From: a virus
Taxonomy: Duplodnaviria > Heunggongvirae > Uroviricota > Caudoviricetes
Virus record (IMG/VR): IMGVR_UViG_3300010965_000004
Span: 44,708-108,707 of that record
Strand: one strand, 5' to 3'
DNA length: 64,000 bases
Part shown: piece by piece, positions 1 to 64,000 of the stretch
Position numbering within the stretch: position 1 is the first letter of the stretch
How the letters are laid out: every line of letters starts with the position of its first letter
Made by a program: the position numbers and the translations under genes
Notes under the pieces: model-generated
What the model saw: only the letters and a program-made list of their open reading frames with translations
Databases searched by the model: none
Told to the model about the DNA's origin: nothing

Positions 1-445
1 TGATTAGGAGCAAAGTCTGTTATGTAGTTGGGAGTTCCTTTAACATGATAACACCCCATGCAGGCGCTTAGCCCATGAGCTACGTATCCTTGAATTACAT
101 TTGTTTTTGCAACATAGTCAGTGCTATTAAGAATATTTTGTATTGGGTTGGAATTATTATATCCTTTACCAACCAAAGTACTTCTCCTAGGATCAACAGG
201 AGATAAATGTGAGGAATCAATAACCCCGCTGGATTTTCTATGTAGTAATTTCCAACCACTTTCCATTCCCCAAATAGCCATTGCTACATAAAGAATATCA
301 GGAGCAGTCTTTAATAAAGGGAAGTATTGGTCGATGCTTTTCTTCGTAATGTCAGCAAGAGTTATCATATAGCTATTATCACTAGCTGGTTTACTCTGTT
401 TTACATTTTTAGAGTTGTTAGCAAGTTTAGCAGTGCTATCCGCCA
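1..445 (-). CDS. hypothetical protein, partial (3' part runs off window start)
   Basis: minus-strand reading frame open to position 1, ATG at 443-445; no recognisable motif. Confidence 0.35.
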
Positions 446-2269
446 TTAGTATCGCCCTTTTCCACCTTCACCAAACTCATTACCAATCATGTAAGGAGCT
501 ATAGGATCCGTTCCATGTACCGAAGATTTCTGTCCAAGAGCAGCAGCTTCTTGAATTGTATGGTGTAACCTATTGAAAGATAACTTGGAAACCCAGTTCT
601 TATCTAGCATCTTCAAACTTTGCAAGCCAGGAACTAGAGCCTGAATCTTGAGCCCCGAGTTACTAATTGCTACTTGCTTAATATCCTTAGCTGCCAAATC
701 ATCCAAATGGTTCTTAGTTAGCAAGGTCCCAGGGGTAAGGTCTAATAGATTTTCCGCTAGGGTTTCATTCTCAGCTTTTTCTAAAGGAACTACTTTAGAG
801 TGTTCTCTTAAGTAATGAGCAATAACTCCTACATCTACCTTATCCCCTGGTAAGAATCCACTCTCGCCGGGATCTACAATTTCATTGTACTTTATCATGT
901 TTCTAGCAATAATATCAAAGTGACGTGGGTCTAATTGAGCATTACGAGAATAAATCTCCCTCATCTTGTTAGCTAGATAAATTCTACCTGCGCCAGCTCC
1001 TTTAAGATCAACCAATTCCCTAGGGTTAGCTGTACCAGTAGATAACATATCTCCGACTCTAACCGTATCCCCTACTGCTACAGTAGGCTCCTGGAAATTA
1101 GGGATGAAGTGATTGTGACCATCAACGTCTACTTCCCAGTCTTTCAGAGAGGTTTGAGTTAAAGATCTTACCTGCCCATTTTTCTTTGATATAGTAGCTT
1201 CGTCTTGGAAGTTTTCTGGGTTGGATAAAAGGTTATTAGCTTCTTCATAAGGATTGCGTTGTTTACCAGCAACTCCACCTTGGTGTTTTGTTCCCAACAT
1301 TGCCTGGGTTAAAACTTCAGAAACTGACTGAGCTGCAATAACTCCAACGTTCTGTCCAATGAACGGAAATTCTCCATTAGCGGCTAACCCATAACACTTC
1401 TGGCAAATACCTTCCTTGGCTTTGCAAGTCATAGGACTACGAGCCACTATGAATTTCTTTCCGTCTGCTCTTTCTTGTTTAAAATAAGCTTCATCAATAG
1501 TTTTACCAGTTGAGACCTCTACTCTACCAACGCAAGATAACTTGTCTGTGATAGGGATAGGAATACCTGTCTTAGAACCACAGTCAGGTTCTGTGATGAT
1601 TTCATGGAAGACGGTAGGGGTTAGTTTTTTAAACAGCGCACCAGGCTTCTCTGTTGATAACTGGGACATAACAGTAGAAGCTCTACCCCCATAAGAAGTG
1701 GCTAAGTGTTCTGCATTAGATAAGCCCTCAGCATAAGAATGGCGAATCATAAGGGGAATAGGAATACCTTTTACATCAGCGGCCATCAAAGGAGATGCTG
1801 TTCCTTGTTGAAGCTGAGCCGGATTACCACGAGCTCCAGTTTTTGACATTCTAGCGGCGGTTGACCCCCTTGAGACCATATACGCTAAATTCTCTTTTGA
1901 TAATCGTCCTGAATAAATCCTAGCCAACTCGTTAAGTTGTTTAGCCTGTTCCATCTTAGGAAGACCTTTTTTAAGAATCTCTGTAAGTTTAATTTCAAAT
2001 TCAGAAAATAATACCTGTCTTTCATCAGAATCATTTAAATAATCGGATAGTGGGGTTGTTGCTCCTATTTCAGTAGCTTTATTAAAGAACAATTTACCTA
2101 ATGAATTGATAATTTCGGGGCCTTTATCCCCGCCATGTTCAATCAAGATATTAACTAATTCTGACATACCTTTTTTGTCTATAGGATTGTATAAATCAAA
2201 TTTATCCTGGGAAGCTTTGTTAGGTAACATGCCTTTGATAAGCAGTGCTCCTGGCGTGGTAATTGTCAT
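446..2269 (-). CDS. rpoC: RNA polymerase beta' subunit, C-terminal module (trigger-loop region)
   Basis: 607 aa; motif IAAQSVSEVLTQAMLGTKHQGG resembles beta' G/trigger-loop AAQSIGEPGTQLTMRTFHxGG; lacks DxDGD so is the C-terminal half. Confidence 0.7.
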   Translation of the reverse strand: MTITTPGALLIKGMLPNKASQDKFDLYNPIDKKGMSELVNILIEHGGDKGPEIINSLGKLFFNKATEIGATTPLSDYLNDSDERQVLFSEFEIKLTEILKKGLPKMEQAKQLNELARIYSGRLSKENLAYMVSRGSTAARMSKTGARGNPAQLQQGTASPLMAADVKGIPIPLMIRHSYAEGLSNAEHLATSYGGRASTVMSQLSTEKPGALFKKLTPTVFHEIITEPDCGSKTGIPIPITDKLSCVGRVEVSTGKTIDEAYFKQERADGKKFIVARSPMTCKAKEGICQKCYGLAANGEFPFIGQNVGVIAAQSVSEVLTQAMLGTKHQGGVAGKQRNPYEEANNLLSNPENFQDEATISKKNGQVRSLTQTSLKDWEVDVDGHNHFIPNFQEPTVAVGDTVRVGDMLSTGTANPRELVDLKGAGAGRIYLANKMREIYSRNAQLDPRHFDIIARNMIKYNEIVDPGESGFLPGDKVDVGVIAHYLREHSKVVPLEKAENETLAENLLDLTPGTLLTKNHLDDLAAKDIKQVAISNSGLKIQALVPGLQSLKMLDKNWVSKLSFNRLHHTIQEAAALGQKSSVHGTDPIAPYMIGNEFGEGGKGRY

Positions 2270-2290
2270 ATGAGATTCCTGTGTTGTATT

Positions 2291-2312
2291 TTGGTATAAG
2301 TATTTTAGAAGA
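2291..2312 (+). promoter_or_regulatory. conserved phage promoter (TGGTATAAG extended -10 + TAGAAG)
   Basis: TGGTATAAG at 2291-2299, 45 nt upstream of ATG 2344; RBS TAGGAGCCAA. Confidence 0.5.
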
Positions 2313-2343
2313 TTAACCTTAGATAGTCAACTTAGGAGCCAAA

Positions 2344-2949
2344 ATGAGTAAACACCGTGGGTATATCCAATTAGCAGATCCTATACCCGTAGAACCCATT
2401 GTTGAAGCAATGAAACGAGGGGAGGAATTCTTTCATGTTAAAGGTATTGGGGATGTTAGTATTTCCTCAACCAGACTAATGACCTATACAAAGGGAACAA
2501 CCTGTGTTACTTGCGGGATTCAAGCAAGTTTCTTTATTTTTGAAAAACAGAAAAAAATGGGTGGGAGAGGCCATTTAAATTTATATGTTGATCGGGGTAA
2601 AGATGGATTAACGATGATGACCTCAGACCATATTATAGCAAAGTCTAGGGGGGGAGCTAGAAATGGTCTTGAAAATCGTCAACCTATGTGTTGTACCTGT
2701 AACCAAAAAAAGGGCAATTTGTTACCCGGAGAGGTTGCTCCTCCTAAAAAACTAAGAAACAAAAAAAATCCTTTTGGAATAAAGGTTTGTTTAAAAAAGT
2801 TTTTGGAATTACCTATACATTTTAAAAGGGGTATGCCTTTAGAAACATTTTATAAACAACGGGCTCTAAGGTTATACAATCTTCTAAAGTTAGAACACTT
2901 GCTTTCCGAAGAAGAAAGATTTGTCTTTCGTAATTCCGGTTTGGTGTAA
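2344..2949 (+). CDS. HNH endonuclease
   Basis: 201 aa; ...SDHIIAKSRGGARNGLENRQPMCCTCNQKKG HNH-type motif; own promoter; sits between the two beta' ORFs. Confidence 0.65.
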   Translation: MSKHRGYIQLADPIPVEPIVEAMKRGEEFFHVKGIGDVSISSTRLMTYTKGTTCVTCGIQASFFIFEKQKKMGGRGHLNLYVDRGKDGLTMMTSDHIIAKSRGGARNGLENRQPMCCTCNQKKGNLLPGEVAPPKKLRNKKNPFGIKVCLKKFLELPIHFKRGMPLETFYKQRALRLYNLLKLEHLLSEEERFVFRNSGLV

Positions 2950-2951
2950 GA

Positions 2952-2981
2952 AAAAGCCCGGTTTGAATCCGGGCTTTTTTA
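2952..2981. terminator. bidirectional rho-independent terminator
   Basis: AAAGCCCGG-N8-CCGGGCTTTTTT hairpin with T-run, between convergent genes. Confidence 0.6.
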
Positions 2982-3560
2982 ACTAGGCATATCTGGCCAA
3001 GTTCTATTACTTTTTCTAACATTATCTGGTTTTGGTAATAATTGCAAGTTAGCTTCGCAATGTAGTCCACAAACTATTTCAGATTTCAATGGAACTATAT
3101 GATCTACTTGAATTTCTATACCTTGTTTCTCTGATTCTATTTTTGCTAATTTATAAAAACTATTAATTTTATCTTGATTGGCCCACGATGGAGTAGCTTG
3201 TTTTTGGCTGGCTCGATATTTTGCTCTCCTAGCATTATTTAATTCTGGAAATTTTTGCTGATAAAGTTGCTTACGTTCTTTTTGATAAGGAAGGGTTTCA
3301 TAGTAATGTTCTTTACCTCTAGCCTTTTTTCTAGCAGTTCGTTTTTCTAAAACATGTTTAGGAGGATTCTCTAAGTACTTTCTGTTATTCTCTAATTCAT
3401 GTTGTCTATTAGCCTCGTAATGGGCTTTTCTATAAATCTTTTGACAGGATATACAAGTGTACTTAAAACCTTTGGTAAAAGGTCTATTATCTTTATTAAA
3501 ATTTTCTGAGGTTAAATCAAAATCTTTTTTACAATGGTTACACTTTCTCTTTTCTATCAT
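2979..3560 (-). CDS. HNH homing endonuclease
   Basis: 193 aa; C-terminal HIVPLKSEIVCGLHCEANLQLLP HNH motif, N-terminal CxxC zinc ribbon; paralog of 9932..10522; overlaps end of beta'N ORF. Confidence 0.65.
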   Translation of the reverse strand: MIEKRKCNHCKKDFDLTSENFNKDNRPFTKGFKYTCISCQKIYRKAHYEANRQHELENNRKYLENPPKHVLEKRTARKKARGKEHYYETLPYQKERKQLYQQKFPELNNARRAKYRASQKQATPSWANQDKINSFYKLAKIESEKQGIEIQVDHIVPLKSEIVCGLHCEANLQLLPKPDNVRKSNRTWPDMPS

Positions 3561-4695
3561 TTTCTTCTATTTCCACTGGAGTATTTTCTTTAATTGTACC
3601 AGCTTTTAAGGCATTGAGGCAATCTTGTTCAGTTTTAAATTTAACTATTTCTTGCTTATTATCATGTTCAGTCATAAACATTGACCCTAAGACAGCCTCG
3701 TGGCTTGGCATTATCATAGATTGGCCTAAACCACGTCTATAGTCATGGATTTGGTGCATAGGCAATAACTTGTTCTTAGCTTCCTGAACGGCTTCTGGAG
3801 TCATAGGAGTATGCAAGGTTAGCGCATCCCCGTCATAGTCCCCAGCAAACAGAGGCAAGTGCATTGGATTCAATCCCAATGTGCTACCATTGATAGGAAC
3901 AGGATAAACAGCCGTGATATTAGACTTCATTAGAGTCGGGGCTCTATTAATAATCAAAGGAATGTTTTTTATAACCTTGTTAAAACTATGCGTTGCAGCT
4001 GGAGTTCTTTCTGTCCAGGCTTTTTCAGAGTTAACGTAGTCATAGCCTTGTTTAGCCAAGTCACGCAGAATATGGAACTTGTACATCGTCCAAAGCATGT
4101 CTCTAGGAACAGCAGCTTCGTTAAATCCTAAGTTAGGTTCAGCGTAAATCGTCGCACGTCCAGAGAAGTCTTGTTTCTTAGAAAGAACCTTATTATGGAA
4201 CAGGCCAGTCTTAGGCCCGCCAGTTCCGGCGACTTGACGGAGAAGTCCTTTAACCCCTCTACCTTTGGCATTGGGAGAAATAGCTTCACCAAGTCCTACA
4301 ATTGCTTTAATACCGTTGTAAGCATCTGCTCGCTCTTTAACCAATTCGTCTGGATTCAAATGATCTATAACTTCTTTCAAGGAATTGTTAACGGTCATGT
4401 GATCTTTATACAGCTGGTTAATATCAGCAAACTCAATACGGTTCCCCCCCATTATAGTAGCTGGACGAACCTGTGGAGGAACCACCGGAAGATACTTAAG
4501 AATGTATGCTTCCTTAGCACTCAGTCCAGTATTTTTTAACCCGTTGAGGAACTTGATTCGTTTAACCAAGTCATCTTTCTTGGAGACAGACTTGACCGTT
4601 TTGATTTCTTCAATCAAAGCTGGCATCTTGGTTTCTGGTTTAACGTGAGAGAGCATTGCCGAAAAAGCATGGCCTCCAACTAATAGTTCTGACAT
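3538..4695 (-). CDS. rpoC: RNA polymerase beta' subunit, N-terminal catalytic module
   Basis: 385 aa; PLFAGDYDGDALTLH matches the beta' Mg-binding NADFDGDQM motif. Confidence 0.7.
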   Translation of the reverse strand: MSELLVGGHAFSAMLSHVKPETKMPALIEEIKTVKSVSKKDDLVKRIKFLNGLKNTGLSAKEAYILKYLPVVPPQVRPATIMGGNRIEFADINQLYKDHMTVNNSLKEVIDHLNPDELVKERADAYNGIKAIVGLGEAISPNAKGRGVKGLLRQVAGTGGPKTGLFHNKVLSKKQDFSGRATIYAEPNLGFNEAAVPRDMLWTMYKFHILRDLAKQGYDYVNSEKAWTERTPAATHSFNKVIKNIPLIINRAPTLMKSNITAVYPVPINGSTLGLNPMHLPLFAGDYDGDALTLHTPMTPEAVQEAKNKLLPMHQIHDYRRGLGQSMIMPSHEAVLGSMFMTEHDNKQEIVKFKTEQDCLNALKAGTIKENTPVEIEENDRKEKV

Positions 4696-6600
4696 TTAAA
4701 ATCCTAAGATTGTATCTAAATAAAGACCTAGTCCTGCTAACTTATTAAATCCTTGTGGATGAGCTTTAAACTCCCTAAAGGCGGCATTCACTTTAGCCAT
4801 AGTTTCAGGGTTTCCTCCCCTATCAGGATGATGTTTCATAGCCATTTTCTTATAATGCTTAGAAGCTTCTGCTTTAGTTTTAAATCCTCCAACAGGAGCC
4901 CCTAAATCTTTATAAATAGTCCCCATATCTTTAGGACCATTGGGATTTCCAAAACCCCTGGATCTTTGTTCATTATAATATTTGAAGAAGTCATTAAATT
5001 GAGGACCGGAACTAGAACCAGAAGCGGAGGCTTTATTCCTTGCCCTATTAATAGTCTGGTCAAAGTTTCTAGAGTATCTAGACCCAGGTTGCAATATCTT
5101 CTTCATGGTCTTTACCTTTGATAAATCCCTAGCTGTATTACCTCCTAGAAATGCACCTGCTACAGCGCCAGCAGCCGTTCCCCAAAGTTTTTCTTCTCGG
5201 GTAGTATCTCGTTCTACTGTTTTGAAATCTTTTTGTTCTGTTACTTTGCCCTGAGATAAAGCTGCTCCAGTAGCTCCTCCTGTTAACCCACCGATAATTC
5301 TACCGGCCAATACGGATTTGTTACCCATTCTTCTAGTTAAAGTATCTATTGCTTTTCTAGGATCTGCATAAACAGCTTTCTTTTCTATTGGAGTATCTTT
5401 ACCTTTCATTAAATGCAAGGCTAACGCTGAAGCTGCAACCCCGCTACCGTAAGATAACATATTTTTTGCTGCTACTCCTGTTAGGAATTTTTTCTTCATC
5501 GCGGAAGTACCATGTTGCTTAAGCATTTTGTACCCATGATAATTAGCAGCAGCTTCCCCTCTTAACATTGGGGCAGCAGTTATAATAGGAGCTGTCCAGG
5601 CATAGTCCTTTGTCTTATCATTTTGTAGCATTAAACCACCAGCCATCGCACCTAACCCCATTTTATGAGCTCTAGAGGATAGTCTATAACTTGTTTGTTT
5701 TAAAGAATTAACGAATTTTGATTTACCCTCAAAGTCTTTAGCATGGCCTAACTCATGCAAGGCTATATCTAAATTTCCTACCTTTTTACCAGTGAAGGGA
5801 CTCTTCATATTAATATAGTTCTTCTTCATAGGATTGTTAAAATGGTTACCTGCTTGTTCTTTCCACTCTTTAACCCCAGGTATATAATCTATAATGGACT
5901 TACTTGAAGTAAACTTTTTAAGGGAAGCTCTTACTTTATCATTAGCATATGCAGGACCTGACTTTGATAATATTTCATCAAATGCTTTAGCAGCGCCCCT
6001 ATTTCCACCAAAAGCTTTAGTAGATGAAAAAGTAGTATTTAAACCTTTGTTATCTTTAAGTATCTTTTTCCAAGTAGACTTATCAGTTCCTGGCTTCGAA
6101 TTCAAAGACGTTAAAACGGGTATAGCCCCTAGATTACTAGCAACAGCTCCTACCCCAACAGCACCAGCACCTTTTAAAGCACCAGCTACATAATCAGGTT
6201 TTTCTTTTTTCTCAGCAATCTTTTCCAAGTACTTATTCACATTAGCCTTTTTTTGCATATGATCCATCAAAGCATATCCCGCTGCTCCGCCTCCAGCAGC
6301 TCCAGCGGCTCCTCCTAAGATCTTTCCTGCTCGATAATGAGTTTGCAAACTTTTAACAGCATTTCGTAAGGCTTCTGTAGATCCTTCGGCATGAAAGTCA
6401 TTACCTTTAAGACTAGCAAAAGAAAGCCCTTTACCTACATTTTTAAACTGTTTGCGGGCTCCAATCCTCATTCCTATTCTACCACCTTTATTTCTTAAGG
6501 CCAACGCTCCTAAAGAGCCAAGCCCAATTCCTGCAACTACTTTAGGAAGAAAATCTTGACTTTCTTTCTCAGCAATCTTCTCTAGGTACTTATTCATCAA
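4696..6600 (-). CDS. J-domain protein with HExxH (zincin-like) motif and Gly-rich repeats
   Basis: 634 aa; C-terminal KHYKKMAMKHHPDRGGNPETMAKVNAAFRE = DnaJ J-domain with HPD; internal ALHELGHAKDF; duplicated N-terminal NKYLEKIAEK segments. Confidence 0.5.
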   Translation of the reverse strand: MMNKYLEKIAEKESQDFLPKVVAGIGLGSLGALALRNKGGRIGMRIGARKQFKNVGKGLSFASLKGNDFHAEGSTEALRNAVKSLQTHYRAGKILGGAAGAAGGGAAGYALMDHMQKKANVNKYLEKIAEKKEKPDYVAGALKGAGAVGVGAVASNLGAIPVLTSLNSKPGTDKSTWKKILKDNKGLNTTFSSTKAFGGNRGAAKAFDEILSKSGPAYANDKVRASLKKFTSSKSIIDYIPGVKEWKEQAGNHFNNPMKKNYINMKSPFTGKKVGNLDIALHELGHAKDFEGKSKFVNSLKQTSYRLSSRAHKMGLGAMAGGLMLQNDKTKDYAWTAPIITAAPMLRGEAAANYHGYKMLKQHGTSAMKKKFLTGVAAKNMLSYGSGVAASALALHLMKGKDTPIEKKAVYADPRKAIDTLTRRMGNKSVLAGRIIGGLTGGATGAALSQGKVTEQKDFKTVERDTTREEKLWGTAAGAVAGAFLGGNTARDLSKVKTMKKILQPGSRYSRNFDQTINRARNKASASGSSSGPQFNDFFKYYNEQRSRGFGNPNGPKDMGTIYKDLGAPVGGFKTKAEASKHYKKMAMKHHPDRGGNPETMAKVNAAFREFKAHPQGFNKLAGLGLYLDTILGF

Positions 6601-9600
6601 ATCCTCACAGTTCTAACAGTCTTTTCATTTGAAGTATCTACTATTTCAAAAGTACCTTCGCCTAGATCCTTGACTCCGTATTTACCGCTGGTTATGTTAT
6701 CAAACTCAACGGTACTAAGACCAAGAACACTCTTCACAGGATTTTCGAAAACTGGGTTTACAACAGGTTCAGCTAACTTATAATGACTCCACTTATCACC
6801 ACGTAAGCCCCCTGTTATAACCTGGTCAAATAACCCACCATCTTCTGGCTCAAGGTTTTTAGCATTAAGCATTGAAGGTTCTTTTAGTTCCCCGTTGCTT
6901 TGATCAAGAATATCATGATCGGTTAAAGGTATGGCTGTAATGTTGTCTCTATCAATTTTAACATTAACCCCTGAACCTCTCAGGTAATCAAGAAACTTTT
7001 TCGTAGCAAAAGTAGTTTTGGGTTTAGGTAAAGGTTCCCCTCTAATAAACTTAGACCAGTACTCGTCATTCTGCTCGGATTTAACGGTACCAATCTCTTT
7101 TAGATTCTTACGGGCATCGGAACCAAGAAGTCCCAACATTTCCATATATCCAACAGATTTGGAACCTTCTTCACCGCCTTTGGTTGGCTGCATAACATTA
7201 TCGTAGCCCCCAACGTTTCTAGCTGAGTAGTTCTGGTCTGTAGTCTTGTATAGTTTGATAATATACTGTGGCCCATTAAAAATCTGGCCGAATGAATGGC
7301 CGGTCTTAGGGTCAACAAGTTCATTAGTATCGCTTAGACCATGCTTAGCTAACTCATCCTTCAAATTCTGAATGTTATTTCCAGACTCGAAGTTCTTCAC
7401 CTCATAGACCTTGCCAGTTTTCTGTGCAATCTTACCAGCGACAGTTTCCATGATCTGTCCAAGGTTGATACGAGAAGTAACAGAGGCAGGATTAAGAACC
7501 AAGTCAACAGCCTTGCCAGTTTCCTTGTTGGTAGGCATTTCATGATCTTCAAGGATCAAGGAAACAATACCCTTGTTACCGTGAAGGCCAGTTAGCTTAT
7601 CTCCAACTTCCAGGGCCTTTACACTTCTAAGAAGAATTCTGACTGACTTGCTTTCTGTGTGAGAATCAACAACTTCTCCATTCTCTTCGTGATTCCAAGG
7701 CTCAATAATAAGACGATAAGGATTAACTAGGCTCTTATGTAAACGACCAAGCAATCTATCTTCGGGAGTAGGTTCACGCTTTTCAAGAATAGCAACAACC
7801 GGATCATTATAATTCATGATCATTCCAACTTTGGCGTACCCCTGGTCATCAAGTTTTTCTAATTGATCAGGTGTAAACTTACCAGGAAAGTATCTCTTTA
7901 AAAGAGACTTACGGGCAACTGTGTTTGGGTTAACTTCATAGTCAATCTTATAGGCATGGTGAGAACTTAAGCTATCGGCAGCAGTTCTGGAGATAACGAT
8001 TCCGTCTTCATGGTTGTAGCCTTTATAAGGCATATAGGCCGCAGTAAGGTTTTTGCCTAAGGCTAGACTTCCCCCCTTAGTGTAGTTGTTCTCAAAAAGA
8101 GGTTGATTTTCATGAACTTTATCCCCAACTTTAACTAAAGGAATTTCATCATCATGAAACCCTTTCATGTTAAAGGGTAGATTCTTTACCGCTACCACTT
8201 TATGGATAACTCCGCTATCTCCTTGAATTTGAATTTCTTTGTTACTCACTTTCAGAACAACTCCATTTTCAGGAGAAGCAGTGGCCAATACTTCATTTAA
8301 CTTTTTAACGAAAGGTCGCCCTTTACTATCCAAAGTCTGAACCAAAGGGGCTTCTCTTTCAACTAAGGAAAGCGCTTGCGGAATAGCCTTACCAGCCATA
8401 GTTAAACGGCCAGGGTGATTTGAATTAAGGAAAGGAACTAGATTAGTTGTAACTGTATATAGATCGGTAGCATCATTTAGCCAGTAATCTACTTTGGCCT
8501 TGGGAACACGTTTCATTTCTCCATGATCTTGCGCTTCAATCATACCAGTTTTGTTCTTCTGGTCAGGAAAGCCAATACAAGAATTCATTACTTCAGTTAC
8601 AGAGATGTGTTTAACTTTGCCAGCTTTATCAATAACCTTAGCATATAAGTGACCCTCTTCGTCTCTAGCCGAAGAAATAGTAAAACGCTGATCGATACCT
8701 GCATGTCCTGACTCAGGGGTTCTAGAAGGGTCAAGGATTCCTAAATGGGAAGGGTCAATATTACGTGCAGCCATAGGCACACCACGTTCATCCCCAATAC
8801 CGCCTTCAGCTGGTCCTAAGATTGTACACTTACCTACATTTTCCAGACTTTCGATAGGATTTGTTTCAGATGGGGTTGAGATAAGTGAACTAGCTTGTAT
8901 ATATGCAGAGTAAACTTTATTAAAGGGTTTGGATGGAACTGCATCGGTAATTCTTGGTTTGTTTTGGTCAATCTTTTCCAGACCAAAAGTTAGCTTGTTC
9001 TTAACTCTACGAACCGTTTCGTGTTCCTTGGCAAAACGAGTACGAAGGAAGTCAGGTAGATTCTGAACTCTCTTAAACTGTAAGGAGTCACGATTGTCTT
9101 CCTGTCTTTCACCTTTGTGTACTTGAACCAAATTACGAAGGGTGTAAAGAATAGCTTCTTTAGTAACACCTGTAAAGGATTTTCCTAAAGTAGCTTGTGT
9201 GGTTTCTGCGCTTAGCTGAGACTGTTCAAGGGAAGTACGAAGTTCGGACGACATAAGTTCTAGACTTGGGTTTTCATTTTTGCTGTAAACCATTCTAGAA
9301 TATAGATTGCGAACTGTCTTTTCTTCCTTACCTGCTGTATAAGCGATGTTGGCATCCCAAACATCAGCTGGAATGTACTTCTCAGCTTCAGACTTTGTTA
9401 CTCCAAAGACATGAGTTAATAGTGGTCCTACAGGAGTGTGAGAGCTACCAACCTCTAGGAAGAAAACTTTGGTTTTTGGGTCCAGTACAATACGGAAGCT
9501 TGCACCTTTGGCTGTATTAAAGTGAGCTTCGAGTTCATTTGTATTTTCTCGTAAACGGGTATAAACCCCAGGTAATAGTTGTAGTTGATTTGAGACATTA

Positions 9601-9935
9601 TAATTATTTCCCTTCAAAAGTAAAGTATGCTTCGTGGTAAGGTAAAAGGAGTCCATGAGAGGAAAATCTTTAACATGGTCTACCACCTTACCAGTAGTTT
9701 TAGAGATGAGGGTCAAGTCTCCTTTAATAGGATAGGTTAATGACTTCGATTTAAGAATAGCTTCTTTTTCGTCAATATGAGTAAAAGGTTTAGGGTGAGC
9801 TTTAATGTTGTCTATAGATAATGTATAAAATTTTCCTTCTATTGGGAATGATTTGGCCAAACTTTCCACCAAAGCTTTATCCGCTCTTTCGTTAATAGCC
9901 TTGGGAGACGAATAAATAGGGGTTAATTTTGTCAT
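6597..9935 (-). CDS. rpoB: RNA polymerase beta subunit
   Basis: 1112 aa; LHGNKGIVS...VDLVLNPASVTSRINLGQIMET matches beta RHGNKGVIS...[21 protein letters not shown]. Confidence 0.8.
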   Translation of the reverse strand: MTKLTPIYSSPKAINERADKALVESLAKSFPIEGKFYTLSIDNIKAHPKPFTHIDEKEAILKSKSLTYPIKGDLTLISKTTGKVVDHVKDFPLMDSFYLTTKHTLLLKGNNYNVSNQLQLLPGVYTRLRENTNELEAHFNTAKGASFRIVLDPKTKVFFLEVGSSHTPVGPLLTHVFGVTKSEAEKYIPADVWDANIAYTAGKEEKTVRNLYSRMVYSKNENPSLELMSSELRTSLEQSQLSAETTQATLGKSFTGVTKEAILYTLRNLVQVHKGERQEDNRDSLQFKRVQNLPDFLRTRFAKEHETVRRVKNKLTFGLEKIDQNKPRITDAVPSKPFNKVYSAYIQASSLISTPSETNPIESLENVGKCTILGPAEGGIGDERGVPMAARNIDPSHLGILDPSRTPESGHAGIDQRFTISSARDEEGHLYAKVIDKAGKVKHISVTEVMNSCIGFPDQKNKTGMIEAQDHGEMKRVPKAKVDYWLNDATDLYTVTTNLVPFLNSNHPGRLTMAGKAIPQALSLVEREAPLVQTLDSKGRPFVKKLNEVLATASPENGVVLKVSNKEIQIQGDSGVIHKVVAVKNLPFNMKGFHDDEIPLVKVGDKVHENQPLFENNYTKGGSLALGKNLTAAYMPYKGYNHEDGIVISRTAADSLSSHHAYKIDYEVNPNTVARKSLLKRYFPGKFTPDQLEKLDDQGYAKVGMIMNYNDPVVAILEKREPTPEDRLLGRLHKSLVNPYRLIIEPWNHEENGEVVDSHTESKSVRILLRSVKALEVGDKLTGLHGNKGIVSLILEDHEMPTNKETGKAVDLVLNPASVTSRINLGQIMETVAGKIAQKTGKVYEVKNFESGNNIQNLKDELAKHGLSDTNELVDPKTGHSFGQIFNGPQYIIKLYKTTDQNYSARNVGGYDNVMQPTKGGEEGSKSVGYMEMLGLLGSDARKNLKEIGTVKSEQNDEYWSKFIRGEPLPKPKTTFATKKFLDYLRGSGVNVKIDRDNITAIPLTDHDILDQSNGELKEPSMLNAKNLEPEDGGLFDQVITGGLRGDKWSHYKLAEPVVNPVFENPVKSVLGLSTVEFDNITSGKYGVKDLGEGTFEIVDTSNEKTVRTVRI

Positions 9936-10522
9936 AGTATTTCCTCAATAAATTTTGAATGCTTTTGCAAATTTTCTTTTGCTTGTATAACTCTTAGATT
10001 GGTCTCTACATGCAAACCACAAACTAATTTTCCTTTTAAAGGAATTATATGGTCTACATGATGTTCAATACCCGTTTCTAAAGTAAGTCTATCTCGTTCT
10101 TTATATATCTCTTTTATCGATTCTTTATTAGCCCAAGAGACAAAGGCTTTTTCTAGATGTAAAGTTCTTTTTCTAGATTTCGAAATATAATATTCCTTAT
10201 CTTTTAGGTATCGTTTTTTTGATCTTTCTTTTTCGTACTCTGGATTATTTTTCAACCATAATTTACGAGTTATTTCACAAGATGTTCTATTATCCAAATA
10301 ATATTTTTTGGAAGCTAGTTTTTTAGTTTCTTTGTTATCTAAATAATACGTTTTTTTCTGTTGTAATATTTCTTCTCGTTTTTTTTCGTATCGCTCTTTA
10401 TCTTGATCTTTGCGACACGACGAGCAACAATAGTATAAACCATCAGAAGTTTTTTTGTCTTTAGGAAAATTTTCCAAAGACTTTTCTTCCTTACATTTAT
10501 TACAAACTTTTGTTTCAGTCAT
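9932..10522 (-). CDS. HNH homing endonuclease
   Basis: 196 aa; HHVDHIIPLKGKLVCGLHVETNLRVIQ HNH motif, N-terminal CxxC; paralog of 2979..3560; ATGA overlap with rpoB start. Confidence 0.65.
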   Translation of the reverse strand: MTETKVCNKCKEEKSLENFPKDKKTSDGLYYCCSSCRKDQDKERYEKKREEILQQKKTYYLDNKETKKLASKKYYLDNRTSCEITRKLWLKNNPEYEKERSKKRYLKDKEYYISKSRKRTLHLEKAFVSWANKESIKEIYKERDRLTLETGIEHHVDHIIPLKGKLVCGLHVETNLRVIQAKENLQKHSKFIEEIL

Positions 10523-10778
10523 TTTTTTCTAGATAACTTATTATAACAAAATATTGAGTCATAAATCCCATTTTATCCTTTGTTAAAAGGACAATATCAT
10601 CACCGCGTATAGCTCTTGTCTCAATATCTGATAAAGAAGTTAAATCCCCTAAATCGTCTAAATCAAATTTTCCATATTTAACCGAATACCCTTGTAAATA
10701 CTTCTGGGCATTTCCACCCAGCTTATCCGTAATTCCCGGCATCGATAGTTCTTCTGTCATCATTCCTGGCATACTCAT
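10515..10778 (-). CDS. hypothetical protein
   Basis: 87-aa ORF in operon context, no motif. Confidence 0.35.
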   Translation of the reverse strand: MSMPGMMTEELSMPGITDKLGGNAQKYLQGYSVKYGKFDLDDLGDLTSLSDIETRAIRGDDIVLLTKDKMGFMTQYFVIISYLEKND

Positions 10779-12589
10779 TTAGGTGCTCCTTGATCCTTTG
10801 GTTTTGCTGGCTTCTCTGATTTACTAGGTGCTTGTCCAGATTGACCTTGTCCTCCTGGTTGCCCCGGTTGTCCAGGTTGCCCAGCAGAGCCACCTTGTCC
10901 TGGCTCCTTGACAGGTTTACCATCTGGGCCAATTTCTGGTTGGGCAGAAGCTGCTGTCTCATCCAGAATCTTAGCTGCCAGCAAATAGATAGTATAGTTT
11001 TCAGTCTTAAGCTGGTTAAGCATACTCATTCGTGTCATTTCATCAGCAGGATAAATCTGTTCAGCAACTGCTTGAGCTTGCAACATAATTTCTTTATAAC
11101 CGTCGTTTCCTTCCATTTGTTGTCCGAGGTCCTTAGCAGCAACAAAGTGAGCTTGATCATTTTCGTATTGAGTTTCAATTGCCACTCTTGTTCTTGTAAC
11201 AGACTCTTCCTTGATTTTTTCCTGTTCTTGATTGAAGTCAAGACCAATTTCTTCAAACAGAGTAGTTTGAGAAGCCAATCCACCTTGAGCCAATTGCGAC
11301 AACAGAACCTTGAAATTATCATCGTCAAGTAACTTAAATGGAACCAGACCAACATCAATCTTTTCCAGAGTTAAGTAGGCAGCAACCTTATCCACTACCC
11401 ATTCAATTAAATCAGTTAATCTACCGATATAAGAAGTAAGTAGATTCTCCATCATCCTTAGACCAATACTACTACTGGTCCAATTTGTGGTTCCACTTAA
11501 CAACTCCATTGAAACCCCAAGGGATAACAAAATACTTTGTTCAGCTTGTTGAATTTCTTGGGCAACTAAAAGGTTCTTCCCTTCTCCTCCAATCGGAGTA
11601 TACCCAACTGGAGTCGGGGCAATAAGTATGTGATTCTTATCTCTCTTATGTAAAAGAAGAGCCTGTTCCATGTTGGTCTTAAAAGTACGAAGACTCATAG
11701 CAATAACAGGATCAGAGTTTCCAGTTTGAGCCTGTGGGAAAATAACACGTAAAGGGTTTAAATATTCCGTAGCAATAGCTTCATTAGCCTTACGCAAAGT
11801 AGCTTGATAGAAAACCAAGGAGAACAAGGAAAGAAGTGGGGGAATAGCAATTCCCTCAACGGAACCTCCAGAGGAGATATTCTTTAAATGGAATAAGCTA
11901 CCCTTATCAAATTTAAAGTCCTGGTTGTGTCTAACGGCTTCAACAAATTCCCAAGGAATTGAATCTACAAATAATCTATCTCCCTTTTGAATCTTCAGCT
12001 TTACAGAGTTAGGAATCTTGTAATAAAACTCGCTCTCTCCAGTAATAGGGTTATGGCTAACTGCTATATGTTCCGGGTTCCACTTGATGAAGTTCATATC
12101 CTCAATAGCTAACGACTTAGTATCTCTTCGTTTAAAGATACCTGTGAAATTACAGTGTGGGCATGAGCCACTAAACTGGTATTGTTTAAAAACTAACCAC
12201 GGAGCTTTTTTTACATTATATACAGCTTTGCACATAGGACATTCAATTTCTCTATGAATAGGGAAGTAGATTGAAACAAAGACATTACCTAAGGTAAAGA
12301 AATCGAAGCCAGCATCCTGTAAAGCCTCTTTGAGCTTGAACGATTTTACAATTTCCTTGTAACGTTTCTTTGTTCCTTCTTGTTCTGTATTGAATGTGAA
12401 TTCGGTAATAGGATAGGTCGCCAACTTTCTGATAACTTCAGAAGTAGTAGGAGACTGTATAGTAATATACCTAGCCCAACGAATAACATCGTGTAAGTTT
12501 CTTGGTACGAATTGATTAGCGACAGTGAACCAAGGGTTAGTTTGTTGCCCACCTTGACCCTGTTGGAACGGTAAATTTGGAATGTCCAT
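10775..12589 (-). CDS. hypothetical protein with zinc ribbon and Gln/Pro/Gly-rich C-terminal tail
   Basis: 604 aa; CPMCK...CPHCN ribbon; tail GQPGQPGQPGGQGQSGQ; first gene of the minus-strand RNAP operon. Confidence 0.45.
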   Translation of the reverse strand: MDIPNLPFQQGQGGQQTNPWFTVANQFVPRNLHDVIRWARYITIQSPTTSEVIRKLATYPITEFTFNTEQEGTKKRYKEIVKSFKLKEALQDAGFDFFTLGNVFVSIYFPIHREIECPMCKAVYNVKKAPWLVFKQYQFSGSCPHCNFTGIFKRRDTKSLAIEDMNFIKWNPEHIAVSHNPITGESEFYYKIPNSVKLKIQKGDRLFVDSIPWEFVEAVRHNQDFKFDKGSLFHLKNISSGGSVEGIAIPPLLSLFSLVFYQATLRKANEAIATEYLNPLRVIFPQAQTGNSDPVIAMSLRTFKTNMEQALLLHKRDKNHILIAPTPVGYTPIGGEGKNLLVAQEIQQAEQSILLSLGVSMELLSGTTNWTSSSIGLRMMENLLTSYIGRLTDLIEWVVDKVAAYLTLEKIDVGLVPFKLLDDDNFKVLLSQLAQGGLASQTTLFEEIGLDFNQEQEKIKEESVTRTRVAIETQYENDQAHFVAAKDLGQQMEGNDGYKEIMLQAQAVAEQIYPADEMTRMSMLNQLKTENYTIYLLAAKILDETAASAQPEIGPDGKPVKEPGQGGSAGQPGQPGQPGGQGQSGQAPSKSEKPAKPKDQGAPK

Positions 12590-12673
12590 ATAATATCCTA
12601 ATAAGTTTAACTATTTTATTTTAAGACAATTGAAGACATAAGTCAAGAATAGTTAGATTACGTTAAAACCTTG

Positions 12674-12695
12674 TGGTATAAGAAGTACAGAAGGG
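12674..12695 (+). promoter_or_regulatory. conserved phage promoter
   Basis: TGGTATAAG at 12674-12682 before gene 12716. Confidence 0.45.
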
Positions 12696-12715
12696 AAAAT
12701 TAACTTGGAGGAATC

Positions 12716-13177
12716 ATGAATAAAGAATTCAAAGAGGTCTTAGCAGAAGCAATAGAGGGGTGTATAGATTTTGAGTACTCATTTTGTCACTCTATGTGCA
12801 ACCTTCAACCTGGGGAACAATGTACCTGTAAGGAAGTGTGCGAAAAGTTAAATAACCGGGAGCAATCCTGGTATAAGGAAAGTGTAGAGATTAATAGCTC
12901 TGCGCCAACATCATCAACTACTGAGGAGCCAATCCAAATGAACGACGAAACGAACACCCCGAACAACGAACAATCGACGGCTAGCAAGGCCAAGGAAGCA
13001 GCTGGTAAGGCCAAGGAATCGGTCAAGGGTTTCTGGGCGGCAACGAAGGAAGGCTACATGAAGTATCGCGGCACGATCAACATGGCCGTCGGCATCGCCA
13101 TTGGCGTGGCCAGTACCGTGGCCTATGATCAGCGCAAACAAGCTGCTCCGGCGGCAACCGAAGGCTCCGAGTCCTAA
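12716..13177 (+). CDS. hypothetical protein (Cys-rich N-part, GC-rich C-part with hydrophobic segment)
   Basis: 153 aa; strong composition shift to GC-rich codons after ~12950; RBS GGAGGAATCATG. Confidence 0.4.
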   Translation: MNKEFKEVLAEAIEGCIDFEYSFCHSMCNLQPGEQCTCKEVCEKLNNREQSWYKESVEINSSAPTSSTTEEPIQMNDETNTPNNEQSTASKAKEAAGKAKESVKGFWAATKEGYMKYRGTINMAVGIAIGVASTVAYDQRKQAAPAATEGSES

Positions 13178-13285
13178 ACGGGATTCCCTGGGCTGGCTCT
13201 CCTAACAAGGGGAGTCAGTCCTTGTGTCTTTCGGAGTTTCTTTTTTTAATAAATAAAGGTATAATTACAATACGAAAGGAAGACT

Positions 13286-13621
13286 ATGATTTCATTTTTA
13301 ATCAAAGATAATGATGGGATACGCAAGTTTCTCGAGGGAGACGATGAGTATATACCTACATCAGAACTATGTTATCTTCACACTCACACTCTTATCAGAC
13401 CTAACTTTTTAACTGAGATACAAGATCTGGTTGAAAAGGTTGGTGAGAAGATAGTTGCCAAGAACATTACCGGCAAACCAATAGACACCCTTGAAGAGTT
13501 AGCTATAAAAATAGGGCTAGAATTGAGTGACGGATCTCTTTCGAATGAGGGAGCCAAGTCAGTTCTTTTCTCCCTTCGCAGACTTTATAAGCTTTGTAAT
13601 GACTTGGACAAAAAACTATGA
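13286..13621 (+). CDS. hypothetical protein
   Basis: 111-aa ORF. Confidence 0.4.
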   Translation: MISFLIKDNDGIRKFLEGDDEYIPTSELCYLHTHTLIRPNFLTEIQDLVEKVGEKIVAKNITGKPIDTLEELAIKIGLELSDGSLSNEGAKSVLFSLRRLYKLCNDLDKKL

Positions 13622-13797
13622 GTCAAGAACGAGATACCTTTGCAAAGGTTGAATGGAGAATAGATGATATTCTTACTTTGAAACCTGATTGGACCGAAGA
13701 GCAGTGTATAGAGTTCCTGGAAAGAATCGAAACGAATCTCCAGGATAGAATGATAGAACGTGGCTGGGATGTAATAGAATGTCTTTTCCCTAACTAA
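13618..13797 (+). CDS. hypothetical small protein
   Basis: 59 aa, ATGA-coupled to upstream ORF. Confidence 0.3.
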   Translation: MSQERDTFAKVEWRIDDILTLKPDWTEEQCIEFLERIETNLQDRMIERGWDVIECLFPN

Positions 13798-13819
13798 TAA
13801 ACAGATACAAAGGATTATT

Positions 13820-14011
13820 ATGAATTCTGAAGATGAACTGATCGAGTTTTATAAAGACCACGATATTATTATTGAGACTGATCTCTTAGGAGACTTCTAT
13901 GCTCATGACCCGTTGTGCATATTTTTTAGTCCATCCTTTACTACTGTTCCTTCAGTCAATTCATGGATGTCATTAAACCTTGCTTCTTTACGAAAGAAAC
14001 TAACACTATGA
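13820..14011 (+). CDS. hypothetical protein
   Basis: 63-aa ORF. Confidence 0.3.
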   Translation: MNSEDELIEFYKDHDIIIETDLLGDFYAHDPLCIFFSPSFTTVPSVNSWMSLNLASLRKKLTL

Positions 14012-14493
14012 GATACAAAGGTAAATTGCTTCTGGAGTTTACTAAGGAAGGCGTTTGGTTTCCCTATAAAGGAGATGAGGTTCTACGCTCTTGGCCTTGG
14101 AAAAAGATAGATGGGAATAACAAGTATAGGTGTTCGTCTCGTCTTGGTTCTTATTTAAATTTTGCTAACTATAAAGCTAGCCTTGATGAACGAGGAGTAG
14201 TAAATGGAAAAATTACAGGGTTTAGCCTATCTCATATTATTCTTAATTGGGCTGGCATTCATCTGCGTAGCGGTTTTAACGTGGTACTTTTTGATGTTAA
14301 TGTTAATAGTCGTAACTCTGACTTTTGGGACCGTATACCGGATTTTCAAAAGAAGCAGTTGACTAAGGATGTTGTAGTATTGAATTGCAAGGATATGAGA
14401 GAGGTTAAGCATCTTTGTGATTCCATTAATATGGACTTTGCTATTGCATTAGGGTTTGATCATGGTCGATTGAAGTGCTGGAATGAAGACTAA
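14008..14493 (+). CDS. hypothetical protein
   Basis: 161 aa from ATG 14008 (ATGA-coupled); the track's longer 13963 start is less likely. Confidence 0.4.
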   Translation: MRYKGKLLLEFTKEGVWFPYKGDEVLRSWPWKKIDGNNKYRCSSRLGSYLNFANYKASLDERGVVNGKITGFSLSHIILNWAGIHLRSGFNVVLFDVNVNSRNSDFWDRIPDFQKKQLTKDVVVLNCKDMREVKHLCDSINMDFAIALGFDHGRLKCWNED

Positions 14494-16493
14494 TGATAAT
14501 ACAAACTACAGCAGATGGTAAGAACGTATTATTTAACCCAGAGAACTTAAAGGAACGAAGACTTCTAGAAGCAATGCCTGCTTTCTCTAGGCAGGGGTTG
14601 AATATCTTCGTTCCCAATAAGAAGAGTATTGTCTATAACCTATATACTCGCTGTCGTAAGAAAATCAAGGATATAAAATATACCTCTGAAATCAAAGCTT
14701 TACTAGAGGGGGATATCAAGTTAAAAGAGATTCCTTCAGAGTTTCTATTCCACACAACTCCCTTACCACATCAACTAATTGCTCTACGGTTCGCTTACAC
14801 CTTTGGGTGCTTTGGGCTACTACTAGAACCTGGACTTGGTAAGACCAAGATTATCCTGGATTTTATCTGGTTGATGCAATTAAAGAAATCTTTGATCATC
14901 TGCCCTAAGCCCCTTCGCTTCGTATGGGAAGATGAAGTTGTCAAACATAGACCTGAGCTAAAGATATATGTTATTAAGACTACTGATTGGGAATTAGAGA
15001 AGAAGGAAGTATTGGCTGCGGATGTAGTTGTCATTAACTATGATAAAGCAGTTGCTCTCCTGGAAGTTCTGCAGAAGCTCCAGTTCGATTTCTTAGGAGT
15101 AGATGAGGGACTCATCAAGAATCCTTCTACGGATCGAACCAAGGCCATTACAAAGCTTTCTAAAGGCATACCTGCTCGTAGTATTATGTCAGGAACTCTG
15201 GTTAACAACTCCCCGCTAGATATCTTTGCCCCTATCAGAATGATTGAACCTTCTCTGGTAGGAGAGGCATTTGGAAAGTTTAGAGACGAGTATGCAATCG
15301 CCAGTAGACATAACAGATACATTACTGTTGGGTACCGAAATGTAAACGAGGTTAAGGACATACTAAGTTCTTGTAGTATCATAATGAAGAAAGAAGAATG
15401 GTTAAAAGATCTTCCGCCAAAAGAGTTTAAACATATATACGTTCAAATGGGGGATCAACAACGTGATTACTACCAAAAGTTAGCGAACAATTATCTTCTA
15501 CAACTTGAAGATTTAGGAGCTGAAGTAGAAGTAGATAACCCTTTAACCGTCCTTATAAAACTAACCCAAATTTCAAATGGTTTTCTTTACTATCAGGAAG
15601 ACACAGATGAAACTTTAGAAGAGTTATACGGAAATGAACCAAAACGCAAAAGCAAGATTGACAGAAAGACTTATTTCTTCGAAGAACAACCAAAAGCCCT
15701 TGCCCTCATCAGTCTCCTCCGATCCGATAACTTTAAGTCGGAAGTCAACGCTGTCGACTTGGGAGAAGACAATAAGGCTAAACGCAACAACCCTAATGAG
15801 CACCCCTTACCACTTTTCGAGGGATCTACACACAGGGGAGCTACGAAGCATAGTGAAATACTTCACCCGAAGAGAGTTGGAAAATATAACTGGAAGATTG
15901 TTACCAAGGGATGCAATACGAATCTTTATAATGGATGCCTTTATTCACGACATCCAAAGAAACTTTCTACCAAACGTAAGTCTGTTACAAATAATGTGTT
16001 ATTTGAACCCGGTGCTAGACGAGCGATTATCTGGTTTAACATGGCCGCTGAGCTCAGTATCCTGGAGTCACATCTACGTGCGGCTGGAATATCCTTCCTT
16101 ACAATTTCAGGTGGAGATGGTCAATTAGGAGAAAAGGTTCATAGATTCAATAAAGATCCAAGTATAGGATACTTGTTATGTCAAGCTAAGACAATTAATT
16201 ACGGCGTGACTATTATGGGATCTGATGATGAAAGAGATGAGGATGCTTTACGAGAATTTGATTCGTTGGTTTCCGATGAAATCTTCTATTCTCAAAATTT
16301 CTCTCTTGAGGTCTTTCTACAACAGCAAGACCGCATTCACCGTATTGGACAAACACGTACATGTAGGTATTGGATTTTGTTAACTAACTCCCCTATTGAA
16401 CGTAGGATAGCTGAAAGACTGGAAGAGAAACTTCTTTGTAATAAAGAGATTCTAGTTGACATTTCCAAAGCACTTGACCTAAACGATTTATAA
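14493..16493 (+). CDS. SNF2-family helicase
   Basis: 666 aa; LLLEPGLGKTK (motif I), VDEG (II), QQQDRIHRIGQTR (SNF2 motif VI). Confidence 0.75.
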   Translation: MIIQTTADGKNVLFNPENLKERRLLEAMPAFSRQGLNIFVPNKKSIVYNLYTRCRKKIKDIKYTSEIKALLEGDIKLKEIPSEFLFHTTPLPHQLIALRFAYTFGCFGLLLEPGLGKTKIILDFIWLMQLKKSLIICPKPLRFVWEDEVVKHRPELKIYVIKTTDWELEKKEVLAADVVVINYDKAVALLEVLQKLQFDFLGVDEGLIKNPSTDRTKAITKLSKGIPARSIMSGTLVNNSPLDIFAPIRMIEPSLVGEAFGKFRDEYAIASRHNRYITVGYRNVNEVKDILSSCSIIMKKEEWLKDLPPKEFKHIYVQMGDQQRDYYQKLANNYLLQLEDLGAEVEVDNPLTVLIKLTQISNGFLYYQEDTDETLEELYGNEPKRKSKIDRKTYFFEEQPKALALISLLRSDNFKSEVNAVDLGEDNKAKRNNPNEHPLPLFEGSTHRGATKHSEILHPKRVGKYNWKIVTKGCNTNLYNGCLYSRHPKKLSTKRKSVTNNVLFEPGARRAIIWFNMAAELSILESHLRAAGISFLTISGGDGQLGEKVHRFNKDPSIGYLLCQAKTINYGVTIMGSDDERDEDALREFDSLVSDEIFYSQNFSLEVFLQQQDRIHRIGQTRTCRYWILLTNSPIERRIAERLEEKLLCNKEILVDISKALDLNDL

Positions 16494-16552
16494 AGTTAAA
16501 ATATCAATTCCAGGGCTGGATAGAGAAGCGATTCACTATCTAGCCTTTCTTT

Positions 16553-16580
16553 TGGTATAAGGAATTTGGAAGTAGAATAA
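16553..16580 (+). promoter_or_regulatory. conserved phage promoter
   Basis: TGGTATAAGGAATTTGGAAGTAGAA; RBS AAGGAGCCCAA. Confidence 0.5.
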
Positions 16581-16607
16581 ATTAACCTTTAACCAAGGAG
16601 CCCAATA

Positions 16608-16901
16608 ATGAGCGGTTATATAAACAGAGAAAAGGAACTCATTGACTTCAATGTTAATGACGAGGAACATCTCTATGCAGCGTCTTTGCTAGATATGGAT
16701 TGCAAACAACATCCCACCTTACGGTTTGCAATTCGTCCGCCTTTTCGCACGGTGGTTGACATGGCTAGATACGATATCTCCATGAAGACCTACCAGGACA
16801 TAAGGAGTATGCGTAATGCAAAATCTGAAAGCCCTGATAGCAACCTTAGCAATGTTGTTGTCCCTACTAAACCCAGCCTTCGGGCGGTCGTCAATACCTG
16901 A
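16608..16901 (+). CDS. hypothetical protein
   Basis: 97-aa ORF; 3' end overlaps SLT gene by ~85 nt. Confidence 0.3.
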   Translation: MSGYINREKELIDFNVNDEEHLYAASLLDMDCKQHPTLRFAIRPPFRTVVDMARYDISMKTYQDIRSMRNAKSESPDSNLSNVVVPTKPSLRAVVNT

Positions 16902-17502
16902 CCTCCCAGATAGATTGGTAATCGCTGCCGAAATGGTGGCATTCCATGATTTTCCTAAAGTGGTTGATATCTTGGCAATTGCCTTAATTGAATCCACCTT
17001 TAATGAAAGAGCCCAGAACAAGGTATCTAAGGGAATCATGCAAGTGAATCACGGACCTTGGGAGTTATTCGCCAATGTCCAAGCAGGAGTAAAACTGCTT
17101 AGAGAATATTATGAGATTCTCGGCAGCATACCTGCTACAGTCCAAGCTTACAACGTGGGAATCGGAGCCTACCTTAAAGGTAAACGAGTTCCCTCCTATC
17201 TAGCCAAATGGAGAAAAGCACATGAGCAAGTTTCTCAAAGGTATACTAACCGGCTTTTTCTTGGGAATAATCCTAATATCACTTTGTTACGAAGTGATCG
17301 GGTACCTGGAATTACCGGAAGTGTACTGGTCACAAACTTCCAATTCGCCGGTGAAGATTCGCTATGCGAATGGAAAAATCGAGAATGTGGAGAAGTCCAC
17401 GAAGCTCCCGGAGAAGTACCAACAGATCTGGGTGAAGTAGTTTTACAAACTGTGAAGGAGCCAATATGGGATTCGTCTTCTGGTTCTTCGTCGGACCCAT
17501 GA
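16816..17502 (+). CDS. lytic transglycosylase (SLT-domain endolysin) with signal peptide
   Basis: 228 aa; signal-like N-terminus; ESTFNERAQNKVSKGIMQVNHG = SLT catalytic motif; RBS AAGGAG; C-terminal ~90 aa low complexity. Confidence 0.6.
   Translation: MQNLKALIATLAMLLSLLNPAFGRSSIPDLPDRLVIAAEMVAFHDFPKVVDILAIALIESTFNERAQNKVSKGIMQVNHGPWELFANVQAGVKLLREYYEILGSIPATVQAYNVGIGAYLKGKRVPSYLAKWRKAHEQVSQRYTNRLFLGNNPNITLLRSDRVPGITGSVLVTNFQFAGEDSLCEWKNRECGEVHEAPGEVPTDLGEVVLQTVKEPIWDSSSGSSSDP
17222..17440 (+). CDS. hypothetical membrane protein embedded out of frame in 3' end of SLT gene
   Basis: 72 aa with N-terminal TM helix (FLKGILTGFFLGIILISLC); alternative frame inside 16816..17502. Confidence 0.3.
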   Translation: MSKFLKGILTGFFLGIILISLCYEVIGYLELPEVYWSQTSNSPVKIRYANGKIENVEKSTKLPEKYQQIWVK

Positions 17503-17584
17503 TCATATTTCTAGCATGGGTTCTGTTGGCGTCTGTTTTCATGGCGCTACTCCGAGGAATATTTGGAGGAAGTAAATAAGAAAG

Positions 17585-17621
17585 CTGCCAAATTCTGAAA
17601 CTAGGATTTGGCAGTTTTTTA
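17585..17621 (+). terminator. rho-independent terminator
   Basis: CTGCCAAAT-loop-ATTTGGCAG + TTTTTT. Confidence 0.55.
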
Positions 17622-18130
17622 TCCAAATGACAGAATGACAAATTTTTGTCGGAAAATACATACCCATAGTAAAAAATTTCCCATTTCACACTAAAAAATA
17701 TTTCAGTAGAAAATGCACTACTTTGGTGCAACTGAAGGGAAACCTAGTCCCTATTATATATATATTATATTTATAAAAATAATTATATATATATAAGGAC
17801 ACTGTCTGAATTATTTTTTAGTGTGAAATAAGTTTTTTTTGTAAAGGTAGGTATATGTTTTGGAAAAAAGCTGTCATTTTGTCATTTTTAATGTATTTAC
17901 TTTAATATTCAAATACTTAGCTCATGACAGTTCCCTGACAGAATGACAGCACTTTGTCACGAGAGAAGCTATTACCTTTGTTTGTTAGGTTTCTTGTTAA
18001 GCTTCTTCTGACAGAATTTTGTCGCTTTTTTGGTCTAATGACAGTTCTGACAGTTAGTGACAGAATTTTTTGTCAGTAAACTGTCATTGTGATATAATTA
18101 TTAGATGGAACTAGAATGTGAACTATGTAA
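17620..18130. repeat. non-coding AT-rich region with repeated TGACAGAAT / CTGTCA elements
   Basis: at least 4 copies of TGACAGAAT (~17627, 17937, 18010, 18060), GACAG palindromes, (TA)n tract at 17755-17795; no ORF. Confidence 0.5.
18064..18099 (+). promoter_or_regulatory. sigma70-type promoter (TTGTCA -35, 17-bp spacer with TGn, TATAAT -10)
   Basis: TTGTCAGTAAACTGTCATTGTGATATAAT upstream of gene 18216, overlapping the CTGTCA repeats. Confidence 0.5.
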
Positions 18131-18215
18131 GAAAATTTTCTATAAACCTGCTTGCTAGGCTAAAAGAGTAAAAAGAAATTTTTGCTCTAAAGAATGTTAT
18201 GATAAAGCTCAGAGT

Positions 18216-18605
18216 TTGCCAGGTAAGTTATGTAAAATTTGTGGTAACTACTTTAAACCTAAAGGTAGAGGGGATAGGTTTGTTACTTGCCCTACTGAAG
18301 AATGCCGAAGAAAAAATAAACAGGCCATAAATAATGGTAATTGGAAAGGTGGTAAAACTTCTTCCCGAAAACGGGAAATGTCTACAAAGGAATACAAGGG
18401 GTGGAGGAAGAGTGTATTCACTAGAGATAACTTTACCTGTGTTTTATGTGGTAAACGTGGTGGTCCTTTGGAAGCGGACCACATTAAACCTTGGGCTTAT
18501 TTCCCAGATCTTAGATATGATACATATAATGGCAGAACTCTTTGTAGAGATTGTCATAAAACAACATTTAAAGAGGTGTATAAATGGCGGGATATATTGC
18601 AGTAG
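18216..18605 (+). CDS. HNH endonuclease
   Basis: 129 aa; CVLCGKRGGPLEADHIKPW...GRTLCRDCH HNH motif. Confidence 0.65.
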   Translation: MPGKLCKICGNYFKPKGRGDRFVTCPTEECRRKNKQAINNGNWKGGKTSSRKREMSTKEYKGWRKSVFTRDNFTCVLCGKRGGPLEADHIKPWAYFPDLRYDTYNGRTLCRDCHKTTFKEVYKWRDILQ

Positions 18606-18898
18606 ATTTAGATGGAACCCTAGCTGAATATCATGGATGGGGCCCAATAGGTAAGCCAATACCTTTAATGGTTAATAGAGTAAAGTTCTGGCTCTCGAGA
18701 GGAATCGAAGTCAAGATCTTTACGGCTAGAGCGGTAGACCCAGCTTGGGTACCAGAGATTAAAGCCTGGTGTAAGCAACACATTGGTACTGAACTAGAAG
18801 TAACCAATGTTAAAGACTTGGCTATGATTGAGTTGTATGATGACCGAGCTAGACAAGTTGAGTTCAATACTGGACGAGTTATAGGAGAAGACATATGA
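18584..18898 (+). CDS. HAD-family phosphatase (Pnk-phosphatase-like)
   Basis: 104 aa; VDLDGTLA motif I. Confidence 0.45.
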   Translation: MAGYIAVDLDGTLAEYHGWGPIGKPIPLMVNRVKFWLSRGIEVKIFTARAVDPAWVPEIKAWCKQHIGTELEVTNVKDLAMIELYDDRARQVEFNTGRVIGEDI

Positions 18899-19070
18899 GC
18901 AATGAAACTGTACTTTACCCAAAAGCAGATGAGGTCATAAAGCTTTATCTCTCTGGAAATTGGGTTATTATTAGTAAGACAGATCAGTATAACCCTTTAA
19001 CCCCAGACTTACGCGGATGGGAAATTACTTGTAATGGTAACGTTACAGTACACCAGGATGGTATATGAAA
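18897..19070 (+). CDS. hypothetical small protein
   Basis: 57 aa, ATGA-coupled on both sides. Confidence 0.3.
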
Positions 19071-19631
19071 CAATACTTAGACGTAATGAAAACCATTTTA
19101 CTGAATGGTAGTGACTGGCAGGAGAATAGAACTGGTATTAGAACTAGGATGATACCCGGGGCTATGATGCAATTTAACCTAGCAGATGGATTTCCCGCAG
19201 TAACAACTAAGTGGTTAGCTTTTAACGCGGTTAAAGGGGAACTACTGGGATTTCTCCGTGGATACACCTCAGCAGCTCAATTCAGAGAACTTGGTTGTAA
19301 GATCTGGGATCAGAATGCTAATGAGAACGAAGCCTGGTTAAAGAATCCTAATCGTAAGGGGGAAGATGATCTTGGATACATCTATTCCAGACTCTGGAAT
19401 GATATGCCTCATGATTTGGTTACTAGCAAATGGAATCAAATTGATAGGCTTATTGATGGTATCAAAAAAGATCCAACCTCTCGCCGTTTAATTGTATCAG
19501 CTTGGCATCCAGAAGTTTTTGATCGTGCAGCGCTTCCACCATGTCATGCTCTATTCCAGGTCATCATTGAGCAGAGTACGAAGAAGATGCATATGACTAT
19601 GTATCAGCGCAGTTGTGATTTTTTCTTGGGT
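19065..19631 (+). CDS. thyA: thymidylate synthase, exon 1
   Basis: RTGIRTRMIPGAMMQFNL...VSAWHPEVFDRAALPPCHALFQ...YQRSCDFFLG; exon ends with U at 19631. Confidence 0.8.
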
Positions 19632-20611
19632 AAAGGTCTGCCCCTTTAAAGAGTAATCTTTATAGCAAATTTTTCTAAACGGTGAAACTCCAAATTGGAC
19701 AACCCCGTACTAACTTTAATATAACAAACTATCTATTTAATATGTTAAACTATAGTATAACTATAGGGTTTCATATGAATGGGTTTATTTATATAATTTT
19801 TAATACTGAAAATAAGAAGTATTACCTAGGATCAACTACTAATATTGAGACTAGATTTAAAATGCATCTTTGGAAATTAAAAAAAGGCGTACATCATTCT
19901 TTGCATTTACAAAATGCCTGGAATAAGTATGGTGAATCTTCTTTTGTATTTAAAGTATTATATGAATCAATGGATGTAAGATTAGATGAACAAAATGAAC
20001 TAAATCAGCTAGACTATAGCAAATCTTATAACATATCACGATCTGCTACAGGAGGGAATGATGCAGTTAAATTTCATCCTAATTATGAAGAAATAAAACA
20101 AAAAATATCAATTTCTAAGAAAGGGAAGATACCAACTAATAGAGTTGAGATTTCTGTTGATGGTATTATATATCCTTCCTATGCACATGCTAAAAACTCT
20201 TTAAATATACCTATAGTCACTATAAGATATAGATGCTTGTCTAAAAATTCTAAATTTGAAACTTGGTTTATTATGGGACGTAAAAAGGAAAAAGAGTCTT
20301 TGGTTAGACAGGGTTCAAAACATGGAACCCAAATTATATGTGATGAGAAAGAATTTGATTCGTATGCTGAGGCTGCTAGATTTTATAAATTAAGTATAAC
20401 AGCTATACAACATAGGGTTTCTTCAAAAAATTATCCAAATTTTATATTAAAAAATGTGTAACGACTATCGAACGCTTATAGCTAGTAGAGTACACCGAAG
20501 TCGGTGGAAACGGAAAACATCCTTCTAGGATGATGATATAGTCTGATCTATATAGTAATATATAGCTGCTTAATTGCGGGGTAAAATTAACGAATTTACC
20601 TGAACAAAGTG
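19632..20611 (+). mobile_element. group I intron in thyA
   Basis: ThyA continuity (..CDFFLG | VPFNIASY..) restored by removing ~980 nt; 3' core GATGATATAGTC resembles group I S/P7 element; intron ends in G. Confidence 0.65.
19775..20461 (+). CDS. GIY-YIG homing endonuclease (intron-encoded)
   Basis: MNGFIYIIFNTENKKYYLGSTTNIETRFKMH = GIY-YIG motif; inside thyA intron. Confidence 0.7.
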   Translation: MNGFIYIIFNTENKKYYLGSTTNIETRFKMHLWKLKKGVHHSLHLQNAWNKYGESSFVFKVLYESMDVRLDEQNELNQLDYSKSYNISRSATGGNDAVKFHPNYEEIKQKISISKKGKIPTNRVEISVDGIIYPSYAHAKNSLNIPIVTIRYRCLSKNSKFETWFIMGRKKEKESLVRQGSKHGTQIICDEKEFDSYAEAARFYKLSITAIQHRVSSKNYPNFILKNV

Positions 20612-20890
20612 GTACCTTTTAACATCGCCAGCTATGCTCTCTTATTGGAACTTATCTGCAGGGTTACTGGTTATACTCCCGGTGTCTTTACTTGGTTTGG
20701 GGCAGATGTACATCTGTACGAGAATCAACTAGACCAGACGAGAGAGCAGTTAAGCAGGGAACCTTTGCCACTTTCTAAATTAGATATTAGTAGGACGAGT
20801 TTTGCAACTCTAACAGAAATAGAACCAAGTGATGTGTACTTGTTTAATTATCAGCATCACCCAACTATTTCAGCACCTATGGCGGTTTAG
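20612..20890 (+). CDS. thyA: thymidylate synthase, exon 2
   Basis: VPFNIASYALLLELICR...GADVHLYENQLDQTREQLSREPLPLSKL matches ThyA C-terminus. Confidence 0.8.
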   Translation, partial: VPFNIASYALLLELICRVTGYTPGVFTWFGADVHLYENQLDQTREQLSREPLPLSKLDISRTSFATLTEIEPSDVYLFNYQHHPTISAPMAV

Positions 20891-20907
20891 TATAAATCTC
20901 AGATTTC

Positions 20908-20997
20908 TGGTATAAGGTAATTGTAGTAGTACTCCCTTTCGACAGCAGTTGGGTCGTTTCAACCTAGCATTCAATCCCTAATGATTGCTAGGTCTTT
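20908..20997 (+). promoter_or_regulatory. conserved phage promoter followed by hairpin + T-run (leader structure)
   Basis: TGGTATAAGGTAATTGTAGTAG; then CCTAGCA..TGCTAGG hairpin + TCTTTTTTT before ATG 21017. Confidence 0.45.
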
Positions 20998-21016
20998 TTT
21001 TGGGTAAAGGAATATT

Positions 21017-21229
21017 ATGAACATTGAAACTGTTAGTATTTTAGGTATTAAGACTCAAGACCCGAATATTCGTGGTAGATTGTATCTTTCAGAAGAGGGA
21101 GACTTAACTAAAGATATTAGAAAGGCAAAGCTGATACCGCACGATAACAAAAAGCTGGAGAAAGCTTTGATGGAAGTAAAAGCGTTTTCTCCGAACTACT
21201 TCAAAGAAGAAATTATTCCTTATTATTGA
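21017..21229 (+). CDS. hypothetical protein
   Basis: 70-aa ORF. Confidence 0.35.
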   Translation: MNIETVSILGIKTQDPNIRGRLYLSEEGDLTKDIRKAKLIPHDNKKLEKALMEVKAFSPNYFKEEIIPYY

Positions 21230-21236
21230 GACTACT

Positions 21237-21950
21237 ATGATTAAAAGCATCTCTGATCTTTCTTTAGATGAGATTACCTGGTTCACTGCAAAGATTGATG
21301 GGTTTACTTGGGCTAGAAACGGCTCAAAGAGAAGTGGTGATTCCTATAAACAAAAAGGGGAAAAGTCGGATTGGGAACTGGGTACTCGAGCTTTTATATG
21401 TAGATCCAAAGCTAAAGACTTGGATAAGAACATAAAGAACTGGGATGGCTGGTTCAGATCTGATCTTACAGAACCACTAGCAAAGGCTGCCTATTATGAC
21501 GTTCCTAAATATGTTACTTCTTGGGTAGATAGTGGTCCTCTTCTCGAGCAAGCTATGTTACGTGGTATGTTGATAGAGTCTATTGACTGGGACAGATACG
21601 ATAATTTACCTCGTTTCAAGGCATCATACAGTAAATGGGAAAATTGTTATCGTGGTAATACCTTTCTTGAAGCAGGGCTTCGTTGTTATATTGCATCCGT
21701 CTATGGGGAGGAACTCAGTGTTGACCAGTTTTATGATGCTCCACAAGTTCCGGTGTTTATAAAGATCGTCAAGACTTGCACGGGGAATAAGTTTCCATAC
21801 GGAAACCTCGGAAAAGAGAATGATGAGTTTGTAACTCAATTCCTTGGCTCAATTTTTCCGGCAGTTAGATCAAATATGAATTACTACAAGTTACCTAATG
21901 GTATGCTTGTTCATGTCTATAACTCTTTCGAGGTCAAAGTACCAAAATGA
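21237..21950 (+). CDS. hypothetical protein
   Basis: 237-aa ORF, ATGA-coupled to rnlA. Confidence 0.4.
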   Translation: MIKSISDLSLDEITWFTAKIDGFTWARNGSKRSGDSYKQKGEKSDWELGTRAFICRSKAKDLDKNIKNWDGWFRSDLTEPLAKAAYYDVPKYVTSWVDSGPLLEQAMLRGMLIESIDWDRYDNLPRFKASYSKWENCYRGNTFLEAGLRCYIASVYGEELSVDQFYDAPQVPVFIKIVKTCTGNKFPYGNLGKENDEFVTQFLGSIFPAVRSNMNYYKLPNGMLVHVYNSFEVKVPK

Positions 21951-23101
21951 AAATCAATAGCACACTTAAGCTTTATGAAAACCTGATGGATCTCTGTAAG
22001 ACAAGTGAGACTTTTTACTTTTCTGACCAAGGCCCGTACCGAGTTTTCAATTATCGTCTTGCTTCGTACTCAGACTGGCTTTTGTCTGATGCTTTGGAAG
22101 CTAGAGGGATAATGTATTATCTAGAAGACGGTAAAGAGCCTAAGCTTATTTGTCGCCCTTTCAAGAAGTTTTTCAACAGGGATGAAAATCCTTTGACGAT
22201 GAACTTGGATCTCTCCAGAGTGGTTAAGGCAGCTATCAAAGAGGATGGGTCTTTAATCACTTCTTTTATTGAACCTTATACTGGTAAGCTTAGAGTTAAG
22301 TCAAAGCAAAGCTTAACATCCGAGCAGGCGGTAATGGCTCAGGCTTTCCTGGATAGTCCAGAAAATCTTCGTTTAAAACTTGAGGTAGAAGACCTTACTG
22401 GGCCTGGCTATAAAACTGTAATGATGGAACTGGTTTCCCCGGCCAATCGTATTGTTTTAGAATACCCTAAAACCGAACTTAGGGTAATTGGGATACGAGA
22501 TACGGAAACAGGGGAGTTACTAGAACGAGACCAATTAGATCCGGTAGGTTTTAAAGAAGTTAGAAATCGTTGGGTATTCGAACAACATGGTTTCTTACAA
22601 AATCCTCCCGGAGGAAGTGCAGCTTTTGTTGAATCCGTAGCTGCTCAAGCAGGTATTGAAGGTTATGTCTTTACCCTTGAAGATGGAACAATGTTTAAGG
22701 AAAAGACCAACTGGTACAAGTCCTTGCATCACCTTAAAGACTCAGTAAGCTGCGAACGTTACTTATTCGACGCTATTATTGATGAAACAGTAGATGATGT
22801 TAAAACCATGTTCCGAACCGACGAGTTTACCATGAAGCGTATTACTGATATGGAAAACTTGGTTATTCCTAAGTTCAATTCTTTGATTAAGACTGTGGAG
22901 GATTTTTATGCTGCTCATGTTTTACTCGAAAGAAAAGAATACGCGATACTTGGTCAAAAAGAATTGGGTAACCTTTTCAATTTGGCAATGGGAAAATACA
23001 CGGGTAAAGGACTTAATTATAAGGACTTTGCTAAAAAGTACCGGAAAGAAGTTTTTGGTATCGGAGAGAAAGTTTATAACGAAGAAAATGGAGAAGATTG
23101 A
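21947..23101 (+). CDS. rnlA: RNA ligase 1 (T4 RnlA-like)
   Basis: 384 aa; LMDLCK, ASYSDWLLSDALEARGIMY, KFFNRDENPLTMNLDL, adenylylation motif KEDGSL, NRIVLEY - collinear with T4 Rnl1. Confidence 0.85.
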   Translation: MKINSTLKLYENLMDLCKTSETFYFSDQGPYRVFNYRLASYSDWLLSDALEARGIMYYLEDGKEPKLICRPFKKFFNRDENPLTMNLDLSRVVKAAIKEDGSLITSFIEPYTGKLRVKSKQSLTSEQAVMAQAFLDSPENLRLKLEVEDLTGPGYKTVMMELVSPANRIVLEYPKTELRVIGIRDTETGELLERDQLDPVGFKEVRNRWVFEQHGFLQNPPGGSAAFVESVAAQAGIEGYVFTLEDGTMFKEKTNWYKSLHHLKDSVSCERYLFDAIIDETVDDVKTMFRTDEFTMKRITDMENLVIPKFNSLIKTVEDFYAAHVLLERKEYAILGQKELGNLFNLAMGKYTGKGLNYKDFAKKYRKEVFGIGEKVYNEENGED

Positions 23102-23104
23102 TTA

Positions 23105-23527
23105 ATGAAAAAGCTGATATTGTTACGTGGTCTTCCAGGAAGTGGGAAGACTACGTTTGCGGAGTTCCTGTGTGACTTCCTTTTACCCGACTTACCTGTT
23201 TACTGCTTTGCTGCTGATGATTACTTCACAGATGAGGAAGGTAATTATAACTTTAAGGTTGACAAACTCGGAGCAGCTCATGCTCAATGCTTGAATAATA
23301 CCGTAAATATTATGCAGGATTGGAAATCTGGGGATGAGGCGGTAATCCTGGTTCACAACACCTTCACAACAGAGAAGGAATTGGAGCCCTACATTACTGC
23401 TGCTAATGGTTTCAAATTTGAAATCATTTCCATTGTCTTTGAAAATCGTCATGGTACAAAATCCGTACATAAGGTTCCCGATGAAGTCATGGGGAAAATG
23501 AAAAACCGATTTAAGGTGAGTTTATGA
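23105..23527 (+). CDS. pnk: polynucleotide kinase, 5'-kinase domain (separate ORF)
   Basis: MKKLILLRGLPGSGKTTFAEF P-loop, matches T4 Pnk N-terminus. Confidence 0.75.
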   Translation: MKKLILLRGLPGSGKTTFAEFLCDFLLPDLPVYCFAADDYFTDEEGNYNFKVDKLGAAHAQCLNNTVNIMQDWKSGDEAVILVHNTFTTEKELEPYITAANGFKFEIISIVFENRHGTKSVHKVPDEVMGKMKNRFKVSL

Positions 23528-23994
23528 AAAAGAGCGTAATATTTGATGTGGATGGGACTCTAGCAGATGCCAATCATCGCTTGCATTTCATTAAAGGTGA
23601 TAAAGATTCTGGTAAAAGGAATTGGGGAGCCTTTTTCAGGGAAGCGATAAAGGATAGTCCTTACGAGCATGTCAGATTAATGAATCACTTTTTTGATGAT
23701 GCTGGGTTCTTTATCTACTTGATTACTGGCCGCCCTTCTAATCTCAGAAAAGATACTGAAGATTGGTTAGCAAAACATAACATTCGCTATGATTCTTTAC
23801 TTATGAGACCGGCTACAGATCGTAGACCAGACTATGAATCTAAGAAGGATCTCTTTGTTCAAGAGGGTATCAATAAAGACGAAGTAGTTTGTGTATTTGA
23901 GGATCGTCTTCAAGTTGCCAAGATGTGGAAAGAACTTGGGCTCCAGGTTTGCGTCTGTGGTGAAGATTGGTTAATCGGGGATTGGAGTAAATAA
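23524..23994 (+). CDS. pnk: polynucleotide 3'-phosphatase domain (HAD; separate ORF)
   Basis: VIFDVDGTLA, LITGRPS, FEDRLQVAKMWKELGL match T4 Pnk C-terminal phosphatase; ATGA overlap with kinase ORF. Confidence 0.75.
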   Translation: MKKSVIFDVDGTLADANHRLHFIKGDKDSGKRNWGAFFREAIKDSPYEHVRLMNHFFDDAGFFIYLITGRPSNLRKDTEDWLAKHNIRYDSLLMRPATDRRPDYESKKDLFVQEGINKDEVVCVFEDRLQVAKMWKELGLQVCVCGEDWLIGDWSK

Positions 23995-24212
23995 TGGGAA
24001 TAGTAGTAATCAAAGATAAAGAATACTATCGTCCAACTGATTCAATAAATTCATTAAGAGAAGATATAGGGACTCCGCGTAATATGTTAGATGATACTTC
24101 CTGTGGAAATATGTATAGGTCTGATATATACGATTATATAAAGCAATTAGAAGAATTGGTATTCGCTAGTCCTGTACCAATAACTGAAAATCAAGTTAAA
24201 CGAGTTATATAA
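23994..24212 (+). CDS. hypothetical protein
   Basis: 72-aa ORF. Confidence 0.3.
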   Translation: MGIVVIKDKEYYRPTDSINSLREDIGTPRNMLDDTSCGNMYRSDIYDYIKQLEELVFASPVPITENQVKRVI

Positions 24213-24224
24213 TCTCCTAGTTTT

Positions 24225-24300
24225 CGGTATAAGAGTTGTGGTAAAATAAATGTCCTGCCTAGATAATTCTAGGTGGGACTTTCTTTTTTTAAGTAATAAA
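24225..24300 (+). promoter_or_regulatory. promoter variant (CGGTATAAG) followed by hairpin + T-run leader
   Basis: CGGTATAAGAGTTGTGGTA; CCTAGATAATTCTAGG hairpin + TTTCTTTTTTT before nrdJ ATG. Confidence 0.4.
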
Positions 24301-24314
24301 ATAAAGCAATAAAT

Positions 24315-26942
24315 TTGGCAATAATAAAACAAGAGGATAAAATGCAAGAACAAAAACCGAATCCCGGAACCAAGTTTCAAGACATCTTTTCGGAAGAAGT
24401 TTGGAGATCTACTTATAAAGATCACAAGGATACAGATGTAAATGACACATTCAGACGTGTTGCAAAGAATATAGCTTCTGCAGAGGCCACTCAAGAGCTA
24501 CGTGCAGAATGGGAAGAGAAGTTTTATGATCTCCTTACAGACTTCAAAGGGGTAGCTGGTGGACGTATAACGGCCAACGCGGGCACAGAATGGGCCGGTA
24601 CGACGTTTGCAAACTGTTATGTAGGCCCACTACCAAATCAGGATTTGGATTCAATAGAGGGCATCTACAAGGTCTTGCTGAACCAGGCTCAAACACTAAA
24701 GTCTGAAGGTGGCTGGGGAATGGACTTTTCCTGGATGAGACCCAGAGGTTCCTTTATTCACGGTATCGGAGTTGAGTCTCCTGGTTCTGTGCGTTTTATG
24801 GAAATCTTTGATAAGAGCTCCGAAATTATCACGGCGGGTGCTGGTAAGAAATCTTCTAATGTAAAGAGTAAAGAGAAGATTCGTAAAGGAGCTATGATGG
24901 CTACCTTAGGAGTTTGGCACCCAGACATTATTGAGTTTATCACTGCCAAGCAAACTAGCGGTAGACTAAGTAAATTCAATATGTCAGTGAACTGCACAGA
25001 CGAGTTTATGAGAAGAGTTAATAGGATCAATGCAATAGAAAGTGGTAAAGAACTTACTGTTGTTCCAACGCTTACTGAAATTTACAAACTCAATGATGTT
25101 GAGACTTGGGATAAATGGAACCTCTTTTTCCCCGATACCAAGCACTCTGCTTATAAATCCGAATGGAACGGGGATATAGTTCTTTGGAAATCAAAGGGTT
25201 ATCCTGTAAACGTTTACCAAACTGTGTCGGTCAAATGGTTGTGGAATCTGATTATGGAATCCACTTATAATCGCAATGAGCCAGGTGTCCTCTTTCTGGA
25301 TCGTGCTAACTACTTTAGTCCTTTAAACTATGCTGAAAGAATACTATCTACCAATCCTTGCGGCGAACAAACTCTTGCTCCTGGTGGTGTTTGCTGTCTT
25401 GGTACAATTAATCTTACTCAGTTTATCAATGATGACCTCACTGGGTTTAATTTATCTTCCTTGGCTAAGTATGTCGGTTATCTCGTTAGATTCCTTGATA
25501 ACGTCAATTCTATTAGTGATGCTCCTCTCCCAGAGTATATAGATTCAATGCGTAAAAAACGTCGTATTGGTTGCGGCGTTATGGGTTGGGGTTCTGCTTT
25601 ATTCATGCTCAAAGTACGGTTTGGATCAGAACGTGCTGCAGAGCTTCGTGAACAAGTAATGTCAACTTATGCAAGAGCAGCTTATATGGCTTCTATTGAT
25701 CTTGCAAAAGAGAAAGGAATGTTTGAATATTGTGTTCCAGAAAAACACGCTGAAGGAGTTTTCGTTAAGTCTCTTAATTTGCCTGAGGGATATACTAATA
25801 AACTTCGTACTACCGGTATCCGCAATAGTTCTTTGCTTAGTGAGCAGCCTAACGGTAATGGCAGTATTTTCGCCAATATCGTCACAGGAGGTATTGAACC
25901 GGCTTTCATGGCCGAATACGTTCGTACTGTTATTGTTAATGGTATACCTGACTGCCTTGTCGGGCATACACCTAATCTCAACGCTGGGGAGATGGTGGAA
26001 ACTGATGTCTTTAACTTTGTCAAAGAAGGAGACGAAGACATACTTAGTGGAATTGGATCCGATGGGGTACGGTATAAAATTGACAGAAACAGAGGACTCA
26101 CAAAAGAAGTCTTGTGTGAAGACTTCGGAGTTCGTTACCTCAAAAGGCGAGGGGAATGGGAGCCTACAGCAGATTACGCTGTCACAACAACTACCTTAAC
26201 CGTTGAAGACCACGTTAATGACTTAGAAGGCTTCGCTCGTTGGACAGACTCTGCTTGTTCCAAGACTTGTAACATTCCTTTTGATTATCCTTTTGAAGAT
26301 TTCAAAGACCTGTATCTTAAGGTCTATAACACTGGAGTAATCAAGGGGTTCACGACGTATCGTGCTGGTACAATGACCTCAGTTCTTTCTGCAGTTAAGG
26401 AAGAAGCTGACACTGAGGAAGAAATCATTCTTGAGAATATACAATTGCCTGACTCTTTACCCGCGACTCTTAAAACAATTAGAGCCGAGGCAAAGAAATG
26501 GTACTTAACGATTATCTTGAATGAGTCCCAAACCAAGCCAGTAGCTTTATTTGCACACACTAATCATCACGAAAAGAGCGTAACTGCAACAGATGCTCTA
26601 AGTGTATTGCTGGAATTGGCTACCACCAAAGGTATTCCTGAGAACCATATTGAAACTACTATTGTTAAATCTGGTAATGATACCAACACAACGAAAATTT
26701 GTCGTATGATTTCTTTGTGTTTGCGTCATGGTATTCTAATCAGAAATGTAGTTCATGCCTTGGAGAGAGTTGATTGTATTGCAGGCAGCTTTGTATTCCA
26801 TATTCGTAAGTTTTTGGCTACCTTTATCAAAGATGGTGAAAAAGTACAAGGCGTGGTTTGTAGTGCGTGTGGGTCAGATAAGATTGTCTACCAGGAGGGT
26901 TGCAAGATTTGTATTTCTTGTGGCTCAAGTAAATGTGGTTAA
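24315..26942 (+). CDS. nrdJ: ribonucleotide reductase, class II (adenosylcobalamin-dependent, NrdJ-like)
   Basis: 875 aa; NPCGEQTLAPGGVCCLGTINL active-site motif typical of class II RNR. Confidence 0.75.
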   Translation: MAIIKQEDKMQEQKPNPGTKFQDIFSEEVWRSTYKDHKDTDVNDTFRRVAKNIASAEATQELRAEWEEKFYDLLTDFKGVAGGRITANAGTEWAGTTFANCYVGPLPNQDLDSIEGIYKVLLNQAQTLKSEGGWGMDFSWMRPRGSFIHGIGVESPGSVRFMEIFDKSSEIITAGAGKKSSNVKSKEKIRKGAMMATLGVWHPDIIEFITAKQTSGRLSKFNMSVNCTDEFMRRVNRINAIESGKELTVVPTLTEIYKLNDVETWDKWNLFFPDTKHSAYKSEWNGDIVLWKSKGYPVNVYQTVSVKWLWNLIMESTYNRNEPGVLFLDRANYFSPLNYAERILSTNPCGEQTLAPGGVCCLGTINLTQFINDDLTGFNLSSLAKYVGYLVRFLDNVNSISDAPLPEYIDSMRKKRRIGCGVMGWGSALFMLKVRFGSERAAELREQVMSTYARAAYMASIDLAKEKGMFEYCVPEKHAEGVFVKSLNLPEGYTNKLRTTGIRNSSLLSEQPNGNGSIFANIVTGGIEPAFMAEYVRTVIVNGIPDCLVGHTPNLNAGEMVETDVFNFVKEGDEDILSGIGSDGVRYKIDRNRGLTKEVLCEDFGVRYLKRRGEWEPTADYAVTTTTLTVEDHVNDLEGFARWTDSACSKTCNIPFDYPFEDFKDLYLKVYNTGVIKGFTTYRAGTMTSVLSAVKEEADTEEEIILENIQLPDSLPATLKTIRAEAKKWYLTIILNESQTKPVALFAHTNHHEKSVTATDALSVLLELATTKGIPENHIETTIVKSGNDTNTTKICRMISLCLRHGILIRNVVHALERVDCIAGSFVFHIRKFLATFIKDGEKVQGVVCSACGSDKIVYQEGCKICISCGSSKCG

Positions 26943-26981
26943 ACCCAGCCCCTTCGGGGACTTTTCTATTGGGAGTCGAGA

Positions 26982-28196
26982 ATGGTAACAAATACAGGGC
27001 TACCTAATAGGGCCTTTGATAATGCGCAGATAACAAGAGATACAGGTGGGGGAGGAGCAGGAGGAGTTGGGGTAACAGAAACTTTTAATGGAACTGAATA
27101 TCGTCCTGGAGATTTTATAAGAGTTACTGTTCCTGCTGAGCCCATTAGAAATATTGTCTGGGAAACCGACCCTAATTGGGCGTTGAATCCTAACCTCAGA
27201 CCTGGGCTTAGACCTGAACCTATACGCAGGCCAGAGCCCTTTGTTGGGGGTATAGACCTCAATGATGTTCTAGTAGAGCCAGCTAGATATACCCCTATTC
27301 GTAATCCAGCAGAACTTGGGTATAACTTCTTTACGGGGGTTAGACAACGTACCCCAAATCAGCGTAAGTCACTTAGTAGTAAGTCTAGACAGAGAAACAA
27401 GGCATATTCTTCCGGGCTGCTCCTTGCTTTTAAGACGGGTAAGACGATAAAGGGTAGATGTTTTAGCTATACTCTCCTCGGCGGTATTGGTACATGGAGA
27501 GTATATGACCATGTTGTTGTCCAGTCGAAATGGAAAGTCAATACTGTTATAGAAATAACTCTATCTGTCCCAGCTGGAGTAGACTCAAATACTTTGAATA
27601 GGGTTAGACTCCTATTCAGAAGACTAGGATTTGGTGCCAAACGTTACCGGGCTTTTACTGTAGTAGAATCAAAGGGTTGGTTTGAGGTTATGGAACAAGG
27701 TGGAACTTGCCGAGTTCCTTCAGAATCATTTCCAGAAGTTCTACCAATTTTTAGATTTAAGGATTGGGAACAGCTTGATCTTATTCCTGAAACTATGTTC
27801 GTAGAATGTGAAAGATTGTACGAAGAGGAAAAAGAAGCAAAGAGAATTGCCGAACAAAAAGCCAAGTTGGATGAAATCAAAAGACAGTTGGTATTAGAAC
27901 AAAGCAAAGCTTTTAGAGCTAAGCCTCAACCTCCTTACACAAAAATTAAGTCTGGAGGATTTTATAGTAATGCTAGTCAGGCTAATCAAAACCAACAGAG
28001 TTTAGAGGAAAGGGCAAGAGGAATTTTCAATAGTCAGTTGGCAGGAGAAATTTACCCAACCGGCTTTAATAATGGAACTTTTACTTTAGGATTATCAAAT
28101 GGAACTTCAGCAACAACAACTATCTCCTCGGGAACAACTTTCTTTAACCCCCACTACTACACCTATAACACCACAACTGGTACTACAGGGACTTGA
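26982..28196 (+). CDS. hypothetical protein (Gly/Thr-rich termini)
   Basis: 404-aa ORF; no motif. Confidence 0.4.
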   Translation: MVTNTGLPNRAFDNAQITRDTGGGGAGGVGVTETFNGTEYRPGDFIRVTVPAEPIRNIVWETDPNWALNPNLRPGLRPEPIRRPEPFVGGIDLNDVLVEPARYTPIRNPAELGYNFFTGVRQRTPNQRKSLSSKSRQRNKAYSSGLLLAFKTGKTIKGRCFSYTLLGGIGTWRVYDHVVVQSKWKVNTVIEITLSVPAGVDSNTLNRVRLLFRRLGFGAKRYRAFTVVESKGWFEVMEQGGTCRVPSESFPEVLPIFRFKDWEQLDLIPETMFVECERLYEEEKEAKRIAEQKAKLDEIKRQLVLEQSKAFRAKPQPPYTKIKSGGFYSNASQANQNQQSLEERARGIFNSQLAGEIYPTGFNNGTFTLGLSNGTSATTTISSGTTFFNPHYYTYNTTTGTTGT

Positions 28197-28743
28197 AGAA
28201 TATCAAAAACTGGCTCTTGTAACTAAAGTAAAGTCAGGCAATAGTCTAGAAGACTTTAAACACGTGGCTTGTGGTTTAGTTACTGAAATAGGAGAAATCG
28301 TTGACAACTACAAACGTCATTGGTTCTACAAAAAGGAGTTAAACCTAATAAATCTTAAGGAAGAAGTAGGGGATTTACTCTGGTATCTGGCAGTTGGGTA
28401 CTATGCCTTAGATCTTCCCATTCCAGATCAACCCTGGGAAGATATAGCTGAATTAGAAGTTCCCAGTAAAGACTTGATTATTGCCAAGTTAACTAGGTAC
28501 GCCATGAATCCTCTAGCGGTAGCTCTTTCTGTTCCAGAGGAAGTATTGGAAAGCAACTTGGACTATGACTTGCGACAGTTACTTTACTTTCTGCATTATT
28601 TTTCTATCCTTCATGGTTTTACTCTAATGGAAGCTGCAACTGATAACATCATAAAGCTCAAAAAGAGATTTCCTGAAGGATACACCCAGTTTCATGTTTT
28701 GAATAGAAACGTGGCTAATGAACTTTCACATATAAAGGTATAA
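28099..28743 (+). CDS. mazG: MazG-like nucleotide pyrophosphohydrolase
   Basis: EEVGDLLWYLAVGYYAL MazG signature; ATG 28099 overlaps upstream ORF by 98 nt, true start uncertain. Confidence 0.55.
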   Translation: MELQQQQLSPREQLSLTPTTTPITPQLVLQGLEEYQKLALVTKVKSGNSLEDFKHVACGLVTEIGEIVDNYKRHWFYKKELNLINLKEEVGDLLWYLAVGYYALDLPIPDQPWEDIAELEVPSKDLIIAKLTRYAMNPLAVALSVPEEVLESNLDYDLRQLLYFLHYFSILHGFTLMEAATDNIIKLKKRFPEGYTQFHVLNRNVANELSHIKV

Positions 28744-28744
28744 A

Positions 28745-29866
28745 ATGGAACGAAAACTCGTTACAGTAAGAACTGTTTCAGAGCTTGTGCCTATTGAGGG
28801 AGCCGATTTTATTGAAATCGCTAAAATCGATGGGTGGCAATGCGTAGTAAAGAAAGGTGAATTTGCAGTAGGAGAGAAAGGACTTTACTTTGAGATTGAC
28901 TCTTTTCTTCCTGAAGAGGATGAACGATTCAAATTCTTGGAAAAGAACTTTACCAACTATAAAAATAGGCGGGGCGCTCGTATTCGTACTATTAAGTTAA
29001 AGGGGCAACTTTCACAAGGATTGTTGCTTCCCTTAGAGGACTTCCCAGGTTTAATTCAGAAAAATTGGGGAGGAGTATTTGATGATAAGGATTATTCTGA
29101 ACAACTCAAGGTTACTAAGTGGGAACCACCAGAGGCTAATACCGGTGGTAACAACAAATTAACTTGGCTGGGAAGAAAAACCAAGAAGCTTAAATACACC
29201 TGGCTTAAGCCTTTCTTTAACTGGTTAGAGATTAGGTATCCTAACATATTTGCCAGGGGTGGATCCAGGAAGTTCCCTGACTATATACCTAAGACTGACG
29301 AAGAGCGAATTCAGAATCTAATCAATAAGTTAGATCGTACTTTTGATGAATTTTATGAAGCTACTGTTAAGCTAGATGGTTCCTCAATGACTGTTTACCA
29401 TAATCGTGGTAAAACTGGGGTTTGTTCCAGAAACTTTGAATTAGTTAAGGACCCAGAAAACAAGTATTGGGCAACCGCTTTAAAGTATAACATTCCCGAT
29501 GAGATTAAGAAACTGGGTATGAATATTGCAATTCAAGGTGAACTAATGGGCCCTGGTATTCAGGGGAATAAAGAGGGTTTAAAGACGTATGACTTCTTTG
29601 TTTATAAAATCTGGGATATTGACGCTCACGCTTACTTAAGTAATGTAAGACGGGATATAACCTGTGCTAATCTTGGATTAAAACAAGTACCTAGCCTTGG
29701 GTACCATCAGCTGAAAGAATTTCCGGATATTAATGCATTCTTAGCGTTCTCTGAGGGACCCTCACTTTGTTCTGAAATGAGAGAGGGAGTTGTATTCTCT
29801 AAGCTAGATTGCACTCATAGTTTCAAAGTGGTTTCTAATAGTTTTCTACTTAAATATAAGGAATGA
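28745..29866 (+). CDS. ATP-dependent RNA/DNA ligase (Rnl2/Rnl5-like nucleotidyltransferase)
   Basis: 373 aa; motif I ATVKLDGSS, motif IV EGVVFSKLD, IAIQGELMGPG; N-terminal extra domain. Confidence 0.6.
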   Translation: MERKLVTVRTVSELVPIEGADFIEIAKIDGWQCVVKKGEFAVGEKGLYFEIDSFLPEEDERFKFLEKNFTNYKNRRGARIRTIKLKGQLSQGLLLPLEDFPGLIQKNWGGVFDDKDYSEQLKVTKWEPPEANTGGNNKLTWLGRKTKKLKYTWLKPFFNWLEIRYPNIFARGGSRKFPDYIPKTDEERIQNLINKLDRTFDEFYEATVKLDGSSMTVYHNRGKTGVCSRNFELVKDPENKYWATALKYNIPDEIKKLGMNIAIQGELMGPGIQGNKEGLKTYDFFVYKIWDIDAHAYLSNVRRDITCANLGLKQVPSLGYHQLKEFPDINAFLAFSEGPSLCSEMREGVVFSKLDCTHSFKVVSNSFLLKYKE

Positions 29867-29867
29867 T

Positions 29868-30122
29868 ATGACAGAAGCAGAATTTAAAGCCTGGTTTAAG
29901 GGCTTCTCTGAAGCTATGGGGCAAAACCAATTGCCTACATTTGAACAATGGAAACGTATTAAAGAAGAAATTGGGAAACTTAGATCAAGTCCCCAACCGA
30001 CTCCTTTACCTTATCCTACCCCGTACTTCCCCCCAGGAGTAAGAAATCCTTTGGGTCCTGAGAAGTACTATTTAAATGAGCCTTACAAAATTACTTGTGA
30101 TGCGGCTTTAAATAGATGGTAA
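29868..30122 (+). CDS. hypothetical protein
   Basis: 84 aa, Pro-rich C-part. Confidence 0.35.
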   Translation: MTEAEFKAWFKGFSEAMGQNQLPTFEQWKRIKEEIGKLRSSPQPTPLPYPTPYFPPGVRNPLGPEKYYLNEPYKITCDAALNRW

Positions 30123-30128
30123 TTTAAA

Positions 30129-30153
30129 GAGGGGTTTTTACCCCTCTTTTTTT
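30129..30153 (+). terminator. rho-independent terminator
   Basis: GAGGGGTTTTTACCCCTC + TTTTTTT. Confidence 0.65.
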
Positions 30154-30172
30154 AGATTCGAATACCCCGTTT

Positions 30173-30195
30173 TGGTATAAGGAATGTGGAAAGAA
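30173..30195 (+). promoter_or_regulatory. conserved phage promoter
   Basis: TGGTATAAGGAATGTGGAAAG; RBS TAGGAGCCAATCATG. Confidence 0.5.
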
Positions 30196-30224
30196 ACACA
30201 TCATAAACAACCTAGGAGCCAATC

Positions 30225-30587
30225 ATGAAATCGTTGAAATCGTTCTTCATCCTGCTGCTTATGGCGGTGGGTGTTTTGCTGTCTGTTCCGGCACAGGCCG
30301 GGAATCCCAAGAATGAGTGGTATGCGTTTGGCGGAAAAATCTACTGTATGGATAACGAGTCCGACAGAGAGAAATTGACTGCGTATTTGGATGGTCTTTC
30401 AAATGAAGCAGGGAAGAAAACGGGCCAATGGTCCGTACCAATGGAAAAAAGGTTCATTGACACAAGCCAAGGAAACGCCCTTACATGTTCTGTTCGGGGC
30501 CGATGGAACGCTGCTGTCTCTGGTTTTATGCCTTGGCCCAACACGGAAGAGTGTGTGAAGGGTGTACGACGGGACTGTAGTCGCTAG
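30225..30587 (+). CDS. secreted Cys-containing protein (signal peptide), GC-rich moron
   Basis: 120 aa; MKSLKSFFILLLMAVGVLLSVPAQA signal peptide; ~52% GC versus phage ~38%. Confidence 0.5.
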   Translation: MKSLKSFFILLLMAVGVLLSVPAQAGNPKNEWYAFGGKIYCMDNESDREKLTAYLDGLSNEAGKKTGQWSVPMEKRFIDTSQGNALTCSVRGRWNAAVSGFMPWPNTEECVKGVRRDCSR

Positions 30588-30616
30588 TTAATCATCCACC
30601 ATCAAAGGAGCCAAAA

Positions 30617-31018
30617 ATGGGTGACGACGTTCTACTTCCAGTGAAAAACTGGGAGGACCTCTACAAGGAGCTTGGATACATCTCCGCCTGCAGAACTCTG
30701 ATTTGGAGCTTCAACCACGATATCACTCTGGTTGCCAAGCACCCGAATCCAGAGTGCACCTTTGAAACGCTGGTAGCAACCTTCAGAAATCCGGAGACCA
30801 GCGTTCTGCATTGGTGTGTCTGTATCCTGCTTCCTGATGGCTTGCGGGTAAGTCGTGGTATTGGCGTTTATCAGGATGATTCGGATGACATGATTACGGA
30901 AGATAACTACTCCCGTAGCCTGGAAAGCCCAATCTTCTCTGTGGAACCCACGGACGACGAGCTCAAAGAAGAAGCCTGGCAAGTAATCGCCAACTTCCTC
31001 GAAGCATCTGGGGCGTGA
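30617..31018 (+). CDS. hypothetical protein, GC-rich moron
   Basis: 133 aa; RBS AAAGGAGCCAAAAATG. Confidence 0.45.
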   Translation: MGDDVLLPVKNWEDLYKELGYISACRTLIWSFNHDITLVAKHPNPECTFETLVATFRNPETSVLHWCVCILLPDGLRVSRGIGVYQDDSDDMITEDNYSRSLESPIFSVEPTDDELKEEAWQVIANFLEASGA

Positions 31019-31095
31019 ACACGAAGGTATGAATCAGGGGTTATGATCCTGGTTCTTTACCCCAAACGCTTTGTTTGAATATTGGGTTAAAATCC

Positions 31096-31118
31096 TGGTA
31101 TAAGAAGAATGTAGAGAA
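31096..31118 (+). promoter_or_regulatory. conserved phage promoter driving tmRNA
   Basis: TGGTATAAGAAGAATGTAGAGAAAG - best match to consensus. Confidence 0.5.
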
Positions 31119-31185
31119 AGTTAGATGTCTCTATAAAATCCGGACTGCCCTTTGGGTGGTGGAATAATCCGGCACGAAGACCACT

Positions 31186-31270
31186 ATCCTTTGGGTCTTC
31201 AAAAAATGATCGTAAACCTTTCCAAGGAAAGGTCTGTTGGACGCGGGTTCGACTCCCGCCAGCTCCACCA
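31186..31270 (+). ncRNA. ssrA: tmRNA acceptor piece (3' tRNA-like half: T-arm + 3' acceptor strand + CCA)
   Basis: GGACGCGGGTTCGACTCCCGCCAGCTCCACCA near-identical to the E. coli tmRNA 3' end; lies upstream of the GGGGCUG 5' end, so the gene is permuted. Confidence 0.6.
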
Positions 31271-31353
31271 AAAAAACCTAGATTGGCTTAGTTGGCTAAA
31301 GCTAATTTTCTAAACTACGTGTAAGTCGTAGTGCCTGTTAGGGTTTTTCTGAT

Positions 31354-31640
31354 GGGGCTGTACCTGGTTTCGACAGCGGATTGATGTACGAAGAGTAGGC
31401 GATCCGAGGGGCATTCCTCGTAAAAATAGCAAATGCAATAAATGCCGCTAATGATAGCAGCTTCGCCCAGGTCCGCCTCGCGGCCTGATAGGTGAATGGG
31501 GTAGCCACTCTAATATCCAATAGCATAGGTATACTATGCGTTGGTGTGTTAGCCTTATTAACCAAAGGTGGCAACAATTCTACTCTGTATCTGCCGAGGG
31601 GAACCGTTCAACGAACAATAAATCTTCGTTGTTACCAAGT
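31354..31640 (+). ncRNA. ssrA: tmRNA coding piece (5' acceptor strand GGGGCUG, tag reading frame, pseudoknot region); 3' boundary approximate
   Basis: GGGGCTGTACCTGGTTTCGAC...; CTCGTAAAAATAGCAAAT then GCA AAT GCA ATA AAT GCC GCT AAT GAT AGC AGC TTC GCC CAG GTC CGC CTC GCG GCC TGA = ANAINAANDSSFAQVRLAA*; G3:U70 with acceptor piece. Confidence 0.55.
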
Positions 31641-31949
31641 CGGCGGCGTCATAACCAGGAACTAGCAATCCTGTACGCCATAGGTTGTCACGGCAATAGC
31701 TGTTGCAGAGGGAAAAACGTAACCCCTTTTTCATGCCTAAAAAGGTTTTAGATAGGGACTTCACGAAAAGTCGGGGCCAAACCAAAGGACCTACAACTAT
31801 TGAGGGCTGGAACTCCCTTTCTTAGGAAAACGTCGCTTACGTCCAGGTAAGAGGAGGAAATGTTTTTAACCTTCGCTCTTAGCAAATCCTCACCTGATTA
31901 TAGTGTAGTACCTATCTAAAACCTTTTCTCAATGCCCTAGTTGCTAAAC

Positions 31950-31972
31950 TGGTATAAGCAATGTTTATGAGC
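31950..31972 (+). promoter_or_regulatory. conserved phage promoter
   Basis: TGGTATAAGCAATGTTTATGAG; structured leader before GTG 32079. Confidence 0.4.
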
Positions 31973-32078
31973 ACTCAAGCAAAGGTCGACTGCTGCTTGA
32001 GGATCTCGGGATGTTTGCCGACGGGCATGGAGGTTCGATTCCTCTCTAGGGCAGCCTAACAATCACAGGAGAAAAAAT

Positions 32079-32294
32079 GTGAACTTAATTTTGGATTTTA
32101 TTCAAGGGTTATTGGTCACAACTATGATCCTTTGTGTAATCCTTCTGGTTAGAAATCAATGGGTTTACAAACAACGTGGCAAATTTCTTGACGATCATGG
32201 ATGGAGAGAATATAATCAGTTGCTCTCCTATAATGACATGATGTTCAAATGGTGGGTTTGGGACATTAACAAGCTCAGAAAATCCAACCTTTAA
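32079..32294 (+). CDS. small membrane protein
   Basis: 71 aa, GTG start, TM helix ILDFIQGLLVTTMILCVILLV; RBS AGGAG. Confidence 0.35.
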   Translation: MNLILDFIQGLLVTTMILCVILLVRNQWVYKQRGKFLDDHGWREYNQLLSYNDMMFKWWVWDINKLRKSNL

Positions 32295-32471
32295 CCCTTT
32301 TGCAAAGGACAGGTGTTTGATTGTGCACGGAGGGCCCCATCCCCTAGTCTGTACACTTAACCTGAGCACTTGAAAACTCGGGACTATCACTACGTTCGAT
32401 ACGTAGCCTTTGCACCCCTTCCATCGTTGGCCCCAAATCCAAGATTCTATCTTGGTTGGTGGCACCCCCGT

Positions 32472-32508
32472 CCCCCGGTCTATTAAGCTAGGCCGGGGGA
32501 TTTTATTT
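32472..32508 (+). terminator. rho-independent terminator
   Basis: CCCCCGG-loop-CCGGGGG + ATTTTATTT. Confidence 0.5.
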
Positions 32509-32517
32509 AGGATAATC

Positions 32518-33150
32518 ATGAGCAAAACTTTAGGCGAATTACTGAAAGAAAAGTTTGAGGAAGCAGACAGGAAGGCTGGAGTTGTTCGCGTCATTAGGCT
32601 TCCATCTGTTAACCATTTTTACCCTGAAGATCATTTTCTCGATAGCCAAATTTGTGTTATTGGTGGTTCCAATCCTTGCAACGAAATTTCTCTCTCACAA
32701 AGGAGCAACAACATGGACGTACAAAAACTCATCAACCTGGCCGATCCGAGCTGGAAGAAGGACATGGAGGATCTCGGCCTTGTTTCCAACTCTGTCGATG
32801 GCGACGAGCTCACTGCGGAACTTCAACGCCAGATCGAAGAAGACCGTTCAAAGGCCGTCAAGCAGGCCGCTACCGAAATTCTGGCTCTTGGCCGTCGCAA
32901 GCAGAGCTATCTGAACCAGCGGCTGCTTGAACTTCGTGAAGTCCGGGCACAAGAAAAGCGTATCCTGGTCGACATGAAATCCATCGAGGAAGCCTGGGTT
33001 TACGGGCAAAAGACCCGGAATTACATTCCGCTTGGTCTGAAGGTCGGCTCCATCAGCTTCTTCCAAGTCCAGGGTATGGATTCGGCCTTGCTCAAGGTTC
33101 AGCCTCTTCCGGCTGAAGCCAAACCGGAAGCCAAACCAGAAGCCAAGTAG
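32518..33150 (+). CDS. hypothetical protein; GC-rich C-terminal part may be a separate gene from 32713
   Basis: one frame 32518-33150; AT-rich to 32712, then RBS AAGGAG + ATG 32713 and GC-rich coding (MDVQKLINLADPSW..., C-terminal AEAKPEAKPEAK). Confidence 0.4.
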   Translation: MSKTLGELLKEKFEEADRKAGVVRVIRLPSVNHFYPEDHFLDSQICVIGGSNPCNEISLSQRSNNMDVQKLINLADPSWKKDMEDLGLVSNSVDGDELTAELQRQIEEDRSKAVKQAATEILALGRRKQSYLNQRLLELREVRAQEKRILVDMKSIEEAWVYGQKTRNYIPLGLKVGSISFFQVQGMDSALLKVQPLPAEAKPEAKPEAK

Positions 33151-33548
33151 TCTGCTAGGGACAGTCCCGCGAATGCCGGGACCGGGAGGATGATTTGGAA
33201 ACGTTTACTCCAGTCCTCCCGCTCCGCTTAAGGATTGCTTTTACCAGTTATGCAATGCCTATGTTCAGCTAATTCGCTTACGAAAACTAGGTCTGAACTT
33301 ATTAAACTGGAAATTATATATAGTAACACCTAAATGAGACTAAGTGGCCTGACCGCCAAGCTTCATGCACAAAAGTCATCCAACCTGGTAGATCCTTGTG
33401 ACAGTCTAGGTTAAGAGAAATCGAGGGGCTTGAATTACTTATAGTTTGAATACTATATATTGGAACTAGCTCCTAAGACTAATCTTATCCTGCCTTGAGA
33501 AGTTTCAGTACAGGATGGGATGCCATCTTTAATTAACAAGGAATTTAT

Positions 33549-34046
33549 ATGGAATACGCATTACTGTTTTATGGGGTTTCAATTTTGAATAACCTCAAGG
33601 ATATTTTTGGGATATTTGAATTCCTCTTCACCGTGGCAGTAATCATCCTTTTCATTGCTCGGCTCATTTGCTGGACTGAAAGATGTGACAGTTGGGAAAA
33701 GGATAAAACAGATGAGGAATTAGCTCCAGGCTTTAAAGCAACTCACGGAGCTATTAAGAAAAGCTTTACCGCTTTTTTGACATTGCTCATTGTTGTTTTC
33801 TTTCTTGATGCTATCCTTCCATCCAAGAAAGACGCAATGGTAATTGTTGCTGGGATCGGGGTGGTAGAAGCGATAAAATCAGAAACCGTTAAATCGGTTG
33901 GTTCAAAGTCTGTTGCTGTAGTTGAAAAGTGGCTGGATGAACAATTGGCGGAAACTGGTAAGAAAGCCGTTAATGAAGCGTCAAAAGCTGCTGTTGAAGC
34001 TGGTAAGGAAGCTGTAAAAGAAGCTGTAAAAGAAGTACTGAAGTAA
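33549..34046 (+). CDS. membrane protein with Lys/Ala/Glu-rich C-terminal repeats
   Basis: 165 aa, two TM helices, C-terminal KAAVEAGKEAVKEAVKE. Confidence 0.45.
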   Translation: MEYALLFYGVSILNNLKDIFGIFEFLFTVAVIILFIARLICWTERCDSWEKDKTDEELAPGFKATHGAIKKSFTAFLTLLIVVFFLDAILPSKKDAMVIVAGIGVVEAIKSETVKSVGSKSVAVVEKWLDEQLAETGKKAVNEASKAAVEAGKEAVKEAVKEVLK

Positions 34047-34109
34047 ACGTTGCATGTTAAGGGGAATACTCCCATTTTCTTTCGTAGTTCAATCCGTAAG
34101 GAGTCACAA

Positions 34110-34532
34110 ATGTCACAAGAGCAATTGTTGAAAGCTGCTGTTCCCTCATTGGCCGAAGAAATCGGTACCGCTGGTGCCAATCTTCCCAATCTCGCTGGCC
34201 TCGCCTCCGCCGCTATCGCCAAAGCCCAGGAAGAACTGGTCAAGGGCCTGACCGCTGAGTTCGAAGTTGTCATGGTTGCCGCCGATGCCAAGATCGAAGG
34301 TCTTGTCAATCAGCGTACCTCCCTGCAAAAGTCCCTGGACAAGGTCAATGCCGATATGTCGGCCACGGTTCTGAAAAAGACCTTTGCCGCCCAGACCAAC
34401 AACCTGTTCCCGCTTCGCAAGGACATCGGTATGCCGACCAATCCTTCGATCCTGGCCCGGTTCCCGAAGATCGACGCCGTTCCCGAAGACTGGGTTCCCA
34501 CCGTTACCTCCGTGGTTCCGGCTGCACGGTAA
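34110..34532 (+). CDS. hypothetical protein, GC-rich moron
   Basis: 140 aa from ATG 34110 (RBS AAGGAG); ~58% GC. Confidence 0.45.
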   Translation: MSQEQLLKAAVPSLAEEIGTAGANLPNLAGLASAAIAKAQEELVKGLTAEFEVVMVAADAKIEGLVNQRTSLQKSLDKVNADMSATVLKKTFAAQTNNLFPLRKDIGMPTNPSILARFPKIDAVPEDWVPTVTSVVPAAR

Positions 34533-34547
34533 CACGATAACACGATT

Positions 34548-34624
34548 TGCGGGATAGAGCAGTTGGTCAGCTCGTTAGCCTCATAAGCTAAAGGTCAGGG
34601 GTTCGAGTCCCCTTCCCGCTACCA
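34548..34624 (+). tRNA. tRNA(CAU) Met or Ile2
   Basis: cloverleaf; anticodon loop CTCATAA; T-arm AGGGGTTCGAGTCCCCT; CCA encoded; U1-U72 mispair. Confidence 0.65.
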
Positions 34625-34975
34625 GTGTTTTTAATAAGCAGACTTCCCATAATGATTCCTCTCATATGGTGAGAAGCTAGTCCAGGAGTGGACTCTGCCA
34701 AATAACTCAGCAACTGACCAGTGAAGGTCAGTTTCTAGAGAGCGTAGCTCATGCAGAATAACTGCGACTACTGAATCGGATGGCTCCTATAGGTAAGAGC
34801 TACGTTCTCCAGAAACTGACTAACAAACGAATTACAAGTAGAAGTCCTAGCGGGTATATGTGCCCCTACGCTGGGGTGGATGTATCCGGTGGCCTGGCAG
34901 CTACGAGAACATTTCATGCCAGGGGATAGGAGGACTAGGATGACTACTTGGGATTTCAACTAGGGAAAATTATGA
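34625..34975 (+). ncRNA. candidate structured non-coding RNA
   Basis: ORF-free; nested inverted repeats incl. a 22-bp near-perfect pair CAGTTTCTAGAGAGCGTAGCTC / GAGCTACGTTCTCCAGAAACTG and CCTGGCA..TGCCAGG. Confidence 0.3.
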
Positions 34976-35163
34976 AAAAAACTGTTTTGATATCTGATGT
35001 TCAAGTGGTAATTGAGGAACTTCGTAAAGTTGCGGATGCTGAACAGACAAATATTCAACAATGTAATTACAGAAACGATAGAACAAGTGCTGAATATCAC
35101 TCTGGGGTAAGACTAGGAATTTTGAATTCCTGTTTGTCCCTAGAGCGTTCACTCCATATTTAA
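34972..35163 (+). CDS. hypothetical small protein
   Basis: ~63 aa from ATG 34972. Confidence 0.3.
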   Translation: MKKTVLISDVQVVIEELRKVADAEQTNIQQCNYRNDRTSAEYHSGVRLGILNSCLSLERSLHI

Positions 35164-35338
35164 TCCAACCCCTGACTGTGGCCACGGTCTTGGCAAGGAA
35201 ATCTTGAAAGGATTAAACGTGTACAGACTAGAGTGTTGCACCAGGCTACTAGTTCCAAGAGCCTGCCAAAAAGGAACACCCGGCAGTTGACCAGCGTCAT
35301 GAACTGGGATATACTATTAGGGTTGAAAAAAGAAAGTT

Positions 35339-35373
35339 GCCCGAGTGGGGAAATTGGTAAACCCAGCGGACTT
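35339..35373 (+). tRNA. tRNA-Leu(UAA) 5' exon (acceptor, D-arm, anticodon stem 5' strand through U34)
   Basis: GCCCGAG-T-G-GGG-AAATTGGTAAA-CCC-A-GCGGA-CTT; pairs with 3' exon at 36110-36159. Confidence 0.7.
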
Positions 35374-36109
35374 TACTTCTTTTGTAAATTTTATGTTAAA
35401 ATATGTGTATACCTAAAAGGAACACATATGGAAAGTTTAATTTGCAAAGAATGCGGTGATCAAAGAGAATCTGGTAGACGTTTATGTAAAAAATGTAATT
35501 CACGGAGGATAAATTCCTATCCAAGATACACTTGGACAAAAGAATGTCCTGCTTGCAAAAATGAATTTCAAGCTTGGAGAAAACATCAGTTATTATGTGT
35601 GGGTTGTTATAGATTATCCGACGAACTAAGGTCGAAATCTTTAAGCACAAATAATTATGTCTATCTGAAGCAGCCCGGAAGAACCGAACATAGATTTATT
35701 GCAGAAACTGTACTGGGACGTAGCTTACAAACTAATGAGCTAGTTCATCATATTGATGATAACCCAAAAAACAATGATGTAATAAATTTACTGATTTTGG
35801 ATAGAAGGGCACATGGTCGGTTACATAGGTATCTTGATCAGCAAAGAGTCATATTGGAGAAATCCAATAGTGAGAATTTCGAGAATTGCTGGAAAGCCCT
35901 TATAGCTCCTATGACTACAACATGGTTGGAAACGACGGGTGTGAAAGTTATAAAACTATGGGAGATTGGGTAATCAGCAGCCGAGCCTCTAAAGTGAAAA
36001 CAATGGGGAAGGTTCAGAGACTATGCACGAAATACCTGACCATTTAGTTGAAGGTAATGATATAGTCCAGACTACAACAGAAATGGCTAATGAAAATTAG
36101 AGTAGTAGG
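35374..36109 (+). mobile_element. group I intron in anticodon loop of tRNA-Leu(UAA) (between U34 and A35)
   Basis: exons assemble into a perfect type II tRNA; intron 3' core GTTCAGAGACTATG (R-like) and AATGATATAGTCC (S/P7), terminal G. Confidence 0.7.
35428..35973 (+). CDS. HNH homing endonuclease (intron-encoded)
   Basis: 181 aa; N-terminal Cys clusters; ELVHHIDDNPKNNDVINLLILDRRAHGRLH HNH motif. Confidence 0.65.
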   Translation: MESLICKECGDQRESGRRLCKKCNSRRINSYPRYTWTKECPACKNEFQAWRKHQLLCVGCYRLSDELRSKSLSTNNYVYLKQPGRTEHRFIAETVLGRSLQTNELVHHIDDNPKNNDVINLLILDRRAHGRLHRYLDQQRVILEKSNSENFENCWKALIAPMTTTWLETTGVKVIKLWEIG

Positions 36110-36159
36110 AAAATCCGCCGCCTTTTGGCTTACCGGTTCGATTCCGGTCTCGGGCACCA
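36110..36159 (+). tRNA. tRNA-Leu(UAA) 3' exon
   Basis: AAAA-TCCGC-var arm-ACCGGTTCGATTCCGGT-CTCGGGC-A-CCA; TCCGC pairs with GCGGA, CTCGGGC with GCCCGAG. Confidence 0.7.
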
Positions 36160-36203
36160 ATAACCAAAGGAACTCACAGTTCTTTTTTTCCTTAGGAAAG
36201 TAA

Positions 36204-36671
36204 ATGATTTTTCTAGACCTAGATGGAACCGTAGCTAATTTCAACAAGAAGGCCGGAGAGGTCTTGGGTGAAGAATTTGAGGGTTGTAATAATGACATAG
36301 CCTGGGAAACATTAGCCAAGTATTGTCCAACTCTATATCGTGACCTGGAACTTCTTCCAGATGCCCAGGAACTCATTAACTTTATATGGCCACAACATTT
36401 TGAGATTCTCACTGCTATTCCTAAAAAGGCTATTTTCCCAAATGTAACCCAACATAAAAGAGACTGGGTTAGGAAGAATATAGACCCCAAGATTTACGTA
36501 AATTTTGGACCATATTCCATAGACAAACAATATCATTGTCGCAATAATAGCAATGTGTTAATTGATGACAATCATATGTGCGTTGATCAATGGATAGGAG
36601 CCGGAGGAATTGGCATACTTCATACCGATGCTAAATCCACGATTCGGGAACTGAAAAAAATAGGATATTAG
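36204..36671 (+). CDS. HAD-family 5'(3')-deoxyribonucleotidase-like protein
   Basis: 155 aa; MIFLDLDGTVA motif I, VLIDDN motif. Confidence 0.5.
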   Translation: MIFLDLDGTVANFNKKAGEVLGEEFEGCNNDIAWETLAKYCPTLYRDLELLPDAQELINFIWPQHFEILTAIPKKAIFPNVTQHKRDWVRKNIDPKIYVNFGPYSIDKQYHCRNNSNVLIDDNHMCVDQWIGAGGIGILHTDAKSTIRELKKIGY

Positions 36672-36672
36672 G

Positions 36673-36695
36673 CCTTTTCTTGGTATAAGTATATT
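36673..36695 (+). promoter_or_regulatory. conserved phage promoter
   Basis: TGGTATAAGTATATTGGAAGAG. Confidence 0.4.
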
Positions 36696-36799
36696 GGAAG
36701 AGATAATCGGTGTTAAAATACCTTTAAGAGACTCCTCTTATTGATTGACATTCTCAGTCCTTCCAAATCCCCCCTTTTTAGTTTTAGCTCAGGCTTGTT

Positions 36800-36867
36800 C
36801 ATATAATGGCTTATTATGCCGGGTTGTCTCCTCGGTCATAAGAGTTCGATTCTCTTACAGGTAGCCA
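36800..36867 (+). tRNA. degenerate tRNA-like element (possible tRNA-Asp GUC remnant) ending in CCA
   Basis: CCGGG-TTGTCTC-CTCGG anticodon-arm-like hairpin, AAGAGTTCGATTCTCTT T-arm, ACAGGTA-G-CCA; no canonical D-arm or 5' acceptor strand. Confidence 0.25.
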
Positions 36868-36885
36868 TATTTTATTGGAAAGAAA

Positions 36886-37257
36886 ATGTTAGACATGCGT
36901 AGTCAATCAGTAAATGTGAATCGTCTTGCCCTTCTTGTAGCCTTGAAGGAAAATCGTCAGCAACACCAGAAGATTTACCTTGCTGCAATTGCCGATTTCA
37001 AAAATGAAAAGCTTCAAGCATTGCGCGTGGCAATGGCTGAAGTGGAAAAAGATGAACACCCAGAGAAGTCTAATCTTACCGTTAGCGTACCCAAGCCAGT
37101 AAGTTATCTGAAAGATTATGACCAGGTAATTGATATGATGGAAATGAGTGTTGATGAAAATATCAACCTTGACTCCGCTTCATTCCAAGCATACGTCAAA
37201 GATAACTGGTCTTGGAAAGGTAGTTTCGTTACAATGAATGCCAAATACATTAGCTAG
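36886..37257 (+). CDS. hypothetical protein
   Basis: 123-aa ORF. Confidence 0.4.
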   Translation: MLDMRSQSVNVNRLALLVALKENRQQHQKIYLAAIADFKNEKLQALRVAMAEVEKDEHPEKSNLTVSVPKPVSYLKDYDQVIDMMEMSVDENINLDSASFQAYVKDNWSWKGSFVTMNAKYIS

Positions 37258-37298
37258 TAACTATGTACGGATGCTCTTTAACAAAATGAACGTAGTAT

Positions 37299-37374
37299 GC
37301 ACCTATCGTCTAATGGTTAGGACAAGAGGTTTTCAACCTTTAAATCGTGAGTTCGATTCTCCGTAGGTGTACCA
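37299..37374 (+). tRNA. tRNA-Glu(UUC)
   Basis: acceptor GCACCTA/TAGGTGT, anticodon loop TTTTCAA, CCA encoded; T-stem only 3 bp. Confidence 0.55.
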
Positions 37375-37392
37375 ACAAAAAAACAAATACTT

Positions 37393-37469
37393 CTCCCGTT
37401 CGCCTAGTTGGTATGGTACCTGGTTTGGGGCCAGGAATAAGGTTGGTTCGAGACCAACACGGGAGACCA
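37393..37469 (+). tRNA. tRNA-Pro(UGG)
   Basis: CTCCCGT/ACGGGAG acceptor, CCTGG-TTTGGGG-CCAGG anticodon arm, GTTGGTTCGAGACCAAC T-arm, CCA. Confidence 0.65.
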
Positions 37470-37486
37470 ATATTTTAAGGAAATGT

Positions 37487-37717
37487 ATGCTTTTTAACGA
37501 AGAAAGTATATTCGACATTATGACAGATATTGAAATTAAGGTAGACGAATACCTAACTTGGTACAGAACCAAGGTTCCAAAAAGCATTCGTTTCCTAGTG
37601 TTTTATTTAACCACCCCACTTTGGGTTCCTGTGGTACTTATATTAGGAGCTATTACCCTGCTGTTGGGAGGCTTAATCCTTGGTGGCATAGAACTTTGGA
37701 AAGACTTTGATAAATGA
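37487..37717 (+). CDS. small membrane protein
   Basis: 76 aa from ATG 37487; C-terminal TM helix; the longer track ORF 37367.. overlaps tRNAs and is rejected. Confidence 0.4.
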   Translation: MLFNEESIFDIMTDIEIKVDEYLTWYRTKVPKSIRFLVFYLTTPLWVPVVLILGAITLLLGGLILGGIELWKDFDK

Positions 37718-37914
37718 CAACAGAACTAGAAAAGATCTCTTTTACCTTAACGAAGCAAGAGATCAAAGATTTAAACAAATACAGAAAACAGTTCCCAGAC
37801 GAAGACCTTTTTAGTTTCAAACTAACTCCGACAGGTGTTGGAATTACTGTAGAAGTTAAACCAAAAGAGTTAGATGAGCCTTGGGAAAACATCTCGGATT
37901 TTGCATCGTGGTAA
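37714..37914 (+). CDS. hypothetical protein
   Basis: 66 aa, ATGA-coupled. Confidence 0.35.
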   Translation: MTTELEKISFTLTKQEIKDLNKYRKQFPDEDLFSFKLTPTGVGITVEVKPKELDEPWENISDFASW

Positions 37915-37917
37915 TTT

Positions 37918-37991
37918 AGGGGAGTCGCCAAGTGGTAAGGCACTGGACTTTGACTTCAGCACCGGTGGTTCGAATCCATCCTCCTCTGCCA
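37918..37991 (+). tRNA. tRNA-Gln(UUG)
   Basis: D-arm TCGCCAAGTGGTAAGGCAC as in E. coli tRNA-Gln; anticodon loop CTTTGAC; GGTGGTTCGAATCCATC; CCA. Confidence 0.65.
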
Positions 37992-38001
37992 AAAGGAAAA
38001 T

Positions 38002-38202
38002 ATGAGTAAAATACTTATACACCCGGAGTTAATAAAATTAGCTCGAATTCTCTATGTAGCTGATATTGATTATGAAGATAATAAAGGGAGTTCAAGCTGG
38101 TTGGAATTTGCGGATAGAGCAAGAGAAGCTCAAGCTGCCTTCAGAGCCAAACGCCAAGAATTAGAAGATGCTGGAGTTGAAATCTGGGGTGATTGTCTTT
38201 AA
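38002..38202 (+). CDS. hypothetical protein
   Basis: 66-aa ORF. Confidence 0.35.
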   Translation: MSKILIHPELIKLARILYVADIDYEDNKGSSSWLEFADRAREAQAAFRAKRQELEDAGVEIWGDCL

Positions 38203-38280
38203 ACAAAGGAGAACTAACCATGTTTTTAATGAAAGAAGCAACTGCTCTGCATTAGATTTTCTAATGAAAGGAGTAGTAAA

Positions 38281-38616
38281 ATGTCAAGAACCAAACGCAG
38301 AACAAATATTCGACCTCCTCAATGGATCACCCACGATTACGACTTCGTATGGAGAGACCTAGGGGATGGGTATCAATGGAGGGAGTGGTCTCATATCCCT
38401 CTCGAAGGCAAAGAGTTAGCCAAGTCATTATCCAAGTTTCATGGAGATCATGGCTACGCCTTATATGCTTGTGGTAGTGGTCCAGGGAAACTTTTCCTGA
38501 GACAAGAGCAAAAGAAGTACAGGGCTCAGGCTAAACAAGAGTTATTTAACTTTATCAAAAACCCTGACTACGAAGTAATGATCTTAGACAATCCTAAGTT
38601 GCCTTATTGGGATTAA
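38281..38616 (+). CDS. hypothetical protein
   Basis: 111-aa ORF, RBS GGAG. Confidence 0.4.
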   Translation: MSRTKRRTNIRPPQWITHDYDFVWRDLGDGYQWREWSHIPLEGKELAKSLSKFHGDHGYALYACGSGPGKLFLRQEQKKYRAQAKQELFNFIKNPDYEVMILDNPKLPYWD

Positions 38617-38621
38617 ACGTT

Positions 38622-38706
38622 GCGAGTGTGGCGAAATTGGTAGACGCACTGGATTTAGGTTCCAGCGCTGTAAGGCGTGAGGGTTCGAGTCCCTCTTCTC
38701 GCACCA
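38622..38706 (+). tRNA. tRNA-Leu(UAG)
   Basis: type II; GCGAGTG-T-G-GCG-AAATTGGTAGAC; anticodon loop TTTAGGT; long variable arm; GAGGGTTCGAGTCCCTC; CCA. Confidence 0.7.
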
Positions 38707-38714
38707 GAAATAAT

Positions 38715-38793
38715 GCCCCCATAGCTCAGTCTGGACTAGAGCAATTGCCTACGAAGCAAAAGGTCGGGAGTTCGAATCTCTCTGAGGGTACCA
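38715..38793 (+). tRNA. tRNA-Arg(ACG)
   Basis: TAGCTCAGTCTGGACTAGAGC D-arm; anticodon loop CTACGAA; GGGAGTTCGAATCTCTC; CCA. Confidence 0.7.
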
Positions 38794-38933
38794 AACTAAA
38801 ACCTAGGTCACACTAGGTTGGATGTTGTTATTACACCGTGGCATCAATAGTAACTTAGTGATTAACCTCTAATGTGAACAGAGAAATTGCAAACGGTTCC
38901 GTCTCTTTAACTTCCTTAAATAAGAGTAATACA

Positions 38934-39356
38934 ATGTGTTGTTCAAATGAACCCAGTCGTGTTCGTGAAATTCTCAAGAAATTCAGTCCTGATGATTTTC
39001 TCATTGGGTACAAAATTTATTGTTTCAGCAAGCTGGGAAAGCATAAGATCCACAGTCCATACTATCAGCATGAACTCAGTCTCGGGGATCTGGTTTCTGG
39101 TGTTGTAAAATCAGATGCTTGGAATGCAAAGCCCTGTCTTAATTATAACAGTATTTATAATGGCATTCACTTCTATAAAGAAGAGAGGAATGCTAAATAT
39201 TACTGTCAAGGAGAAACAGAAATTAGGTATATCAAAATCTATGCCCAAGTCAAAGACTTGATTGGGGTAGGGGATATTGACGCAGTCTTCTCCAAGATCT
39301 ACCTAGATAGGGACTCCGTACTGGAAGCCCTCAAGTCCAGAGGTATGTACAAGTAA
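38934..39356 (+). CDS. hypothetical protein, 'MCC' family paralog A
   Basis: 140 aa from ATG 38934 (MCCSNEPSRVREILKKFSPDDFLIGYKIY...); ~45% identical to 39481..39909. Confidence 0.45.
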   Translation: MCCSNEPSRVREILKKFSPDDFLIGYKIYCFSKLGKHKIHSPYYQHELSLGDLVSGVVKSDAWNAKPCLNYNSIYNGIHFYKEERNAKYYCQGETEIRYIKIYAQVKDLIGVGDIDAVFSKIYLDRDSVLEALKSRGMYK

Positions 39357-39363
39357 GAAAAGT

Positions 39364-39439
39364 GGGGGTGTAGCTCAGTTGGGAGAGCGGAAGCTTTGCA
39401 AGCTTTAGGTCGCGGGTTCGATCCCTGTCACCTCCACCA
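39364..39439 (+). tRNA. tRNA-Ala(UGC)
   Basis: GGGGGTG acceptor with G3:U70; anticodon loop TTTGCAA; CGCGGGTTCGATCCCTG; CCA. Confidence 0.75.
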
Positions 39440-39480
39440 AAAAAAACCAATTTTAATCCTAAGTCTAAAAGGAAAATAAC

Positions 39481-39909
39481 ATGTGTTGTATAAGTAATAG
39501 TACGTCAGTCAAAGAAATATTAAGCAAATTCCAACCTAATGATTTCCTTATTGGATACAAGGTTTATGATTTTTATAATGGGAAGTCTGATTCTGTTGGA
39601 CCAAGAATACTAACCCCACACAGGTCAGCAAGGCTATCTTTAGCAGAGATAGCTTCAGGGATAGTGGTATCTGACTCCTTAAAAAAAAGCGCTTATATCT
39701 CTAATATAGCAATTTATAGGGGAATACATATCTATAAAGAAGAGGGAACTGCTAAAAAAGTAATTGACGGTAGTTACACCAGGAAATATATCAAGGTTTA
39801 TGGTCAAGTAAAAGATTTACTTGGTGTAGGATATAACGACGCAGTTTTCCACAAGATCTACTTGGATAGGGATTGGCTGGTAGAAGCCTTACAGTCCAAG
39901 AAAATGTGA
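39481..39909 (+). CDS. hypothetical protein, 'MCC' family paralog B
   Basis: 142 aa (MCCISNSTSVKEILSKFQPNDFLIGYKVY...); paralog of 38934..39356. Confidence 0.45.
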   Translation: MCCISNSTSVKEILSKFQPNDFLIGYKVYDFYNGKSDSVGPRILTPHRSARLSLAEIASGIVVSDSLKKSAYISNIAIYRGIHIYKEEGTAKKVIDGSYTRKYIKVYGQVKDLLGVGYNDAVFHKIYLDRDWLVEALQSKKM

Positions 39910-39911
39910 TT

Positions 39912-39987
39912 AGTTCCTTAGCTCAGTTGGTAGAGCGCCTCCCTTACAAGGAGGATGTCGGCGGTTCGAGACCGTCAGGAACTACCA
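39912..39987 (+). tRNA. tRNA-Val(UAC)
   Basis: AGTTCCT/AGGAACT acceptor; anticodon loop CTTACAA; GGCGGTTCGAGACCGTC; CCA. Confidence 0.7.
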
Positions 39988-40056
39988 AACCATATCCTGC
40001 ATCTCCGGGGGATTGAGGTGTAGAGCCTATGGCGTAGCTCGATAGGCACCTACAAC

Positions 40057-40131
40057 GTAGCATTAGTTCAGTGGTAGAACATGGGGTTGTGGTCCCCAGT
40101 GTCACTGGTTCAATTCCAGTATGCTACCCCA
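40057..40131 (+). tRNA. tRNA-His(GUG)
   Basis: GTAGCAT/ATGCTAC acceptor; anticodon loop TTGTGGT; ACTGGTTCAATTCCAGT; C73 + CCA; base at -1 is C, not the usual encoded G-1. Confidence 0.65.
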
Positions 40132-40209
40132 GTTTCCACGAGGAGTTTGGTATCGTCCCACATTTAAACTTGAATGGCTTACTTGTCGTGATACCCGTGG
40201 AAAAAGAAC

Positions 40210-40284
40210 AGAGGAGTAGTGTAGTTGGAAACATATCAGTCTCCAAAACTGAAGTCCGGGGCTCGAATCCCTGCTCCTCTGCCA
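40210..40284 (+). tRNA. tRNA-Trp(CCA)
   Basis: AGAGGAG/CTCCTCT acceptor; anticodon loop CTCCAAA; CGGGGCTCGAATCCCTG; CCA. Confidence 0.65.
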
Positions 40285-40302
40285 ACCAATAAACGAGGTT
40301 TT

Positions 40303-40644
40303 ATGATTTATATCGCAGCCCCATATTCTCATCCTGATGAAGAAGTGATAGAACACCGGATGAAAGTAGTACAGAGAGCTATAGCAAAATACATGAGCCT
40401 TGGAGTTCACGCTCTTAGCCCTTTGCTTGCTCACCACGTTTTGAACGAGGGTATAGAGCTTCCCACTAACTATGAATTCTGGCAGGATTATTGTAAAGAC
40501 ATTCTGGTTAGGTGTGATTCAATGAAAATTATTACCTTACCTGGTTGGAAAGAATCAATTGGGATAGCAGATGAAATCAAATGCTGTCAACGAAATCATA
40601 TGCCCTTTTCTAATGTAACAGAAGAATGGGTAATGGAAGTTTAG
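40303..40644 (+). CDS. hypothetical protein (nucleoside 2-deoxyribosyltransferase-like fold suggested)
   Basis: 113 aa from ATG 40303; MIYIAAPYSHPDEEV resembles the N-terminal motif of that family; weak call. Confidence 0.35.
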   Translation: MIYIAAPYSHPDEEVIEHRMKVVQRAIAKYMSLGVHALSPLLAHHVLNEGIELPTNYEFWQDYCKDILVRCDSMKIITLPGWKESIGIADEIKCCQRNHMPFSNVTEEWVMEV

Positions 40645-40710
40645 CTCAGTTGGTAGAGCAAAGTGTTGATAACGCTTAGGTCGATGGTTCGATCCCATCA
40701 ACTTCCACCA
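40635..40710 (+). tRNA. tRNA-Ile(GAU)
   Basis: GGAAGTT/AACTTCC acceptor; anticodon loop TTGATAA; GATGGTTCGATCCCATC; CCA; overlaps stop of upstream ORF. Confidence 0.7.
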
Positions 40711-40717
40711 AATACCT

Positions 40718-40793
40718 GGACCTGTAGCTCAGTAGGTAGAGCACTGGATTGAAGATCCAGGTCGCGTTGGTTCGATTCCAACTGGGTCCACCA
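40718..40793 (+). tRNA. tRNA-Phe(GAA)
   Basis: GGACCTG acceptor; anticodon loop TTGAAGA; GTTGGTTCGATTCCAAC; CCA. Confidence 0.7.
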
Positions 40794-40804
40794 AGGAATT
40801 TTTA

Positions 40805-40954
40805 TGCAAACAACTTGCTCTAAGTGTTCAAAGCCAATCGAGAAAGATCGACTAGAAAAGGGAACTATTCTCTGTCTTAGTTGTGAAACGGATTGGTGGC
40901 ATCATGCTTTAGAAATATTAGGACCAATGCTAGAAGCTTGGTTGAAGAAATAAG
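40805..40954 (+). CDS. small zinc-ribbon protein
   Basis: 49 aa; CSKCSK...CLSCE two CxxC pairs. Confidence 0.3.
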
Positions 40955-41041
40955 GGAGTGCGGCTACGATGGTGGAGTAGCAGCGGATTGTAAATCCGTT
41001 ACACAGAAACTCAGAAGGTTCGAATCCTTCCACTCCCACCA
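40954..41041 (+). tRNA. tRNA-Tyr(GUA)
   Basis: type II; GGGAGTG/CACTCCC acceptor; anticodon loop TTGTAAA; long variable arm; GAAGGTTCGAATCCTTC; CCA. Confidence 0.7.
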
Positions 41042-41063
41042 ATAACTACTTTTCGAGGTTTTT

Positions 41064-41504
41064 ATGTACGAACGTGGCGAAATGCTTAGTAATATGATCC
41101 TGTTTGCAACTAATAAACATTCAGGACAATTTGACAAATCCGGCCAGCCCTACATCCTTCATCCTCTTCGTCTTATGTACATGTTAAAGACTGAAGACGA
41201 AGAACTACAATGTATTGCTCTTGGTCATGACCTTGTAGAAGACTGTGACGTTACCTATGTAGACTTGGCTAAACAAGGTTTCTCTCATAGAATTATTCAA
41301 GGAATCAGAGACTTAACTAAAGTTCCTGGAGAAACCAGAGGGGAGTACCGGGCCAAAGTCAAGTCCAATCCTGATGCCATTAAGGTCAAGATGTGTGACC
41401 TACGTCATAACTCTGACATAACACGGTTGAAGGGCTTGACTCCAGCCGATATTGAACGTACTATCTATTATCATGAATTCTATACGGAACTTAAAAACCT
41501 ATGA
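41064..41504 (+). CDS. HD-domain small alarmone hydrolase (RelA/SpoT hydrolase-domain homolog)
   Basis: 146 aa; KHSGQFDKSGQPYILHPLRL...ALGHDLVEDC matches the (p)ppGpp hydrolase HD motif. Confidence 0.6.
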   Translation: MYERGEMLSNMILFATNKHSGQFDKSGQPYILHPLRLMYMLKTEDEELQCIALGHDLVEDCDVTYVDLAKQGFSHRIIQGIRDLTKVPGETRGEYRAKVKSNPDAIKVKMCDLRHNSDITRLKGLTPADIERTIYYHEFYTELKNL

Positions 41505-41675
41505 AACAATATAAGTTAACTATACTCATAACAGAAGGTAGTGATGAGTTCTGGGAAAGTCTCAAAACAACTGAAACAACCGGTTGTGACGAAATACTAG
41601 AAGAAGTAAGGTCTGCCTTGGATGAAGCCGGGATAAATTCTAAAGTGGCTCTAACTTCTTTTACAGACGATTAAA
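41502..41675 (+). CDS. hypothetical small acidic protein
   Basis: 57 aa, ATGA-coupled. Confidence 0.3.
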
Positions 41676-41677
41676 AT

Positions 41678-41753
41678 GCTGCTTTAGCTCAGTTGGTAGA
41701 GCTCCTGCCTTGTAAGCAGGAGGTCATCCGTTCGATTCGGATAGGCAGCACCA
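41678..41753 (+). tRNA. tRNA-Thr(UGU)
   Basis: GCTGCTT acceptor; anticodon loop CTTGTAA; ATCCGTTCGATTCGGAT; CCA. Confidence 0.7.
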
Positions 41754-41775
41754 ATAAACAAACTAAGGAAAAATA

Positions 41776-41997
41776 ATGGGAGTTATACCACAGGTAAAGA
41801 TAAATCCAAATACCAAGTTTCTTCTAGAAGTCCAAAGGATTACCAAAGAAGCTGCGATTGAGTTAGAAAATTCTCAGAACAGATTAACTAGTGCTTCTGG
41901 TAGCAATATGCTTATGATGCTAACTATGACGGATACCTTGGTTACATATACTATGTCTCTAGAAGAGCGTATTGAAAAGTTGGAAAGAGAGAGATGA
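41776..41997 (+). CDS. hypothetical protein
   Basis: 73-aa ORF. Confidence 0.35.
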   Translation: MGVIPQVKINPNTKFLLEVQRITKEAAIELENSQNRLTSASGSNMLMMLTMTDTLVTYTMSLEERIEKLERER

Positions 41998-42326
41998 ACA
42001 CTCCTGACGTATGGGTAATTATAAAAGTTACTCCAACTGGGGAAGCTCCCATTTATAGGGTCCTAGCTGGTTGGTATGGTGGATATATGGGTGGTGACGC
42101 TTGGCAAATAAACAGTGGTATTGTTTCTTACACCAAGACTAAAACTTTCTTTGACTTTCATGGGGCAAGTGGAAGCGTGTATCGTTGCTTTCCTCATAGT
42201 GAGAAACTAAGTGGGTTAACCCAGTCAATCCTAACTCGCTTTACAAACCAAATGCAAGAATCTGGCAAGGGAACTATTGAAGTGGTTCCCGTAGCGGAAG
42301 TTTTCAAAGCCTTAAAGAAAAAGTAG
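41994..42326 (+). CDS. hypothetical protein
   Basis: 110 aa, ATGA-coupled. Confidence 0.4.
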   Translation: MNTPDVWVIIKVTPTGEAPIYRVLAGWYGGYMGGDAWQINSGIVSYTKTKTFFDFHGASGSVYRCFPHSEKLSGLTQSILTRFTNQMQESGKGTIEVVPVAEVFKALKKK

Positions 42327-42331
42327 TATTT

Positions 42332-42407
42332 GCGAGTGTAGCTTAATTGGCAAAGCAGCGGACTTTTAATCCGTTGAGTGTGAGTTCAAGTCTCACCACT
42401 CGTACCA
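42332..42407 (+). tRNA. tRNA-Lys(UUU)
   Basis: GCGAGTG acceptor (G1:U72); anticodon loop CTTTTAA; GTGAGTTCAAGTCTCAC; CCA. Confidence 0.7.
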
Positions 42408-42414
42408 AATTAAA

Positions 42415-42439
42415 GGCGGAGTTCTCTTCTCCTTTTTTT
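42415..42439 (+). terminator. rho-independent terminator
   Basis: GGAG-TTCTCTT-CTCC + TTTTTTT. Confidence 0.5.
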
Positions 42440-42449
42440 ACCTAAAACC

Positions 42450-42472
42450 TGGTATAAGTAAATTGTAGAAAC
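42450..42472 (+). promoter_or_regulatory. conserved phage promoter
   Basis: AAAACCTGGTATAAGTAAATTGTAGAAAC; RBS TAGGAGCCAATCATG. Confidence 0.5.
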
Positions 42473-42489
42473 TTACTTAGGAGCCAATC

Positions 42490-42678
42490 ATGTTTGCTGA
42501 AATGTCAAGAAACATTCTGTGGTTCATAGCCGCAGACAAAGCTTTATTCATGTTCGGAATTTTGGTGTTCCTCTGGGTCTTTGGGGCAGCAGTAATGCTT
42601 CTTCAACTTCTGCCAGAAAAGCGGATGTCCATCAAGGAAAAGCTTATTGTTGCTTTGCTTTGGGTCAGCCCGATATGA
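42490..42678 (+). CDS. small membrane protein
   Basis: 62 aa, two hydrophobic segments. Confidence 0.4.
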   Translation: MFAEMSRNILWFIAADKALFMFGILVFLWVFGAAVMLLQLLPEKRMSIKEKLIVALLWVSPI

Positions 42679-42833
42679 ACCTACTAGGCATCATTGTATT
42701 AATAGATTGTTGTTTTCTGTTAATGCTTTGGGTAATAGTAGGGTTCTTGCGGAAAAGCCAAGAAACCGAAGAAAACATCAACAAAGACTTCTCTCCATGC
42801 TGTGCACCAATGTATCATGACTGGGAAGTGTAA
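42675..42833 (+). CDS. small membrane protein
   Basis: 52 aa, ATGA-coupled, one TM helix. Confidence 0.35.
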   Translation: MNLLGIIVLIDCCFLLMLWVIVGFLRKSQETEENINKDFSPCCAPMYHDWEV

Positions 42834-42879
42834 ATACGACTTTGCTGAAGGGGATAACTCCCTTTTCAGCAGGGTTAAT

Positions 42880-42965
42880 TTTACCCAGCTACTTCCAGCG
42901 ACTAAGTCAACGGGGCCTTTCCCCGCTGGATACGCGGAAGTAGCTTGGGTTCCCCCAGAGTTGTG
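42880..42965 (+). ncRNA. candidate structured RNA element (nested helices)
   Basis: AGCTACTTCC/GGAAGTAGCT (10 bp) enclosing CCAGCG/CGCTGG enclosing GGGG-CCTTT-CCCC; GC-rich, no ORF. Confidence 0.3.
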
Positions 42966-43116
42966 ACGATAAGGACCTCCAAAATCCTATTCCGAGTTTT
43001 ATAGTCAGGCCGCAAGCTAGTCTACGTTAATAGCGCAAACTACAGCCTGTGAGGGACAGAAACTGGGGGGGAGAAGCTGTACCTTTGTTTAAATCGTAGT
43101 CTTTTTAGGAGCTATC

Positions 43117-43308
43117 ATGGCAACTGCACTAACAAAGAATCACCTCGTCAAGTCCTGCGGCTTTCCCTTTTCGGTTGACCGTGAAGTCTGGGAAGAAGAT
43201 GGCAAGCACCTGGTGCCTATCCGTGGAGTTAAAACCCATGAGCAAGGTACGAAGTTTCTCGAGAACACCAAACAAACCGGGGTTGTGACGAGTTTGAAAC
43301 TGAACTAA
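43117..43308 (+). CDS. hypothetical protein, GC-rich
   Basis: 63 aa, RBS TAGGAG. Confidence 0.4.
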   Translation: MATALTKNHLVKSCGFPFSVDREVWEEDGKHLVPIRGVKTHEQGTKFLENTKQTGVVTSLKLN

Positions 43309-43325
43309 AAACACGACCACATTTA

Positions 43326-43403
43326 CTGCCAGTAGCTCAGCTGGACAAGAGCAGGGGGCTTCTATCCCCAAGGTCGGGAGTTCGAATCTCTCTTGGCAGG
43401 CCA
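43326..43403 (+). tRNA. tRNA-Arg(UCU)
   Basis: CTGCCAG acceptor; TAGCTCAGCTGGACAAGAGC; anticodon loop CTTCTAT; GGGAGTTCGAATCTCTC; CCA. Confidence 0.65.
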
Positions 43404-43459
43404 GTTATATAACCAAGTTTTCGTGCCCGAAAGGGAACTTTTGAAGAAAGAAGAAGGAA

Positions 43460-43714
43460 ATGGCAAAAGAGAAGAAAGCTGCTCCTGCAGCAGTTAACAC
43501 CAACGCTATCCGCAGGGATAGCAACAGGGCCATGAGGCTGAAGCAGCACCTGGCTCGAGTTGCGCGTAAACAAGGGAACCCACCAAAGGTTGCTCGTGGA
43601 ACCAAACGGGCCAAACGCCGTGAGGCAGCTGCAGTCTCTGGGATTGCTGGAGACAGTTTCCCTGAGCGTTGGAAGAAATTCTGCGACAAGGAAAAGGGTA
43701 TTCAGGTCCAATAA
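43460..43714 (+). CDS. small basic (Lys/Arg-rich) protein, GC-rich
   Basis: 84 aa; possible nucleic-acid-binding protein. Confidence 0.4.
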   Translation: MAKEKKAAPAAVNTNAIRRDSNRAMRLKQHLARVARKQGNPPKVARGTKRAKRREAAAVSGIAGDSFPERWKKFCDKEKGIQVQ

Positions 43715-43756
43715 GGAAAGGCGGCTAATCCCCGTCTTTTTATCTAAGGAAATAAC

Positions 43757-44023
43757 ATGGAACAAAGAATAGTATGTGCTGCTGAACGGCATAAACTAAC
43801 CAAACAACTTATCCTAGGGGTAAGACATAGTGATGAACTTATGCATACCCAAATTGATACTACATTTAATCACAACTGGGAGTCAGGGTTTGTTGATAAC
43901 AGAGGACAGTTCCTAACCAGGACTGAAGCCTGGAAAGTAGCTCACGAAGCTGACCAGATTATCAGACGTTGTGGTGGCGATGACACTAACGGCGGAACTC
44001 TTTATAGTGAGAATTTATATTAA
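43757..44023 (+). CDS. hypothetical protein
   Basis: 88-aa ORF. Confidence 0.35.
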   Translation: MEQRIVCAAERHKLTKQLILGVRHSDELMHTQIDTTFNHNWESGFVDNRGQFLTRTEAWKVAHEADQIIRRCGGDDTNGGTLYSENLY

Positions 44024-44298
44024 TGGCTTTTGAACATATCAAAACTAAATATTCTGTTTGTCGTAAACCTCACAGATGTATCTGGTGCGGAGCTCAAACA
44101 GAAGCTGGAGAAGAAGCTGTATACCGAGCTTACAAGATAAATGGAGACTTTGTTGATGACTACATGCATCCAGAATGTTATGATGCTATGAATGACAGTA
44201 CTCAAGACATGGATAATGACGAGTTTCTGCCTTATGAAGCATTACGGGGTAAAACAATAGCCGAGACGGAAGAAATACAACTAAAACAGAGGAGCTAA
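44023..44298 (+). CDS. hypothetical Cys-containing protein
   Basis: 91 aa; CRKPHRCIWCG...HPEC. Confidence 0.35.
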   Translation: MAFEHIKTKYSVCRKPHRCIWCGAQTEAGEEAVYRAYKINGDFVDDYMHPECYDAMNDSTQDMDNDEFLPYEALRGKTIAETEEIQLKQRS

Positions 44299-44757
44299 AT
44301 GATATATTGCCCAGGATGTAAATTAGAAAAAGAAAGAATAGAATTTCATAATAATAAAAGTCGTCCTAATGGGTTATCTTGTTATTGTAAACTCTGTACC
44401 AGCATAAATAATAGACAGAGAAGAGGTTTACCGGAATCTTCTATTAGACAACGAAGTGCTTTTATTAAATGGAAATATGGTATTTCACAAGAAGAATACT
44501 TAAAATTATTAAAAGCCCAAGATTTCAAATGTGCTATTTGTAAAACTCCACATGAAGAGGTTAGGAGACCAGGTAATCTAAAGCATGATGGGGTTTCATA
44601 TGGTCTTTGTATAGATCATAATCACATAACCAATAAAGTTAGAGGGCTTCTTTGCAATCAATGTAATAGAGCCCTCAGGTTGTTTAAAGATAATTTAGAA
44701 TTTCTTCAAAATGCTATAGAATACCTAAATACTACAGGAGAAAGAGATGCATCATAA
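44299..44757 (+). CDS. HNH endonuclease, T4 endonuclease VII-like
   Basis: 152 aa; CIDHNHITNKVRGLLCNQCNRALRLF matches the endo VII DHDH..GxVRGLLCxxCN motif. Confidence 0.6.
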   Translation: MIYCPGCKLEKERIEFHNNKSRPNGLSCYCKLCTSINNRQRRGLPESSIRQRSAFIKWKYGISQEEYLKLLKAQDFKCAICKTPHEEVRRPGNLKHDGVSYGLCIDHNHITNKVRGLLCNQCNRALRLFKDNLEFLQNAIEYLNTTGERDAS

Positions 44758-44816
44758 ACGGGGAAGATCCAGAAATCAACGAGCAGGGTGCAAGCTTTGT
44801 AAGCCAAATAAGATCA

Positions 44817-45107
44817 ATGGTTGGAATAAGAGAACTAAGCCTGGACATACCGGGTTTAGTAACCAAAAACAATGGGTTCTTAGTGAAGGAGATATTAAAC
44901 ATGACTGGTGAACGAATTTTTGTATTTGGCAGTAATCTCTCTGGAATACATGGTGCAGGAGCTGCTCTTTTTGCTCTTAGAAATTATGGAGCCGTCTATG
45001 GAATTGGAGCTGGGCCTACGGGAAATGCGTATGCTATTCCTACGATGGTTAAATGTAGTGTACTTCAGAAGTTTATTGGAACTTTCTTATTTATATTATC
45101 TTATTAA
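44817..45107 (+). CDS. hypothetical protein (Gly-rich nucleotide-binding-like segment); possibly the 5' part of a frameshifted gene
   Basis: likely start ATG ~44898 (MTGERIFVFGSNLSGIHGAGAALFA...); C-terminal 15 aa look non-native. Confidence 0.3.
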   Translation: MVGIRELSLDIPGLVTKNNGFLVKEILNMTGERIFVFGSNLSGIHGAGAALFALRNYGAVYGIGAGPTGNAYAIPTMVKCSVLQKFIGTFLFILSY

Positions 45108-45429
45108 TAATAAAATTGAATACGAATCTGGAGAATTACAAAAACACGGCATACCCTATAGCATAGATTTAGTAGATAGAATTTATTATCCAGATTTTAT
45201 ATTAGTAAAAACTGGAGAAGTTATCGAAATTAAACCTAAAAAGTTAATTAATACAGAATTAAATAAAGCAAAGTTTGATGCCGCTTCTAAATTACACTCA
45301 GAAAAATTCAAAGTTTTAACGGAAGAGAATTTAGAACCAATTACAAAAACTACTGTGCAAGATTTAATTAAGTCAGGTAACCTTGTTTTTTTGAATAAAG
45401 TAAAAATAAAGATGAAAAATGGCTACTAA
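44908..45429 (+). CDS. PD-(D/E)xK nuclease-like protein (C-terminal part); N-terminal part of the ORF is overlap artefact
   Basis: C-terminal IYYPDFILVKTGEVIEIKPKK = PD..(D/E)xK-like motif; no canonical start near domain start ~45100. Confidence 0.3.
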   Translation: MNEFLYLAVISLEYMVQELLFLLLEIMEPSMELELGLREMRMLFLRWLNVVYFRSLLELSYLYYLINNKIEYESGELQKHGIPYSIDLVDRIYYPDFILVKTGEVIEIKPKKLINTELNKAKFDAASKLHSEKFKVLTEENLEPITKTTVQDLIKSGNLVFLNKVKIKMKNGY

Positions 45430-45955
45430 GAAATTAAAAGTTATAAATATACTAGGAGGACCAGGTACTGGTAAAAGTACAGCACGAGCCGGGCTCTTTA
45501 ATTTGATGAAGACAGCTGGTATTAACTGTGAAGAAGTAACAGAATACGCTAAGGATTTAACCTGGGAACAAAGCCTTGACAAAATGGCGGACCAGCTTTA
45601 CATCCTGGCAAAACAGAACAGAAAACTCGAACGTTTAAAGGGGAAGGTCGAGTGGGTAATCTCCGATTCCCCCCTTTTACTGAGTTTACATTATGCCCCA
45701 TTGGATTACTTCCCTGAAACATTCCAAAATCTTGTCAAAGAACTCTGGGGATCTTATGACAACTATAATCTCTTTATTAAACGTAGCAAGCCTTATAATC
45801 CTGTTGGTAGAAACCAAACAGAAGAAGAAGCAAAGAGAATCGACCTCCAAATAATGGACATGTTGAACAAGAACAACTACAATTTCATTGTAGTGTCCGG
45901 TGAAAAACCTCACGAAACAATTTTTAATATGCTGCATCAGCTAAGGAGTATTTAA
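45419..45955 (+). CDS. P-loop NTPase / nucleotide kinase-like protein
   Basis: 178 aa; VINILGGPGTGKST Walker A. Confidence 0.5.
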   Translation: MATKKLKVINILGGPGTGKSTARAGLFNLMKTAGINCEEVTEYAKDLTWEQSLDKMADQLYILAKQNRKLERLKGKVEWVISDSPLLLSLHYAPLDYFPETFQNLVKELWGSYDNYNLFIKRSKPYNPVGRNQTEEEAKRIDLQIMDMLNKNNYNFIVVSGEKPHETIFNMLHQLRSI

Positions 45956-46149
45956 TGACAACACGAGTAATAATTAAAAGTCCTGAAAAAAATCATCAGG
46001 ATATTTTGGTAACAATCTTGAGTACTTCCATAACCAGAGATAGGCTTCCTTTGCCTCATGCAATACGGATTACAGATGGCCAAGAAGTAGAATTTAACGT
46101 CTATGGTTCCCAGTCTCTTCTGATTGAAGAAGTAGAGAAAGAGGTATAA
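45955..46149 (+). CDS. hypothetical protein
   Basis: 64-aa ORF, ATGA-coupled. Confidence 0.35.
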   Translation: MTTRVIIKSPEKNHQDILVTILSTSITRDRLPLPHAIRITDGQEVEFNVYGSQSLLIEEVEKEV

Positions 46150-46161
46150 CCAGGTTTTAAC

Positions 46162-46251
46162 GGTAGGATGGATGAGCGGTTTAAATCACTAGTCTTGAAA
46201 ACTAGCGGTCCTGAAAGGGGCCCCTGGGTTCGAATCCCAGTCCTATCGCCA
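46162..46251 (+). tRNA. tRNA-Ser(UGA)
   Basis: type II; GGTAGGA acceptor; anticodon loop CTTGAAA; long variable arm; CTGGGTTCGAATCCCAG; CCA. Confidence 0.65.
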
Positions 46252-46281
46252 AGGAACAAAAAAACATAACAGTGGTTCTCA

Positions 46282-46446
46282 TGGATAAATATGAATTGTT
46301 AAAAGAGCTAGGAAGTTGGGAACCTTCCGAACAGTTTTGGGAAGAGTTAAAACAACGTCTAATAGAAATTGAAAAAAAGTTTGAACAAGAACGAATAGCC
46401 TCAACTCCCGATGAAGCTTGGTATAACCGTAGGTATGACATATGAA
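46282..46446 (+). CDS. hypothetical small protein
   Basis: 54 aa. Confidence 0.3.
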
Positions 46447-46622
46447 CGAAGACCTTATCTTTCGGTTACGAAAAAGAGCAGAGATACGCAGGCAGATTCC
46501 TACACGCAAAAGTGTTCAAGAAGACAAGCCAGATAGAATCTCTGATTTACTAGAAGAAGCAGCAAATGCTTTAGAACAAGCTAATATAAAGCCTGTACTA
46601 GAGCCTCCATTTGGGGTTTAGA
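46443..46622 (+). CDS. hypothetical small protein
   Basis: 59 aa, ATGA-coupled. Confidence 0.3.
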
Positions 46623-46625
46623 TTT

Positions 46626-46716
46626 AGAAAGGTGGCAGAGCTGGTTTAATGCAACGGTTTGCTAAACCGTCGGTCCCGCAAGGGGCCCAAGGGTTCGAAT
46701 CCCTTCCTTTCGACCA
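46626..46716 (+). tRNA. tRNA-Ser(GCU)
   Basis: type II; anticodon arm ACGGT-TTGCTAA-ACCGT; AAGGGTTCGAATCCCTT; CCA; A1-G72 mispair. Confidence 0.6.
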
Positions 46717-46721
46717 GGATT

Positions 46722-46795
46722 GCACACGTAGCCAAGGGGATAGGCAGGGGATTGCAAATCCTCTTACGGGAGTTCGATTCTCTCCGTGTGCTCCA
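46722..46795 (+). tRNA. tRNA-Cys(GCA)
   Basis: GCACACG/CGTGTGC acceptor; anticodon loop TTGCAAA; GGGAGTTCGATTCTCTC; U73 + CCA. Confidence 0.65.
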
Positions 46796-46802
46796 AAAAC
46801 TA

Positions 46803-46825
46803 AAGCCCACAACGGGCTTTTTTTA
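46803..46825. terminator. bidirectional rho-independent terminator
   Basis: AAGCCC-ACAAC-GGGCTT + TTTTTT between tRNA array (+) and convergent HNH gene (-). Confidence 0.6.
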
Positions 46826-46826
46826 G

Positions 46827-47387
46827 TTAAAACAAATTTTTGAAAAACTGTATTCCTCTATATATTAATACTTTTATAATAAAGGCAAGGAACTCATCTT
46901 CTAAGTTATCCCCCTTGGCCATGTTAGATTGGCTCGTTAGAAAGTAACAATTTTCTAATGTAGATAGCCCACCTTTTGATACTGGAATTCTGTGGTCTAA
47001 GTGATAGGTTTCTGGCTTGGTAATATCTATCCATTCCCCCGTTAGATAATCTCTTGGTTCTCGAATAGCTAGTAGTTCTTCTTTAGTAAAAGGCAGAGAT
47101 TCGTTTTCTCCCCTATTACAAAAAATTCTAATCTTCTTTTCTAAAGGTCCAACGTCCTTTTTCTTTCTTTCTTCTGCCCAACCTTCTGGGTCATCCACAA
47201 ATTTAATTCTCTGTTTTACTGCATCTACAGAAACCCCCATGAGTTGGGAAATTTGCTTGGGGGAAAAGCCTCTATAGGTTAAGGCCATAATACACTCGAG
47301 ATGTTCAGGTTTTAAATTAGTCCTGGGTTTGAAAAAGGGTATGACAATATCAGGTACATCTACTGCTAAGGTGGTTTGTTGTTGCAT
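46827..47387 (-). CDS. HNH endonuclease with N-terminal HTH domain
   Basis: 186 aa; HLDHRIPVSKGGLSTLENCYFLTSQSNMAKGD HNH motif; N-terminal LTYRGFSPKQISQLMGVSVDAVKQRI HTH. Confidence 0.6.
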   Translation of the reverse strand: MQQQTTLAVDVPDIVIPFFKPRTNLKPEHLECIMALTYRGFSPKQISQLMGVSVDAVKQRIKFVDDPEGWAEERKKKDVGPLEKKIRIFCNRGENESLPFTKEELLAIREPRDYLTGEWIDITKPETYHLDHRIPVSKGGLSTLENCYFLTSQSNMAKGDNLEDEFLAFIIKVLIYRGIQFFKNLF

Positions 47388-47451
47388 TTGGTTTCCTCAA
47401 ATTTAAAACCAAATGATATCACACCTATATTTAAATTCCAAGCTTTTAATT

Positions 47452-47475
47452 TGGTATAAGAACAATGTAGAGAAA
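47452..47475 (+). promoter_or_regulatory. conserved phage promoter
   Basis: TGGTATAAGAACAATGTAGAGAAATAC. Confidence 0.5.
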
Positions 47476-47476
47476 T

Positions 47477-47545
47477 ACTTAAATAGCTAATTGGTTAAGC
47501 GCAACTAACGTTGAGTAATAGGTTCGAATCCTATATTAGGTATAG
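47477..47545 (+). other. tRNA-derived fragment (D-arm-like + T-arm, no anticodon arm)
   Basis: TAGCTAATTGGTTAAGC D-arm-like, ATAGGTTCGAATCCTAT T-arm, ATTAGGT 3' strand; middle folds only as CAAC-TAAC-GTTG. Confidence 0.25.
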
Positions 47546-47576
47546 CCCGTGAGGGCAATTCTTTTATCCCAAACCA

Positions 47577-47651
47577 GGGTGTATAGTTCAGGGGTAGAAC
47601 ACAGGACTCATAATCCTTAGGTCCCTGGTTCGAAACCAGGTGCACCCACCA
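47577..47651 (+). tRNA. tRNA(CAU) Met or Ile2 (second copy)
   Basis: GGGTGTA acceptor; anticodon loop CTCATAA; CCTGGTTCGAAACCAGG; CCA. Confidence 0.65.
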
Positions 47652-47669
47652 AATTTTAGACGAGGTTAT

Positions 47670-47828
47670 ATGACCGAAGATCAATTCCAAGCTTTATTGC
47701 ATTATATCGACCTCAAGGTAAGCTACGAAAAAAGGGCCTCTGCCTTGGGCTTCTTAGCTCTTGACGTTGCTGAAAGAGAACTCAGAGAACTTCTGGTCCC
47801 AAAATTGGTAAGTAGCTCAGTGGGATAA
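47670..47828 (+). CDS. hypothetical small protein
   Basis: 52 aa from ATG 47670 (RBS GACGAGG); 3' end overlaps tRNA-like gene. Confidence 0.3.
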   Translation: MTEDQFQALLHYIDLKVSYEKRASALGFLALDVAERELRELLVPKLVSSSVG

Positions 47829-47889
47829 TAGAGCGCGTGGAGAGATTCTAGATAACCACGAGGTCGTTGGTTCGAGTCCAACCTTACCA
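47805..47889 (+). tRNA. aberrant tRNA-like gene with 15-nt anticodon loop and no encoded CCA
   Basis: perfect stems TGGTAAG/CTTACCA, GCTC/GAGC, CGTGG/CCACG, GTTGG-TTCGAGT-CCAAC; anticodon loop AGAGATTCTAGATAA. Confidence 0.4.
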
Positions 47890-47907
47890 TTATTAATTGA
47901 GGTAACT

Positions 47908-48159
47908 ATGTTTCGTAAATTACTCTGCTGGCTTGGTAGTCACGGCCCCAATTGGCATGGCAACGAAAGTTGTAAAGCCAGTTCCCGCGATGGGAACGTT
48001 CCCTTCAATAGAACATGTTTGTTCTGTGGGGAAGTATGGTACGGTACCCAGGTTTATGGTCGTTATACACGCTACCTTGGGGATTGGAAAACGAAACAAC
48101 AACTGATAGCTACCGGCGAATGGAGGGAGCTTACTAAACATAAGGAGAAGCCATGTTAA
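47908..48159 (+). CDS. hypothetical Cys-containing protein
   Basis: 83-aa ORF, RBS GAGG. Confidence 0.4.
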   Translation: MFRKLLCWLGSHGPNWHGNESCKASSRDGNVPFNRTCLFCGEVWYGTQVYGRYTRYLGDWKTKQQLIATGEWRELTKHKEKPC

Positions 48160-48467
48160 AACCTGGTGACTTAGTAATGATAGTGAAACCCAGGGAATGT
48201 TGTGGTAGTACTAATACCTTGGGAGCAATACGAACAGTTTCTGACAGACTTCCCAGTGATGAAGCAATGTGCAGAACATGTGGTTTTATTAGTAAAACTG
48301 AAGGGTATATTCCCCTTAATGACAACACTGTTTGCGAGTCCAGTCGTCTCAAGAAAATCGAGCCGGGTAATGGAGTTGACGAAATAATCCGCATTGCTGG
48401 CCTTCCAAAGAAAATACCAAGGAAGAAGCTAATTTTTCACCTAGATCCTAAGAGGTTAGCCTTTTGA
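48153..48467 (+). CDS. hypothetical protein
   Basis: 104 aa, overlapping start. Confidence 0.4.
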   Translation: MLKPGDLVMIVKPRECCGSTNTLGAIRTVSDRLPSDEAMCRTCGFISKTEGYIPLNDNTVCESSRLKKIEPGNGVDEIIRIAGLPKKIPRKKLIFHLDPKRLAF

Positions 48468-49186
48468 AAATCCTGTCCAAATTCCAAGACTACTACGATT
48501 CAGCCCTGGCCTTTGGACAGGACGAAAGCATAGTCTTTAAAAGATTCAAAGAGGAATCAGAGTTAGGTAAAGATGAAAAGATTCCTTTTGATCTTCCCCT
48601 AAAATGTCCATGCAATGATCGTTGGTTTGCCGGATTTGATAAGCATTTACCCAATTGCTATCTTTCCAATTTTGTAATTGCTTTTTGTGGAAAGCTCTAT
48701 TATGGGGTAAGATTGGAATACTCCTTCATGTCAAAGGAAGGTATTACCACTTCTGAAGGTACTCAGCATTTTTACTCTAAGGAATCATTTGACAAATTCC
48801 TTTTAAGTAAAGGAGTTAAGAGTAAAGAACAAAAGAAAAGTTTTGTTCCTTTCTGGGAAAAGAAAGTTCCTTTGGGATATCTAGAAGACCAAGGATCTGA
48901 GGAGTTGAAAGAAAAGCTTATTGAAAACAAAGTCGTGGTGGCGTCTTGCATAGAACCTTCAGCTTTATATTTAGGAGGTAAAATCTTCACCCTCAACCCT
49001 CGCCTCAAAGACTTTGACTTTATCAAGATGGTTGACCCTTATACCGCCTACCAAGAACTCAGCATGTATATAGGCGGAATTTTAGCCCCAGAGTCAAAGC
49101 CAATGATTCAAGTTTCAGATAAGGATCGGGTTCAGCAACATGGATTCGATAAGTGGAGTTTCAGAAAAATGCCTGAGAAAATGTAA
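48464..49186 (+). CDS. hypothetical protein
   Basis: 240 aa, ATGA-coupled. Confidence 0.45.
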   Translation: MKILSKFQDYYDSALAFGQDESIVFKRFKEESELGKDEKIPFDLPLKCPCNDRWFAGFDKHLPNCYLSNFVIAFCGKLYYGVRLEYSFMSKEGITTSEGTQHFYSKESFDKFLLSKGVKSKEQKKSFVPFWEKKVPLGYLEDQGSEELKEKLIENKVVVASCIEPSALYLGGKIFTLNPRLKDFDFIKMVDPYTAYQELSMYIGGILAPESKPMIQVSDKDRVQQHGFDKWSFRKMPEKM

Positions 49187-49203
49187 TCTTAATTGGAGGC
49201 GCT

Positions 49204-49380
49204 ATGTTTGGCATGTTAGAAAGTTTGGCAAAAGCTGTGGTAGGGGTTGTAGTAGAAACTCCAATTGCAGTGGTTAAAGATGTGGTTACCCTTGGTGGCG
49301 CTCTCACTGACCAGGATGAGCCAAGTACTGTTACTGCTTTGAAAAAAGTGGTGAAAAACGTTGGAGACTCTACAAAATGA
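49204..49380 (+). CDS. hypothetical small protein
   Basis: 58 aa. Confidence 0.3.
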   Translation: MFGMLESLAKAVVGVVVETPIAVVKDVVTLGGALTDQDEPSTVTALKKVVKNVGDSTK

Positions 49381-49475
49381 CAGTAGAGATAATTCAAGCT
49401 ATAGGGCAATACATAATCTCACCTATTTGCGTTCTTGGTGGACTATTTGTTTTTTTCTGGTTTTTATCGAGGTAA
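49377..49475 (+). CDS. very small membrane peptide
   Basis: 32 aa, one TM helix, ATGA-coupled. Confidence 0.25.
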   Translation: MTVEIIQAIGQYIISPICVLGGLFVFFWFLSR

Positions 49476-49478
49476 TTT

Positions 49479-49814
49479 ATGGCTATCAACCCAAGACCAC
49501 CAAGACCAGAGAGTGTTCCAGATATGGCCGTGGAAGAAGTCAATGCGCCTCCCCGAGGTTCAGATTGGCCCTTCCCGGTAGGAAATCCGGTACGCAAAGC
49601 TCCCGTTAGTACCTCCGTAACGGAGACAAAAGAGTTTGCTCCCTTTAAACTTTCTCTTCTTATAAATACAGAGGAAGAAGCGAAGTTTCTAAATACCTTG
49701 GTTGCTGCTGAGTTAGTGGCATCAAAAGGCTTCGGAGGATTCTCCAGTACTAATCAGGCAAAAACAATAAAGTTGTTAAAAGAGCTACAATCCGCAATCC
49801 AAAGACATCTCTAA
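49479..49814 (+). CDS. hypothetical protein
   Basis: 111 aa, Pro-rich N-terminus. Confidence 0.4.
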   Translation: MAINPRPPRPESVPDMAVEEVNAPPRGSDWPFPVGNPVRKAPVSTSVTETKEFAPFKLSLLINTEEEAKFLNTLVAAELVASKGFGGFSSTNQAKTIKLLKELQSAIQRHL

Positions 49815-49826
49815 TCGGGGAAACAC

Positions 49827-50036
49827 ATGAAAGAACTTTTTGTTGTAAAAAATAGAAGCGGGGAAATCGTTAAAGGCGGCTTCAATCAAAAGGAAGGTGC
49901 CAAGAGATCTCGTGACCGCTTCCAAGCTGAAACCAAAGAAGGAATCCCCGACGAAAGATCCAATCACCACAACTGGTCCTTCTTCGTTGCTCCAGGAAAA
50001 GATCATCATCGTATGGAACCGAGGAGGGACTTATAA
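49827..50036 (+). CDS. hypothetical protein
   Basis: 69 aa; stop TAA is in frame with the pilin-like sequence that follows. Confidence 0.35.
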   Translation: MKELFVVKNRSGEIVKGGFNQKEGAKRSRDRFQAETKEGIPDERSNHHNWSFFVAPGKDHHRMEPRRDL

Positions 50037-50272
50037 AATCAAGACACCGAGGGTTTACTCTCATTGAACTGTTGATCGCAGTTTCTATAATAGGGATTAT
50101 AACAGCAGTAGCTATCCCTCATTTTCAAGGAAAGACTTTTGAACGGGAAGGTCCCCCAAAAAACACCGCTTTTCCTTCTTGTCAAAAAGGTTATCTATTT
50201 GTTCAAGCAGTAAGAAATGGCCCTTTAACGCAGGTTATGGGTCAAGATGGAAAACCAGAAACCTGCAACTAA
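50036..50272 (+). pseudogene. type IV pilin-like gene lacking a canonical start (class III signal motif)
   Basis: ...NQRHRG|FTLIELLIAVSIIGIITAVAIP = prepilin motif G|FTLIEL + hydrophobic helix; no ATG/GTG/TTG upstream of the motif; separated from upstream ORF by a single in-frame TAA. Confidence 0.4.
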
Positions 50273-50303
50273 CCTCAACTTCATCGTAAACAAAGGAAAT
50301 AAA

Positions 50304-51113
50304 ATGGGTAAGCTCCACGAACTCCTGGCAGTTGAAGCCAGTAACGAAGCCGCTGCAACGGCTCTCATCGGCCAAACGACTAATACCTTCAAGAGCAAGG
50401 AAAACTTGTTCAAGGGTAAGGCTCGTACTCTGCAGATGTTCGGCAAAAACGAACAGAACCAGATCGAGATGACGGCCATCGAAGCCAAGAACTACCAGAA
50501 TCTTCTGGTCTCGGCAACAATCCCCGACAGCCTGAACTACATGGCCTGTGTTCTGGCTGACTACTACGATGTGGTAGCCCAGAAGGAACTGACCAACCAG
50601 CTGGCCAAGGCTGATGTGGTTATTGATGGCAAAGTCATCATCGAAGGCGTTCCGGCCACGTTCCTGCTTGGTATGGAAACCAAGCTGAAGACTCTCCGCA
50701 ACGTGTTGGATGAAATTCCGACGATGGCTCCGGGGATGCTGTGGAAAGAGGCTACTGAAATTGGCCGGTTCATCTACAAGACGGACCCGATACGGGATAT
50801 CAAAACGGAGAAGATGACGGATCACAAAATGCTCCCGCAACCGAATCCTAACATCCCGGTTCAGTACGTTCCCATCGAGTCGTCCAAGAATGTTGGCGAG
50901 TACACCGAAGTCAACTTCACCGGCCTGATCAACTCGGCTGACAAGGCCAAGCTCATCGAGCGTCTTGACTCCCTGCTGAAGGCAGTGAAACAAGCTAGGC
51001 AACGTGCCAACAATGTTGATGCTTCGACCACCAAGGTTGGGGACAAGATGATGGGCTACCTCTTGGGTGCCTGGTATGACCGTTCCAAGATGAACGTCGA
51101 GGCGAAAGTCTAA
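50304..51113 (+). CDS. hypothetical protein, GC-rich moron
   Basis: 270 aa from ATG 50304 (RBS AAAGGAAAT). Confidence 0.45.
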   Translation: MGKLHELLAVEASNEAAATALIGQTTNTFKSKENLFKGKARTLQMFGKNEQNQIEMTAIEAKNYQNLLVSATIPDSLNYMACVLADYYDVVAQKELTNQLAKADVVIDGKVIIEGVPATFLLGMETKLKTLRNVLDEIPTMAPGMLWKEATEIGRFIYKTDPIRDIKTEKMTDHKMLPQPNPNIPVQYVPIESSKNVGEYTEVNFTGLINSADKAKLIERLDSLLKAVKQARQRANNVDASTTKVGDKMMGYLLGAWYDRSKMNVEAKV

Positions 51114-51169
51114 GATGTTCTCCCCGCTAGTCAATGGCCGATTAGCGGGGATTTTCAACAGGAGTAATC

Positions 51170-51349
51170 ATGCGATTCTTGGCTGTACCTGCTGTTATCT
51201 TAATTCTAACCTGGATCATTCTATGGTTCTGGAAAGAGTGGAGTCATGTACCAACCTGGAAAAAAATAGGGACAATTGCCGTATGTTCTCTTGGAGCTTT
51301 GCTTCTTTCCGCTGGTATCATCTTTCTCATCGTCATTGTTTTCAACTAG
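51170..51349 (+). CDS. small membrane protein (NfeD-like partner of SPFH gene)
   Basis: 59 aa, two TM helices, RBS CAGGAG; immediately upstream of SPFH gene. Confidence 0.4.
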   Translation: MRFLAVPAVILILTWIILWFWKEWSHVPTWKKIGTIAVCSLGALLLSAGIIFLIVIVFN

Positions 51350-51357
51350 GAGCTGAA

Positions 51358-52155
51358 ATGAAACGACTTTTTCTTCTTGCAGTAGCAGCATGTTTGGTTC
51401 TACTTACCGGCTGCACCCGTATCGAAACGGGGCATACCGGAGTACGAGTTTCCTTCAATGGAACCTACGAGCCAACGGAACTAGGGGTTGGGTATCACCA
51501 GACCATCATCGGCCATATCAAGGAATACGTCAGTAATGAAATGACGATTGCCTTGGATAATCTTCATCCCCAAACCAAGGATAAGTCCAATCTAGAAGAC
51601 TTGGATTTGGCCTTCACATACTCTGTGGATCCTTCCTATATCTCGGAAGCCGTCAGCAGATATAAAGGCCGGGATCTTCAAGTAGGTCAGGACACCTACC
51701 CTCTTGGTCAGTATGTTGCCAGTATAGTCCAGACTTCTATCACGGATGTCTTCAGTCATTATGATGCTTTAATGGCGAACGATAACCGCGAAAAAATCCG
51801 GGAAGAAATCAGAGCTCAAACGATAAAGCTCCTGGCTGAAGAAAAACTGGAGGGTAAAGTACGAATCCACCAGATCTTCATCAAGAATTTGCAAATTGCC
51901 AAAGCTTTACAGGCATCGGCTCAAACGGTGATCACTGCCCAGAATGATTTCAAGGCCAAGGAATTTGAAGTTCAAACGGCCAGAAAAGAAGCGGAGCGAT
52001 TGGTCCTCCTTTCGGCTAACAAAGCCAATATCGAGTACATGAACGCCAAGTCTCTCAGCGATATTGCTGAAGGTATCAAGACCGGCAAGGTTCATACCAT
52101 TGTTGTTCCGTTCGATTTCAAGGGTATCGTGAACGTTCCGAATTACGCCAAGTAA
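51358..52155 (+). CDS. SPFH/band-7 (stomatin/prohibitin-like) lipoprotein
   Basis: 265 aa; lipobox LLTGC; SPFH-like core IGHIKEYVSNEMTIALDNL..., coiled-coil C-part. Confidence 0.55.
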   Translation: MKRLFLLAVAACLVLLTGCTRIETGHTGVRVSFNGTYEPTELGVGYHQTIIGHIKEYVSNEMTIALDNLHPQTKDKSNLEDLDLAFTYSVDPSYISEAVSRYKGRDLQVGQDTYPLGQYVASIVQTSITDVFSHYDALMANDNREKIREEIRAQTIKLLAEEKLEGKVRIHQIFIKNLQIAKALQASAQTVITAQNDFKAKEFEVQTARKEAERLVLLSANKANIEYMNAKSLSDIAEGIKTGKVHTIVVPFDFKGIVNVPNYAK

Positions 52156-52201
52156 CAAGTATCCCGCTGGCCTTAGGGCTGGCGGGGTCTAAGGAGTAGA
52201 A

Positions 52202-52498
52202 ATGAAAAGAAGCACCGAAAAAACATTCTTCTGGGGATTTGCTCTTTTAATACTCGTGGCCTTCTTTATTTCAGGGTGTAGTAAACCCGCTGAAACAGTT
52301 TCATCCACTTCAAATCCTGAAGTCAATGTTGGAAAACTTTTCACTTATGATGGGTGTACCGTTTACAGGTTTGGCGATGTAGGGTACAGTCACTATTTTG
52401 TAAAATGTGAAGGGCAAAACTCAAGTACTAGTTTTAGAATGAGATATTGTGGAAAAAACTGTCGTAATCCAGAAAGCATTACAACAGAGCAGTTATAA
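52202..52498 (+). CDS. small lipoprotein
   Basis: 98 aa; signal + lipobox FFISGC; RBS TAAGGAG. Confidence 0.5.
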   Translation: MKRSTEKTFFWGFALLILVAFFISGCSKPAETVSSTSNPEVNVGKLFTYDGCTVYRFGDVGYSHYFVKCEGQNSSTSFRMRYCGKNCRNPESITTEQL

Positions 52499-52524
52499 CG
52501 AATTTAAACAAACACGCTTAGGCG

Positions 52525-52547
52525 TGGTATAAGATAATTGTGGTAGA
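52525..52547 (+). promoter_or_regulatory. conserved phage promoter
   Basis: TGGTATAAGATAATTGTGGTAGA. Confidence 0.45.
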
Positions 52548-52666
52548 TTCATCGTTGTTGTTGCTGTGACCGAGAAGGTGTATAACCCACTTTCTTTACT
52601 TAGCTTTATCGTTTTGCCACAGTAGCTTCAATAGTGTTCCAGTAATAAAAGAAGCAACTCTAAACT

Positions 52667-52764
52667 CAGATTGGTCCCTGGTTCAATCCCAGGCAAGCCC
52701 GCAAAAAGTCTTGGCAATAGCTAGGGTTTTTCGTGGGCTTGTAGCTCAGTGGTAGAGCAATTTG
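52667..52764 (+). ncRNA. tRNA-like gene 'Y' in permuted order: 3' half (anticodon 3' strand, T-arm, 3' acceptor) upstream of 5' half (acceptor, D-arm, anticodon 5' strand)
   Basis: CAGAT-TGGTC-CCTGGTTCAATCCCAGG-CAAGCCC then 33 nt then GGGCTTG-TA-GCTCAGTGGTAGAGC-A-ATTTG; acceptor 7/7 plus extra AAAAA/TTTTT pairing. Confidence 0.4.
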
Positions 52765-52810
52765 TTCACTTGTCCCCGAAGAGTTGTCTATCTAAAAACG
52801 AGGAATGCGA

Positions 52811-53023
52811 AAACTCATAAACCTGCTGGTTCGAGTCCAGCCTTCCCCACAAAGAGCCCCGCCGCCGCAGTACCCAACATCTTAGCGTTCGACCCCGGTC
52901 TATAAGACACTCCTCCAAGAGGATACCTTCGGGCTACGAGCTAAGTAACTTGAGTTTCGCCTGCGGCTGGGTTCTTTGTGGGGAAGTAGACAAATTGGTA
53001 AAGTCAACTATTATTGAAATAGT
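52811..53023 (+). ncRNA. tRNA-like gene 'X' in permuted order with 14-bp extended acceptor helix and ~120-nt structured intervening loop
   Basis: GCTGG-TTCGAGT-CCAGC-CTTCCCCACAAAGA ...120 nt... TCTTTGTGGGGAAG-TA-GAC-AAATTGGTAAA-GTC-A-ACTAT-TATTGAA-ATAGT; perfect 14-bp pairing; inner GCCGCAG/CTGCGGC helix. Confidence 0.4.
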
Positions 53024-53076
53024 CAACTATTATTGAAATAGTCAACTATTATTGAAATAGTCAATTATATGAATAG
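53003..53076 (+). repeat. 19-bp tandem direct repeat x3.9 (GTCAACTATTATTGAAATA)
   Basis: copies at 53003, 53022, 53041 + degenerate 53060; unit equals the D-stem 3' strand + anticodon stem-loop of tRNA-like X. Confidence 0.8.
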
Positions 53077-53224
53077 GGGTCCGGCCCAGGCTAGTGGTCG
53101 GATCCCGCCTAAAGCTCTCTCAACTTGCTATAGCAAGGAAATGGTACCCAAACTCCCCAGTTATGGCCCGAATATTTCAGAGAGAGCTTCAGACGGGATT
53201 AAAACTTATTCAGAAGGAGAAGAA

Positions 53225-53413
53225 ATGAATCAAGAATCTTGGGTCATCGTTTGGATTGTAGGAATGCTGTTTAGCCTTGTGTTCATTTATATGACCATAG
53301 GGTATACAGGTTTGTGTTGTATGTTTCCCGAAGGTAAACGTTGGTGGCATACCCCATCAGAGCTTCTTTCCTTATCTTTTTTTGCAGCTCTAATTCACTT
53401 TCATCCATTCTAA
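53225..53413 (+). CDS. small membrane protein
   Basis: 62 aa from ATG 53225 (RBS AAGGAG); the track's earlier 53069 start lies in a structured GC-rich leader. Confidence 0.4.
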   Translation: MNQESWVIVWIVGMLFSLVFIYMTIGYTGLCCMFPEGKRWWHTPSELLSLSFFAALIHFHPF

Positions 53414-53422
53414 AGGACTATT

Positions 53423-53638
53423 ATGTGCCGTCAATCAAAAAATCGTAAACAAGCAGCTCGTTCCAAACAGGCTCGTGGTGAGAAGGCAAGACAGCACTTT
53501 GCTGAAGGCCAGGCTCACATGAAATGTCCACACCAACAAGTGGCCCCGTGCTGGCTGGTACCAAATACCAAGAAACGCAGCTGGTGGAACAAGAAAGCTC
53601 CGTCAGTAACTCGTCGTGATCTTGGTCTGAGCGACTGA
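53423..53638 (+). CDS. small basic protein, GC-rich
   Basis: 71 aa, Lys/Arg-rich. Confidence 0.35.
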   Translation: MCRQSKNRKQAARSKQARGEKARQHFAEGQAHMKCPHQQVAPCWLVPNTKKRSWWNKKAPSVTRRDLGLSD

Positions 53639-53640
53639 TC

Positions 53641-53949
53641 ATGAAACCCTTGTCCAAGATGCACCGAAGGGTTCTGGATAAGAAAAACGGGCTTAACGTT
53701 AGTTCTCTTGTGCCCCCAAAATACAAGATTACTGCTGGCAAAGGTAAAAAGGGAAGAAACTGTAACGTTACTGCCTGCCAGCAGTTAGGTGCTACGTGGT
53801 ATAATCGAGTTATGAAAGCTTGGTATTGTCCACGTTGCGCTCGGGAAATAAATCTCTGGTCGGTTAAAGATGGTCATGGAGAAATCTGTGCCCTTGATCC
53901 AGAAGCAGAGGTTATCTACGACGCAGAGCCAGAAGAAGTAATCACATAG
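53641..53949 (+). CDS. zinc-ribbon protein
   Basis: 102 aa; CNVTAC...CPRCAREI...GEICALD Cys clusters; ATGA-coupled. Confidence 0.4.
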   Translation: MKPLSKMHRRVLDKKNGLNVSSLVPPKYKITAGKGKKGRNCNVTACQQLGATWYNRVMKAWYCPRCAREINLWSVKDGHGEICALDPEAEVIYDAEPEEVIT

Positions 53950-53956
53950 TAACCGA

Positions 53957-54046
53957 GCGGGTGTGGCAGAGCCTGGTTTATTGCACCTGCCTTCCAAGCA
54001 GGAGGTGTTAACTCATCCACGAGTTCGAATCTCGTCACCCGCTCCA
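53957..54046 (+). tRNA. type II tRNA with anticodon loop CTTCCAA (anticodon UCC by position); identity uncertain, Sec/Ser-like architecture
   Basis: GCGGGTG/CACCCGC acceptor, 3-4 bp D-stem with long loop, CCTGC-CTTCCAA-GCAGG, 16-nt variable arm, ACGAGTTCGAATCTCGT, U73 + CCA; loop differs by one base from tRNA-Sec CTTCAAA. Confidence 0.45.
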
Positions 54047-54062
54047 CCAAACAAGGAAGAGT

Positions 54063-54260
54063 ATGAATTTCTTTTTAATAAGCCTAGTTATTATCCTGGC
54101 TGGCAGTGGGTTTTTGTATTGGCGCTACACAAAGGCTACCCAATTAACCAGGGATGCTTTATGGGAAATGATGGAGATTAGTGTTGTAGCATTAGTTTCG
54201 CTGAGTGTAGGTATTTTACTCATTATGAACATAATTCACTTTTTCAGAGGTATTTCATGA
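54063..54260 (+). CDS. small membrane protein
   Basis: 65 aa, two TM helices. Confidence 0.4.
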   Translation: MNFFLISLVIILAGSGFLYWRYTKATQLTRDALWEMMEISVVALVSLSVGILLIMNIIHFFRGIS

Positions 54261-54844
54261 AACGAACTTTGCTTTTCCTCGTAGTTTGTATCTCAATGTT
54301 CCTCTCTGGCTGTGGCTACAACAGCTTCCAAACCAAGGACGAACAAATCAATGCGGCTTGGGCCGAAGTTGTAAACCAGTACCAACGTCGTATGGACTTG
54401 ATTCCGAACCTCGTGGCTGTCGTTGAAAAATACGCTTCCCATGAAAAGGATACGTTCGTTGGTCTTGCTGCTGCCAGAGCTTCGGCTAGTGCGGTGCAAG
54501 TAACCCCAGCTTTGATGAACGATCTTACCGCCTTCAAGAAGTTCCAGGCTGCTCAAGGTGAAATCGGCCAATTCCTTTCCCGTTTGATGGTGGTCAAGGA
54601 ACAATACCCAGAACTGAAAGCAGACAAACGGTTTGCTGAACTCCAGGCCCAGCTTGAAGGTGCGGAAAATCGTATCACAATTGCACGTAACCGGTACATC
54701 AAATCTGTGCAGGAATACAACATACAGATTCGTCAGTTTCCAACCAATCTGACAGCTATGGTGTTCAGCTACGAAGCCAAACCTCAATTTACAGTCGAAA
54801 ATGAAAAGCAGATCTCGACTGCACCTAAGGTCCAATTCAAATGA
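54257..54844 (+). CDS. lemA: LemA-family protein
   Basis: 195 aa; N-terminal TM/lipobox (LSGCGYNSFQ); ...INAAWAEVVNQYQRRMDLIPNLVAVVEKYASHEKDTF... typical LemA. Confidence 0.6.
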   Translation: MKRTLLFLVVCISMFLSGCGYNSFQTKDEQINAAWAEVVNQYQRRMDLIPNLVAVVEKYASHEKDTFVGLAAARASASAVQVTPALMNDLTAFKKFQAAQGEIGQFLSRLMVVKEQYPELKADKRFAELQAQLEGAENRITIARNRYIKSVQEYNIQIRQFPTNLTAMVFSYEAKPQFTVENEKQISTAPKVQFK

Positions 54845-55875
54845 AAAGACTACAACGTATCTTTGTAGCATTCTGTGTAGTATACACAATGCTATACTTT
54901 ACTGGCGTTGTTGCTAGTAAAGCGGTTATCCCATCCAAGCCTTCTGTCGGCTACGTCCTTGACCAAACCGGCACTTTGACTCAGGCTGAGATTCAGAAGA
55001 TCAACTCTGTGGCTAACGTCTTAGAAACTTCCAAAAAGGTTTCGATGGCTACTCTTATTATCTCCACTACCAATGGGGAAGCAATCGAGCAGTATGCTCA
55101 TCGTGTAGCCGAGAAGTGGAAGCCAGGAATTGATGGGGTCGGCAAAGGTGCCCTCCTTGTTATTGCCAAAGCTGACCGGAAATTCAGGGTGGAAGTGTCA
55201 AGAAACCTTGAAGGGGAATGGCCTGATGGTGCTATCAAAAATGTCCTTGATTCAAACAAGAAGTATTTCAAGGATGGAAAATTTGGTGATGGTATCGTGG
55301 CCGTTATCTCAGCTCTGACAGCCAGGGCTGAGGCACCAGCTCCTGCAGCTGTGGCAGTAGCCTCAGCCGATGAAGGAGTTGATCCTTTGTGGTGGGTTGG
55401 TCTTTTCAGCGTTATTCTCATAGCTTGTATCCTTGTGTACCATTTCTGGACCAAGGCACAAGAGGAAAAACGCCGTGAAGAACAGGAAGCTGCTGATCGT
55501 AAATGGCAAATGGACTTGGAAGCAATGAGAAAACAACGGAAAATAGCGGAGCAACGGGAATTGATACAAACAACTTCCACTCCATATGTCAGCCCGACAG
55601 CCAGGCCAAATATCAGAGTAACCCCAAGCACTTTGGTTGCAGCTGCTGCGGTTGCTGGATTGGCTGGGGCTGCTATCAGTAAGCCAAAGCCAAAACCTGC
55701 TCCGGTGCGGAGATCAGAACCAGAGCCTGAGCCGTATCGCTCGTCGTATCGCTCGTCTTCTTCTGATGACTCCAGTTCGAGATCATCGTCCTCATCGTCT
55801 TCTGATTCCAGCTCTTTCTCCAGCTCGTCGTCTTCGGACTATAGTGGTGGTGGCAGTAGCAGCAGTTTCGACTAA
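54841..55875 (+). CDS. TPM-domain (TLP18.3/Psb32/MOLO-1) protein with TM segment and Ser-rich tail
   Basis: 344 aa; GYVLDQTGTLTQAEIQKIN...GALLVIAKADRKFRVEVSRNLEGEWPD = TPM domain; ATGA-coupled to lemA; C-terminal poly-Ser. Confidence 0.6.
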   Translation: MKRLQRIFVAFCVVYTMLYFTGVVASKAVIPSKPSVGYVLDQTGTLTQAEIQKINSVANVLETSKKVSMATLIISTTNGEAIEQYAHRVAEKWKPGIDGVGKGALLVIAKADRKFRVEVSRNLEGEWPDGAIKNVLDSNKKYFKDGKFGDGIVAVISALTARAEAPAPAAVAVASADEGVDPLWWVGLFSVILIACILVYHFWTKAQEEKRREEQEAADRKWQMDLEAMRKQRKIAEQRELIQTTSTPYVSPTARPNIRVTPSTLVAAAAVAGLAGAAISKPKPKPAPVRRSEPEPEPYRSSYRSSSSDDSSSRSSSSSSSDSSSFSSSSSSDYSGGGSSSSFD

Positions 55876-55884
55876 GTAGTTATA

Positions 55885-55911
55885 AAGGGGGATTCACTTC
55901 TCCCTTTTTTT
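55885..55911 (+). terminator. rho-independent terminator
   Basis: AAGGGGGA-TTCACTTC-TCCCTTT + TTTTT. Confidence 0.6.
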
Positions 55912-55921
55912 ACCCAAAACC

Positions 55922-55945
55922 TGGTATAAGTAAGTTGTAGAAGTA
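55922..55945 (+). promoter_or_regulatory. conserved phage promoter
   Basis: AAAACCTGGTATAAGTAAGTTGTAGAAG; RBS AAGGAGCCAGTTATG. Confidence 0.5.
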
Positions 55946-55967
55946 ATCATTTACTAAGGAGCCAGTT

Positions 55968-56192
55968 ATGAATGTTTCTGTGACTACTGTAGATATTTCA
56001 AAAGCCGGAGAGCAATTAAGTCGAGCTTTCCGAGAGCAAGAACTACAAAGAAAAGAGCAGCTCCTAAAGGGTAAACTCTACCGAAAAAAACAAGAAAGAA
56101 TGAGGCTGGAAAATGAAATCCCCATTCTGGAAAGAGAACATATTGCAATTCTCTTTGTGATGAACAGAGAAGGAATTACCGTAAGGAGTTGA
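55968..56192 (+). CDS. hypothetical coiled-coil protein
   Basis: 74-aa ORF. Confidence 0.4.
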   Translation: MNVSVTTVDISKAGEQLSRAFREQELQRKEQLLKGKLYRKKQERMRLENEIPILEREHIAILFVMNREGITVRS

Positions 56193-56202
56193 TTGATTTT
56201 AA

Positions 56203-56228
56203 AGCCAGGATTCTCTGGCTTTTTTTAT
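56203..56228 (+). terminator. rho-independent terminator
   Basis: AGCCAGG-ATTCT-CTGGCT + TTTTTTT. Confidence 0.6.
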
Positions 56229-56240
56229 AGGTGAACAACC

Positions 56241-56951
56241 ATGAAACTAATAGATTTAACTAATGAAACATTTGGAAGTTGGAAAGTAATAAAACGAGGA
56301 ACCGATCTAAATCAAAAACCAACCTGGATTTGTAAATGTGCTTGTGGGGTAGAAAAAGAAGTTCTAAGTAGATCCTTGAGAAGAGGGAGTTCTACCTCCT
56401 GTGGATGTTCCAAAGCCATAGATATGACAGGGATAAAGATGGGAAGGCTACTTATCTTAAATAGATCAGGCTCTTTGGTTAATTCTTTAGGTGAAAAAGA
56501 AGCAGCATTATGGAATTGTAAATGTGACTGTGGAAAAGAAACTGTAGTTTCCGGGAATGATCTACGTAGTGGCCACACTAAGTCTTGTGGGTGCTTACAA
56601 AGAGATACTGCCGCTTCTTCTAAAACAACAAGCGGACAATACCTAGCCGGAGAAATGAGTCCAGCCAGAAGTGAAGATCTTAGAACTTGGAGATCTTGGA
56701 TTTCTATGTTACGCAGATGTTATAGCTCCTATAGTAATAGATACAAATATTATGGGGAAAGAGGTATTACCGTATGTGATAGATGGAACCCGCAAAAAGG
56801 AGGAACTTTTTTAAATTTTCTTTCCGATATGGGAACTCGCCCAATAGATAAAACCCTAGATAGAAAAAACGTAAATTCTAATTATGAGAAGTCTAATTGT
56901 AGATGGGCTACTAATAAAGAACAGGCTAATAATAAAAGGAAAAGTACATGA
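56241..56951 (+). CDS. Cys-repeat (zinc-ribbon repeat) protein, possibly endonuclease-associated
   Basis: 236 aa; repeated W.CKC.CG.E..V modules; YYGERGITVCDRW. Confidence 0.4.
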   Translation: MKLIDLTNETFGSWKVIKRGTDLNQKPTWICKCACGVEKEVLSRSLRRGSSTSCGCSKAIDMTGIKMGRLLILNRSGSLVNSLGEKEAALWNCKCDCGKETVVSGNDLRSGHTKSCGCLQRDTAASSKTTSGQYLAGEMSPARSEDLRTWRSWISMLRRCYSSYSNRYKYYGERGITVCDRWNPQKGGTFLNFLSDMGTRPIDKTLDRKNVNSNYEKSNCRWATNKEQANNKRKST

Positions 56952-58573
56952 GTTCTATCTTAGATCATTCCCCTCTACCAACTATACGAAATTCCCAACG
57001 GGAAGTACTTAAAGCCATAGAAAAAGCATACGGGGAAGGGTATAGAAATGTACTTTTAGAAATGAGTGTTGGTGGTGGGAAAAGTTTCGTGGCAGTAGCT
57101 GCGGCTAAATACTATAAGACAGCCCATATACTAACTCCTCGTAAAAGTTTACAGGACCAGTATTCAGAAGATTTCCGTTCACACCAAGTGGTGCTAATGA
57201 AGGGGAGATCCTCTTACCCTTGTACTTACCCTTCCGCAGATTACAACAAAGCTTTACACAAGCATGTTACTGATGAAATCCGTACAGGGGGAATAGTGCA
57301 GCCTACAGGAACAGAGTTATCCTGTGCAGAGGGTCCTTGCCTGGCTTCCAGGGTGGCTATAGCTCCCTGTACGGGGTTTCCTTTACCAGGAGAGGCAGCT
57401 AAGTACCCTTGCCCATATCACGTTGCTATAGACGTGGCTCAGTCCCACAAGATAATCGTGCACAACCTTCATTCCTTCATTTTCCAAGCCTACTTCACGG
57501 GAAGGTTTGATCAGAGAGAATTAATAGTTATTGACGAGTGCCATGAAATGGAAGGAATTGTTAGGGGATTCGCTTCCAAGAAAGTCTCTATCCCAAAGGT
57601 AATAAAGGATGAAGACATGCCTTTACCCGGAGTCCATAAAACGTTAGAGAGTTGGTCTGAATGGTTTACCCAGTTCAGGAATTTGTTCAAGACTAAGTTA
57701 GACCAATTTGGGGTTAGTGAACAAGAGCGATTTGAGGAACTGTTGCAAGAGCTATGTGACTTGTCAGATCAGTTTGGAGAGAAGTTTGTTTGTGCCATTG
57801 AAAAAGATACACTAAGTAAGAGAACTAAGTTTACCTTCACTCCAGAACAGGTTGGTAACCTTACTAATAAGTTTATGTTGAACTTTGGTAAGAAGCGCTT
57901 GCTTATGTCAGGGACAATTTACAACAAATCTTTATATTGTAAAAACAATGGGTTAGACGAAGAAGAAACTTGTTTCATTAGAATAGGATCCAGCTTTCCA
58001 AAAGCTAACAGACCTATTTACTTTAAAGATGAATACAAAGTTGACACTTCTCATAAACTCTGGGATCAGAATTTCAATGAGATGATCACAAAGATCAAGT
58101 CTATTATGACCATCTTTGATGATGCTAAAGGTCTTATCCACACCCCTTCCTACTTGGCGTCTATTATGTTGAATAACGCCTTAAGAAGTACGGGTAGAAT
58201 GGTTACTCACACTAAAGATGACTTCAACCAAGTGCTACAACAGTTTTATGCTTGTGAAGAGCCCAAAGTTCTTCTTTCCCCTACCTGTCAACAAGGCGTT
58301 GATTTTAACTATGACAGAGCCAGGTTTCAGATCATCTTAAGAGTTCCATACCTCAATACCTCTGACCCCTTTGTGGAGCATAAGGTAAAGAACGATTTCC
58401 CTTGGTACAACTATCAAGCTCTGGTTACTTTTGGTCAAGAGATTGGCCGTATTAACAGAGCTGATGATGATTATGGGGTAACGATTTTAATGGATGAAAG
58501 GTTTGGTAAGTTCATTTCCAAGAATAGGAATGTTCTACCAAAATGGTTAATAGAAGCAATTATTTATAAGTGA
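56948..58573 (+). CDS. SF2 DEAD/DEAH-box helicase, Rad3/XPD/DinG-like with putative Fe-S Cys cluster
   Basis: 541 aa; LEMSVGGGKS (Walker A), VIDECHEMEG (DExH), four Cys between motifs I and II. Confidence 0.55.
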   Translation: MSSILDHSPLPTIRNSQREVLKAIEKAYGEGYRNVLLEMSVGGGKSFVAVAAAKYYKTAHILTPRKSLQDQYSEDFRSHQVVLMKGRSSYPCTYPSADYNKALHKHVTDEIRTGGIVQPTGTELSCAEGPCLASRVAIAPCTGFPLPGEAAKYPCPYHVAIDVAQSHKIIVHNLHSFIFQAYFTGRFDQRELIVIDECHEMEGIVRGFASKKVSIPKVIKDEDMPLPGVHKTLESWSEWFTQFRNLFKTKLDQFGVSEQERFEELLQELCDLSDQFGEKFVCAIEKDTLSKRTKFTFTPEQVGNLTNKFMLNFGKKRLLMSGTIYNKSLYCKNNGLDEEETCFIRIGSSFPKANRPIYFKDEYKVDTSHKLWDQNFNEMITKIKSIMTIFDDAKGLIHTPSYLASIMLNNALRSTGRMVTHTKDDFNQVLQQFYACEEPKVLLSPTCQQGVDFNYDRARFQIILRVPYLNTSDPFVEHKVKNDFPWYNYQALVTFGQEIGRINRADDDYGVTILMDERFGKFISKNRNVLPKWLIEAIIYK

Positions 58574-58935
58574 AAAACATGGACTTAAACGTTTTGGAAG
58601 TTGAGTTGGAGATAGCTAGAAAGATCTTCTGGTTATTAAAAAACGATTATATCTTCTTGACTGAATATAATCACGGAAAAGAGGGCTGGGATGATGGTGC
58701 TTACCCTGCCATAAACTGCAATGATATTTTTGTTCCAGGAGCTCACTCTCAGAATTTACCAGCAGAGGACTTGGACAAATACATTGACTGTGTAAAGAAG
58801 TTTCCTGAGTATGGCCAGTATGCCTGGTGTGGATTTAAGCTTAATGCAAATCCTTGGCGTTGGACGGAAGCCCAAAAGAAAAATCCGGAATATTACAAAG
58901 CCCTTCAGTACTTAAAGGATAAATATGATAACTAA
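58570..58935 (+). CDS. hypothetical protein
   Basis: 121 aa. Confidence 0.4.
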   Translation: MKNMDLNVLEVELEIARKIFWLLKNDYIFLTEYNHGKEGWDDGAYPAINCNDIFVPGAHSQNLPAEDLDKYIDCVKKFPEYGQYAWCGFKLNANPWRWTEAQKKNPEYYKALQYLKDKYDN

Positions 58936-59094
58936 AACACTAAGAGATGAGTTTGCTATGACAGCTCTGATAGGAATGACTAATGTGGGGATTTCCCCTC
59001 AGTCTATGGGGCATGTAGCAAAAACATGTTATGAAATGGCGGATGCCATGATGAAAGCTAGGGAAAAAGACTTTTGTACAAGGGAGCCTGATTG
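58924..59094 (+). CDS. hypothetical small protein
   Basis: 56 aa. Confidence 0.3.
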
Positions 59095-59304
59095 AAAGTA
59101 CAGATAGTAACCAACAATAAGGGTGAGGGTGACTACTTCTATATCTTCTTAGATAATAAACAAATAGAGTCAGGCCACTCTTTAAGTATGTACCATTGGT
59201 CGGAGGTACTTAAAAGAATCCAAGGATACAGAGAAGTTGAATACAAAGATTTAACTGATGAAGAGTTTGAGGCATGGCAACTTGAACTTGAAAACTCTTT
59301 TTAA
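59092..59304 (+). CDS. hypothetical protein
   Basis: 70 aa, TTG start. Confidence 0.3.
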   Translation: MKVQIVTNNKGEGDYFYIFLDNKQIESGHSLSMYHWSEVLKRIQGYREVEYKDLTDEEFEAWQLELENSF

Positions 59305-59321
59305 ACAACCGCCTCCCCTTC

Positions 59322-59345
59322 TGGTATAAGGATAAGGTAAAGGCT
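59322..59345 (+). promoter_or_regulatory. conserved phage promoter
   Basis: TGGTATAAGGATAAGGTAAAGG. Confidence 0.45.
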
Positions 59346-59398
59346 TAGCAGCCACTTCAATTTAACCTAATTACCAGGGGAGGTTATAGGTAGATGAT

Positions 59399-60229
59399 AT
59401 GGAAAAAAGCAGTCCAGTAGTAGCATTTGAACAAGGAGAGCTAGACTGCAAGCCTATCTATTTAGGATTTTGCGGTAAAGAATCCTCGTATTGGTTTTAT
59501 GCATTAAAGCAGGGGGTGCCTAGATTTCTCAAGTATGTTAGTTATTTTCATTGGGATCGTGGGCCACAAGAAGTTCTCAGTATGAAGCCTCTACCTTTGG
59601 AGGTGGAATCCGAATTAAAACAATTTCTAGAAGGAGTGCTTGGATATGAATTCAAGAAGCGAAGAAAGAACAGCAGAGATAGCGAGGCCTTTAGGGTCTT
59701 CCGAAGTCCCGGTGACATTAGTCAAGACTTGCAAGACAAGAAGCCTAAGCGTCCTGCCAGGACACAGGGAATTCAGAGCGATTCAGCTCGAGGAGGATCA
59801 AACGAAGTTGTTGGATGTCCTTCCGTCGATCCCGCTCCTGGACGAGAGATTTCACGAAGCCCACTCGGTCCAAGACGAGAGTCCAAACGACGTGGACATG
59901 CAGTGTCTGTTGGGAATGCCCCCAAGGGGATTGTACCACCCCCTGACGTATCGATAAAAGAGGTTCTGCCAGTACCCCAACCTCTTGTTCCACCTGAACC
60001 AAAGAGGCGTGGCAGACCTCCTAAGAAACAAGAGGTTTCTATTGTTCCAACCATCGTTTCCAGTAACGTGGTTGTAACGGAAATCCAGGAACCGCAACAT
60101 GTTAAACGTAAATACACACGCAAACCAAAACCTGATGGACTGGAATTGGGGAGCGTGGGACTACTGATTCCTCAACCGGAGTTAGTTATTAAGAAAACCA
60201 GAGGCAGACCTAGATTGGTTAAGCCATAG
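59399..60229 (+). CDS. AT-hook-containing basic Pro-rich protein, GC-rich moron
   Basis: 276 aa; KRRGRPPKK and TRGRPRL AT-hook-like motifs. Confidence 0.45.
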   Translation: MEKSSPVVAFEQGELDCKPIYLGFCGKESSYWFYALKQGVPRFLKYVSYFHWDRGPQEVLSMKPLPLEVESELKQFLEGVLGYEFKKRRKNSRDSEAFRVFRSPGDISQDLQDKKPKRPARTQGIQSDSARGGSNEVVGCPSVDPAPGREISRSPLGPRRESKRRGHAVSVGNAPKGIVPPPDVSIKEVLPVPQPLVPPEPKRRGRPPKKQEVSIVPTIVSSNVVVTEIQEPQHVKRKYTRKPKPDGLELGSVGLLIPQPELVIKKTRGRPRLVKP

Positions 60230-60301
60230 TTTTCAAAAAGGGGCTGGCGGAAACTGGATGAAACCATTCCCCCTTTTTTAGTCTATACAAGGATTCGTTT
60301 A

Positions 60302-60325
60302 TGGTATAAGGTTGATAGAGGGTAG
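60302..60325 (+). promoter_or_regulatory. conserved phage promoter
   Basis: TGGTATAAGGTTGATAGAGGG; RBS AAGGAGCCAACATG. Confidence 0.5.
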
Positions 60326-60358
60326 GGCCCTATCTTCTAAAACCTTTAAGGAGCCAAC

Positions 60359-61246
60359 ATGAACGCAAGAGCACAAACTCCCAGGCCACTGAAAATTTTC
60401 TGGACCACACGGGAAGTAAACGAAGTAGTGGCTAAAGCCGCCGAGCTTATTATGGCAGGCAATCCTCCTTTATATAGTGGGGAGATTGCGTATGGGCAAG
60501 TAGTCTTACAAGCTCAGAGTTTCTTGCCAGTTGAACGGCGTCGTCCCCACAACAGTATCAGCTCAAACACTACTATCTTCAAACGGTTAATTGCAACCGA
60601 GATTGACCGAGTAACCGAGGCCAACAAGAGGGCAGTCCAAGAGGCACATGCTGCTGAAGAAGCTGCGGCTGATGTTGCTGCGATAACCCAAGATACAGAG
60701 TCTGCTCCCCCCATTCGTAGTCTGTCTTTGACAGAGCTTCATACACAGTTGGTTTCGTCCATTGAGCAAATGGGTCAAGTCTACAAGGACTTGTTCATTG
60801 CAACTATGCTCAAGGCTGCGTCTGAAGGTTTCAACGAGGTGAATGACTCTATCAAATCCGTCACAGCCACCTTACCAAAGGGACCAATCACCATCCATGC
60901 CCACCAGGAAGTATCGGCCTTTGGTACAGTCCCACGGGGCGCGGTTGAGGTTAAAGCCCACCGGGAAAAGATCATAATTCTCGGAGGTAATGAAAAAGGG
61001 GCCGAACACGTTGTGATCGAAAATGGGTTGGATGATGTCTATAAAATCTCTTATGAAGATGATAGCAGCGTAGATAAAGCTGCTTTGGCCGGTGCAGATC
61101 ACATTGTTGTTAGAGTAAGGTTCTGTTCCCACAGCAAGGTAACTGCTCTACTTAGCACGGTTCCTAAAGACAAGGTTAAATTCATTGAGAGTACATCAGC
61201 TCAGAAAGTAAATGACCATTTGCTGGAGAGATTCGCCAGCATCTAG
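60359..61246 (+). CDS. hypothetical protein
   Basis: 295 aa. Confidence 0.45.
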   Translation: MNARAQTPRPLKIFWTTREVNEVVAKAAELIMAGNPPLYSGEIAYGQVVLQAQSFLPVERRRPHNSISSNTTIFKRLIATEIDRVTEANKRAVQEAHAAEEAAADVAAITQDTESAPPIRSLSLTELHTQLVSSIEQMGQVYKDLFIATMLKAASEGFNEVNDSIKSVTATLPKGPITIHAHQEVSAFGTVPRGAVEVKAHREKIIILGGNEKGAEHVVIENGLDDVYKISYEDDSSVDKAALAGADHIVVRVRFCSHSKVTALLSTVPKDKVKFIESTSAQKVNDHLLERFASI

Positions 61247-61260
61247 ATCGTACTAGAAGC

Positions 61261-62049
61261 CTACCTACCCAGGTAAGCTTCTTTTTTACCCAACTTCTCC
61301 CGTAACATGGCAAGACCTTCAGTTTTAATTCGTTGTATGTCTTCTTTTGGTATTTTCAAAGCTTTTGCCATCTTAGCGGGAGAATGTTCGGAATCGTCTT
61401 CTAGGCCGAAACACCTAGCTACTACTTCTCTGTGAGGTGAAGGTAAAGAAGCTACTGCCTTCCAAACCTTGTTATCATCCATTTGTTTTTGGAGTGTTTC
61501 TCCAATTGGATCAATTTCAAATTCGTTTTCGTCTAAGTCATCTATGTAGTAAGTTAGATAACGAGTAGTATAAAGCTCTTTTACATCCTTCTTTGGAACT
61601 TCAGGAAACTCTGCACAAACTTCTTCCAAAGTCATCTTTTCATTGTTGTCGATTAGTCTCTGTATTCTGGATGCTAACTGCTGTTTCCAGATAGGTAAAG
61701 AGACTATTCTCATCATAGACATAGTCTTCAAAATACGTTGATTTACCCACCAACCAGCATAAGATAAGAACCTTACTTCTCGGGAGAAATTGAACTTGTT
61801 AAACCCTACTACTAAACCTTCATTAGCCGCTGATATAAGGTCAGCAAACATGCCTGGATCGTTTCTAGAATACTTCTTTGCTTGATTGAATGCGAACCTT
61901 AAATTAGCTTTGATAATACGGTCCTTAATACGTTCCTTTTCTTTTTCAGTAGTAGTCTTATTAGTGTATTTTTCGAATAAAGAATACTCTTCTTCCTTTT
62001 TTAAGATTGGATGTTTGCATATTGAAGCATAATATAGGGAGAGGTCCAT
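61261..62049 (-). CDS. sigma-70 family RNA polymerase sigma factor
   Basis: 262 aa; RFLSYAGWWVNQRILKTM = region 2.4-like; C-terminal region-4-like HTH. Confidence 0.55.
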   Translation of the reverse strand: MDLSLYYASICKHPILKKEEEYSLFEKYTNKTTTEKEKERIKDRIIKANLRFAFNQAKKYSRNDPGMFADLISAANEGLVVGFNKFNFSREVRFLSYAGWWVNQRILKTMSMMRIVSLPIWKQQLASRIQRLIDNNEKMTLEEVCAEFPEVPKKDVKELYTTRYLTYYIDDLDENEFEIDPIGETLQKQMDDNKVWKAVASLPSPHREVVARCFGLEDDSEHSPAKMAKALKIPKEDIQRIKTEGLAMLREKLGKKEAYLGR

Positions 62050-62144
62050 AATTTGTCTTTCTTGTCAAGTACTTATACTACGTATTTGAAGTAGTTTAAT
62101 TTCTATTTTTAATTTTGTCAAGTATATAATAAAACTACTTTCTT

Positions 62145-62170
62145 TGGTATAAGAAATATGGTATAATATT
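62145..62170 (+). promoter_or_regulatory. tandem extended -10 promoters (TGGTATAAG and TGGTATAAT)
   Basis: TGGTATAAG 62145-62153 and perfect TGGTATAAT 62159-62167 upstream of gene 62225. Confidence 0.5.
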
Positions 62171-62224
62171 TATAATAAAAAAACTAAAATATAAATATAT
62201 AACCTGTAAATTTGAGGAAAGCAT

Positions 62225-63145
62225 ATGACAATAAAAACTCTTCTTTGCCCCGTTTGTAAAAAAGAATTTACTAAGTACGTAAAACCCGAAATCAAAATAA
62301 GTTTCTGTTCTAAGGAATGCCACTGGGAATATAAACGAGGTAAACCATTGACCGAAATCCATCGTAAAAATTTAGTTTCTAGAAAAGGATCAAAGGTTTC
62401 CATAGAGACAAAATTAAAAATGAGTAATTCTCACAAACAAAGATTTTTAAATAATCCCCATCTTTTGAAAGAAAGAAGTTTACAAACTAAACAAAGATAT
62501 TTAGATAATCCTGAACTACGCATTATTTCCGGAAATATTAATCGCGGCAAATCTTTAACAAACGAACATAGAACAAAAATTGGAAAATCTAATTCCGGTA
62601 AAACACGAACTAAAGATTGTAAAGAAAAGATGAAAAATTTAGCAAAGGAAAGATACACTAAAGACCCCTCCCTAAAAGAAAAAATTAGATCAACAAATGA
62701 AGCAATAGGTAGATACAAATCTTTAAAGGAACTTACTAGTATTGAAATTTTTTATAGAGAAGCTAATTGGGTAAGACGGATGTTTGAACTTATAGAGGAT
62801 AAAACTTCTTCCTCTAAATTATCCGATTTAGGGGTTTTCAATCCTAAAAAGAATACAAAAGGGGTTGTGCGGGACCATATATACCCCAGAAAACTAGGAT
62901 ATATTAAAGGAGTCTTCCCAGAAATACTTAGACACCCATGCAACTGTAAATTAATTTCTAATATTGAAAACATAACCAAAAAGGATCATACAATACTAGA
63001 TGAGTCTAACCAATCTTTAGAAGAGCTTTTTTCAAAAATAGAAACCTATTCTAAGGATTGGTTTGAACAAAAAGTTGTTCTTGAACTTATAAATAAATAT
63101 AGGTTAGGAGAACGTTGGATTGATAAATATAAGGAAATAAAATGA
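62225..63145 (+). CDS. HNH-type homing endonuclease with NUMOD3-like DNA-binding repeats
   Basis: 306 aa; three KGSK.S.ETK.KMS..HK-type repeats; C-terminal DHIYPRKLGY...HPCNCKLISN HNH-like. Confidence 0.5.
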   Translation: MTIKTLLCPVCKKEFTKYVKPEIKISFCSKECHWEYKRGKPLTEIHRKNLVSRKGSKVSIETKLKMSNSHKQRFLNNPHLLKERSLQTKQRYLDNPELRIISGNINRGKSLTNEHRTKIGKSNSGKTRTKDCKEKMKNLAKERYTKDPSLKEKIRSTNEAIGRYKSLKELTSIEIFYREANWVRRMFELIEDKTSSSKLSDLGVFNPKKNTKGVVRDHIYPRKLGYIKGVFPEILRHPCNCKLISNIENITKKDHTILDESNQSLEELFSKIETYSKDWFEQKVVLELINKYRLGERWIDKYKEIK

Positions 63146-63242
63146 ATAAAGGAAATATGTCCGAGGTGTTCTTCACCTCGGACTCCTAGCTCACTTTGGG
63201 CACAGCAACATAATTAAGTATTGTAATAGGCCATTCACTTCC

Positions 63243-63727
63243 ATAAAAGAAATGGACGAAATCTTAATCGAAAACTGGAATAGTGTAGTTAAACCTAAAG
63301 ATACTATATACCATCTAGGAGACGTTAGCTGGTATGGATCAGATACCACAAATACGATTTTTAAGCAGTTAAACGGACATAAACACCTGATCCTAGGCAA
63401 CCATGACCACTTGAAAAACCTTTCTCCTTACTTTGAAACTATCACTGATTACAGGCTAATCAAGGTTCAAACTCTGCCTATTGTCCTTTTTCATTATCCC
63501 ATTCTATCCTGGAATCTACAGAATCATGGATCGCTTCATTTACATGGCCATACCCACGATACAATAGACAATTGTGGAATCCTTAGATTTGATGTTGGAG
63601 TTGATTCTTGGAACATGAAACCAGTTAATTTAGAACAAATAATTAATCTTATTCCAACAAGATTAGCTCAAAATCCTAGTAAGCTTCAACGTCCTGTTGA
63701 AAAGTTTGATGCTATGTATAAAATTAT
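63243..63727 (+). CDS. calcineurin-like metallophosphoesterase; reading frame continues without stop into GC-rich sequence
   Basis: HLGDVSW, LGNHDH, LHLHGHTHD metallophosphatase motifs; AT-rich phage codon usage up to ~63727. Confidence 0.5.
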
Positions 63728-64000
63728 TGGTGAGATAAGAGTGACCACAGTGCGTCCTGCAAACCTAGAACAACTCAAAGCCATCGAGACAGCAGCGGCT
63801 GCGCATGGACCTGCACGTATCTTGATGCAAATCGCCGGCATCGGCACCGCCAAGCGTGTGGTGGGCAAAGACGGCAATGCTGCGCCATTAGAAGACTTCA
63901 TCAAAGTGGTCAATGTCAACTTGGTGGGCACCTACAACGCAGCGCGTTTATTTGCTGCAGCAGCCGCCAAGCTCGACCCACTCGAAGACGGTGAGCGTGG
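63728..64000 (+). CDS. fragment of bacterial SDR (3-hydroxyacyl-CoA dehydrogenase-like), fused in frame, runs off window
   Basis: ~62% GC; LMQIAGIGTAKRVV...LEDFIKVVNVNLVGTYNAARL matches the SDR NAGI...VNLxGxF region; lacks the N-terminal Rossmann motif. Confidence 0.45.

Follow-up and report, generated by a model that had tools for sequence, protein, structure and literature searches.

A tRNA-like element in a phage tRNA array, with a perfect cloverleaf, an anticodon loop of 15 nt and no encoded CCA: a possible non-decoding tRNA mimic

The tRNA array in the window analysed here (by window we mean the whole 64-kb stretch of DNA, which is from a large phage) contains an element which is folded like a tRNA, almost certainly cannot read codons and, in contrast to every working tRNA of the array, is not followed by an encoded CCA. 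Such an element may be a mimic of tRNA or else what is left, in good condition, of a tRNA gene. We estimate at about one half the probability that it is a non-decoding tRNA mimic, which would undergo the processing of a tRNA and be retained because of its top half, either as a decoy or as a processing signal.

The cloverleaf of this element is far beyond chance. All 21 of its 21 stem pairs are Watson-Crick, the stems have the lengths found in a canonical elongator tRNA (7 bp in the acceptor, 4 in the D, 5 in the anticodon and 5 in the T stem), and the bases responsible for tertiary contacts are complete (U8, A14, G18G19, G53-T54-T55-C56 and A58), G18G19 being contained in a long, 12-nt D loop, AGTGGGATAATA; the TTCGAGT loop and the AGGTC variable loop are likewise of the canonical elongator kind. 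The Rfam tRNA model (RF00005) scored the element at 47.8 bits (E = 6e-9, gathering score 29), with the anticodon loop aligned as a 15-nt insert, and a covariance model of our own, trained on 14 other tRNAs with the element left out, gave 59.6 bits (E = 2e-19). The perfect canonical stems and the 15-nt anticodon loop described in an earlier, sequence-only reading are hereby confirmed, whereas the start given there (47805–47889) was 1 nt too early, as 47805 is an unpaired T; the element spans 85 nt on the plus strand, including discriminator T47890. Because the anticodon stem, the other three arms and the L-shape bases are all intact, its RNA should fold like a tRNA. ARAGORN did not detect the element at default settings; with relaxed settings it did report it, but as a forced and meaningless Thr(cgt) call with an intron.

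Table 1. Coordinates of the element, its parts and other features of the window.
Feature	Position	Strand	Details
Promoter-like site, weak consensus match	47402–47431	+	Upstream of mini-tRNA-like, tRNA-Met and element
Second aberrant tRNA-like, same non-coding block	47477–47542	+	Rfam 37.6 bits; own model 28.6 bits
Canonical tRNA-Met(CAT), CCA encoded	47577–47651	+	154 nt upstream of element
Mechanical ORF, 52 aa from ATG	47671–47831 (open frame from 47640)	+	Ends in the D loop of the element
tRNA-like gene (the element), no CCA after it	47806–47890	+	Rfam RF00005, own covariance model, sequence
Acceptor stem, 5' strand TGGTAAG	47806–47812	+	7/7 pairs with CTTACCA (47883–47889), U1-A72; Rfam alignment agrees
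TA between acceptor 5' strand and D arm			2 nt
D arm	47815–47834	+	GCTC (47815–47818) / AGTGGGATAATA, 12-nt loop (47819–47830) / GAGC (47831–47834)
G between D arm and anticodon stem	just before 47836
Anticodon arm	47836–47860	+	CGTGG (47836–47840) / 15-nt loop / CCACG (47856–47860); 5-bp stem
Anticodon loop AGAGATTCTAGATAA	47841–47855	+	15 nt
Variable loop AGGTC	between 47860 and 47866
T arm	47866–47882	+	GTTGG (47866–47870) / TTCGAGT (47871–47877) / CCAAC (47878–47882)
3' end of element	47883–47890		CTTACCA (47883–47889), T47890, next TATTAA
Small orphan gene, 83 aa	47908–48159	+	GAGG ribosome-binding site; begins 18 nt after element
T4-type tRNA repair set (context, not part of element)	21947–23994	+	Pfam PF09511+PF20819, PF13671, PF25109
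Rnl1-like ligase	21947–23101	+	Repair set
P-loop kinase	23105–23527	+	Repair set
PNKP-type phosphatase	23524–23994	+	Repair set

Reading of codons by the element is almost certainly not possible. An in-register 7-base loop of the canonical kind, in which U33 is combined with a purine 37, is missing from it, and its anticodon arm, when folded on its own, forms the 5-bp stem and leaves the 15-nt loop open. Enumeration of the 7-nt frames with U33 and a purine at position 37 inside this loop yielded only UUCUAGA (anticodon CUA) and AUUCUAG (UCU), neither of which is in register with the stem. Since a 15-nt loop devoid of an in-register U33-anticodon-purine 37 frame is what the ribosome would meet, the element should be unreadable, and since it has no in-register anticodon, anticodon-dependent synthetases would not charge it. 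The loop contains a direct repeat, AGAT..AGAT, and its 3' part, CTAGATAA, resembles an Ile-type CTGATAA loop plus one extra base (the CAGATAA loop from Bacillus phage vB_BcoS-136 was used in this comparison). TCTAGA and CTAG are not unusual in this genome, and sequences complementary to the loop were about as numerous in the rest of the window as expected by chance (5 vs 4.3 matches).

All 22 canonical tRNAs of the window encode CCA, while none of the three aberrant tRNA-likes does, so the earlier remark that CCA is absent here and present in almost every other tRNA was correct and could have been put more strongly. The genome's own rule, a 3' CCA after the discriminator, is broken in the element, the four bases following its acceptor stem being TTAT (T-TAT), unlike the G/N-CCA of the other tRNAs.

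As for the tRNA from which the element might originate, the array serves all amino acids except Asn, and the acceptor and T arms of the element are Asn-like (U1-A72), similar to those of tRNA-Asn(GTT) of Acinetobacter phage fJoAci01, whose TGCTAAG acceptor is close to TGGTAAG of the element and whose T arm is nearly identical. Identity as tRNA-Asn fails nevertheless. Bacterial AsnRS recognizes the GUU anticodon and the G73 discriminator, but GTT is not present anywhere in the 15-nt loop and the discriminator is T, compared to G in the four tRNA-Asn genes that we first compared and in those added later. In addition to this discriminator, the element differs from canonical and Asn tRNAs in its loop of 15 instead of 7 nt with no in-register anticodon, in the lack of an encoded CCA and in a D loop longer by 4 nt. 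The loop remnant CT(A)GATAA is Ile-like, and the nearest bodies within the window are those of the Phe, Ile and Ala tRNAs. Judging from sequence, the body appears similar to Asn/Ile-type phage tRNAs, and the isotype of origin is ambiguous.

The element is located within a 520-nt non-coding block, together with a normal tRNA-Met and a second aberrant tRNA-like, which has a 4-bp anticodon stem with a 4-nt loop (CAAC TAAC GTTG) and is devoid of CCA. Five promoter-like sites were found vs 3.1 expected, which is suggestive only, and no significant structure was detected in the 154-nt spacer and the flanks (z = -0.46 and -0.18). Overlap of the element with the 3' end of a small ORF, mentioned in the sequence-only reading, does exist mechanically, but this 52-aa frame is probably not a gene, as it is not called in an identical public contig (L031) and a search for homologues was empty. 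For the 83-aa ORF directly downstream no homologues were found, and the 240-aa neighbour at 48464–49186 has homologues at no more than 51% identity. Apart from the T4-type repair set, situated 24 kb from the element, the phage encodes a second RNA ligase; a CCA-adding enzyme, a splicing endonuclease and a Ro/TROVE protein were not found among the ~60 window ORFs scanned.

IMG/VR, JGI metagenome contigs, GTDB genomes and INPHARED yielded no relative of the element, and by these searches no bacterial genome and no close relative appears to carry it. The pattern of its anticodon stem and variable loop retrieved from IMG/VR ordinary tRNAs with that stem, non-tRNA matches and two loci discussed below (L003/L007), the element itself being absent; DNA patterns combining the T arm with the acceptor, or the loop motif with the T loop, gave 0 matches each, as did the pattern scans of GTDB genomes, and blastn against INPHARED returned generic tRNA similarity only. 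When synteny was followed via the 240-aa neighbour, the closest contigs (L034–L037) had either a group-I-intron tRNA or no tRNA upstream. The sole other copy, in Logan ERR2583788, is 100% identical over 14.4 kb, with no population variation, and the element is thus far a singleton.

Comparable tRNA look-alikes are nevertheless present elsewhere in phages; they have kept their acceptor, D and T arms, but their anticodon arm is aberrant and CCA is absent. We group families F and G and a look-alike from phage vB_BcoS-136 informally as phage non-decoding tRNA-likes; this group is heterogeneous and is defined by features, not by common descent. The window element shares these features, as it lies among phage tRNA genes, has its acceptor, D and T arms intact and lacks both a decoding anticodon arm and CCA. 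Family F consists of 38 IMG/VR loci (membership in this family, as in family G, means ~80–85% similarity, in parts common to all class-I tRNAs) with a TGATAAG/CTTATCA acceptor, a 12-nt D loop and no CCA, in which the anticodon arm is replaced by a stem of 4 bp closing a 5-nt loop. Between two of its subgroups the element is 95.9% identical, compared to 70.8% nucleotide identity for the neighbouring gene; the protein of the AAA gene beside it is only 58.7% identical and the downstream DNA is unrelated. Across diverged phages the family F element is conserved as well as the neighbouring tRNA-Met, which indicates that elements of this type can be under selection.

Family G presents a different picture. 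It comprises three near-identical phage contigs, in which the flanks and both tRNA halves are 97–100% identical, while the anticodon region is unrelated between contigs in both sequence and length. The odd anticodon region of one element recurs in a paralog with a different body, so that such chimeras do arise by exchange at shared D-arm sequence. A second paralog (in L048/L039) has TGGTAAG...CTTACCA, as in the window element. Furthermore, 17 distinct tRNA-likes show the same D/T consensus with an expanded anticodon region, and the look-alike of Bacillus phage vB_BcoS-136 (MH884508.1, 55363–55434) lies unannotated inside the tRNA array of an isolated phage.

Families F and G and the vB_BcoS-136 look-alike have the consensus D arm, variable loop and T arm in common with the window element (the T arm is identical in family G and in vB_BcoS-136), as well as acceptors of the xxxTAAG/CTTAxxx type. 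Over 15 distinct sequences, all 180 of 180 cells of the acceptor and T stems are paired, with changes on both sides in 5 pairs. The anticodon arms of these look-alikes differ from that of the element and from one another: a stem of 4 bp closing a 5-nt loop, no stem at all, a 17-nt loop or a 7-nt loop with A33. In fact, the anticodon arms of comparable elements are nothing alike (mini hairpins, a GNRA-capped stem, no stem, 8–17-nt loops), which makes it less likely that the 15-nt loop has a specific role. No published description of such non-decoding phage tRNA-likes was found in the literature searched, and the look-alikes are either unannotated or labelled 'undetermined'.

One plausible explanation of all these features, and the one which we favour, is the non-decoding mimic. 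Under this scenario, host tRNA-processing enzymes would cut the element RNA out of the array transcript, with RNase P cleaving before 47806 and a 3' nuclease trimming after 47890, and CCA, if present at all, would come from the host enzyme only. The product, whose transcription, processing and stability we infer, would display the top half and elbow of a tRNA without decoding. It might act as a competitor or decoy for proteins which bind or cut tRNAs, host tRNA-cleaving defence nucleases being obvious targets because the phage carries a T4-type tRNA repair kit; alternatively, as a processing signal, it might keep apart the small genes that flank it. The tail, TTAT, is unlike G/N-CCA, yet 0 of 42 stem bases are disrupted, and this supports the mimic, as do its placement in a non-coding block behind a promoter-like site, directly before a gene with a ribosome-binding site, and the occurrence of both a YrlA-like permuted tRNA mimic (52663–52766) and the repair set in the same phage. 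On the other hand, the element is a singleton, membership in families F and G is based on parts common to all class-I tRNAs, the repair genes are distant, recombination between paralogs can make such chimeras by accident, as seen in family G, and the absence of CCA where all working tRNAs encode it would also fit a dead gene. The sequence-only reading had listed a decoy or processing element among its candidates; the phage look-alikes, with one conserved lineage, point in this direction, although the decoy role itself is only a putative function.

The main rival, possible but in our opinion somewhat unlikely, is a dead tRNA gene in which a one-step recombination or insertion recently replaced the anticodon loop and the 3' tail of a formerly functional Asn/Ile-type tRNA. 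Its stems would not have decayed yet, and its RNA may still be made and processed, with nothing depending on it. This would agree with the absence of CCA as opposed to 22/22 working tRNAs, with the lack of relatives in the databases searched, with the more degenerate state of other aberrant tRNA-likes of the window (that at 52735–52849 has three acceptor mismatches), with the family G chimeras and with CTAGATAA, in which a damaged CTGATAA may be seen. The array is, moreover, rich in homing endonuclease genes, and double-strand breaks and repair should be frequent there. However, a dead gene would hardly be expected to have all stem and tertiary bases kept, useless DNA is usually purged from phage genomes, and family F, which is comparably non-decoding, is conserved like a tRNA-Met. 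The earlier argument that good stems speak against random decay is therefore reasonable, but it is not decisive, as one-step recombination between paralogs can make such chimeras.

Quite improbable is the idea of a pro-tRNA, whose loop would be trimmed by a host anticodon nuclease or an unknown phage enzyme and resealed by the phage kinase/phosphatase and Rnl1, to give a functional tRNA, perhaps for the missing Asn or for Ile. The phage does have a complete T4-type heal-and-seal set and the second ligase, T4 Pnkp and Rnl1 are capable of tRNA splicing chemistry, Asn is the only gap in the array while the body of the element is Asn-type, and the AGAT repeat lies in the loop. Nonetheless, U33 and a purine 37 are not left together by any of the 8 possible contiguous 8-nt deletions of the loop, a bulge-helix-bulge motif is missing, the loop stays open when folded, and the discriminator and the lack of GTT do not agree with tRNA-Asn. 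The two IMG/VR loci mentioned above (L003/L007), with inserts of 10–33 nt after position 37, are not a precedent for phages, as these look like eukaryote-type introns on a giant-virus-like contig (tRNAs for Asn, Ile-UAU and Arg-UCU, no CCA, glycosyltransferase context). A short-intron tRNA is rejected on the grounds of the deletion result, and the micro-insertion suggested by the sequence-only reading holds as a description of the loop, but not as something removable.

That the element decodes as it is, we find hardly credible. It would have to be an amber suppressor, in which an A-U pair, on a lengthened and in part non-canonical anticodon stem, closes the inner UUCUAGA, or a tRNA-Arg(UCU)-like or frameshifting tRNA, for which the two frames given above are the only ones in the loop. 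From tRNA geometry we infer that the anticodon would be ~3–4 layers further from the elbow than the ribosome allows; moreover, position 37 would be G, while anticodons that end in A usually have A there, tRNA-Arg(UCU) is already encoded in normal form at 43326, and the frameshift suppressor tRNAs known so far have 8–9-nt anticodon loops, 15 nt being far too large. Suppressor tRNAs do occur in large phages (theta-ribozyme preprint). However, the window reads well in the standard code, with ORF coverage of 83% vs 87% when TAG is taken as sense, a gain about the same as from reassigning any other stop codon, and TAG terminates 16 of its 91 ORFs, including real genes of 262–295 aa. The frameshift or suppressor tRNA proposed earlier is thus not supported, in view of the size of the loop, the out-of-register CUA, the lack of signs of TAG recoding in these 64 kb and the tRNA-Arg(UCU) already present.

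Phage tRNA genes are now viewed as counter-measures against host tRNA-cutting nucleases. If phages also keep non-decoding tRNA-shaped RNAs, these would form a second, decoy-type arm in this conflict, and this would account for genes skipped or mislabelled by standard tRNA finders (ARAGORN missed the element and labels family F 'tRNA-Cys(ACA)'). One could go further and propose, though we consider it doubtful, that large phages possess an undescribed class of 'anticodon-less' tRNA decoys, which soak up or mislead tRNA-directed defence nucleases or tRNA-binding factors. In such a class the top half and elbow would be under selection, and the anticodon arm would be free to shrink, enlarge or be swapped between paralogs; it would complement phage tRNA repair enzymes and spare tRNAs, and the 15-nt-loop element would be one member. 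If the element is only a relic, it shows how D-/T-arm recombination reshuffles tRNA genes in homing-endonuclease-rich arrays. Structured RNAs can hide in gaps of phage tRNA arrays, and the output of tRNA finders is not in itself sufficient to call an isotype 'missing'.

Several known systems invite comparison. The T4 species 1 and 2 RNAs (rnaC/rnaD) are reportedly encoded in the phage tRNA cluster, ~140 nt long and non-translating. Bacillus cereus tRNA-Other is a chromosomal pseudo-tRNA which has no part in translation and has a normal-sized loop (PMC3399842). The element has no sequence relationship to either, and the likeness lies in being tRNA-shaped or cluster-encoded and non-translating. 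The tRNA-like domain of YrlA, a bacterial Y RNA (RF02553; Chen et al. 2014, PMC4201824), mimics a tRNA without decoding, and its D and T arms are conserved. Like the element it has no free CCA, and YrlA family members occur also in phages; unlike the element it is circularly permuted, the T arm coming first, then a closed acceptor hairpin and last the D arm, and its 'anticodon stem' runs into the Ro-binding helix. In the element the arms follow each other in the usual tRNA order, the acceptor ends are open and the anticodon arm is closed, and no RF02553 match was obtained at E ≤ 10. An enlarged loop and a CUA in one frame are reminiscent of frameshift-suppressor (sufD/sufJ type) and recoded-phage suppressor tRNAs, but sufD/sufJ-type loops are 8–9 nt long and in register, and the window shows no recoding signal. 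Extra sequence inside the anticodon loop is also found in intron-containing tRNAs (archaeal/eukaryotic bulge-helix-bulge introns or bacterial group I introns), but, unlike in the former, no splice restores a normal loop in the element. Its surplus of 8 nt is far too short for a group I intron (at least ~200 nt, with a P1–P9 core); a classic intron of this kind is present in the tRNA-Leu(UAA) of the window, and the Rfam group I model matches the window only at 35823–36090.

The tRNA-like gene with a 15-nt anticodon loop (the element) is a real feature. By sequence reading it is a textbook cloverleaf: 21 of 21 stem pairs are Watson-Crick, and the bases of the tertiary fold are complete (U8, A14, G18G19, G53-T54-T55-C56, A58). 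The Rfam tRNA model matched it at 47.8 bits (E = 6e-9), displaying the loop as a 15-nt insert, and a covariance model built from 14 other class-I tRNAs, with the element left out, gave 59.6 bits, mid-range for the window's real tRNAs. The sequence-only reading had described the cloverleaf, the long loop and the missing CCA correctly, placing only the start one base early; it had also noted an overlapping small ORF, which exists mechanically but is uncalled in the identical public contig and has no homologue. A default ARAGORN run on the window did not report the element, and a relaxed run forced a nonsensical Thr(cgt) reading with a 5-nt intron. CCA is encoded by 22/22 canonical tRNAs of the window and is absent from the element and two other aberrant tRNA-likes. 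As the element passes for a tRNA by its fold but fails by its loop, we did not class it as a tRNA.

Coordinates of the element, its surroundings and the loci compared with it (window positions unless a contig is named)
Feature	Location	Strand	Details
Element	47806-47890	+	acceptor TGGTAAG/CTTACCA; D arm GCTC-AGTGGGATAATA-GAGC; anticodon stem CGTGG/CCACG, 15-nt loop AGAGATTCTAGATAA; variable loop AGGTC; T arm GTTGG-TTCGAGT-CCAAC; discriminator T, then TATTAA
Non-coding block	47388-47907		in order: weak promoter-like site, mini tRNA-like, tRNA-Met, 154-nt spacer, element
Mini tRNA-like	47477-47542	+	35 nt before tRNA-Met; anticodon arm CAAC TAAC GTTG
Overlapping ORF	47640/47671-47831
Downstream gene	47908-48159
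tRNA repair set, T4-type	21947-23994	+	Rnl1-like ligase, separate P-loop kinase, PNKP-type phosphatase
Second RNA ligase	28745-29866	+	PHA02142 OB domain
tmRNA	31178-31579	+	permuted, two-piece type; tag AANDSSFAQVRLAA
124-nt tRNA-like	31933-32056	+	~350 nt downstream of tmRNA
tRNA-Leu(UAA)	35339-36152	+	exons 35339-35371 and about 36112-36152 (CCA included)
YrlA-like (Y RNA-like) permuted tRNA mimic	52663-52766	+	T arm CCTGG-TTCAATC-CCAGG; acceptor-like hairpin CAAGCC/GGCTTG closed by ~35 nt; D arm
"tRNA with 49-nt insert"	52735-52849	+
tRNA-Gly(UCC)	53957-54046	+	16-nt long variable arm
Thymidylate synthase	19065-20890	+	exon 1 19065-19649 (profile positions 1-175); exon 2 20609-20890 (176-266); endonuclease ORF 19682-20461
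Family F	L053 9565-9637; L052 10035-10107		36 further loci (L055-L095), 38 in all
Family G	L048 2689-2773 and about 4909-4985; L047 3731-3803; L050 1868-1936 (-)		GATTAAG...CTTAAT(C/T); contigs L038=L048, L043=L050, L047=L049
vB_BcoS-136 (Bacillus phage) tRNA-like	L120 1468-1539 = MH884508.1 55363-55434		unannotated
Further cores with the element's T arm	L044 841-909; L046 187-261; L051 3265-3337	-; -; +
YrlA-like match	L046 652-716
CCA-less tRNAs	L007 (same as L003) 2405-2511; 4477-4566; 4567-4649		Arg-UCU; Asn-GUU; Ile-UAU
Region upstream of a relative of the window's 240-aa gene	L034 1-213		the relative is the closest, at 51% identity

We take the block around the element to be non-coding; the spacer separating the element from tRNA-Met is unstructured. 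The mini tRNA-like in this block is itself aberrant: its D and T arms are normal, its acceptor pairs at 6/7 positions, CCA is absent, and its anticodon arm consists only of a 4-bp stem and a 4-nt loop, resembling the mini arms of family F (Rfam tRNA, 37.6 bits). The window is part of a large phage, with split multisubunit RNA polymerase genes, a ribonucleotide reductase whose best matches are in 640-735-kb uncultured phages, and numerous homing endonucleases; its tRNA array spans 34.5 to 54 kb, leaving Asn as the sole amino acid uncovered (ARAGORN). The source is a JGI contig of 108.7 kb, and the sole other copy, from a Logan assembly, shows 100% identity across 14.4 kb.

Judged from its sequence, the element's RNA would fold as a tRNA and would be unable to present an anticodon. 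We give a probability of about 0.5 to its being a processed tRNA mimic that serves as a competitor or as transcript punctuation. In this scenario, the element would be transcribed along with its neighbours, freed by RNase P at 47806 and trimmed by a 3' nuclease; neither enzyme depends on the anticodon, both requiring the acceptor/T-arm helix and the elbow. The processed RNA might then persist. On one hand, it may act as a competitor for tRNA-binding or tRNA-cutting proteins, a role made attractive by the phage's investment in tRNA repair, spare tRNAs, a tmRNA and a YrlA-like mimic. On the other hand, it may punctuate the transcript ahead of the downstream gene. Among the ideas of the sequence-only reading, a decoy or processing element is favoured over a suppressor or frameshift tRNA, with look-alikes in other phage arrays, identified by sequence comparison, pointing the same way. 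In its probable mode of action the element comes closest to non-translating tRNA mimics such as the YrlA tRNA-like domain, B. cereus tRNA-Other and RNAs C and D of the T4 tRNA cluster; it belongs to none of these families. We place it with an informal group of tRNA-likes that are encoded in phage arrays and have a free anticodon arm, for which we found no description in the literature.

No relatives of the element were found by synteny; the pattern searches that proved productive were based on the T arm and on the acceptor/D-arm junction. They revealed similar non-decoding tRNA-likes in the arrays of other phages, and in at least one lineage, that of family F, the copy is conserved. Its members, at 38 IMG/VR loci, read TGATAAG-TA-GCTC-AGTTGGGAGAAA-GAGC-G-CACT-ACAAA-AGTG, followed directly by AGGTC-GGTGG-TTCGAGT-CCACT-CTTATCA-C. 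They have U1-A72, lack CCA, match the element in their 12-nt D loop and carry a 4-bp stem and 5-nt loop where the anticodon arm would be; ARAGORN mislabels them as tRNA-Cys(ACA). In two subgroups the neighbouring AAA protein differs by 41% and the downstream DNA is unrelated, while the tRNA-like is 95.9% identical (three differences, in the D loop and mini loop) and the upstream tRNA-Met 100% identical. The tRNA-like is preceded by this tRNA-Met and a ~110-nt leader (88% conserved), and its T-stem substitutions preserve pairing. One subgroup has an RNA ligase 650 nt downstream, the other an AAA_33/KTI12-like kinase with an HD domain upstream. Across 15 distinct sequences (window, F, G and one real Asn), pairing in the acceptor and T stems is complete (180/180 cells) and both sides have changed in 5/12 pairs, a count in which the 5' strand is partly fixed by the search pattern and the 3' acceptor strand is not. 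Expanded anticodon regions combined with this D/T consensus occur at 23 loci (17 distinct sequences, heterogeneous).

Other look-alikes are more scattered. The vB_BcoS-136 tRNA-like lies where the published tRNA array has a gap of 336 nt; its 7-nt loop CAGATAA has A33, and its acceptor pairs only with 4 extra bases looped out (51.3 bits with our model). The three further cores show either loops lacking U33 (AACCAAT, CGGAAAA) or a GCAA tetraloop closing a 6-bp stem; the acceptor stem of L044 and L046 is replaced by a long outer helix of distant flanks plus an extra 5' hairpin (z = -3.7 for the L046 structure). The L007 tRNAs were set aside as precedent: their inserts of 33, 16 and 10 nt (Arg, Asn, Ile), directly after position 37, look like eukaryote-type introns, and the IMG/VR contig is giant-virus-like, with a glycosyltransferase and a tandem repeat of the tRNA 3' part after the first tRNA. 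Upstream of the 240-aa gene's relative in L034 lie a group I intron 3' end (GATATAGTC motif) and then a tRNA 3' exon with CCA, without the element. The element alone is a single case without relatives; the wider pattern, of non-decoding tRNA look-alikes conserved in one lineage and missed or mislabelled by tRNA finders, merits a systematic survey.

The main rival is that the element has no function and is a chimera that arose in a single recombination or break-repair event, too young to have decayed. We regard this as possible, if doubtful. In its favour, the element is a singleton without CCA, the neighbouring aberrant tRNA-likes are more degenerate, and paralog swapping is seen in family G. 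There, three near-identical contigs carry a CCA-less tRNA-like with the element's T arm; identity is 97-100% for the 129 nt upstream and for both tRNA halves, and the anticodon regions are unrelated to one another, both in sequence and in length (a 17-nt loop, a stemless stretch of 18 nt or a 3-bp mini hairpin). The stemless version, AGGGTGTAATAGCTGGGG, is kept in two different tRNA bodies: the L048/L039 genome has it again in a second paralog, whose T arm differs and whose acceptor includes the exact string TGGTAAG...CTTACCA. Because the two paralogs have this region in common, exchange at their shared D-arm sequence explains the swaps.

That the element is a pro-tRNA, trimmed and re-sealed by the phage's repair enzymes, seems quite improbable. 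Direct decoding is the least credible reading: the only 7-mers with U33 and a purine at 37, UUCUAGA (CUA, amber) and AUUCUAG (UCU), are both out of register, so that the anticodon would be pushed several layers from the elbow, and the window has a normal tRNA-Arg(UCU).

Several specific identities were also rejected. Enumeration found no contiguous 8-base removal after which the loop would have U33 and a purine at 37, as a short-intron tRNA would need; the loop has no internal structure or bulge-helix-bulge, and 8 surplus bases cannot form a group I intron. The suppressor or frameshift tRNA proposed by the sequence-only reading is unlikely, given the out-of-register CUA. Frameshift suppressors have loops of 8-9 nt, against 15 nt here, and an amber suppressor is not needed: standard-code ORFs cover 83% of the window, reading TAG as sense gains no more than other stops, and TAG terminates 16/91 window ORFs, genes of 262-295 aa among them. 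The loop has no complementary partner above chance within the window, and its TCTAGA is not special in this genome. The element fails the defining features of tRNA-Asn, suppressor/frameshift tRNA, intron-bearing tRNA and YrlA alike.

As to the origin of its body, a blastn search of 50,697 phage records gave, as the top full-length match, the tRNA-Asn(GTT) of Acinetobacter phage fJoAci01, followed by several further tRNA-Asn genes, with weak E-values throughout. The fJoAci01 gene shares the U1-A72 acceptor type (TGCTAAG vs TGGTAAG) and the variable loop, and its T arm is nearly the same; the element's anticodon stem is that of a normal IMG/VR tRNA-Asn. Against an Asn origin, the discriminator is T, not the G of the Asn genes compared, and the loop contains no GTT; its 3' eight bases, CTAGATAA, look like an Ile-type CTGATAA loop plus one extra base, and the vB_BcoS-136 look-alike combines the element's T arm with the loop CAGATAA. 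With an Asn-like body set against these features, the isotype of origin is uncertain. The T arm and acceptor together occur in none of the bacterial or archaeal genomes of a 185,579-species set; the element does not stem from recent copying of a host tRNA.

Other RNA features of the window deserve mention. ARAGORN did not report tRNA-Leu(UAA), split at the classic U34/A35 site by a ~740-nt group I intron with an HNH endonuclease ORF inside. The YrlA-like mimic scores 31.4 bits with RF02553, below the gathering score of 69, and no Ro/TROVE protein was seen among the window ORFs scanned; the apparent tRNA with a 49-nt insert reuses its D arm together with a second T arm. The 124-nt tRNA-like (Rfam tRNA, 32 bits) has an 8-bp acceptor, a variable arm and a normal T arm, and a long hairpin occupies its anticodon position. 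The thymidylate synthase gene, where the Rfam group I model stayed below threshold, is interrupted by an I-TevI-like GIY-YIG endonuclease ORF, as in the T4 td intron. Finally, a long variable arm is normal in bacteria only for Leu, Ser and Tyr tRNAs, and tRNA-Gly(UCC) combines one with a Gly-type acceptor (G1-C72, C2-G71, G3-C70, U73, CCA).

What the first reader, a model, noticed from the sequence alone, without database searches (positions are those of the whole stretch)
52667..53076. Two tRNA-like genes in circularly permuted order with extended acceptor helices, plus a 19-bp tandem repeat derived from an anticodon arm
Read linearly, the tRNA-like gene at 52735-52849 has an acceptor stem of only 4/7 bp. 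Its 5' acceptor strand GGGCTTG instead pairs perfectly with the CAAGCCC lying right after the upstream T-arm (52694-52700). Its own 3' strand CTTCCCC pairs perfectly with GGGGAAG 135 nt downstream (52980-52986), which starts another tRNA 5' half (D-arm AAATTGGTAAA, anticodon arm ACTAT-TATTGAA-ATAGT). So the layout is [3' half Y]-[5' half Y + 3' half X]-[structured 120-nt loop]-[5' half X]. Both inter-half helices are extended well beyond 7 bp (14 bp perfect for X: CTTCCCCACAAAGA/TCTTTGTGGGGAAG). The two 3' halves are paralogous (AAACTCAGATTGGTCCCTGGTTCAATCCCAGGCAAGCCC versus AAACTCATAAACCTGCTGGTTCGAGTCCAGCCTTCCCC). Right after 5' half X, its D-stem/anticodon-arm segment is tandemly repeated 3.9 times (GTCAACTATTATTGAAATA, 53003-53076). 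Possible readings: permuted or split tRNA genes needing RNA ligation (the phage encodes Rnl1, an Rnl2-like ligase and Pnk), a decayed tandem tRNA duplication, or a tRNA-derived regulatory or ori element.
Basis: seen in the sequence. Interest (0 to 1): 0.8.

Follow-up and report, generated by a model that had tools for sequence, protein, structure and literature searches.

The report
Phage Y RNA-like tRNA mimics
The "permuted tRNA genes" are two tandem copies of a known kind of noncoding RNA, the Y RNA-like (YrlA-type) tRNA mimic with a closed acceptor stem; in other phages it sits next to a Ro60-like protein gene, but none was found within 84 kb here.

Summary
At 52634-53068 (+ strand) two tRNA-like modules have the order T-arm, 3' acceptor strand, hairpin or insert, 5' acceptor strand, D-arm. 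A 19-nt unit repeated 3.5 times follows.

This layout defines YrlA-type Y RNAs, which Wang et al. [quoted passage not shown]

- A covariance model built only from other phages' modules ranks module Y first in the window (59.3 bits). It aligns X end-to-end (38.4 bits).
- In 19 verified modules the closed acceptor stem is 97% paired, with compensatory changes at all 7 pairs.
- In other phages these RNAs occur as tandem pairs or triplets beside a Ro60 (TROVE) gene or a remote Ro60 homolog (DUF2828/DUF7788). Examples are Escherichia phage mio and Mycobacterium phage LeBron.
- Y carries the stem motif of the DUF2828-linked subfamily with one base changed (CAGTAAT, not CAGCAAT).

Against a working split tRNA: Y has no anticodon arm. 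X's hairpin has A33 and duplicates tRNA-Gln. Neither module encodes CCA, whereas all 22 canonical tRNAs do.

Unusual here: no Ro-like gene within 84 kb, a 131-nt structured insert in X's acceptor hairpin, and the triplicated hairpin.

Verdict: new variant of a known kind, moderate interest.

The parts
52634..52640 (+). Module Y: 5' strand (GTGTTCC) of the outer closing helix P1
   Evidence: It pairs with GGAATGC at 52802-52808 in the MFE and centroid folds. It occupies the same position as the covarying closing helices of family members.
52637..52651 (+). Module Y: 5' stem motif TTCCAGTAATAAAAG, a one-base variant of the subfamily motif CAGCAAT
   Evidence: Compare L033 TTCAGCAATAAAAC, L184/L186 TTTACAGTAAT, phage mio TACAGCAA and LeBron (A/G)CAGCAAT x3.
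52654..52661 (+). Module Y: 5' strand (GCAACTCT) of an extra inner helix
   Evidence: It pairs with AGAGTTGT at 52780-52787. This helix is absent from the closest relative, L033a.
52668..52766 (+). Module Y: tRNA-like core. Inner stem GATT/AATT; T-arm 52677-52693; closed acceptor stem 52694-52700/52735-52741 with a 34-nt hairpin extension; TA linker; D-arm 52744-52758
   Evidence: Model R2, trained without window sequences, gives 59.3 bits, E about 7e-11, the top hit in the window. Rfam YrlA gives 31.4 bits over model positions 17-92.
52780..52787 (+). Module Y: 3' strand (AGAGTTGT) of the inner helix
52790..52808 (+). Module Y: 3' A-rich strand ATCTAAAAAC followed by the P1 3' strand GGAATGC (52802-52808)
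   Evidence: ATCTAAAAAC is identical in L033a. A-runs precede the P1 3' strand in all subfamily members.
52816..53023 (+). Module X: T-arm 52825-52841; acceptor 3' strand plus extension 52842-52855; structured insert 52856-52972; extension plus acceptor 5' strand 52973-52986; TA; D-arm 52989-53005; anticodon-arm-like hairpin 53007-53023
   Evidence: R2 gives 38.4 bits for a full-length alignment of 52816-53013 with all acceptor pairs canonical. The fold has z = -6.7. The same D-arm type and trailing hairpin occur in L023c, L166b, L184, L186 and L205b.
53002..53068 (+). 19-nt tandem repeat, 3.5 copies: a local triplication of X's D-arm 3' half plus the trailing hairpin
   Evidence: TRF; the repeat finder; the unit occurs nowhere else in the window. 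An independent assembly breaks inside it.
53077..53205 (+). Downstream structured segment with the long helix ATCCCGCCTAAAGCTCTCTC / GAGAGAGCTTCAGACGGGAT. Whether it belongs to the RNA locus is uncertain, because it may lie in the 5' part of the ORF called at 53069-53413
   Evidence: Inverted repeat I2; fold; no Rfam match.

Best explanation
The locus encodes a tandem pair of Y RNA-like (YrlA-type) noncoding RNAs on the + strand, the strand of all the phage's tRNA genes.

Each RNA folds into a tRNA-shaped core. A T-arm and a D-arm form the elbow, and a 7-bp acceptor stem is closed by a hairpin instead of ending in CCA. In Y, the 5' and 3' flanks pair into a long irregular stem where the anticodon stem would be.

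In related phage RNAs this flanking stem carries a conserved motif (CAGCAAT on the 5' strand, an A-run on the 3' strand). The RNAs are encoded beside a Ro60 (TROVE) gene or a Ro60-like DUF2828/DUF7788 gene.

Inferred mechanism: the stem binds the Ro-like protein, and the tRNA-like domain recruits or imitates tRNA-interacting factors. Together they would form an RNP for RNA surveillance or repair during infection, alongside the phage's Rnl1, PNKP and Rnl2-like enzymes.

Shown: the structure, family membership, covariation, and the gene association in other phages.
Inferred: transcription, protein binding, and the biological role. The identity of the partner protein in this phage is unknown.
For: - Rfam aligns 52663-52766 to YrlA in the order T-arm, closed acceptor stem, D-arm (31.4 bits, E = 1e-4 for the 901-nt region).
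- Phage modules that lie next to real TROVE genes score just above this: 33.8-37.9 bits. DUF2828-adjacent modules score 35.8-39.3 bits.
- Model R2, trained on non-window modules only, gives Y 59.3 bits and X 38.4 bits.
- In 19 verified modules the acceptor stem is 97% paired with compensatory changes at 7 of 7 pairs, and the T-arm is 100% paired. Overall pairing is 85%, against about 41% when partners are slid. No shuffle out of 500 reaches the covariation score.
- Closing helices covary: AGGGTAC/GTACCCT, AGGGTTC/GAACCCT, AATATTG/CAATATT, GATAAGAG/CTCTTATC, GGACTC/GAGTCC.
- TROVE plus vWA_Ro60 ORFs lie next to modules in L023, L116, L166 and L205. DUF2828 plus DUF7788 ORFs lie next to modules in L003, L033, L043/L081, L093, phage mio and phage LeBron.
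- DUF2828 is a remote Ro60 homolog: hhalign probability 89%, E = 2e-6, over 325 columns.
- Y shares TTC(C)AG(T/C)AATAAAA, TAAACTCAG, an identical D-arm and ATCTAAAAAC with the DUF2828-adjacent module L033a.
- Tandem pairs with an X-type second module recur in L023, L034, L166 and L003.
- The Levitt pair is compensated: G15:C48 in Y and A15:U48 in X, read directly from the sequence.
- Published descriptions of YrlA match the layout (PMC4201824; 10.1101/312249).
Against: - No TROVE or DUF2828 homolog was found in the window, nor in 9-10 kb beyond either end (tblastn, HMMs, Pfam).
- Published YrlAs lie within about 4 kb of Ro60.
- The GNCGAAN0-1G motif of YrlA is absent. X has only UGCGAAAAC.
- Y's motif has one mismatch, and its closing helix is shifted into the motif.
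- X has no closing helix or stem motif of its own.
- Rfam's gathering score (69 bits) is not reached.
- Most seed modules were picked by requiring acceptor pairing, so that part of the covariation is partly circular.
- There are no expression data.
Confidence: 0.68

Rival explanations
1. The RNAs are the same tRNA mimics, but they act without any Ro-like protein. They might serve as decoys or sponges for host tRNA-targeting defences (anticodon nucleases, tRNA-modifying or tRNA-sensing factors). Or they might become stable two-piece, CCA-ended tRNA-like RNAs after RNase P cleavage, as shown for M. smegmatis YrlA.
For: - No Ro-like gene within 84 kb.
- Five other S1-motif loci (L034, L046, L070, L184, L186) also lack one in the DNA fetched, 7-14 kb each.
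- The acceptor stems are exactly 7 bp and stacked on 5-bp T-stems. That is the geometry which made M. smegmatis YrlA an RNase P substrate followed by CCA addition (PMC4201824).
- The phage invests heavily in tRNA biology and RNA repair: 22 tRNAs, a tmRNA, Rnl1, PNKP and an Rnl2-like ligase.
Against: - Y keeps the stem motif and closing helix that accompany the DUF2828 gene elsewhere. This suggests a protein partner, possibly encoded outside the sequenced part or by the host.
- The acceptor helices continue past position 73 (U-G and G-C in Y, seven more pairs in X). This is not ideal for RNase P.
- No experimental data.
Confidence: 0.17
2. Y and X are true circularly permuted or split tRNA genes. 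Their transcripts would be processed, and perhaps ligated by Rnl1 or the Rnl2-like ligase, into decoding tRNAs.
For: - Permuted order with perfect 7-bp acceptor stems.
- X and other X-type modules have a 5-bp/7-nt-loop hairpin exactly where the anticodon arm belongs.
- RNA ligases are encoded.
- No tRNA-Asn was found in the window.
Against: - Y has no anticodon arm. Its flanks form a long stem instead.
- X's loop is UAUUGAA, with A33 in place of the near-universal U33. Its 'anticodon' UUG duplicates tRNA-Gln at 37918-37991.
- The trailing-hairpin loops of X-type modules vary freely and lack conserved U33.
- No Asn-type anticodon arm is linked to the modules.
- 22 of 22 canonical tRNAs encode CCA. 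Y and X do not.
- The homologous RNAs sit next to Ro60-like genes, not in place of missing tRNAs. Those phages already have full tRNA sets, including Asn.
Confidence: 0.06
3. The locus is a rearrangement scar: decayed tandem tRNA duplications with no function. The 19-bp repeats would be slippage products, or a DNA-level element such as iterons or a promoter array.
For: - Junctions between tandem, near-identical ordinary tRNAs can mimic the permuted pattern and reach 45-57 bits with model R1.
- The 19-nt repeat is 97% identical, so it is recent. Sigma-70-like hexamers fall within it.
- The window holds other aberrant tRNA-like sequences.
Against: - In the window the pairing is opposite to that of tandem tRNAs. 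Each 5' strand pairs with the upstream 3' strand but not with its own (4/7).
- The helices run on into the 'spacers' (9+12 bp in Y, 18-24 bp in X).
- Y has the family's closing helix, motif and A-run, and scores 59 bits with a model that never saw it.
- The repeat unit occurs nowhere else in the window.
Confidence: 0.05

Closest known systems
YrlA (Rfam RF02553), the Y RNA-like tRNA mimic bound by bacterial Ro60/Rsr (Chen et al. 2014, PMC4201824; Wang et al. 2018, bioRxiv 10.1101/312249)
   Same: - Order: variable region, T-arm, acceptor stem closed by a loop, UA linker, D-arm.
- The flanks pair where the anticodon stem would be.
- tRNA tertiary-contact nucleotides are kept, including a compensated Levitt pair.
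- Acceptor stem length varies.
- Tandem arrangement with a second Y RNA (YrlB).
- Reported in phages.
   Different: - No Ro60 gene within 84 kb; published cases lie within about 4 kb.
- No GNCGAAN0-1G motif. Y has a CAGTAAT-type motif shared with a phage subfamily next to DUF2828 genes.
- Scores 31 bits, below the gathering score of 69.
- Exact 7-bp acceptor stems with very long inserts (34 and 131 nt).
- Lies in a jumbo-type phage's tRNA region.
Mycobacterium smegmatis YrlA and YrlB (PMC4201824)
   Same: - 7-bp acceptor stem on a tRNA-like core.
- Two RNAs processed from one precursor.
- RNase P cleaves at the acceptor, and CCA is added to the 3' strand. The result is a two-piece 'permuted tRNA'.
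   Different: Processing is untested here. In Y and X the acceptor helices continue beyond position 73.
Two-piece (circularly permuted) tmRNA, Rfam RF04321. One copy lies in this same window at 31208-31488
   Same: A permuted gene order with the T-arm and 3' acceptor strand upstream of the 5' acceptor strand, joined by an intervening loop. It is a tRNA mimic.
   Different: Y and X have no tag reading frame and no pseudoknots. The tmRNA_permuted model gives only 13.6-14.3 bits against a gathering score of 47. Y and X have a full D-arm, which tmRNA lacks.
Circularly permuted tRNA genes of Cyanidioschyzon merolae, some green algae and Thermofilum (recalled from my own knowledge; not tested against those sequences)
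   Same: The 3' half is encoded upstream of the 5' half, with a short linker between the acceptor strands.
   Different: - Those genes yield complete decoding tRNAs through a circular intermediate made by the splicing endonuclease and ligase.
- Y lacks an anticodon arm, and X's is non-canonical.
- No bulge-helix-bulge signal was looked for or is expected in bacteria.
- Homologs here are linked to Ro60-like genes.
Phage RNAs next to DUF2828 genes: Escherichia phage mio (Felix O1-like), Mycobacterium phage LeBron, and IMG/VR contigs L003, L033, L043, L093. This group was defined here
   Same: - Closing helix, 5' CAG(C/T)AAT motif and 3' A-run.
- tRNA-like core with TAGCTCAGTGGTAGAGCA.
- Tandem units.
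- Location within or beside a tRNA array.
   Different: - Those phages have the DUF2828/DUF7788 gene 0.1-5 kb away on the same strand. The window does not.
- The window's Y has one motif mismatch and an extra inner helix.
- X lacks its own stem module and has a triplicated trailing hairpin.

Membership tests
YrlA-type Y RNA (RF02553; Chen 2014, Wang 2018) | Domain order: variable region, T-arm, acceptor-like stem closed by a loop, UA dinucleotide, D-arm | tested here: met
   The cmscan alignment to YrlA positions 17-92 covers Y. R2 gives full-length alignments of Y and X. TA follows both 5' acceptor strands.
YrlA-type Y RNA (RF02553; Chen 2014, Wang 2018) | Nucleotides for tRNA tertiary contacts: T-loop TTCRA, GG in the D-loop, and a Levitt pair 15:48 with compensatory G:C or A:U | tested here: met
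   Read from the sequence. Y has TTCAATC, AGTGGTA and G15:C48. X has TTCGAGT, AAATTGGTAAA and A15:U48.
YrlA-type Y RNA (RF02553; Chen 2014, Wang 2018) | The 5' and 3' flanks pair into a long stem at the anticodon-stem position | tested here: met
   In Y: GATT/AATT, AAC/GTT, GCAACTCT/AGAGTTGT and GTGTTCC/GGAATGC in the MFE and centroid folds. For X this is inconclusive; only TCATAA with TTAT(A)TGA is possible.
YrlA-type Y RNA (RF02553; Chen 2014, Wang 2018) | GNCGAAN0-1G (Ro60/Rsr-binding) motif near the 5' end | tested here: not met
   Y has none. X has UGCGAAAAC at 52805-52813, a partial match.
YrlA-type Y RNA (RF02553; Chen 2014, Wang 2018) | Encoded within about 4 kb of a Ro60 (TROVE) gene on the same strand | tested here: not met
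   No TROVE hit among the window ORFs (Pfam; tblastn; HMMs). None in the flanking 9-10 kb either.
YrlA-type Y RNA (RF02553; Chen 2014, Wang 2018) | Rfam gathering score (69 bits) | tested here: not met
   Y scores 31.4 bits. Phage modules beside genuine TROVE genes also fail, at 33.8-37.9 bits. This threshold therefore does not discriminate for phage versions.
YrlA-type Y RNA (RF02553; Chen 2014, Wang 2018) | Bound by Ro60/Rsr; modified by TruB and DusA | not testable with these tools
   Needs immunoprecipitation and modification mapping.
Phage 'CAGCAAT' stem subfamily next to DUF2828/DUF7788 (defined here) | Covarying closing helix, then the 5' motif (A/T)(A/T)CAGCAAT, with an A-run before the 3' strand | tested here: met
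   Y has GTGTTCC|AGTAATAAAAG ... ATCTAAAAACGA|GGAATGC. There is one motif mismatch (CAGTAAT, as in L184 and L186), and the helix is shifted 3-4 nt into the motif.
Phage 'CAGCAAT' stem subfamily next to DUF2828/DUF7788 (defined here) | A DUF2828/DUF7788 (Ro-like) gene nearby on the same strand | tested here: not met
   Present in L003, L033, L043/L081, L093, mio and LeBron. Absent from the window plus or minus 10 kb. The rest of the source genome could not be read.
Phage 'CAGCAAT' stem subfamily next to DUF2828/DUF7788 (defined here) | Tandem units; the second has the divergent D-arm TAGACAA..TGG..AAGTC and a trailing 5-bp/7-nt hairpin | tested here: met
   Window X compared with L023c, L166b, L184, L186 and L205b.
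Functional circularly permuted or split tRNA gene | A complete anticodon arm with a 7-nt loop, U33 and a purine at position 37 | tested here: not met
   Y has none. X's loop is UAUUGAA, with A33.
Functional circularly permuted or split tRNA gene | A 3' end suitable for aminoacylation (CCA), as in the genome's other tRNAs | tested here: not met
   22 of 22 canonical tRNAs encode CCA. Y has G-CAA and X has A-CAA after the acceptor strand. Post-transcriptional addition is not excluded.
Functional circularly permuted or split tRNA gene | Supplies a decoding capacity that is otherwise missing | tested here: not met
   X's UUG duplicates tRNA-Gln at 37918-37991. Asn is missing from the window, but no GUU anticodon arm is linked to the modules.
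Functional circularly permuted or split tRNA gene | Circular or ligated processing intermediates | not testable with these tools
   Needs RNA sequencing of infected cells.
Two-piece (permuted) tmRNA | A tag reading frame and pseudoknots; the Rfam tmRNA_permuted gathering score (47 bits) | tested here: not met
   13.6 and 14.3 bits, covering only the T-arm and acceptor part. The window's real permuted tmRNA scores 116 bits at 31208-31488.

The most novel reading that the evidence does not exclude
Phage Y RNA-like tRNA mimics, including Y and X, may not be static closed hairpins. Their exact 7-bp acceptor stems might be cut by RNase P and tailed with CCA. This would give two-piece, tRNA-shaped RNAs held together by the acceptor and closing helices.

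These RNAs would work with a Ro-like DUF2828 protein, or in this phage without one. They could act as decoys or sensors for host tRNA-cleaving defences and feed the phage's Rnl1/PNKP repair pathway.

On this reading, the CAGCAAT-stem RNA plus DUF2828 pair would be an undescribed RNP that is widespread in phages (Felix O1-like phages, cluster L mycobacteriophages, cyanophages). The window would be a version that has lost or relocated the protein gene.
Probability: 0.15. Interest if true: 0.75.

Novelty: new variant of a known kind. Interest (0 to 1): 0.5.

Why it matters
- It accounts for a puzzling "permuted tRNA" pattern by a known RNA class. This guards against mis-annotating such loci as split tRNAs, as pseudogenes, or as opposite-strand hypothetical proteins. 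The last has happened in phage mio.
- It suggests that Y RNA-like tRNA mimics are common in the tRNA regions of large phages, and that one subfamily pairs with the uncharacterised DUF2828/DUF7788 proteins. More than 700 phage records carry that gene. A concrete RNA partner and a testable binding motif (closing helix plus CAGCAAT) would then be available for it.
- The window is an informative exception. The RNAs are present, but no Ro-like gene lies within 84 kb. This bears on whether the tRNA-like domain has a function independent of Ro.

Tried and rejected
Searches that led nowhere:
- blastn of the locus against 50,697 phage records found no match.
- The SPFH protein encoded upstream found no relatives in IMG/VR. 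Its 52-66% identical homologs in the large protein database lie in unrelated contexts, so they give no syntenic relatives.
- The nearest complete genome by RNAP beta, Salmonella phage Arash (54% identity), was fetched whole. It has no modules, no Ro-like gene and almost no synteny around this locus, so it is uninformative.
- A DUF2828 profile against PDB sequences gave nothing. The Ro60 link rests on hhalign alone.
About 25 kb of the 108.7-kb source contig, and any remainder of the genome, stays unread.
- Burroughs & Aravind 2016 and the Sim et al. 2020 review could not be read.

False leads:
- The first DNA pattern scan mostly returned neighbouring ordinary tRNAs.
- Model R1 also hits junctions between tandem, near-identical tRNAs at 45-57 bits (L143, L147, L167, L170, L219). 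These were removed from the covariation set.

Ideas considered and dropped:
- The modules supply the missing tRNA-Asn. No GUU anticodon arm is associated with them.
- A second permuted tmRNA (14 bits).
- The repeat is a dispersed operator. The unit is unique to this site.
Full report
**1. What is in the sequence**

The stretch 52499-53225 is a 727-nt gap between ORFs. It lies on the + strand, the strand of all 22 tRNA genes and of the permuted tmRNA in this window.

Module Y:
- T-arm, 52677-52693.
- 3' acceptor strand CAAGCCC, 52694-52700.
- A 34-nt extension that forms a continuous hairpin.
- 5' acceptor strand GGGCTTG, 52735-52741.
- TA linker, then D-arm, 52744-52758.

Module X:
- T-arm, 52825-52841.
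- CTTCCCCACAAAGA, 52842-52855.
- A structured insert.
- TCTTTGTGGGGAAG, 52973-52986.
- TA linker, then D-arm, 52989-53005.
- Hairpin ACTAT-TATTGAA-ATAGT, 53007-53023.

The hairpin is repeated. TRF finds 3.5 copies of a 19-nt unit at 53002-53068. Three copies of the 17-nt hairpin are exact.

Read linearly, 52735-52849 is only a weak Rfam tRNA hit, with three broken acceptor pairs and a 49-nt insert.

The folds are far more stable than shuffled controls: z = -3.7 for Y, -6.7 for X and -7.6 for the whole gap.

**2. The lead**

A permissive Rfam scan aligned 52663-52766 to YrlA, the bacterial Y RNA-like tRNA mimic. The order matched: T-arm, closed acceptor stem, D-arm, flanked by a stem (31.4 bits, below the gathering score of 69).

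The literature describes this architecture:
- Chen et al. 2014 (PMC4201824) define YrlA by the order V, T, acceptor-like stem-loop, D, with the Ro60-binding stem formed by the two ends.
- Wang et al. [quoted passage not shown] They add that acceptor stem length varies.
- M. smegmatis YrlA has a 7-bp acceptor stem. It is cut by RNase P and receives CCA.

**3. A family in phages**

A DNA pattern scan of IMG/VR, followed by a script that demands the permuted layout, found the same modules in many unrelated viral contigs, usually inside tRNA arrays.

I built covariance model R1 from the core. True modules score 43-71 bits with it.

Junctions between neighbouring ordinary tRNAs can reach 45-57 bits when the neighbours are near-identical. 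I recognised these false positives by their flanks and removed them.

On 19 verified modules:
- The closed acceptor stem is 97% paired, with compensatory changes at all 7 pairs.
- The T-arm is 100% paired and the D-arm 85%.
- Overall pairing is 85%, against about 41% when partners are slid by 1-3 columns.
- No shuffle out of 500 reaches the covariation score.

One caveat applies. Most seeds were picked by requiring acceptor pairing. The stronger, independent evidence is therefore the next two points.

**4. Flanks and gene neighbours, neither used for selection**

Each module is enclosed by a covarying closing helix. Examples are AGGGTAC/GTACCCT, AGGGTTC/GAACCCT, AATATTG/CAATATT, GATAAGAG/CTCTTATC and AAAACAG/CTGTTTT.

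Two stem types exist.

The first type carries GTTACTTCG after the 5' strand. It lies next to ORFs with TROVE plus the Ro60 vWA domain (L023, L116, L166, L205). These are phage YrlAs in the published sense.

The second type carries (A/T)(A/T)CAGCAAT and an A-run before the 3' strand. It lies 0.1-5 kb from, and on the same strand as, a DUF2828 plus DUF7788 ORF (L003, L033, L043/L081, L093).

DUF2828 proteins occur in 711 phage records. Depositors often call them 'Ro-like RNA binding protein'. A profile-profile comparison with the phage TROVE proteins gives 89% probability and E = 2e-6 over 325 columns, including the vWA DxSGSM motif.

The pairing holds in cultured phages:
- Escherichia phage mio (Felix O1-like) has two tandem CAGCAA-stem units 1 kb downstream of the gene, inside the tRNA array. 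Only the second unit contains the tRNA-like core. The region is annotated as a minus-strand hypothetical protein.
- Mycobacterium phage LeBron has three tandem units directly after gp53, each with its own closing helix and (A/G)CAGCAAT. The middle unit holds the tRNA-like core (48 bits), and a terminator follows.

This mirrors the YrlA/YrlB arrangement. Several RNAs share a protein-binding stem, and one carries the tRNA mimic.

**5. Placing the window's RNAs**

Model R2 was trained only on modules from other phages. It ranks Y first in the 64-kb window (59.3 bits, E about 7e-11). It aligns X over its full length with every acceptor pair canonical (38.4 bits despite a 121-nt insert). The best ordinary tRNA junction has six non-canonical pairs.

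Y shares four features with the DUF2828-adjacent module L033a:
- TTC(C)AG(T/C)AATAAAA.
- TAAACTCAG.
- An identical D-arm.
- ATCTAAAAAC.

Y has a closing helix, GTGTTCC/GGAATGC, and an extra inner helix, GCAACTCT/AGAGTTGT. Its motif, CAGTAAT, differs by one base from CAGCAAT. The same variant occurs in L184 and L186.

X belongs to a recurrent 'second module' type. The D-arm is TAGACAA..TGG..AAGTC and is followed by a 5-bp/7-nt-loop hairpin, as in L023c, L166b, L184, L186 and L205b.

The Levitt pair is compensated: G15:C48 in Y and A15:U48 in X.

Y's Rfam YrlA score (31.4 bits) lies just below the range of phage modules beside real TROVE genes (33.8-37.9) and beside DUF2828 genes (35.8-39.3). 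All of these fail the gathering score.

**6. Why not split or permuted tRNAs**

- Y has no anticodon arm.
- X's hairpin loop is UAUUGAA, with A33. Its 'anticodon' UUG duplicates tRNA-Gln at 37918-37991.
- Loops of the equivalent hairpins in other phages vary freely.
- All 22 canonical tRNAs in the window encode CCA. Y (G-CAA) and X (A-CAA) do not.
- The window lacks a tRNA-Asn, but no GUU anticodon arm is linked to the modules. Phages with homologous RNAs have full tRNA sets.
- Nothing needs to be ligated, because the 'halves' are joined by the acceptor hairpin.

A rearrangement scar is unlikely. The pairing pattern is the reverse of that of tandem tRNAs, the helices extend into the 'spacers', and the layout is conserved with covariation.

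**7. What is unusual here**

- No TROVE or DUF2828 homolog was found in the window or in 9-10 kb beyond either end. That is about 84 kb of a source contig of at least 108.7 kb. The rest could not be read.
- X's acceptor hairpin carries a 131-nt structured insert behind an 18-24 bp helix. L116 has an 86-nt counterpart.
- X has no stem module of its own. Only 16 nt (GAAAACTCATAAACCT) separate Y's closing strand from X's T-arm.
- X's trailing hairpin is triplicated. The unit occurs nowhere else in the window, and an independent assembly breaks inside it.

**8. Mechanism**

Shown: the structure, family membership, covariation, and linkage to Ro60-like genes in other phages.

Inferred:
- The RNAs are transcribed with the tRNA region.
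- They fold into a tRNA-like L shape with a closed acceptor end.
- Y's stem binds a Ro-like protein, encoded elsewhere in the phage or by the host.
- The tRNA-like domain engages tRNA-recognising factors.
- Together they form an RNA surveillance or repair RNP alongside Rnl1, PNKP and the Rnl2-like ligase.

The main rival is a Ro-independent role for the same RNAs, as a decoy or as an RNase P-processed two-piece tRNA-like RNA.

**9. Verdict**

The finding is real. It is explained by a known class, the YrlA-type tRNA mimic. The window's version is a divergent variant: it has the DUF2828-type stem motif, no partner gene nearby, giant acceptor inserts and a triplicated hairpin.

I could find no description of the link between the CAGCAAT-stem RNAs and DUF2828 in the papers I was able to search. 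The five papers that mention DUF2828 concern plants or a tardigrade. That link may be the more valuable result.

Noticed in passing
window 31208-31488 (+): A circularly permuted (two-piece) tmRNA gene: Rfam tmRNA_permuted 116 bits, ARAGORN tag peptide AANDSSFAQVRLAA. The phage therefore carries a second kind of permuted tRNA mimic.
   Followed up: partly
window 34548-54046: The 22 tRNA genes cover every amino acid except Asn, and all 22 encode their 3'-CCA. No Asn (GUU) anticodon arm with a tRNA context was found anywhere in the window.
   Followed up: partly
window 47477-47542 and 47803-47889 (+): Two more aberrant tRNA-like sequences. The first scores 37.6 bits on the Rfam tRNA model, has no clean 7-nt anticodon loop, and is not called by ARAGORN. 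The second is a cloverleaf with a 7-bp acceptor stem (TGGTAAG/CTTACCA) but a 15-nt 'anticodon' loop, AGAGATTCTAGATAA.
   Followed up: no
window 53077-53205 (+): A GC-rich, strongly structured segment directly after the 19-nt repeat, with a 20-nt inverted repeat at 90% complementarity. It begins GGGGUCCGG, which resembles the metazoan Y RNA Ro-binding GGUCCGA. It may be RNA, or the 5' part of the ORF called at 53069-53413. A shorter ORF with a good RBS starts at 53226.
   Followed up: partly
window 35823-36090; 19065-20461: A group I intron (Rfam 74.5 bits) lies in the tRNA region. The thymidylate synthase gene appears to be interrupted by a GIY-YIG/I-TevI-like homing endonuclease ORF.
   Followed up: no
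L124 (Escherichia phage mio, MN850631) 4790-5030: The tandem CAGCAA-stem RNAs, the second with a tRNA-like core at 51.7 bits, lie under the annotated minus-strand hypothetical CDS mio_111 (locus 4888-5118). That CDS is probably a mis-annotation.
   Followed up: partly
L258 (Listeria phage LMTA-57, KJ591605) 3001-7061: The DUF2828 gene lies 1.3 kb upstream of an RtcB-type 'tRNA-splicing ligase' on the same strand. This recalls the bacterial rsr-yrlA-rtcB operons. No strong module was found with R2 in the 396-nt gap upstream of the gene.
   Followed up: partly
L205 4208-4333 (+): A tRNA-like element in normal order: GGGGAAG ... T-arm ... CTTCCCC-A-CAAAGA. It has the GTTACTTCG stem motif inside it, and the same acceptor stem and 3' extension as window X. 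It sits just upstream of an X-type module and 3 kb from a TROVE gene.
   Followed up: no
L123 end / L130 start (window about 53031-53035): The independent Logan assembly of sample ERR2583788 breaks exactly inside the 19-nt tandem repeat. The copy number may therefore be variable or unresolved by short reads.
   Followed up: no
L143, L147, L167, L170, L219: Tandem arrays of near-identical ordinary tRNAs produce the same 'upstream 3' strand pairs with downstream 5' strand' signal. They score 45-57 bits with the core model. This is a trap for any automated search for permuted tRNA-like modules.
   Followed up: yes

Follow-up and report, generated by a model that had tools for sequence, protein, structure and literature searches.

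A probable chimeric contig end joining a phage metallophosphoesterase gene to an internal fragment of a Comamonadaceae dehydrogenase gene

At the right end of the window (the whole 64,000-nt stretch of DNA analysed here), the body of a phage metallophosphoesterase (MPE) gene gives way to the interior of a bacterial short-chain dehydrogenase (SDR) gene, with a short segment of other sequence between them. The locus thus has three parts and two breakpoints:

up to 63722: phage DNA, by its identity to the Logan contig ERR2583788_4318 (L001)
63157 to 63189, + strand: short ORF MSEVFFTSDS*, the expected MPE N-terminus, out of frame with the body of the gene
63180 to 63722, + strand: body of the phage MPE gene, by translation, Pfam and the match to L001
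63722/63723: breakpoint 1; the window equals L001 up to 63722 and is unrelated to it from 63723
63723 to 63776, + strand: orphan 54-nt segment of 18 codons (IIGEIRVTTVRPANLEQL; GC 0.44, GC3 0.33), neither the phage continuation nor SDR
63776/63777: breakpoint 2, the sharp onset of bacterial SDR homology
63777 to 64000, + strand: internal fragment of an SDR gene, from codon 66 to about codon 140 of 254, in frame with the MPE gene and ending at the window edge

The frame that starts at 63144 contains no stop from 63150 to 64000, and its translation runs through the MPE motifs and on to ...KAIETAAAAHGPARILMQIAGIGTAKRVVGKDGNAAPLEDFIKVVNVNLVGTYNAARLFAAAAAKLDPLEDGER; the statement of the first-pass annotation that the frame stays open across the junction therefore holds. 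The same annotation had placed a single switch at ~63728. The change is indeed abrupt, but it is spread over two sites, and the second is marked by the SDR alignments, which begin at 63776-63780 in 36 of 39 among the best-scoring loci listed, regardless of their divergence, and at 63792 in the rest. We found no repeat at the breakpoint in the phage that might explain a misjoin, and saw no k-mer common to the two sides at the junction. The junction sequence had no exact match in viral_contigs (IMG/VR), metagenome_contigs (JGI metagenomes) or genome_contigs (GTDB genomes), and the phage-side (left) pattern had no exact match in IMG/VR. A 10-nt inverted match (63635-63644 / 63722-63731), considered as a possible trace of a fold-back chimera, has no extension and was taken as chance.

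Base composition changes across the junction as well. Measured per 100 nt, GC lies between 0.31 and 0.34 over 63550-63749 and between 0.53 and 0.58 beyond it, and the SDR part, 63777-64000, has a GC of 0.576 against 0.405 for 1-63722. The shift from ~35% to ~62% that had been reported is thus confirmed as a break, with its right-hand figure corrected to ~58%. Within 1-63722, just 0.26% of 224-nt windows are as GC-rich as 63777-64000. However, the comparison of GC profiles on the two sides that the first-pass annotation had proposed as a check reveals a step that is not unique to this site: the jump of 0.27 at ~63738 ranks fourth largest across the window, and two other stretches (12937-13244 and 34143-34629) equal the window end in GC, reaching up to 0.60, yet are phage ORFs without a Pfam match. 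GC spikes alone are therefore no sign of foreign DNA in this phage, and composition alone is suggestive rather than decisive. The ORF at 12716-13177, which overlaps the first of these stretches, resembles a small membrane or secreted protein.

The 54-nt orphan segment resembles the equivalent stretch of 158 SDR loci only at the random level (mean identity 23%, maximum 31%), and close SDR orthologues have a mean pairwise nucleotide identity of 83% across these same positions (codons 48-65). No second copy of the 54-mer with three or fewer mismatches occurs in the window, and short-word BLAST against the window and the fetched loci (~0.8 Mb from the surroundings of the SDR gene in Comamonadaceae, plus ~30 kb of additional phage DNA) returned nothing, as did searches for the 54-mer in IMG/VR (exact) and among GenBank phages (distant mode). 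A protein word search with the orphan gave no candidates, a weak negative because the index also missed proteins certain to share words with the query. To our knowledge the segment bears no convincing likeness to Nextera, TruSeq, ONT or PacBio adapters. Its GC3 is like that of the phage, so that it may come from the beginning of a minor variant branch of the phage. Two short matches in this region were taken as chance: the 15-mer at 63768-63782 matches the neighbouring thiolase gene, on the opposite strand, in many loci but has no extension, and the 7-mer ATTGGTG (63726-63732), although in SDR register, sits within an overall in-register identity of 23-31%.

The translated right side matches SDR proteins of Rhodoferax, Hydrogenophaga, Rubrivivax and other Burkholderiales. 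SDR scans of species-representative genomes and metagenomes returned 160 loci, with the Comamonadaceae MAG Jr-11may16-116 as the best genome match (96% at the amino acid level), many genome matches in Limnohabitans, and 99% amino acid identity to the fragment in the best metagenome contigs. At the DNA level the best identity was 90.6% (locus L092); none of the collections searched contained the allele at 100% identity, and a plasmid database search with the SDR part gave no match. Compared with its 16 closest metagenomic or MAG orthologues, the fragment is 96-99% identical in amino acids and 85-90.5% in nucleotides, and differs by 19-29 synonymous and 1-3 nonsynonymous codons, which equals the distance from one orthologue to another. 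GC3 is 0.60 in the fragment and 0.31 in the MPE gene. Judged from these comparisons, the right side is an ordinary bacterial allele of an unsampled relative, not one evolved inside the phage, and its SDR a Comamonadaceae, Limnohabitans-like enzyme of the 3-hydroxyacyl-CoA dehydrogenase type. A search with the right part alone, as the first-pass annotation had advised, accordingly recovers a common bacterial gene fragment.

The native gene is seen in L092, where an SDR of 254 codons lies in an acyl-CoA synthetase / thiolase / SDR / ABC binding-protein cluster and codon 66 corresponds to window position 63777. The TGxxxGxG NAD(P)-binding motif (LVTGGGSGLG, residues 9-18, in the orthologues) is absent from the window SDR, whose preceding residues are those of MPE and the orphan linker; the SDR part had already been described as lacking its N-terminal Rossmann motif, correctly so, with homology starting only at codon 66. 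Also absent is the acidic residue that closes beta-strand 2/3 (NVSD/CDVT) and holds the adenosine in place: the orthologues have EIGGVAVSCNVSDPESMA where the window has IIGEIRVTTVRPANLEQL, and the native order is ...EIGGVAVSCNVSDPESMA followed by AAAGCCATCGAGACAGCAGCGGCT. The NNAG-type motif, of which ILMQIAGIG is this SDR family's variant, and the central helix (ILMQIAGIG ... NVNLVGTYN) are present and 96-99% identical to the closest orthologues. The catalytic Ser ... YxxxK would fall beyond 64000 (the equivalent in L092 is ...SVAAF...YSASK). Since the fragment starts inside the Rossmann fold, without TGxxxGxG and without the NVSD strand, it could not fold or work as an SDR. No Pfam adh_short match was reported on the fused ORF at E<=0.01, because just a fragment of the domain is present.

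On the phage side, the MPE translation reads ..GLLAHFGHSNIIKYCNRPF..GD..GNHD..GHTH.., with the motif HFGHSNIIKYCNRPF also in frame and the first in-frame ATG of the body at 63252. The GD (HLGDVS), GNHD (LGNHDH) and GHTH motifs are present, and DxH is split by a frame change at 63183-63189. In Pfam, the window ORF scores just below the cut-offs (Metallophos_2, E=5e-5, 23.8 vs 27; Metallophos, E=7e-4, 20.4 vs 21.5), whereas the gene in L001 scores just above (Metallophos, 22.4 vs 21.5). Four relatives in IMG/VR, with 38-39% amino acid identity, have alignments confined to MPE residues 1-146 and are uninformative on the junction. The N-terminus of the gene is split (63157-63195), since ..LLAHFGH.. 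lies in the -1 frame relative to MSEVFFTSDS*, and the frame change interrupts the DxH metal motif; removal of 5 nt (TCCTA) would restore a canonical SDAHFGH. The beginning of the short ORF coincides in part with a perfect 10-bp hairpin (63159-63183). Because L001 carries the identical split, a random assembly error is improbable there, and the split start may reflect a pseudogene, a frameshift or some regulatory feature.

The sequence of the window comes from a large freshwater phage of lytic type, for which megablast with 58000-64000 and with 50000-63722 found no match among GenBank phages. Multisubunit RNA polymerase beta/beta'-like genes, split and carrying Rpb2_6, Rpb1_1/2 and Rpb1_5 domains, occupy 446-9935 on the - strand, and an HNH gene (2344-2949) lies near them. 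Twenty-two tRNA genes, all on the + strand and with small ORFs between them, lie in 34548-54046 and serve every amino acid but Asn; weak additional tRNA-like Rfam matches occur at 47477-47542 and 52735-52849. A permuted (two-piece type) tmRNA at 31178-31579 (Rfam RF04321, 116 bits; ARAGORN) may hint at the host lineage, and its tag, AANDSSFAQVRLAA, presumably resembles alphaproteobacterial tags. A group I intron (35823-36090; Rfam RF00028, 74.5 bits) adjoins or overlaps an HNH_3 endonuclease ORF (35233-35973). Also encoded are ribonucleotide reductase, thymidylate synthase, SNF2 and DEAD-type helicases, and further HNH and GIY-YIG genes. The thymidylate synthase ORF is just 194 aa long (19065-19649) and is followed by a GIY-YIG / I-TevI-like endonuclease (~19775-20461), so the gene may be split or invaded by a homing endonuclease. 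A T4 Rnl1-type RNA ligase, an AAA_33 kinase, a HAD/PNKP phosphatase and a second RNA ligase (PHA02142 OB domain + RNA_ligase), found in 21947-23994 and 28745-29866, resemble, as a group, a toolkit for tRNA repair in a phage with many tRNA genes. At 59399-60229, a 276-aa Pro/Lys/Arg-rich ORF with RGRP AT-hook-like motifs (..KRRGRPPKK.., ..KTRGRPRLVKP) encodes a product that may bind DNA.

Closer to the junction, a sigma factor gene (61261-62049) is followed by an AT-rich island (62000-63150, GC 0.13-0.32) that holds a 306-aa ORF with repeated NUMOD3-like motifs (62225-63145; Pfam E=0.0053, below the cut-off), which probably encodes a homing endonuclease of the free-standing kind and would have inserted between the genes for the sigma factor and MPE. 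There is no integrase among these neighbours of the junction, and no integrase or recombinase family appears in the Pfam lists for 1-12269, ~17.8-31.3 kb and 41115-64000 (~49 kb, with 12.3-17.8 and 31.3-41.1 kb outside the lists) and for 30 kb of flanking sequence. Gene content of this kind, with a multisubunit RNA polymerase, 22 tRNAs, a tmRNA and genes for tRNA repair and nucleotide metabolism, is what one expects of a lytic jumbo phage.

Contigs of the same phage were found in the Logan runs ERR2583788 and ERR2583787 through exact protein look-ups. ERR2583788_453 (62,445 bp) is 100% equal to window 1-12269 and reaches 9.5 kb past the left window edge, ERR2583788_5828 is 100% equal to 41115-53031, and positions 1-10688 of L001 (31,322 bp, two samples) correspond to 53035-63722 with 1 mismatch in 10,688 nt. 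That mismatch, at 62181, lies just upstream of the NUMOD3-like ORF. The matches and the left extension indicate that the window is a tile within a longer phage sequence. The one site at which the Logan phage contigs (k=31) break is a 19-nt tandem repeat (53002-53068; AGTCAACTATTATTGAAAT, 3.5 copies). Past the breakpoint, L001 continues as phage DNA with GC unchanged (0.34-0.44): its MPE gene reaches its own stop after 22 more codons (..FDAMYKRAIKDGNSNLTKMEFLDVNEQ*), the next phage gene overlaps it in typical phage packing, and a second Metallophos gene and genes for guanylate kinase, a PDDEXK_1 (PD-(D/E)XK) nuclease and a DnaG/Toprim primase lie downstream. That L001 is unbroken at the site suggests that neither run holds a well-supported alternative branch. 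The two runs have adjacent accessions and yield an identical contig, and are thus not fully independent of each other; they may also share data with the source of the window.

We consider it probable that the last 278 bases owe their place in the window to a chimeric or concatenated contig end, which joins phage sequence to a piece of a bacterial gene, and that they encode no real fusion protein. A large freshwater phage contig would have been fused with a piece of the chromosome of a Comamonadaceae bacterium present alongside the phage, whether by contig-end mis-assembly, because of a chimeric tip or read, or when two contigs of one bin were concatenated. The 54-nt orphan would then be contig-end sequence that is chimeric or of low quality, or else the opening bases of a branch, from a minor variant of the phage, at which the assembler strayed from the true path, and the open frame across both junctions would be a coincidence, with no MPE-SDR fusion protein made. 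We infer that the join arose in silico or in library preparation and not in a cell. What favours this explanation is that a Logan contig present in two runs carries the uninterrupted phage version, that the junction is absent from the three collections searched, that both genes are cut at arbitrary internal positions, that the bacterial part is untouched in composition and evolution, and that a segment of no detectable origin separates the parts. Continuity of the frame has a chance of ~1/3 (frame) x ~0.4 (18 stop-free codons) and is therefore weak evidence for a real fusion. On the other side of the balance, de Bruijn chimeras usually arise at a shared k-mer, and none is visible here; the 54-nt filler can be accommodated only by assuming, in addition, a variant branch or a chimeric read; the Logan runs are not fully independent and may share data with the source of the window; and the SDR allele has no 100% match, the best being 90.6% in nucleotides.

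The first-pass annotation had offered a chimera, a prophage/host junction and a recent recombination as its options, and the chimera is the best supported of the three. Its recombination option would have a phage subpopulation swap the 3' end of the MPE gene for host DNA by illegitimate end-joining, with the 54 nt as filler; the break may have been stimulated by any of the numerous homing endonucleases of the phage, and the capture would be very recent and non-functional. Such an event would account for several features of the locus: both junctions lie in an open frame, filler DNA at junctions is known from illegitimate recombination, the NUMOD3-like candidate lies immediately upstream in a phage with more HNH and GIY-YIG genes, and host-like GC with near-synonymous-only divergence is what very recent capture would leave. 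Nevertheless, we regard it as unlikely, as the Logan contig of two runs is uninterrupted phage with no branch and none of the three collections contains the junction. The captured fragment, starting at codon 66, would be non-functional, the phage GC of 0.40 is ~19 points under that of the donor lineage, and the tmRNA tag, which we take to be alphaproteobacterial-like, does not indicate a Comamonadaceae host.

If the phage were instead integrated in a Comamonadaceae SDR gene, the junction would be an attR and the Logan contig the circular or replicative attP form. Continuity at attP in one assembly, together with a phage-bacterium junction in another, is indeed the pattern of a temperate phage, and the 3' part of the SDR gene reads away from the phage. 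However, the phage continuation and the bacterial side share no common core sequence, phage identity ending at 63722, and the bacterial flank is not native, as the 54 nt beside the phage are unlike the highly conserved SDR codons 48-65. In addition, the breakpoint falls within the MPE coding sequence and a 19-point GC gap separates the phage from the putative host. The RNA polymerase genes, the 22 tRNAs, the tmRNA and the tRNA-repair and nucleotide-metabolism genes of a jumbo phage, with no integrase or recombinase in the Pfam-annotated stretches, likewise argue against a prophage end. The prophage junction is thus very improbable and close to refuted. Least probable of all is a native, functional MPE-SDR fusion or an auxiliary metabolic gene of the phage, for which the open reading frame is the one argument. 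Neither the NAD-binding TGxxxGxG region nor the conserved NVSD strand is present in the SDR part, whose composition is bacterial with no adaptation to the phage; the MPE is deprived of its native C-terminus, and the Logan contig of the same phage has no fusion. The missing N-terminal half of the SDR fold effectively refutes this reading; the earlier judgement that this is not a native fusion is supported by the bacterial nature of the fragment and by the phage contig running past the breakpoint.

On present evidence, then, the junction is most likely not real as a biological feature. The main value of the result lies in quality control: taken at face value, the join would yield a false MPE-SDR fusion, a false auxiliary metabolic gene of a jumbo phage and a false link to a Comamonadaceae host, and everything from 63723 on is best cut off or marked before the window is annotated or used to predict a host. 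Were the junction true, it would be modestly interesting, as a snapshot of the recent capture of host DNA (part of a Limnohabitans-like 3-hydroxyacyl-CoA dehydrogenase gene) by an uncultured freshwater jumbo phage, and as a direct host link for that phage.

Among known systems, a prophage attR resembles the locus in setting phage DNA against a disrupted bacterial gene, but the window has no att core, no nearby integrase and no native bacterial flank, and the free form of the phage does not end there in an att-like manner. Host-gene capture by phages (morons, auxiliary metabolic genes) likewise places bacterial-type sequence beside phage genes; captured genes are, however, normally complete and adapted in composition, whereas the fragment here is truncated, unadapted and absent from the Logan contig. 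Residues 66 to ~140 are like those of the thiolase-linked fatty-acid-oxidation SDR of Comamonadaceae (96-99% identical, ILMQIAGIG included), but unlike in the intact gene, codons 1-65 are replaced by unrelated sequence and phage DNA stands in place of the thiolase gene. Finally, although the junction differs from the usual mis-joined metagenome contig ends in having no shared k-mer and a 54-nt segment between its parts, it is like them in that composition, taxonomy and codon usage switch within a few bases, both genes are cut internally, and the join is not reproduced in another assembly of the population.
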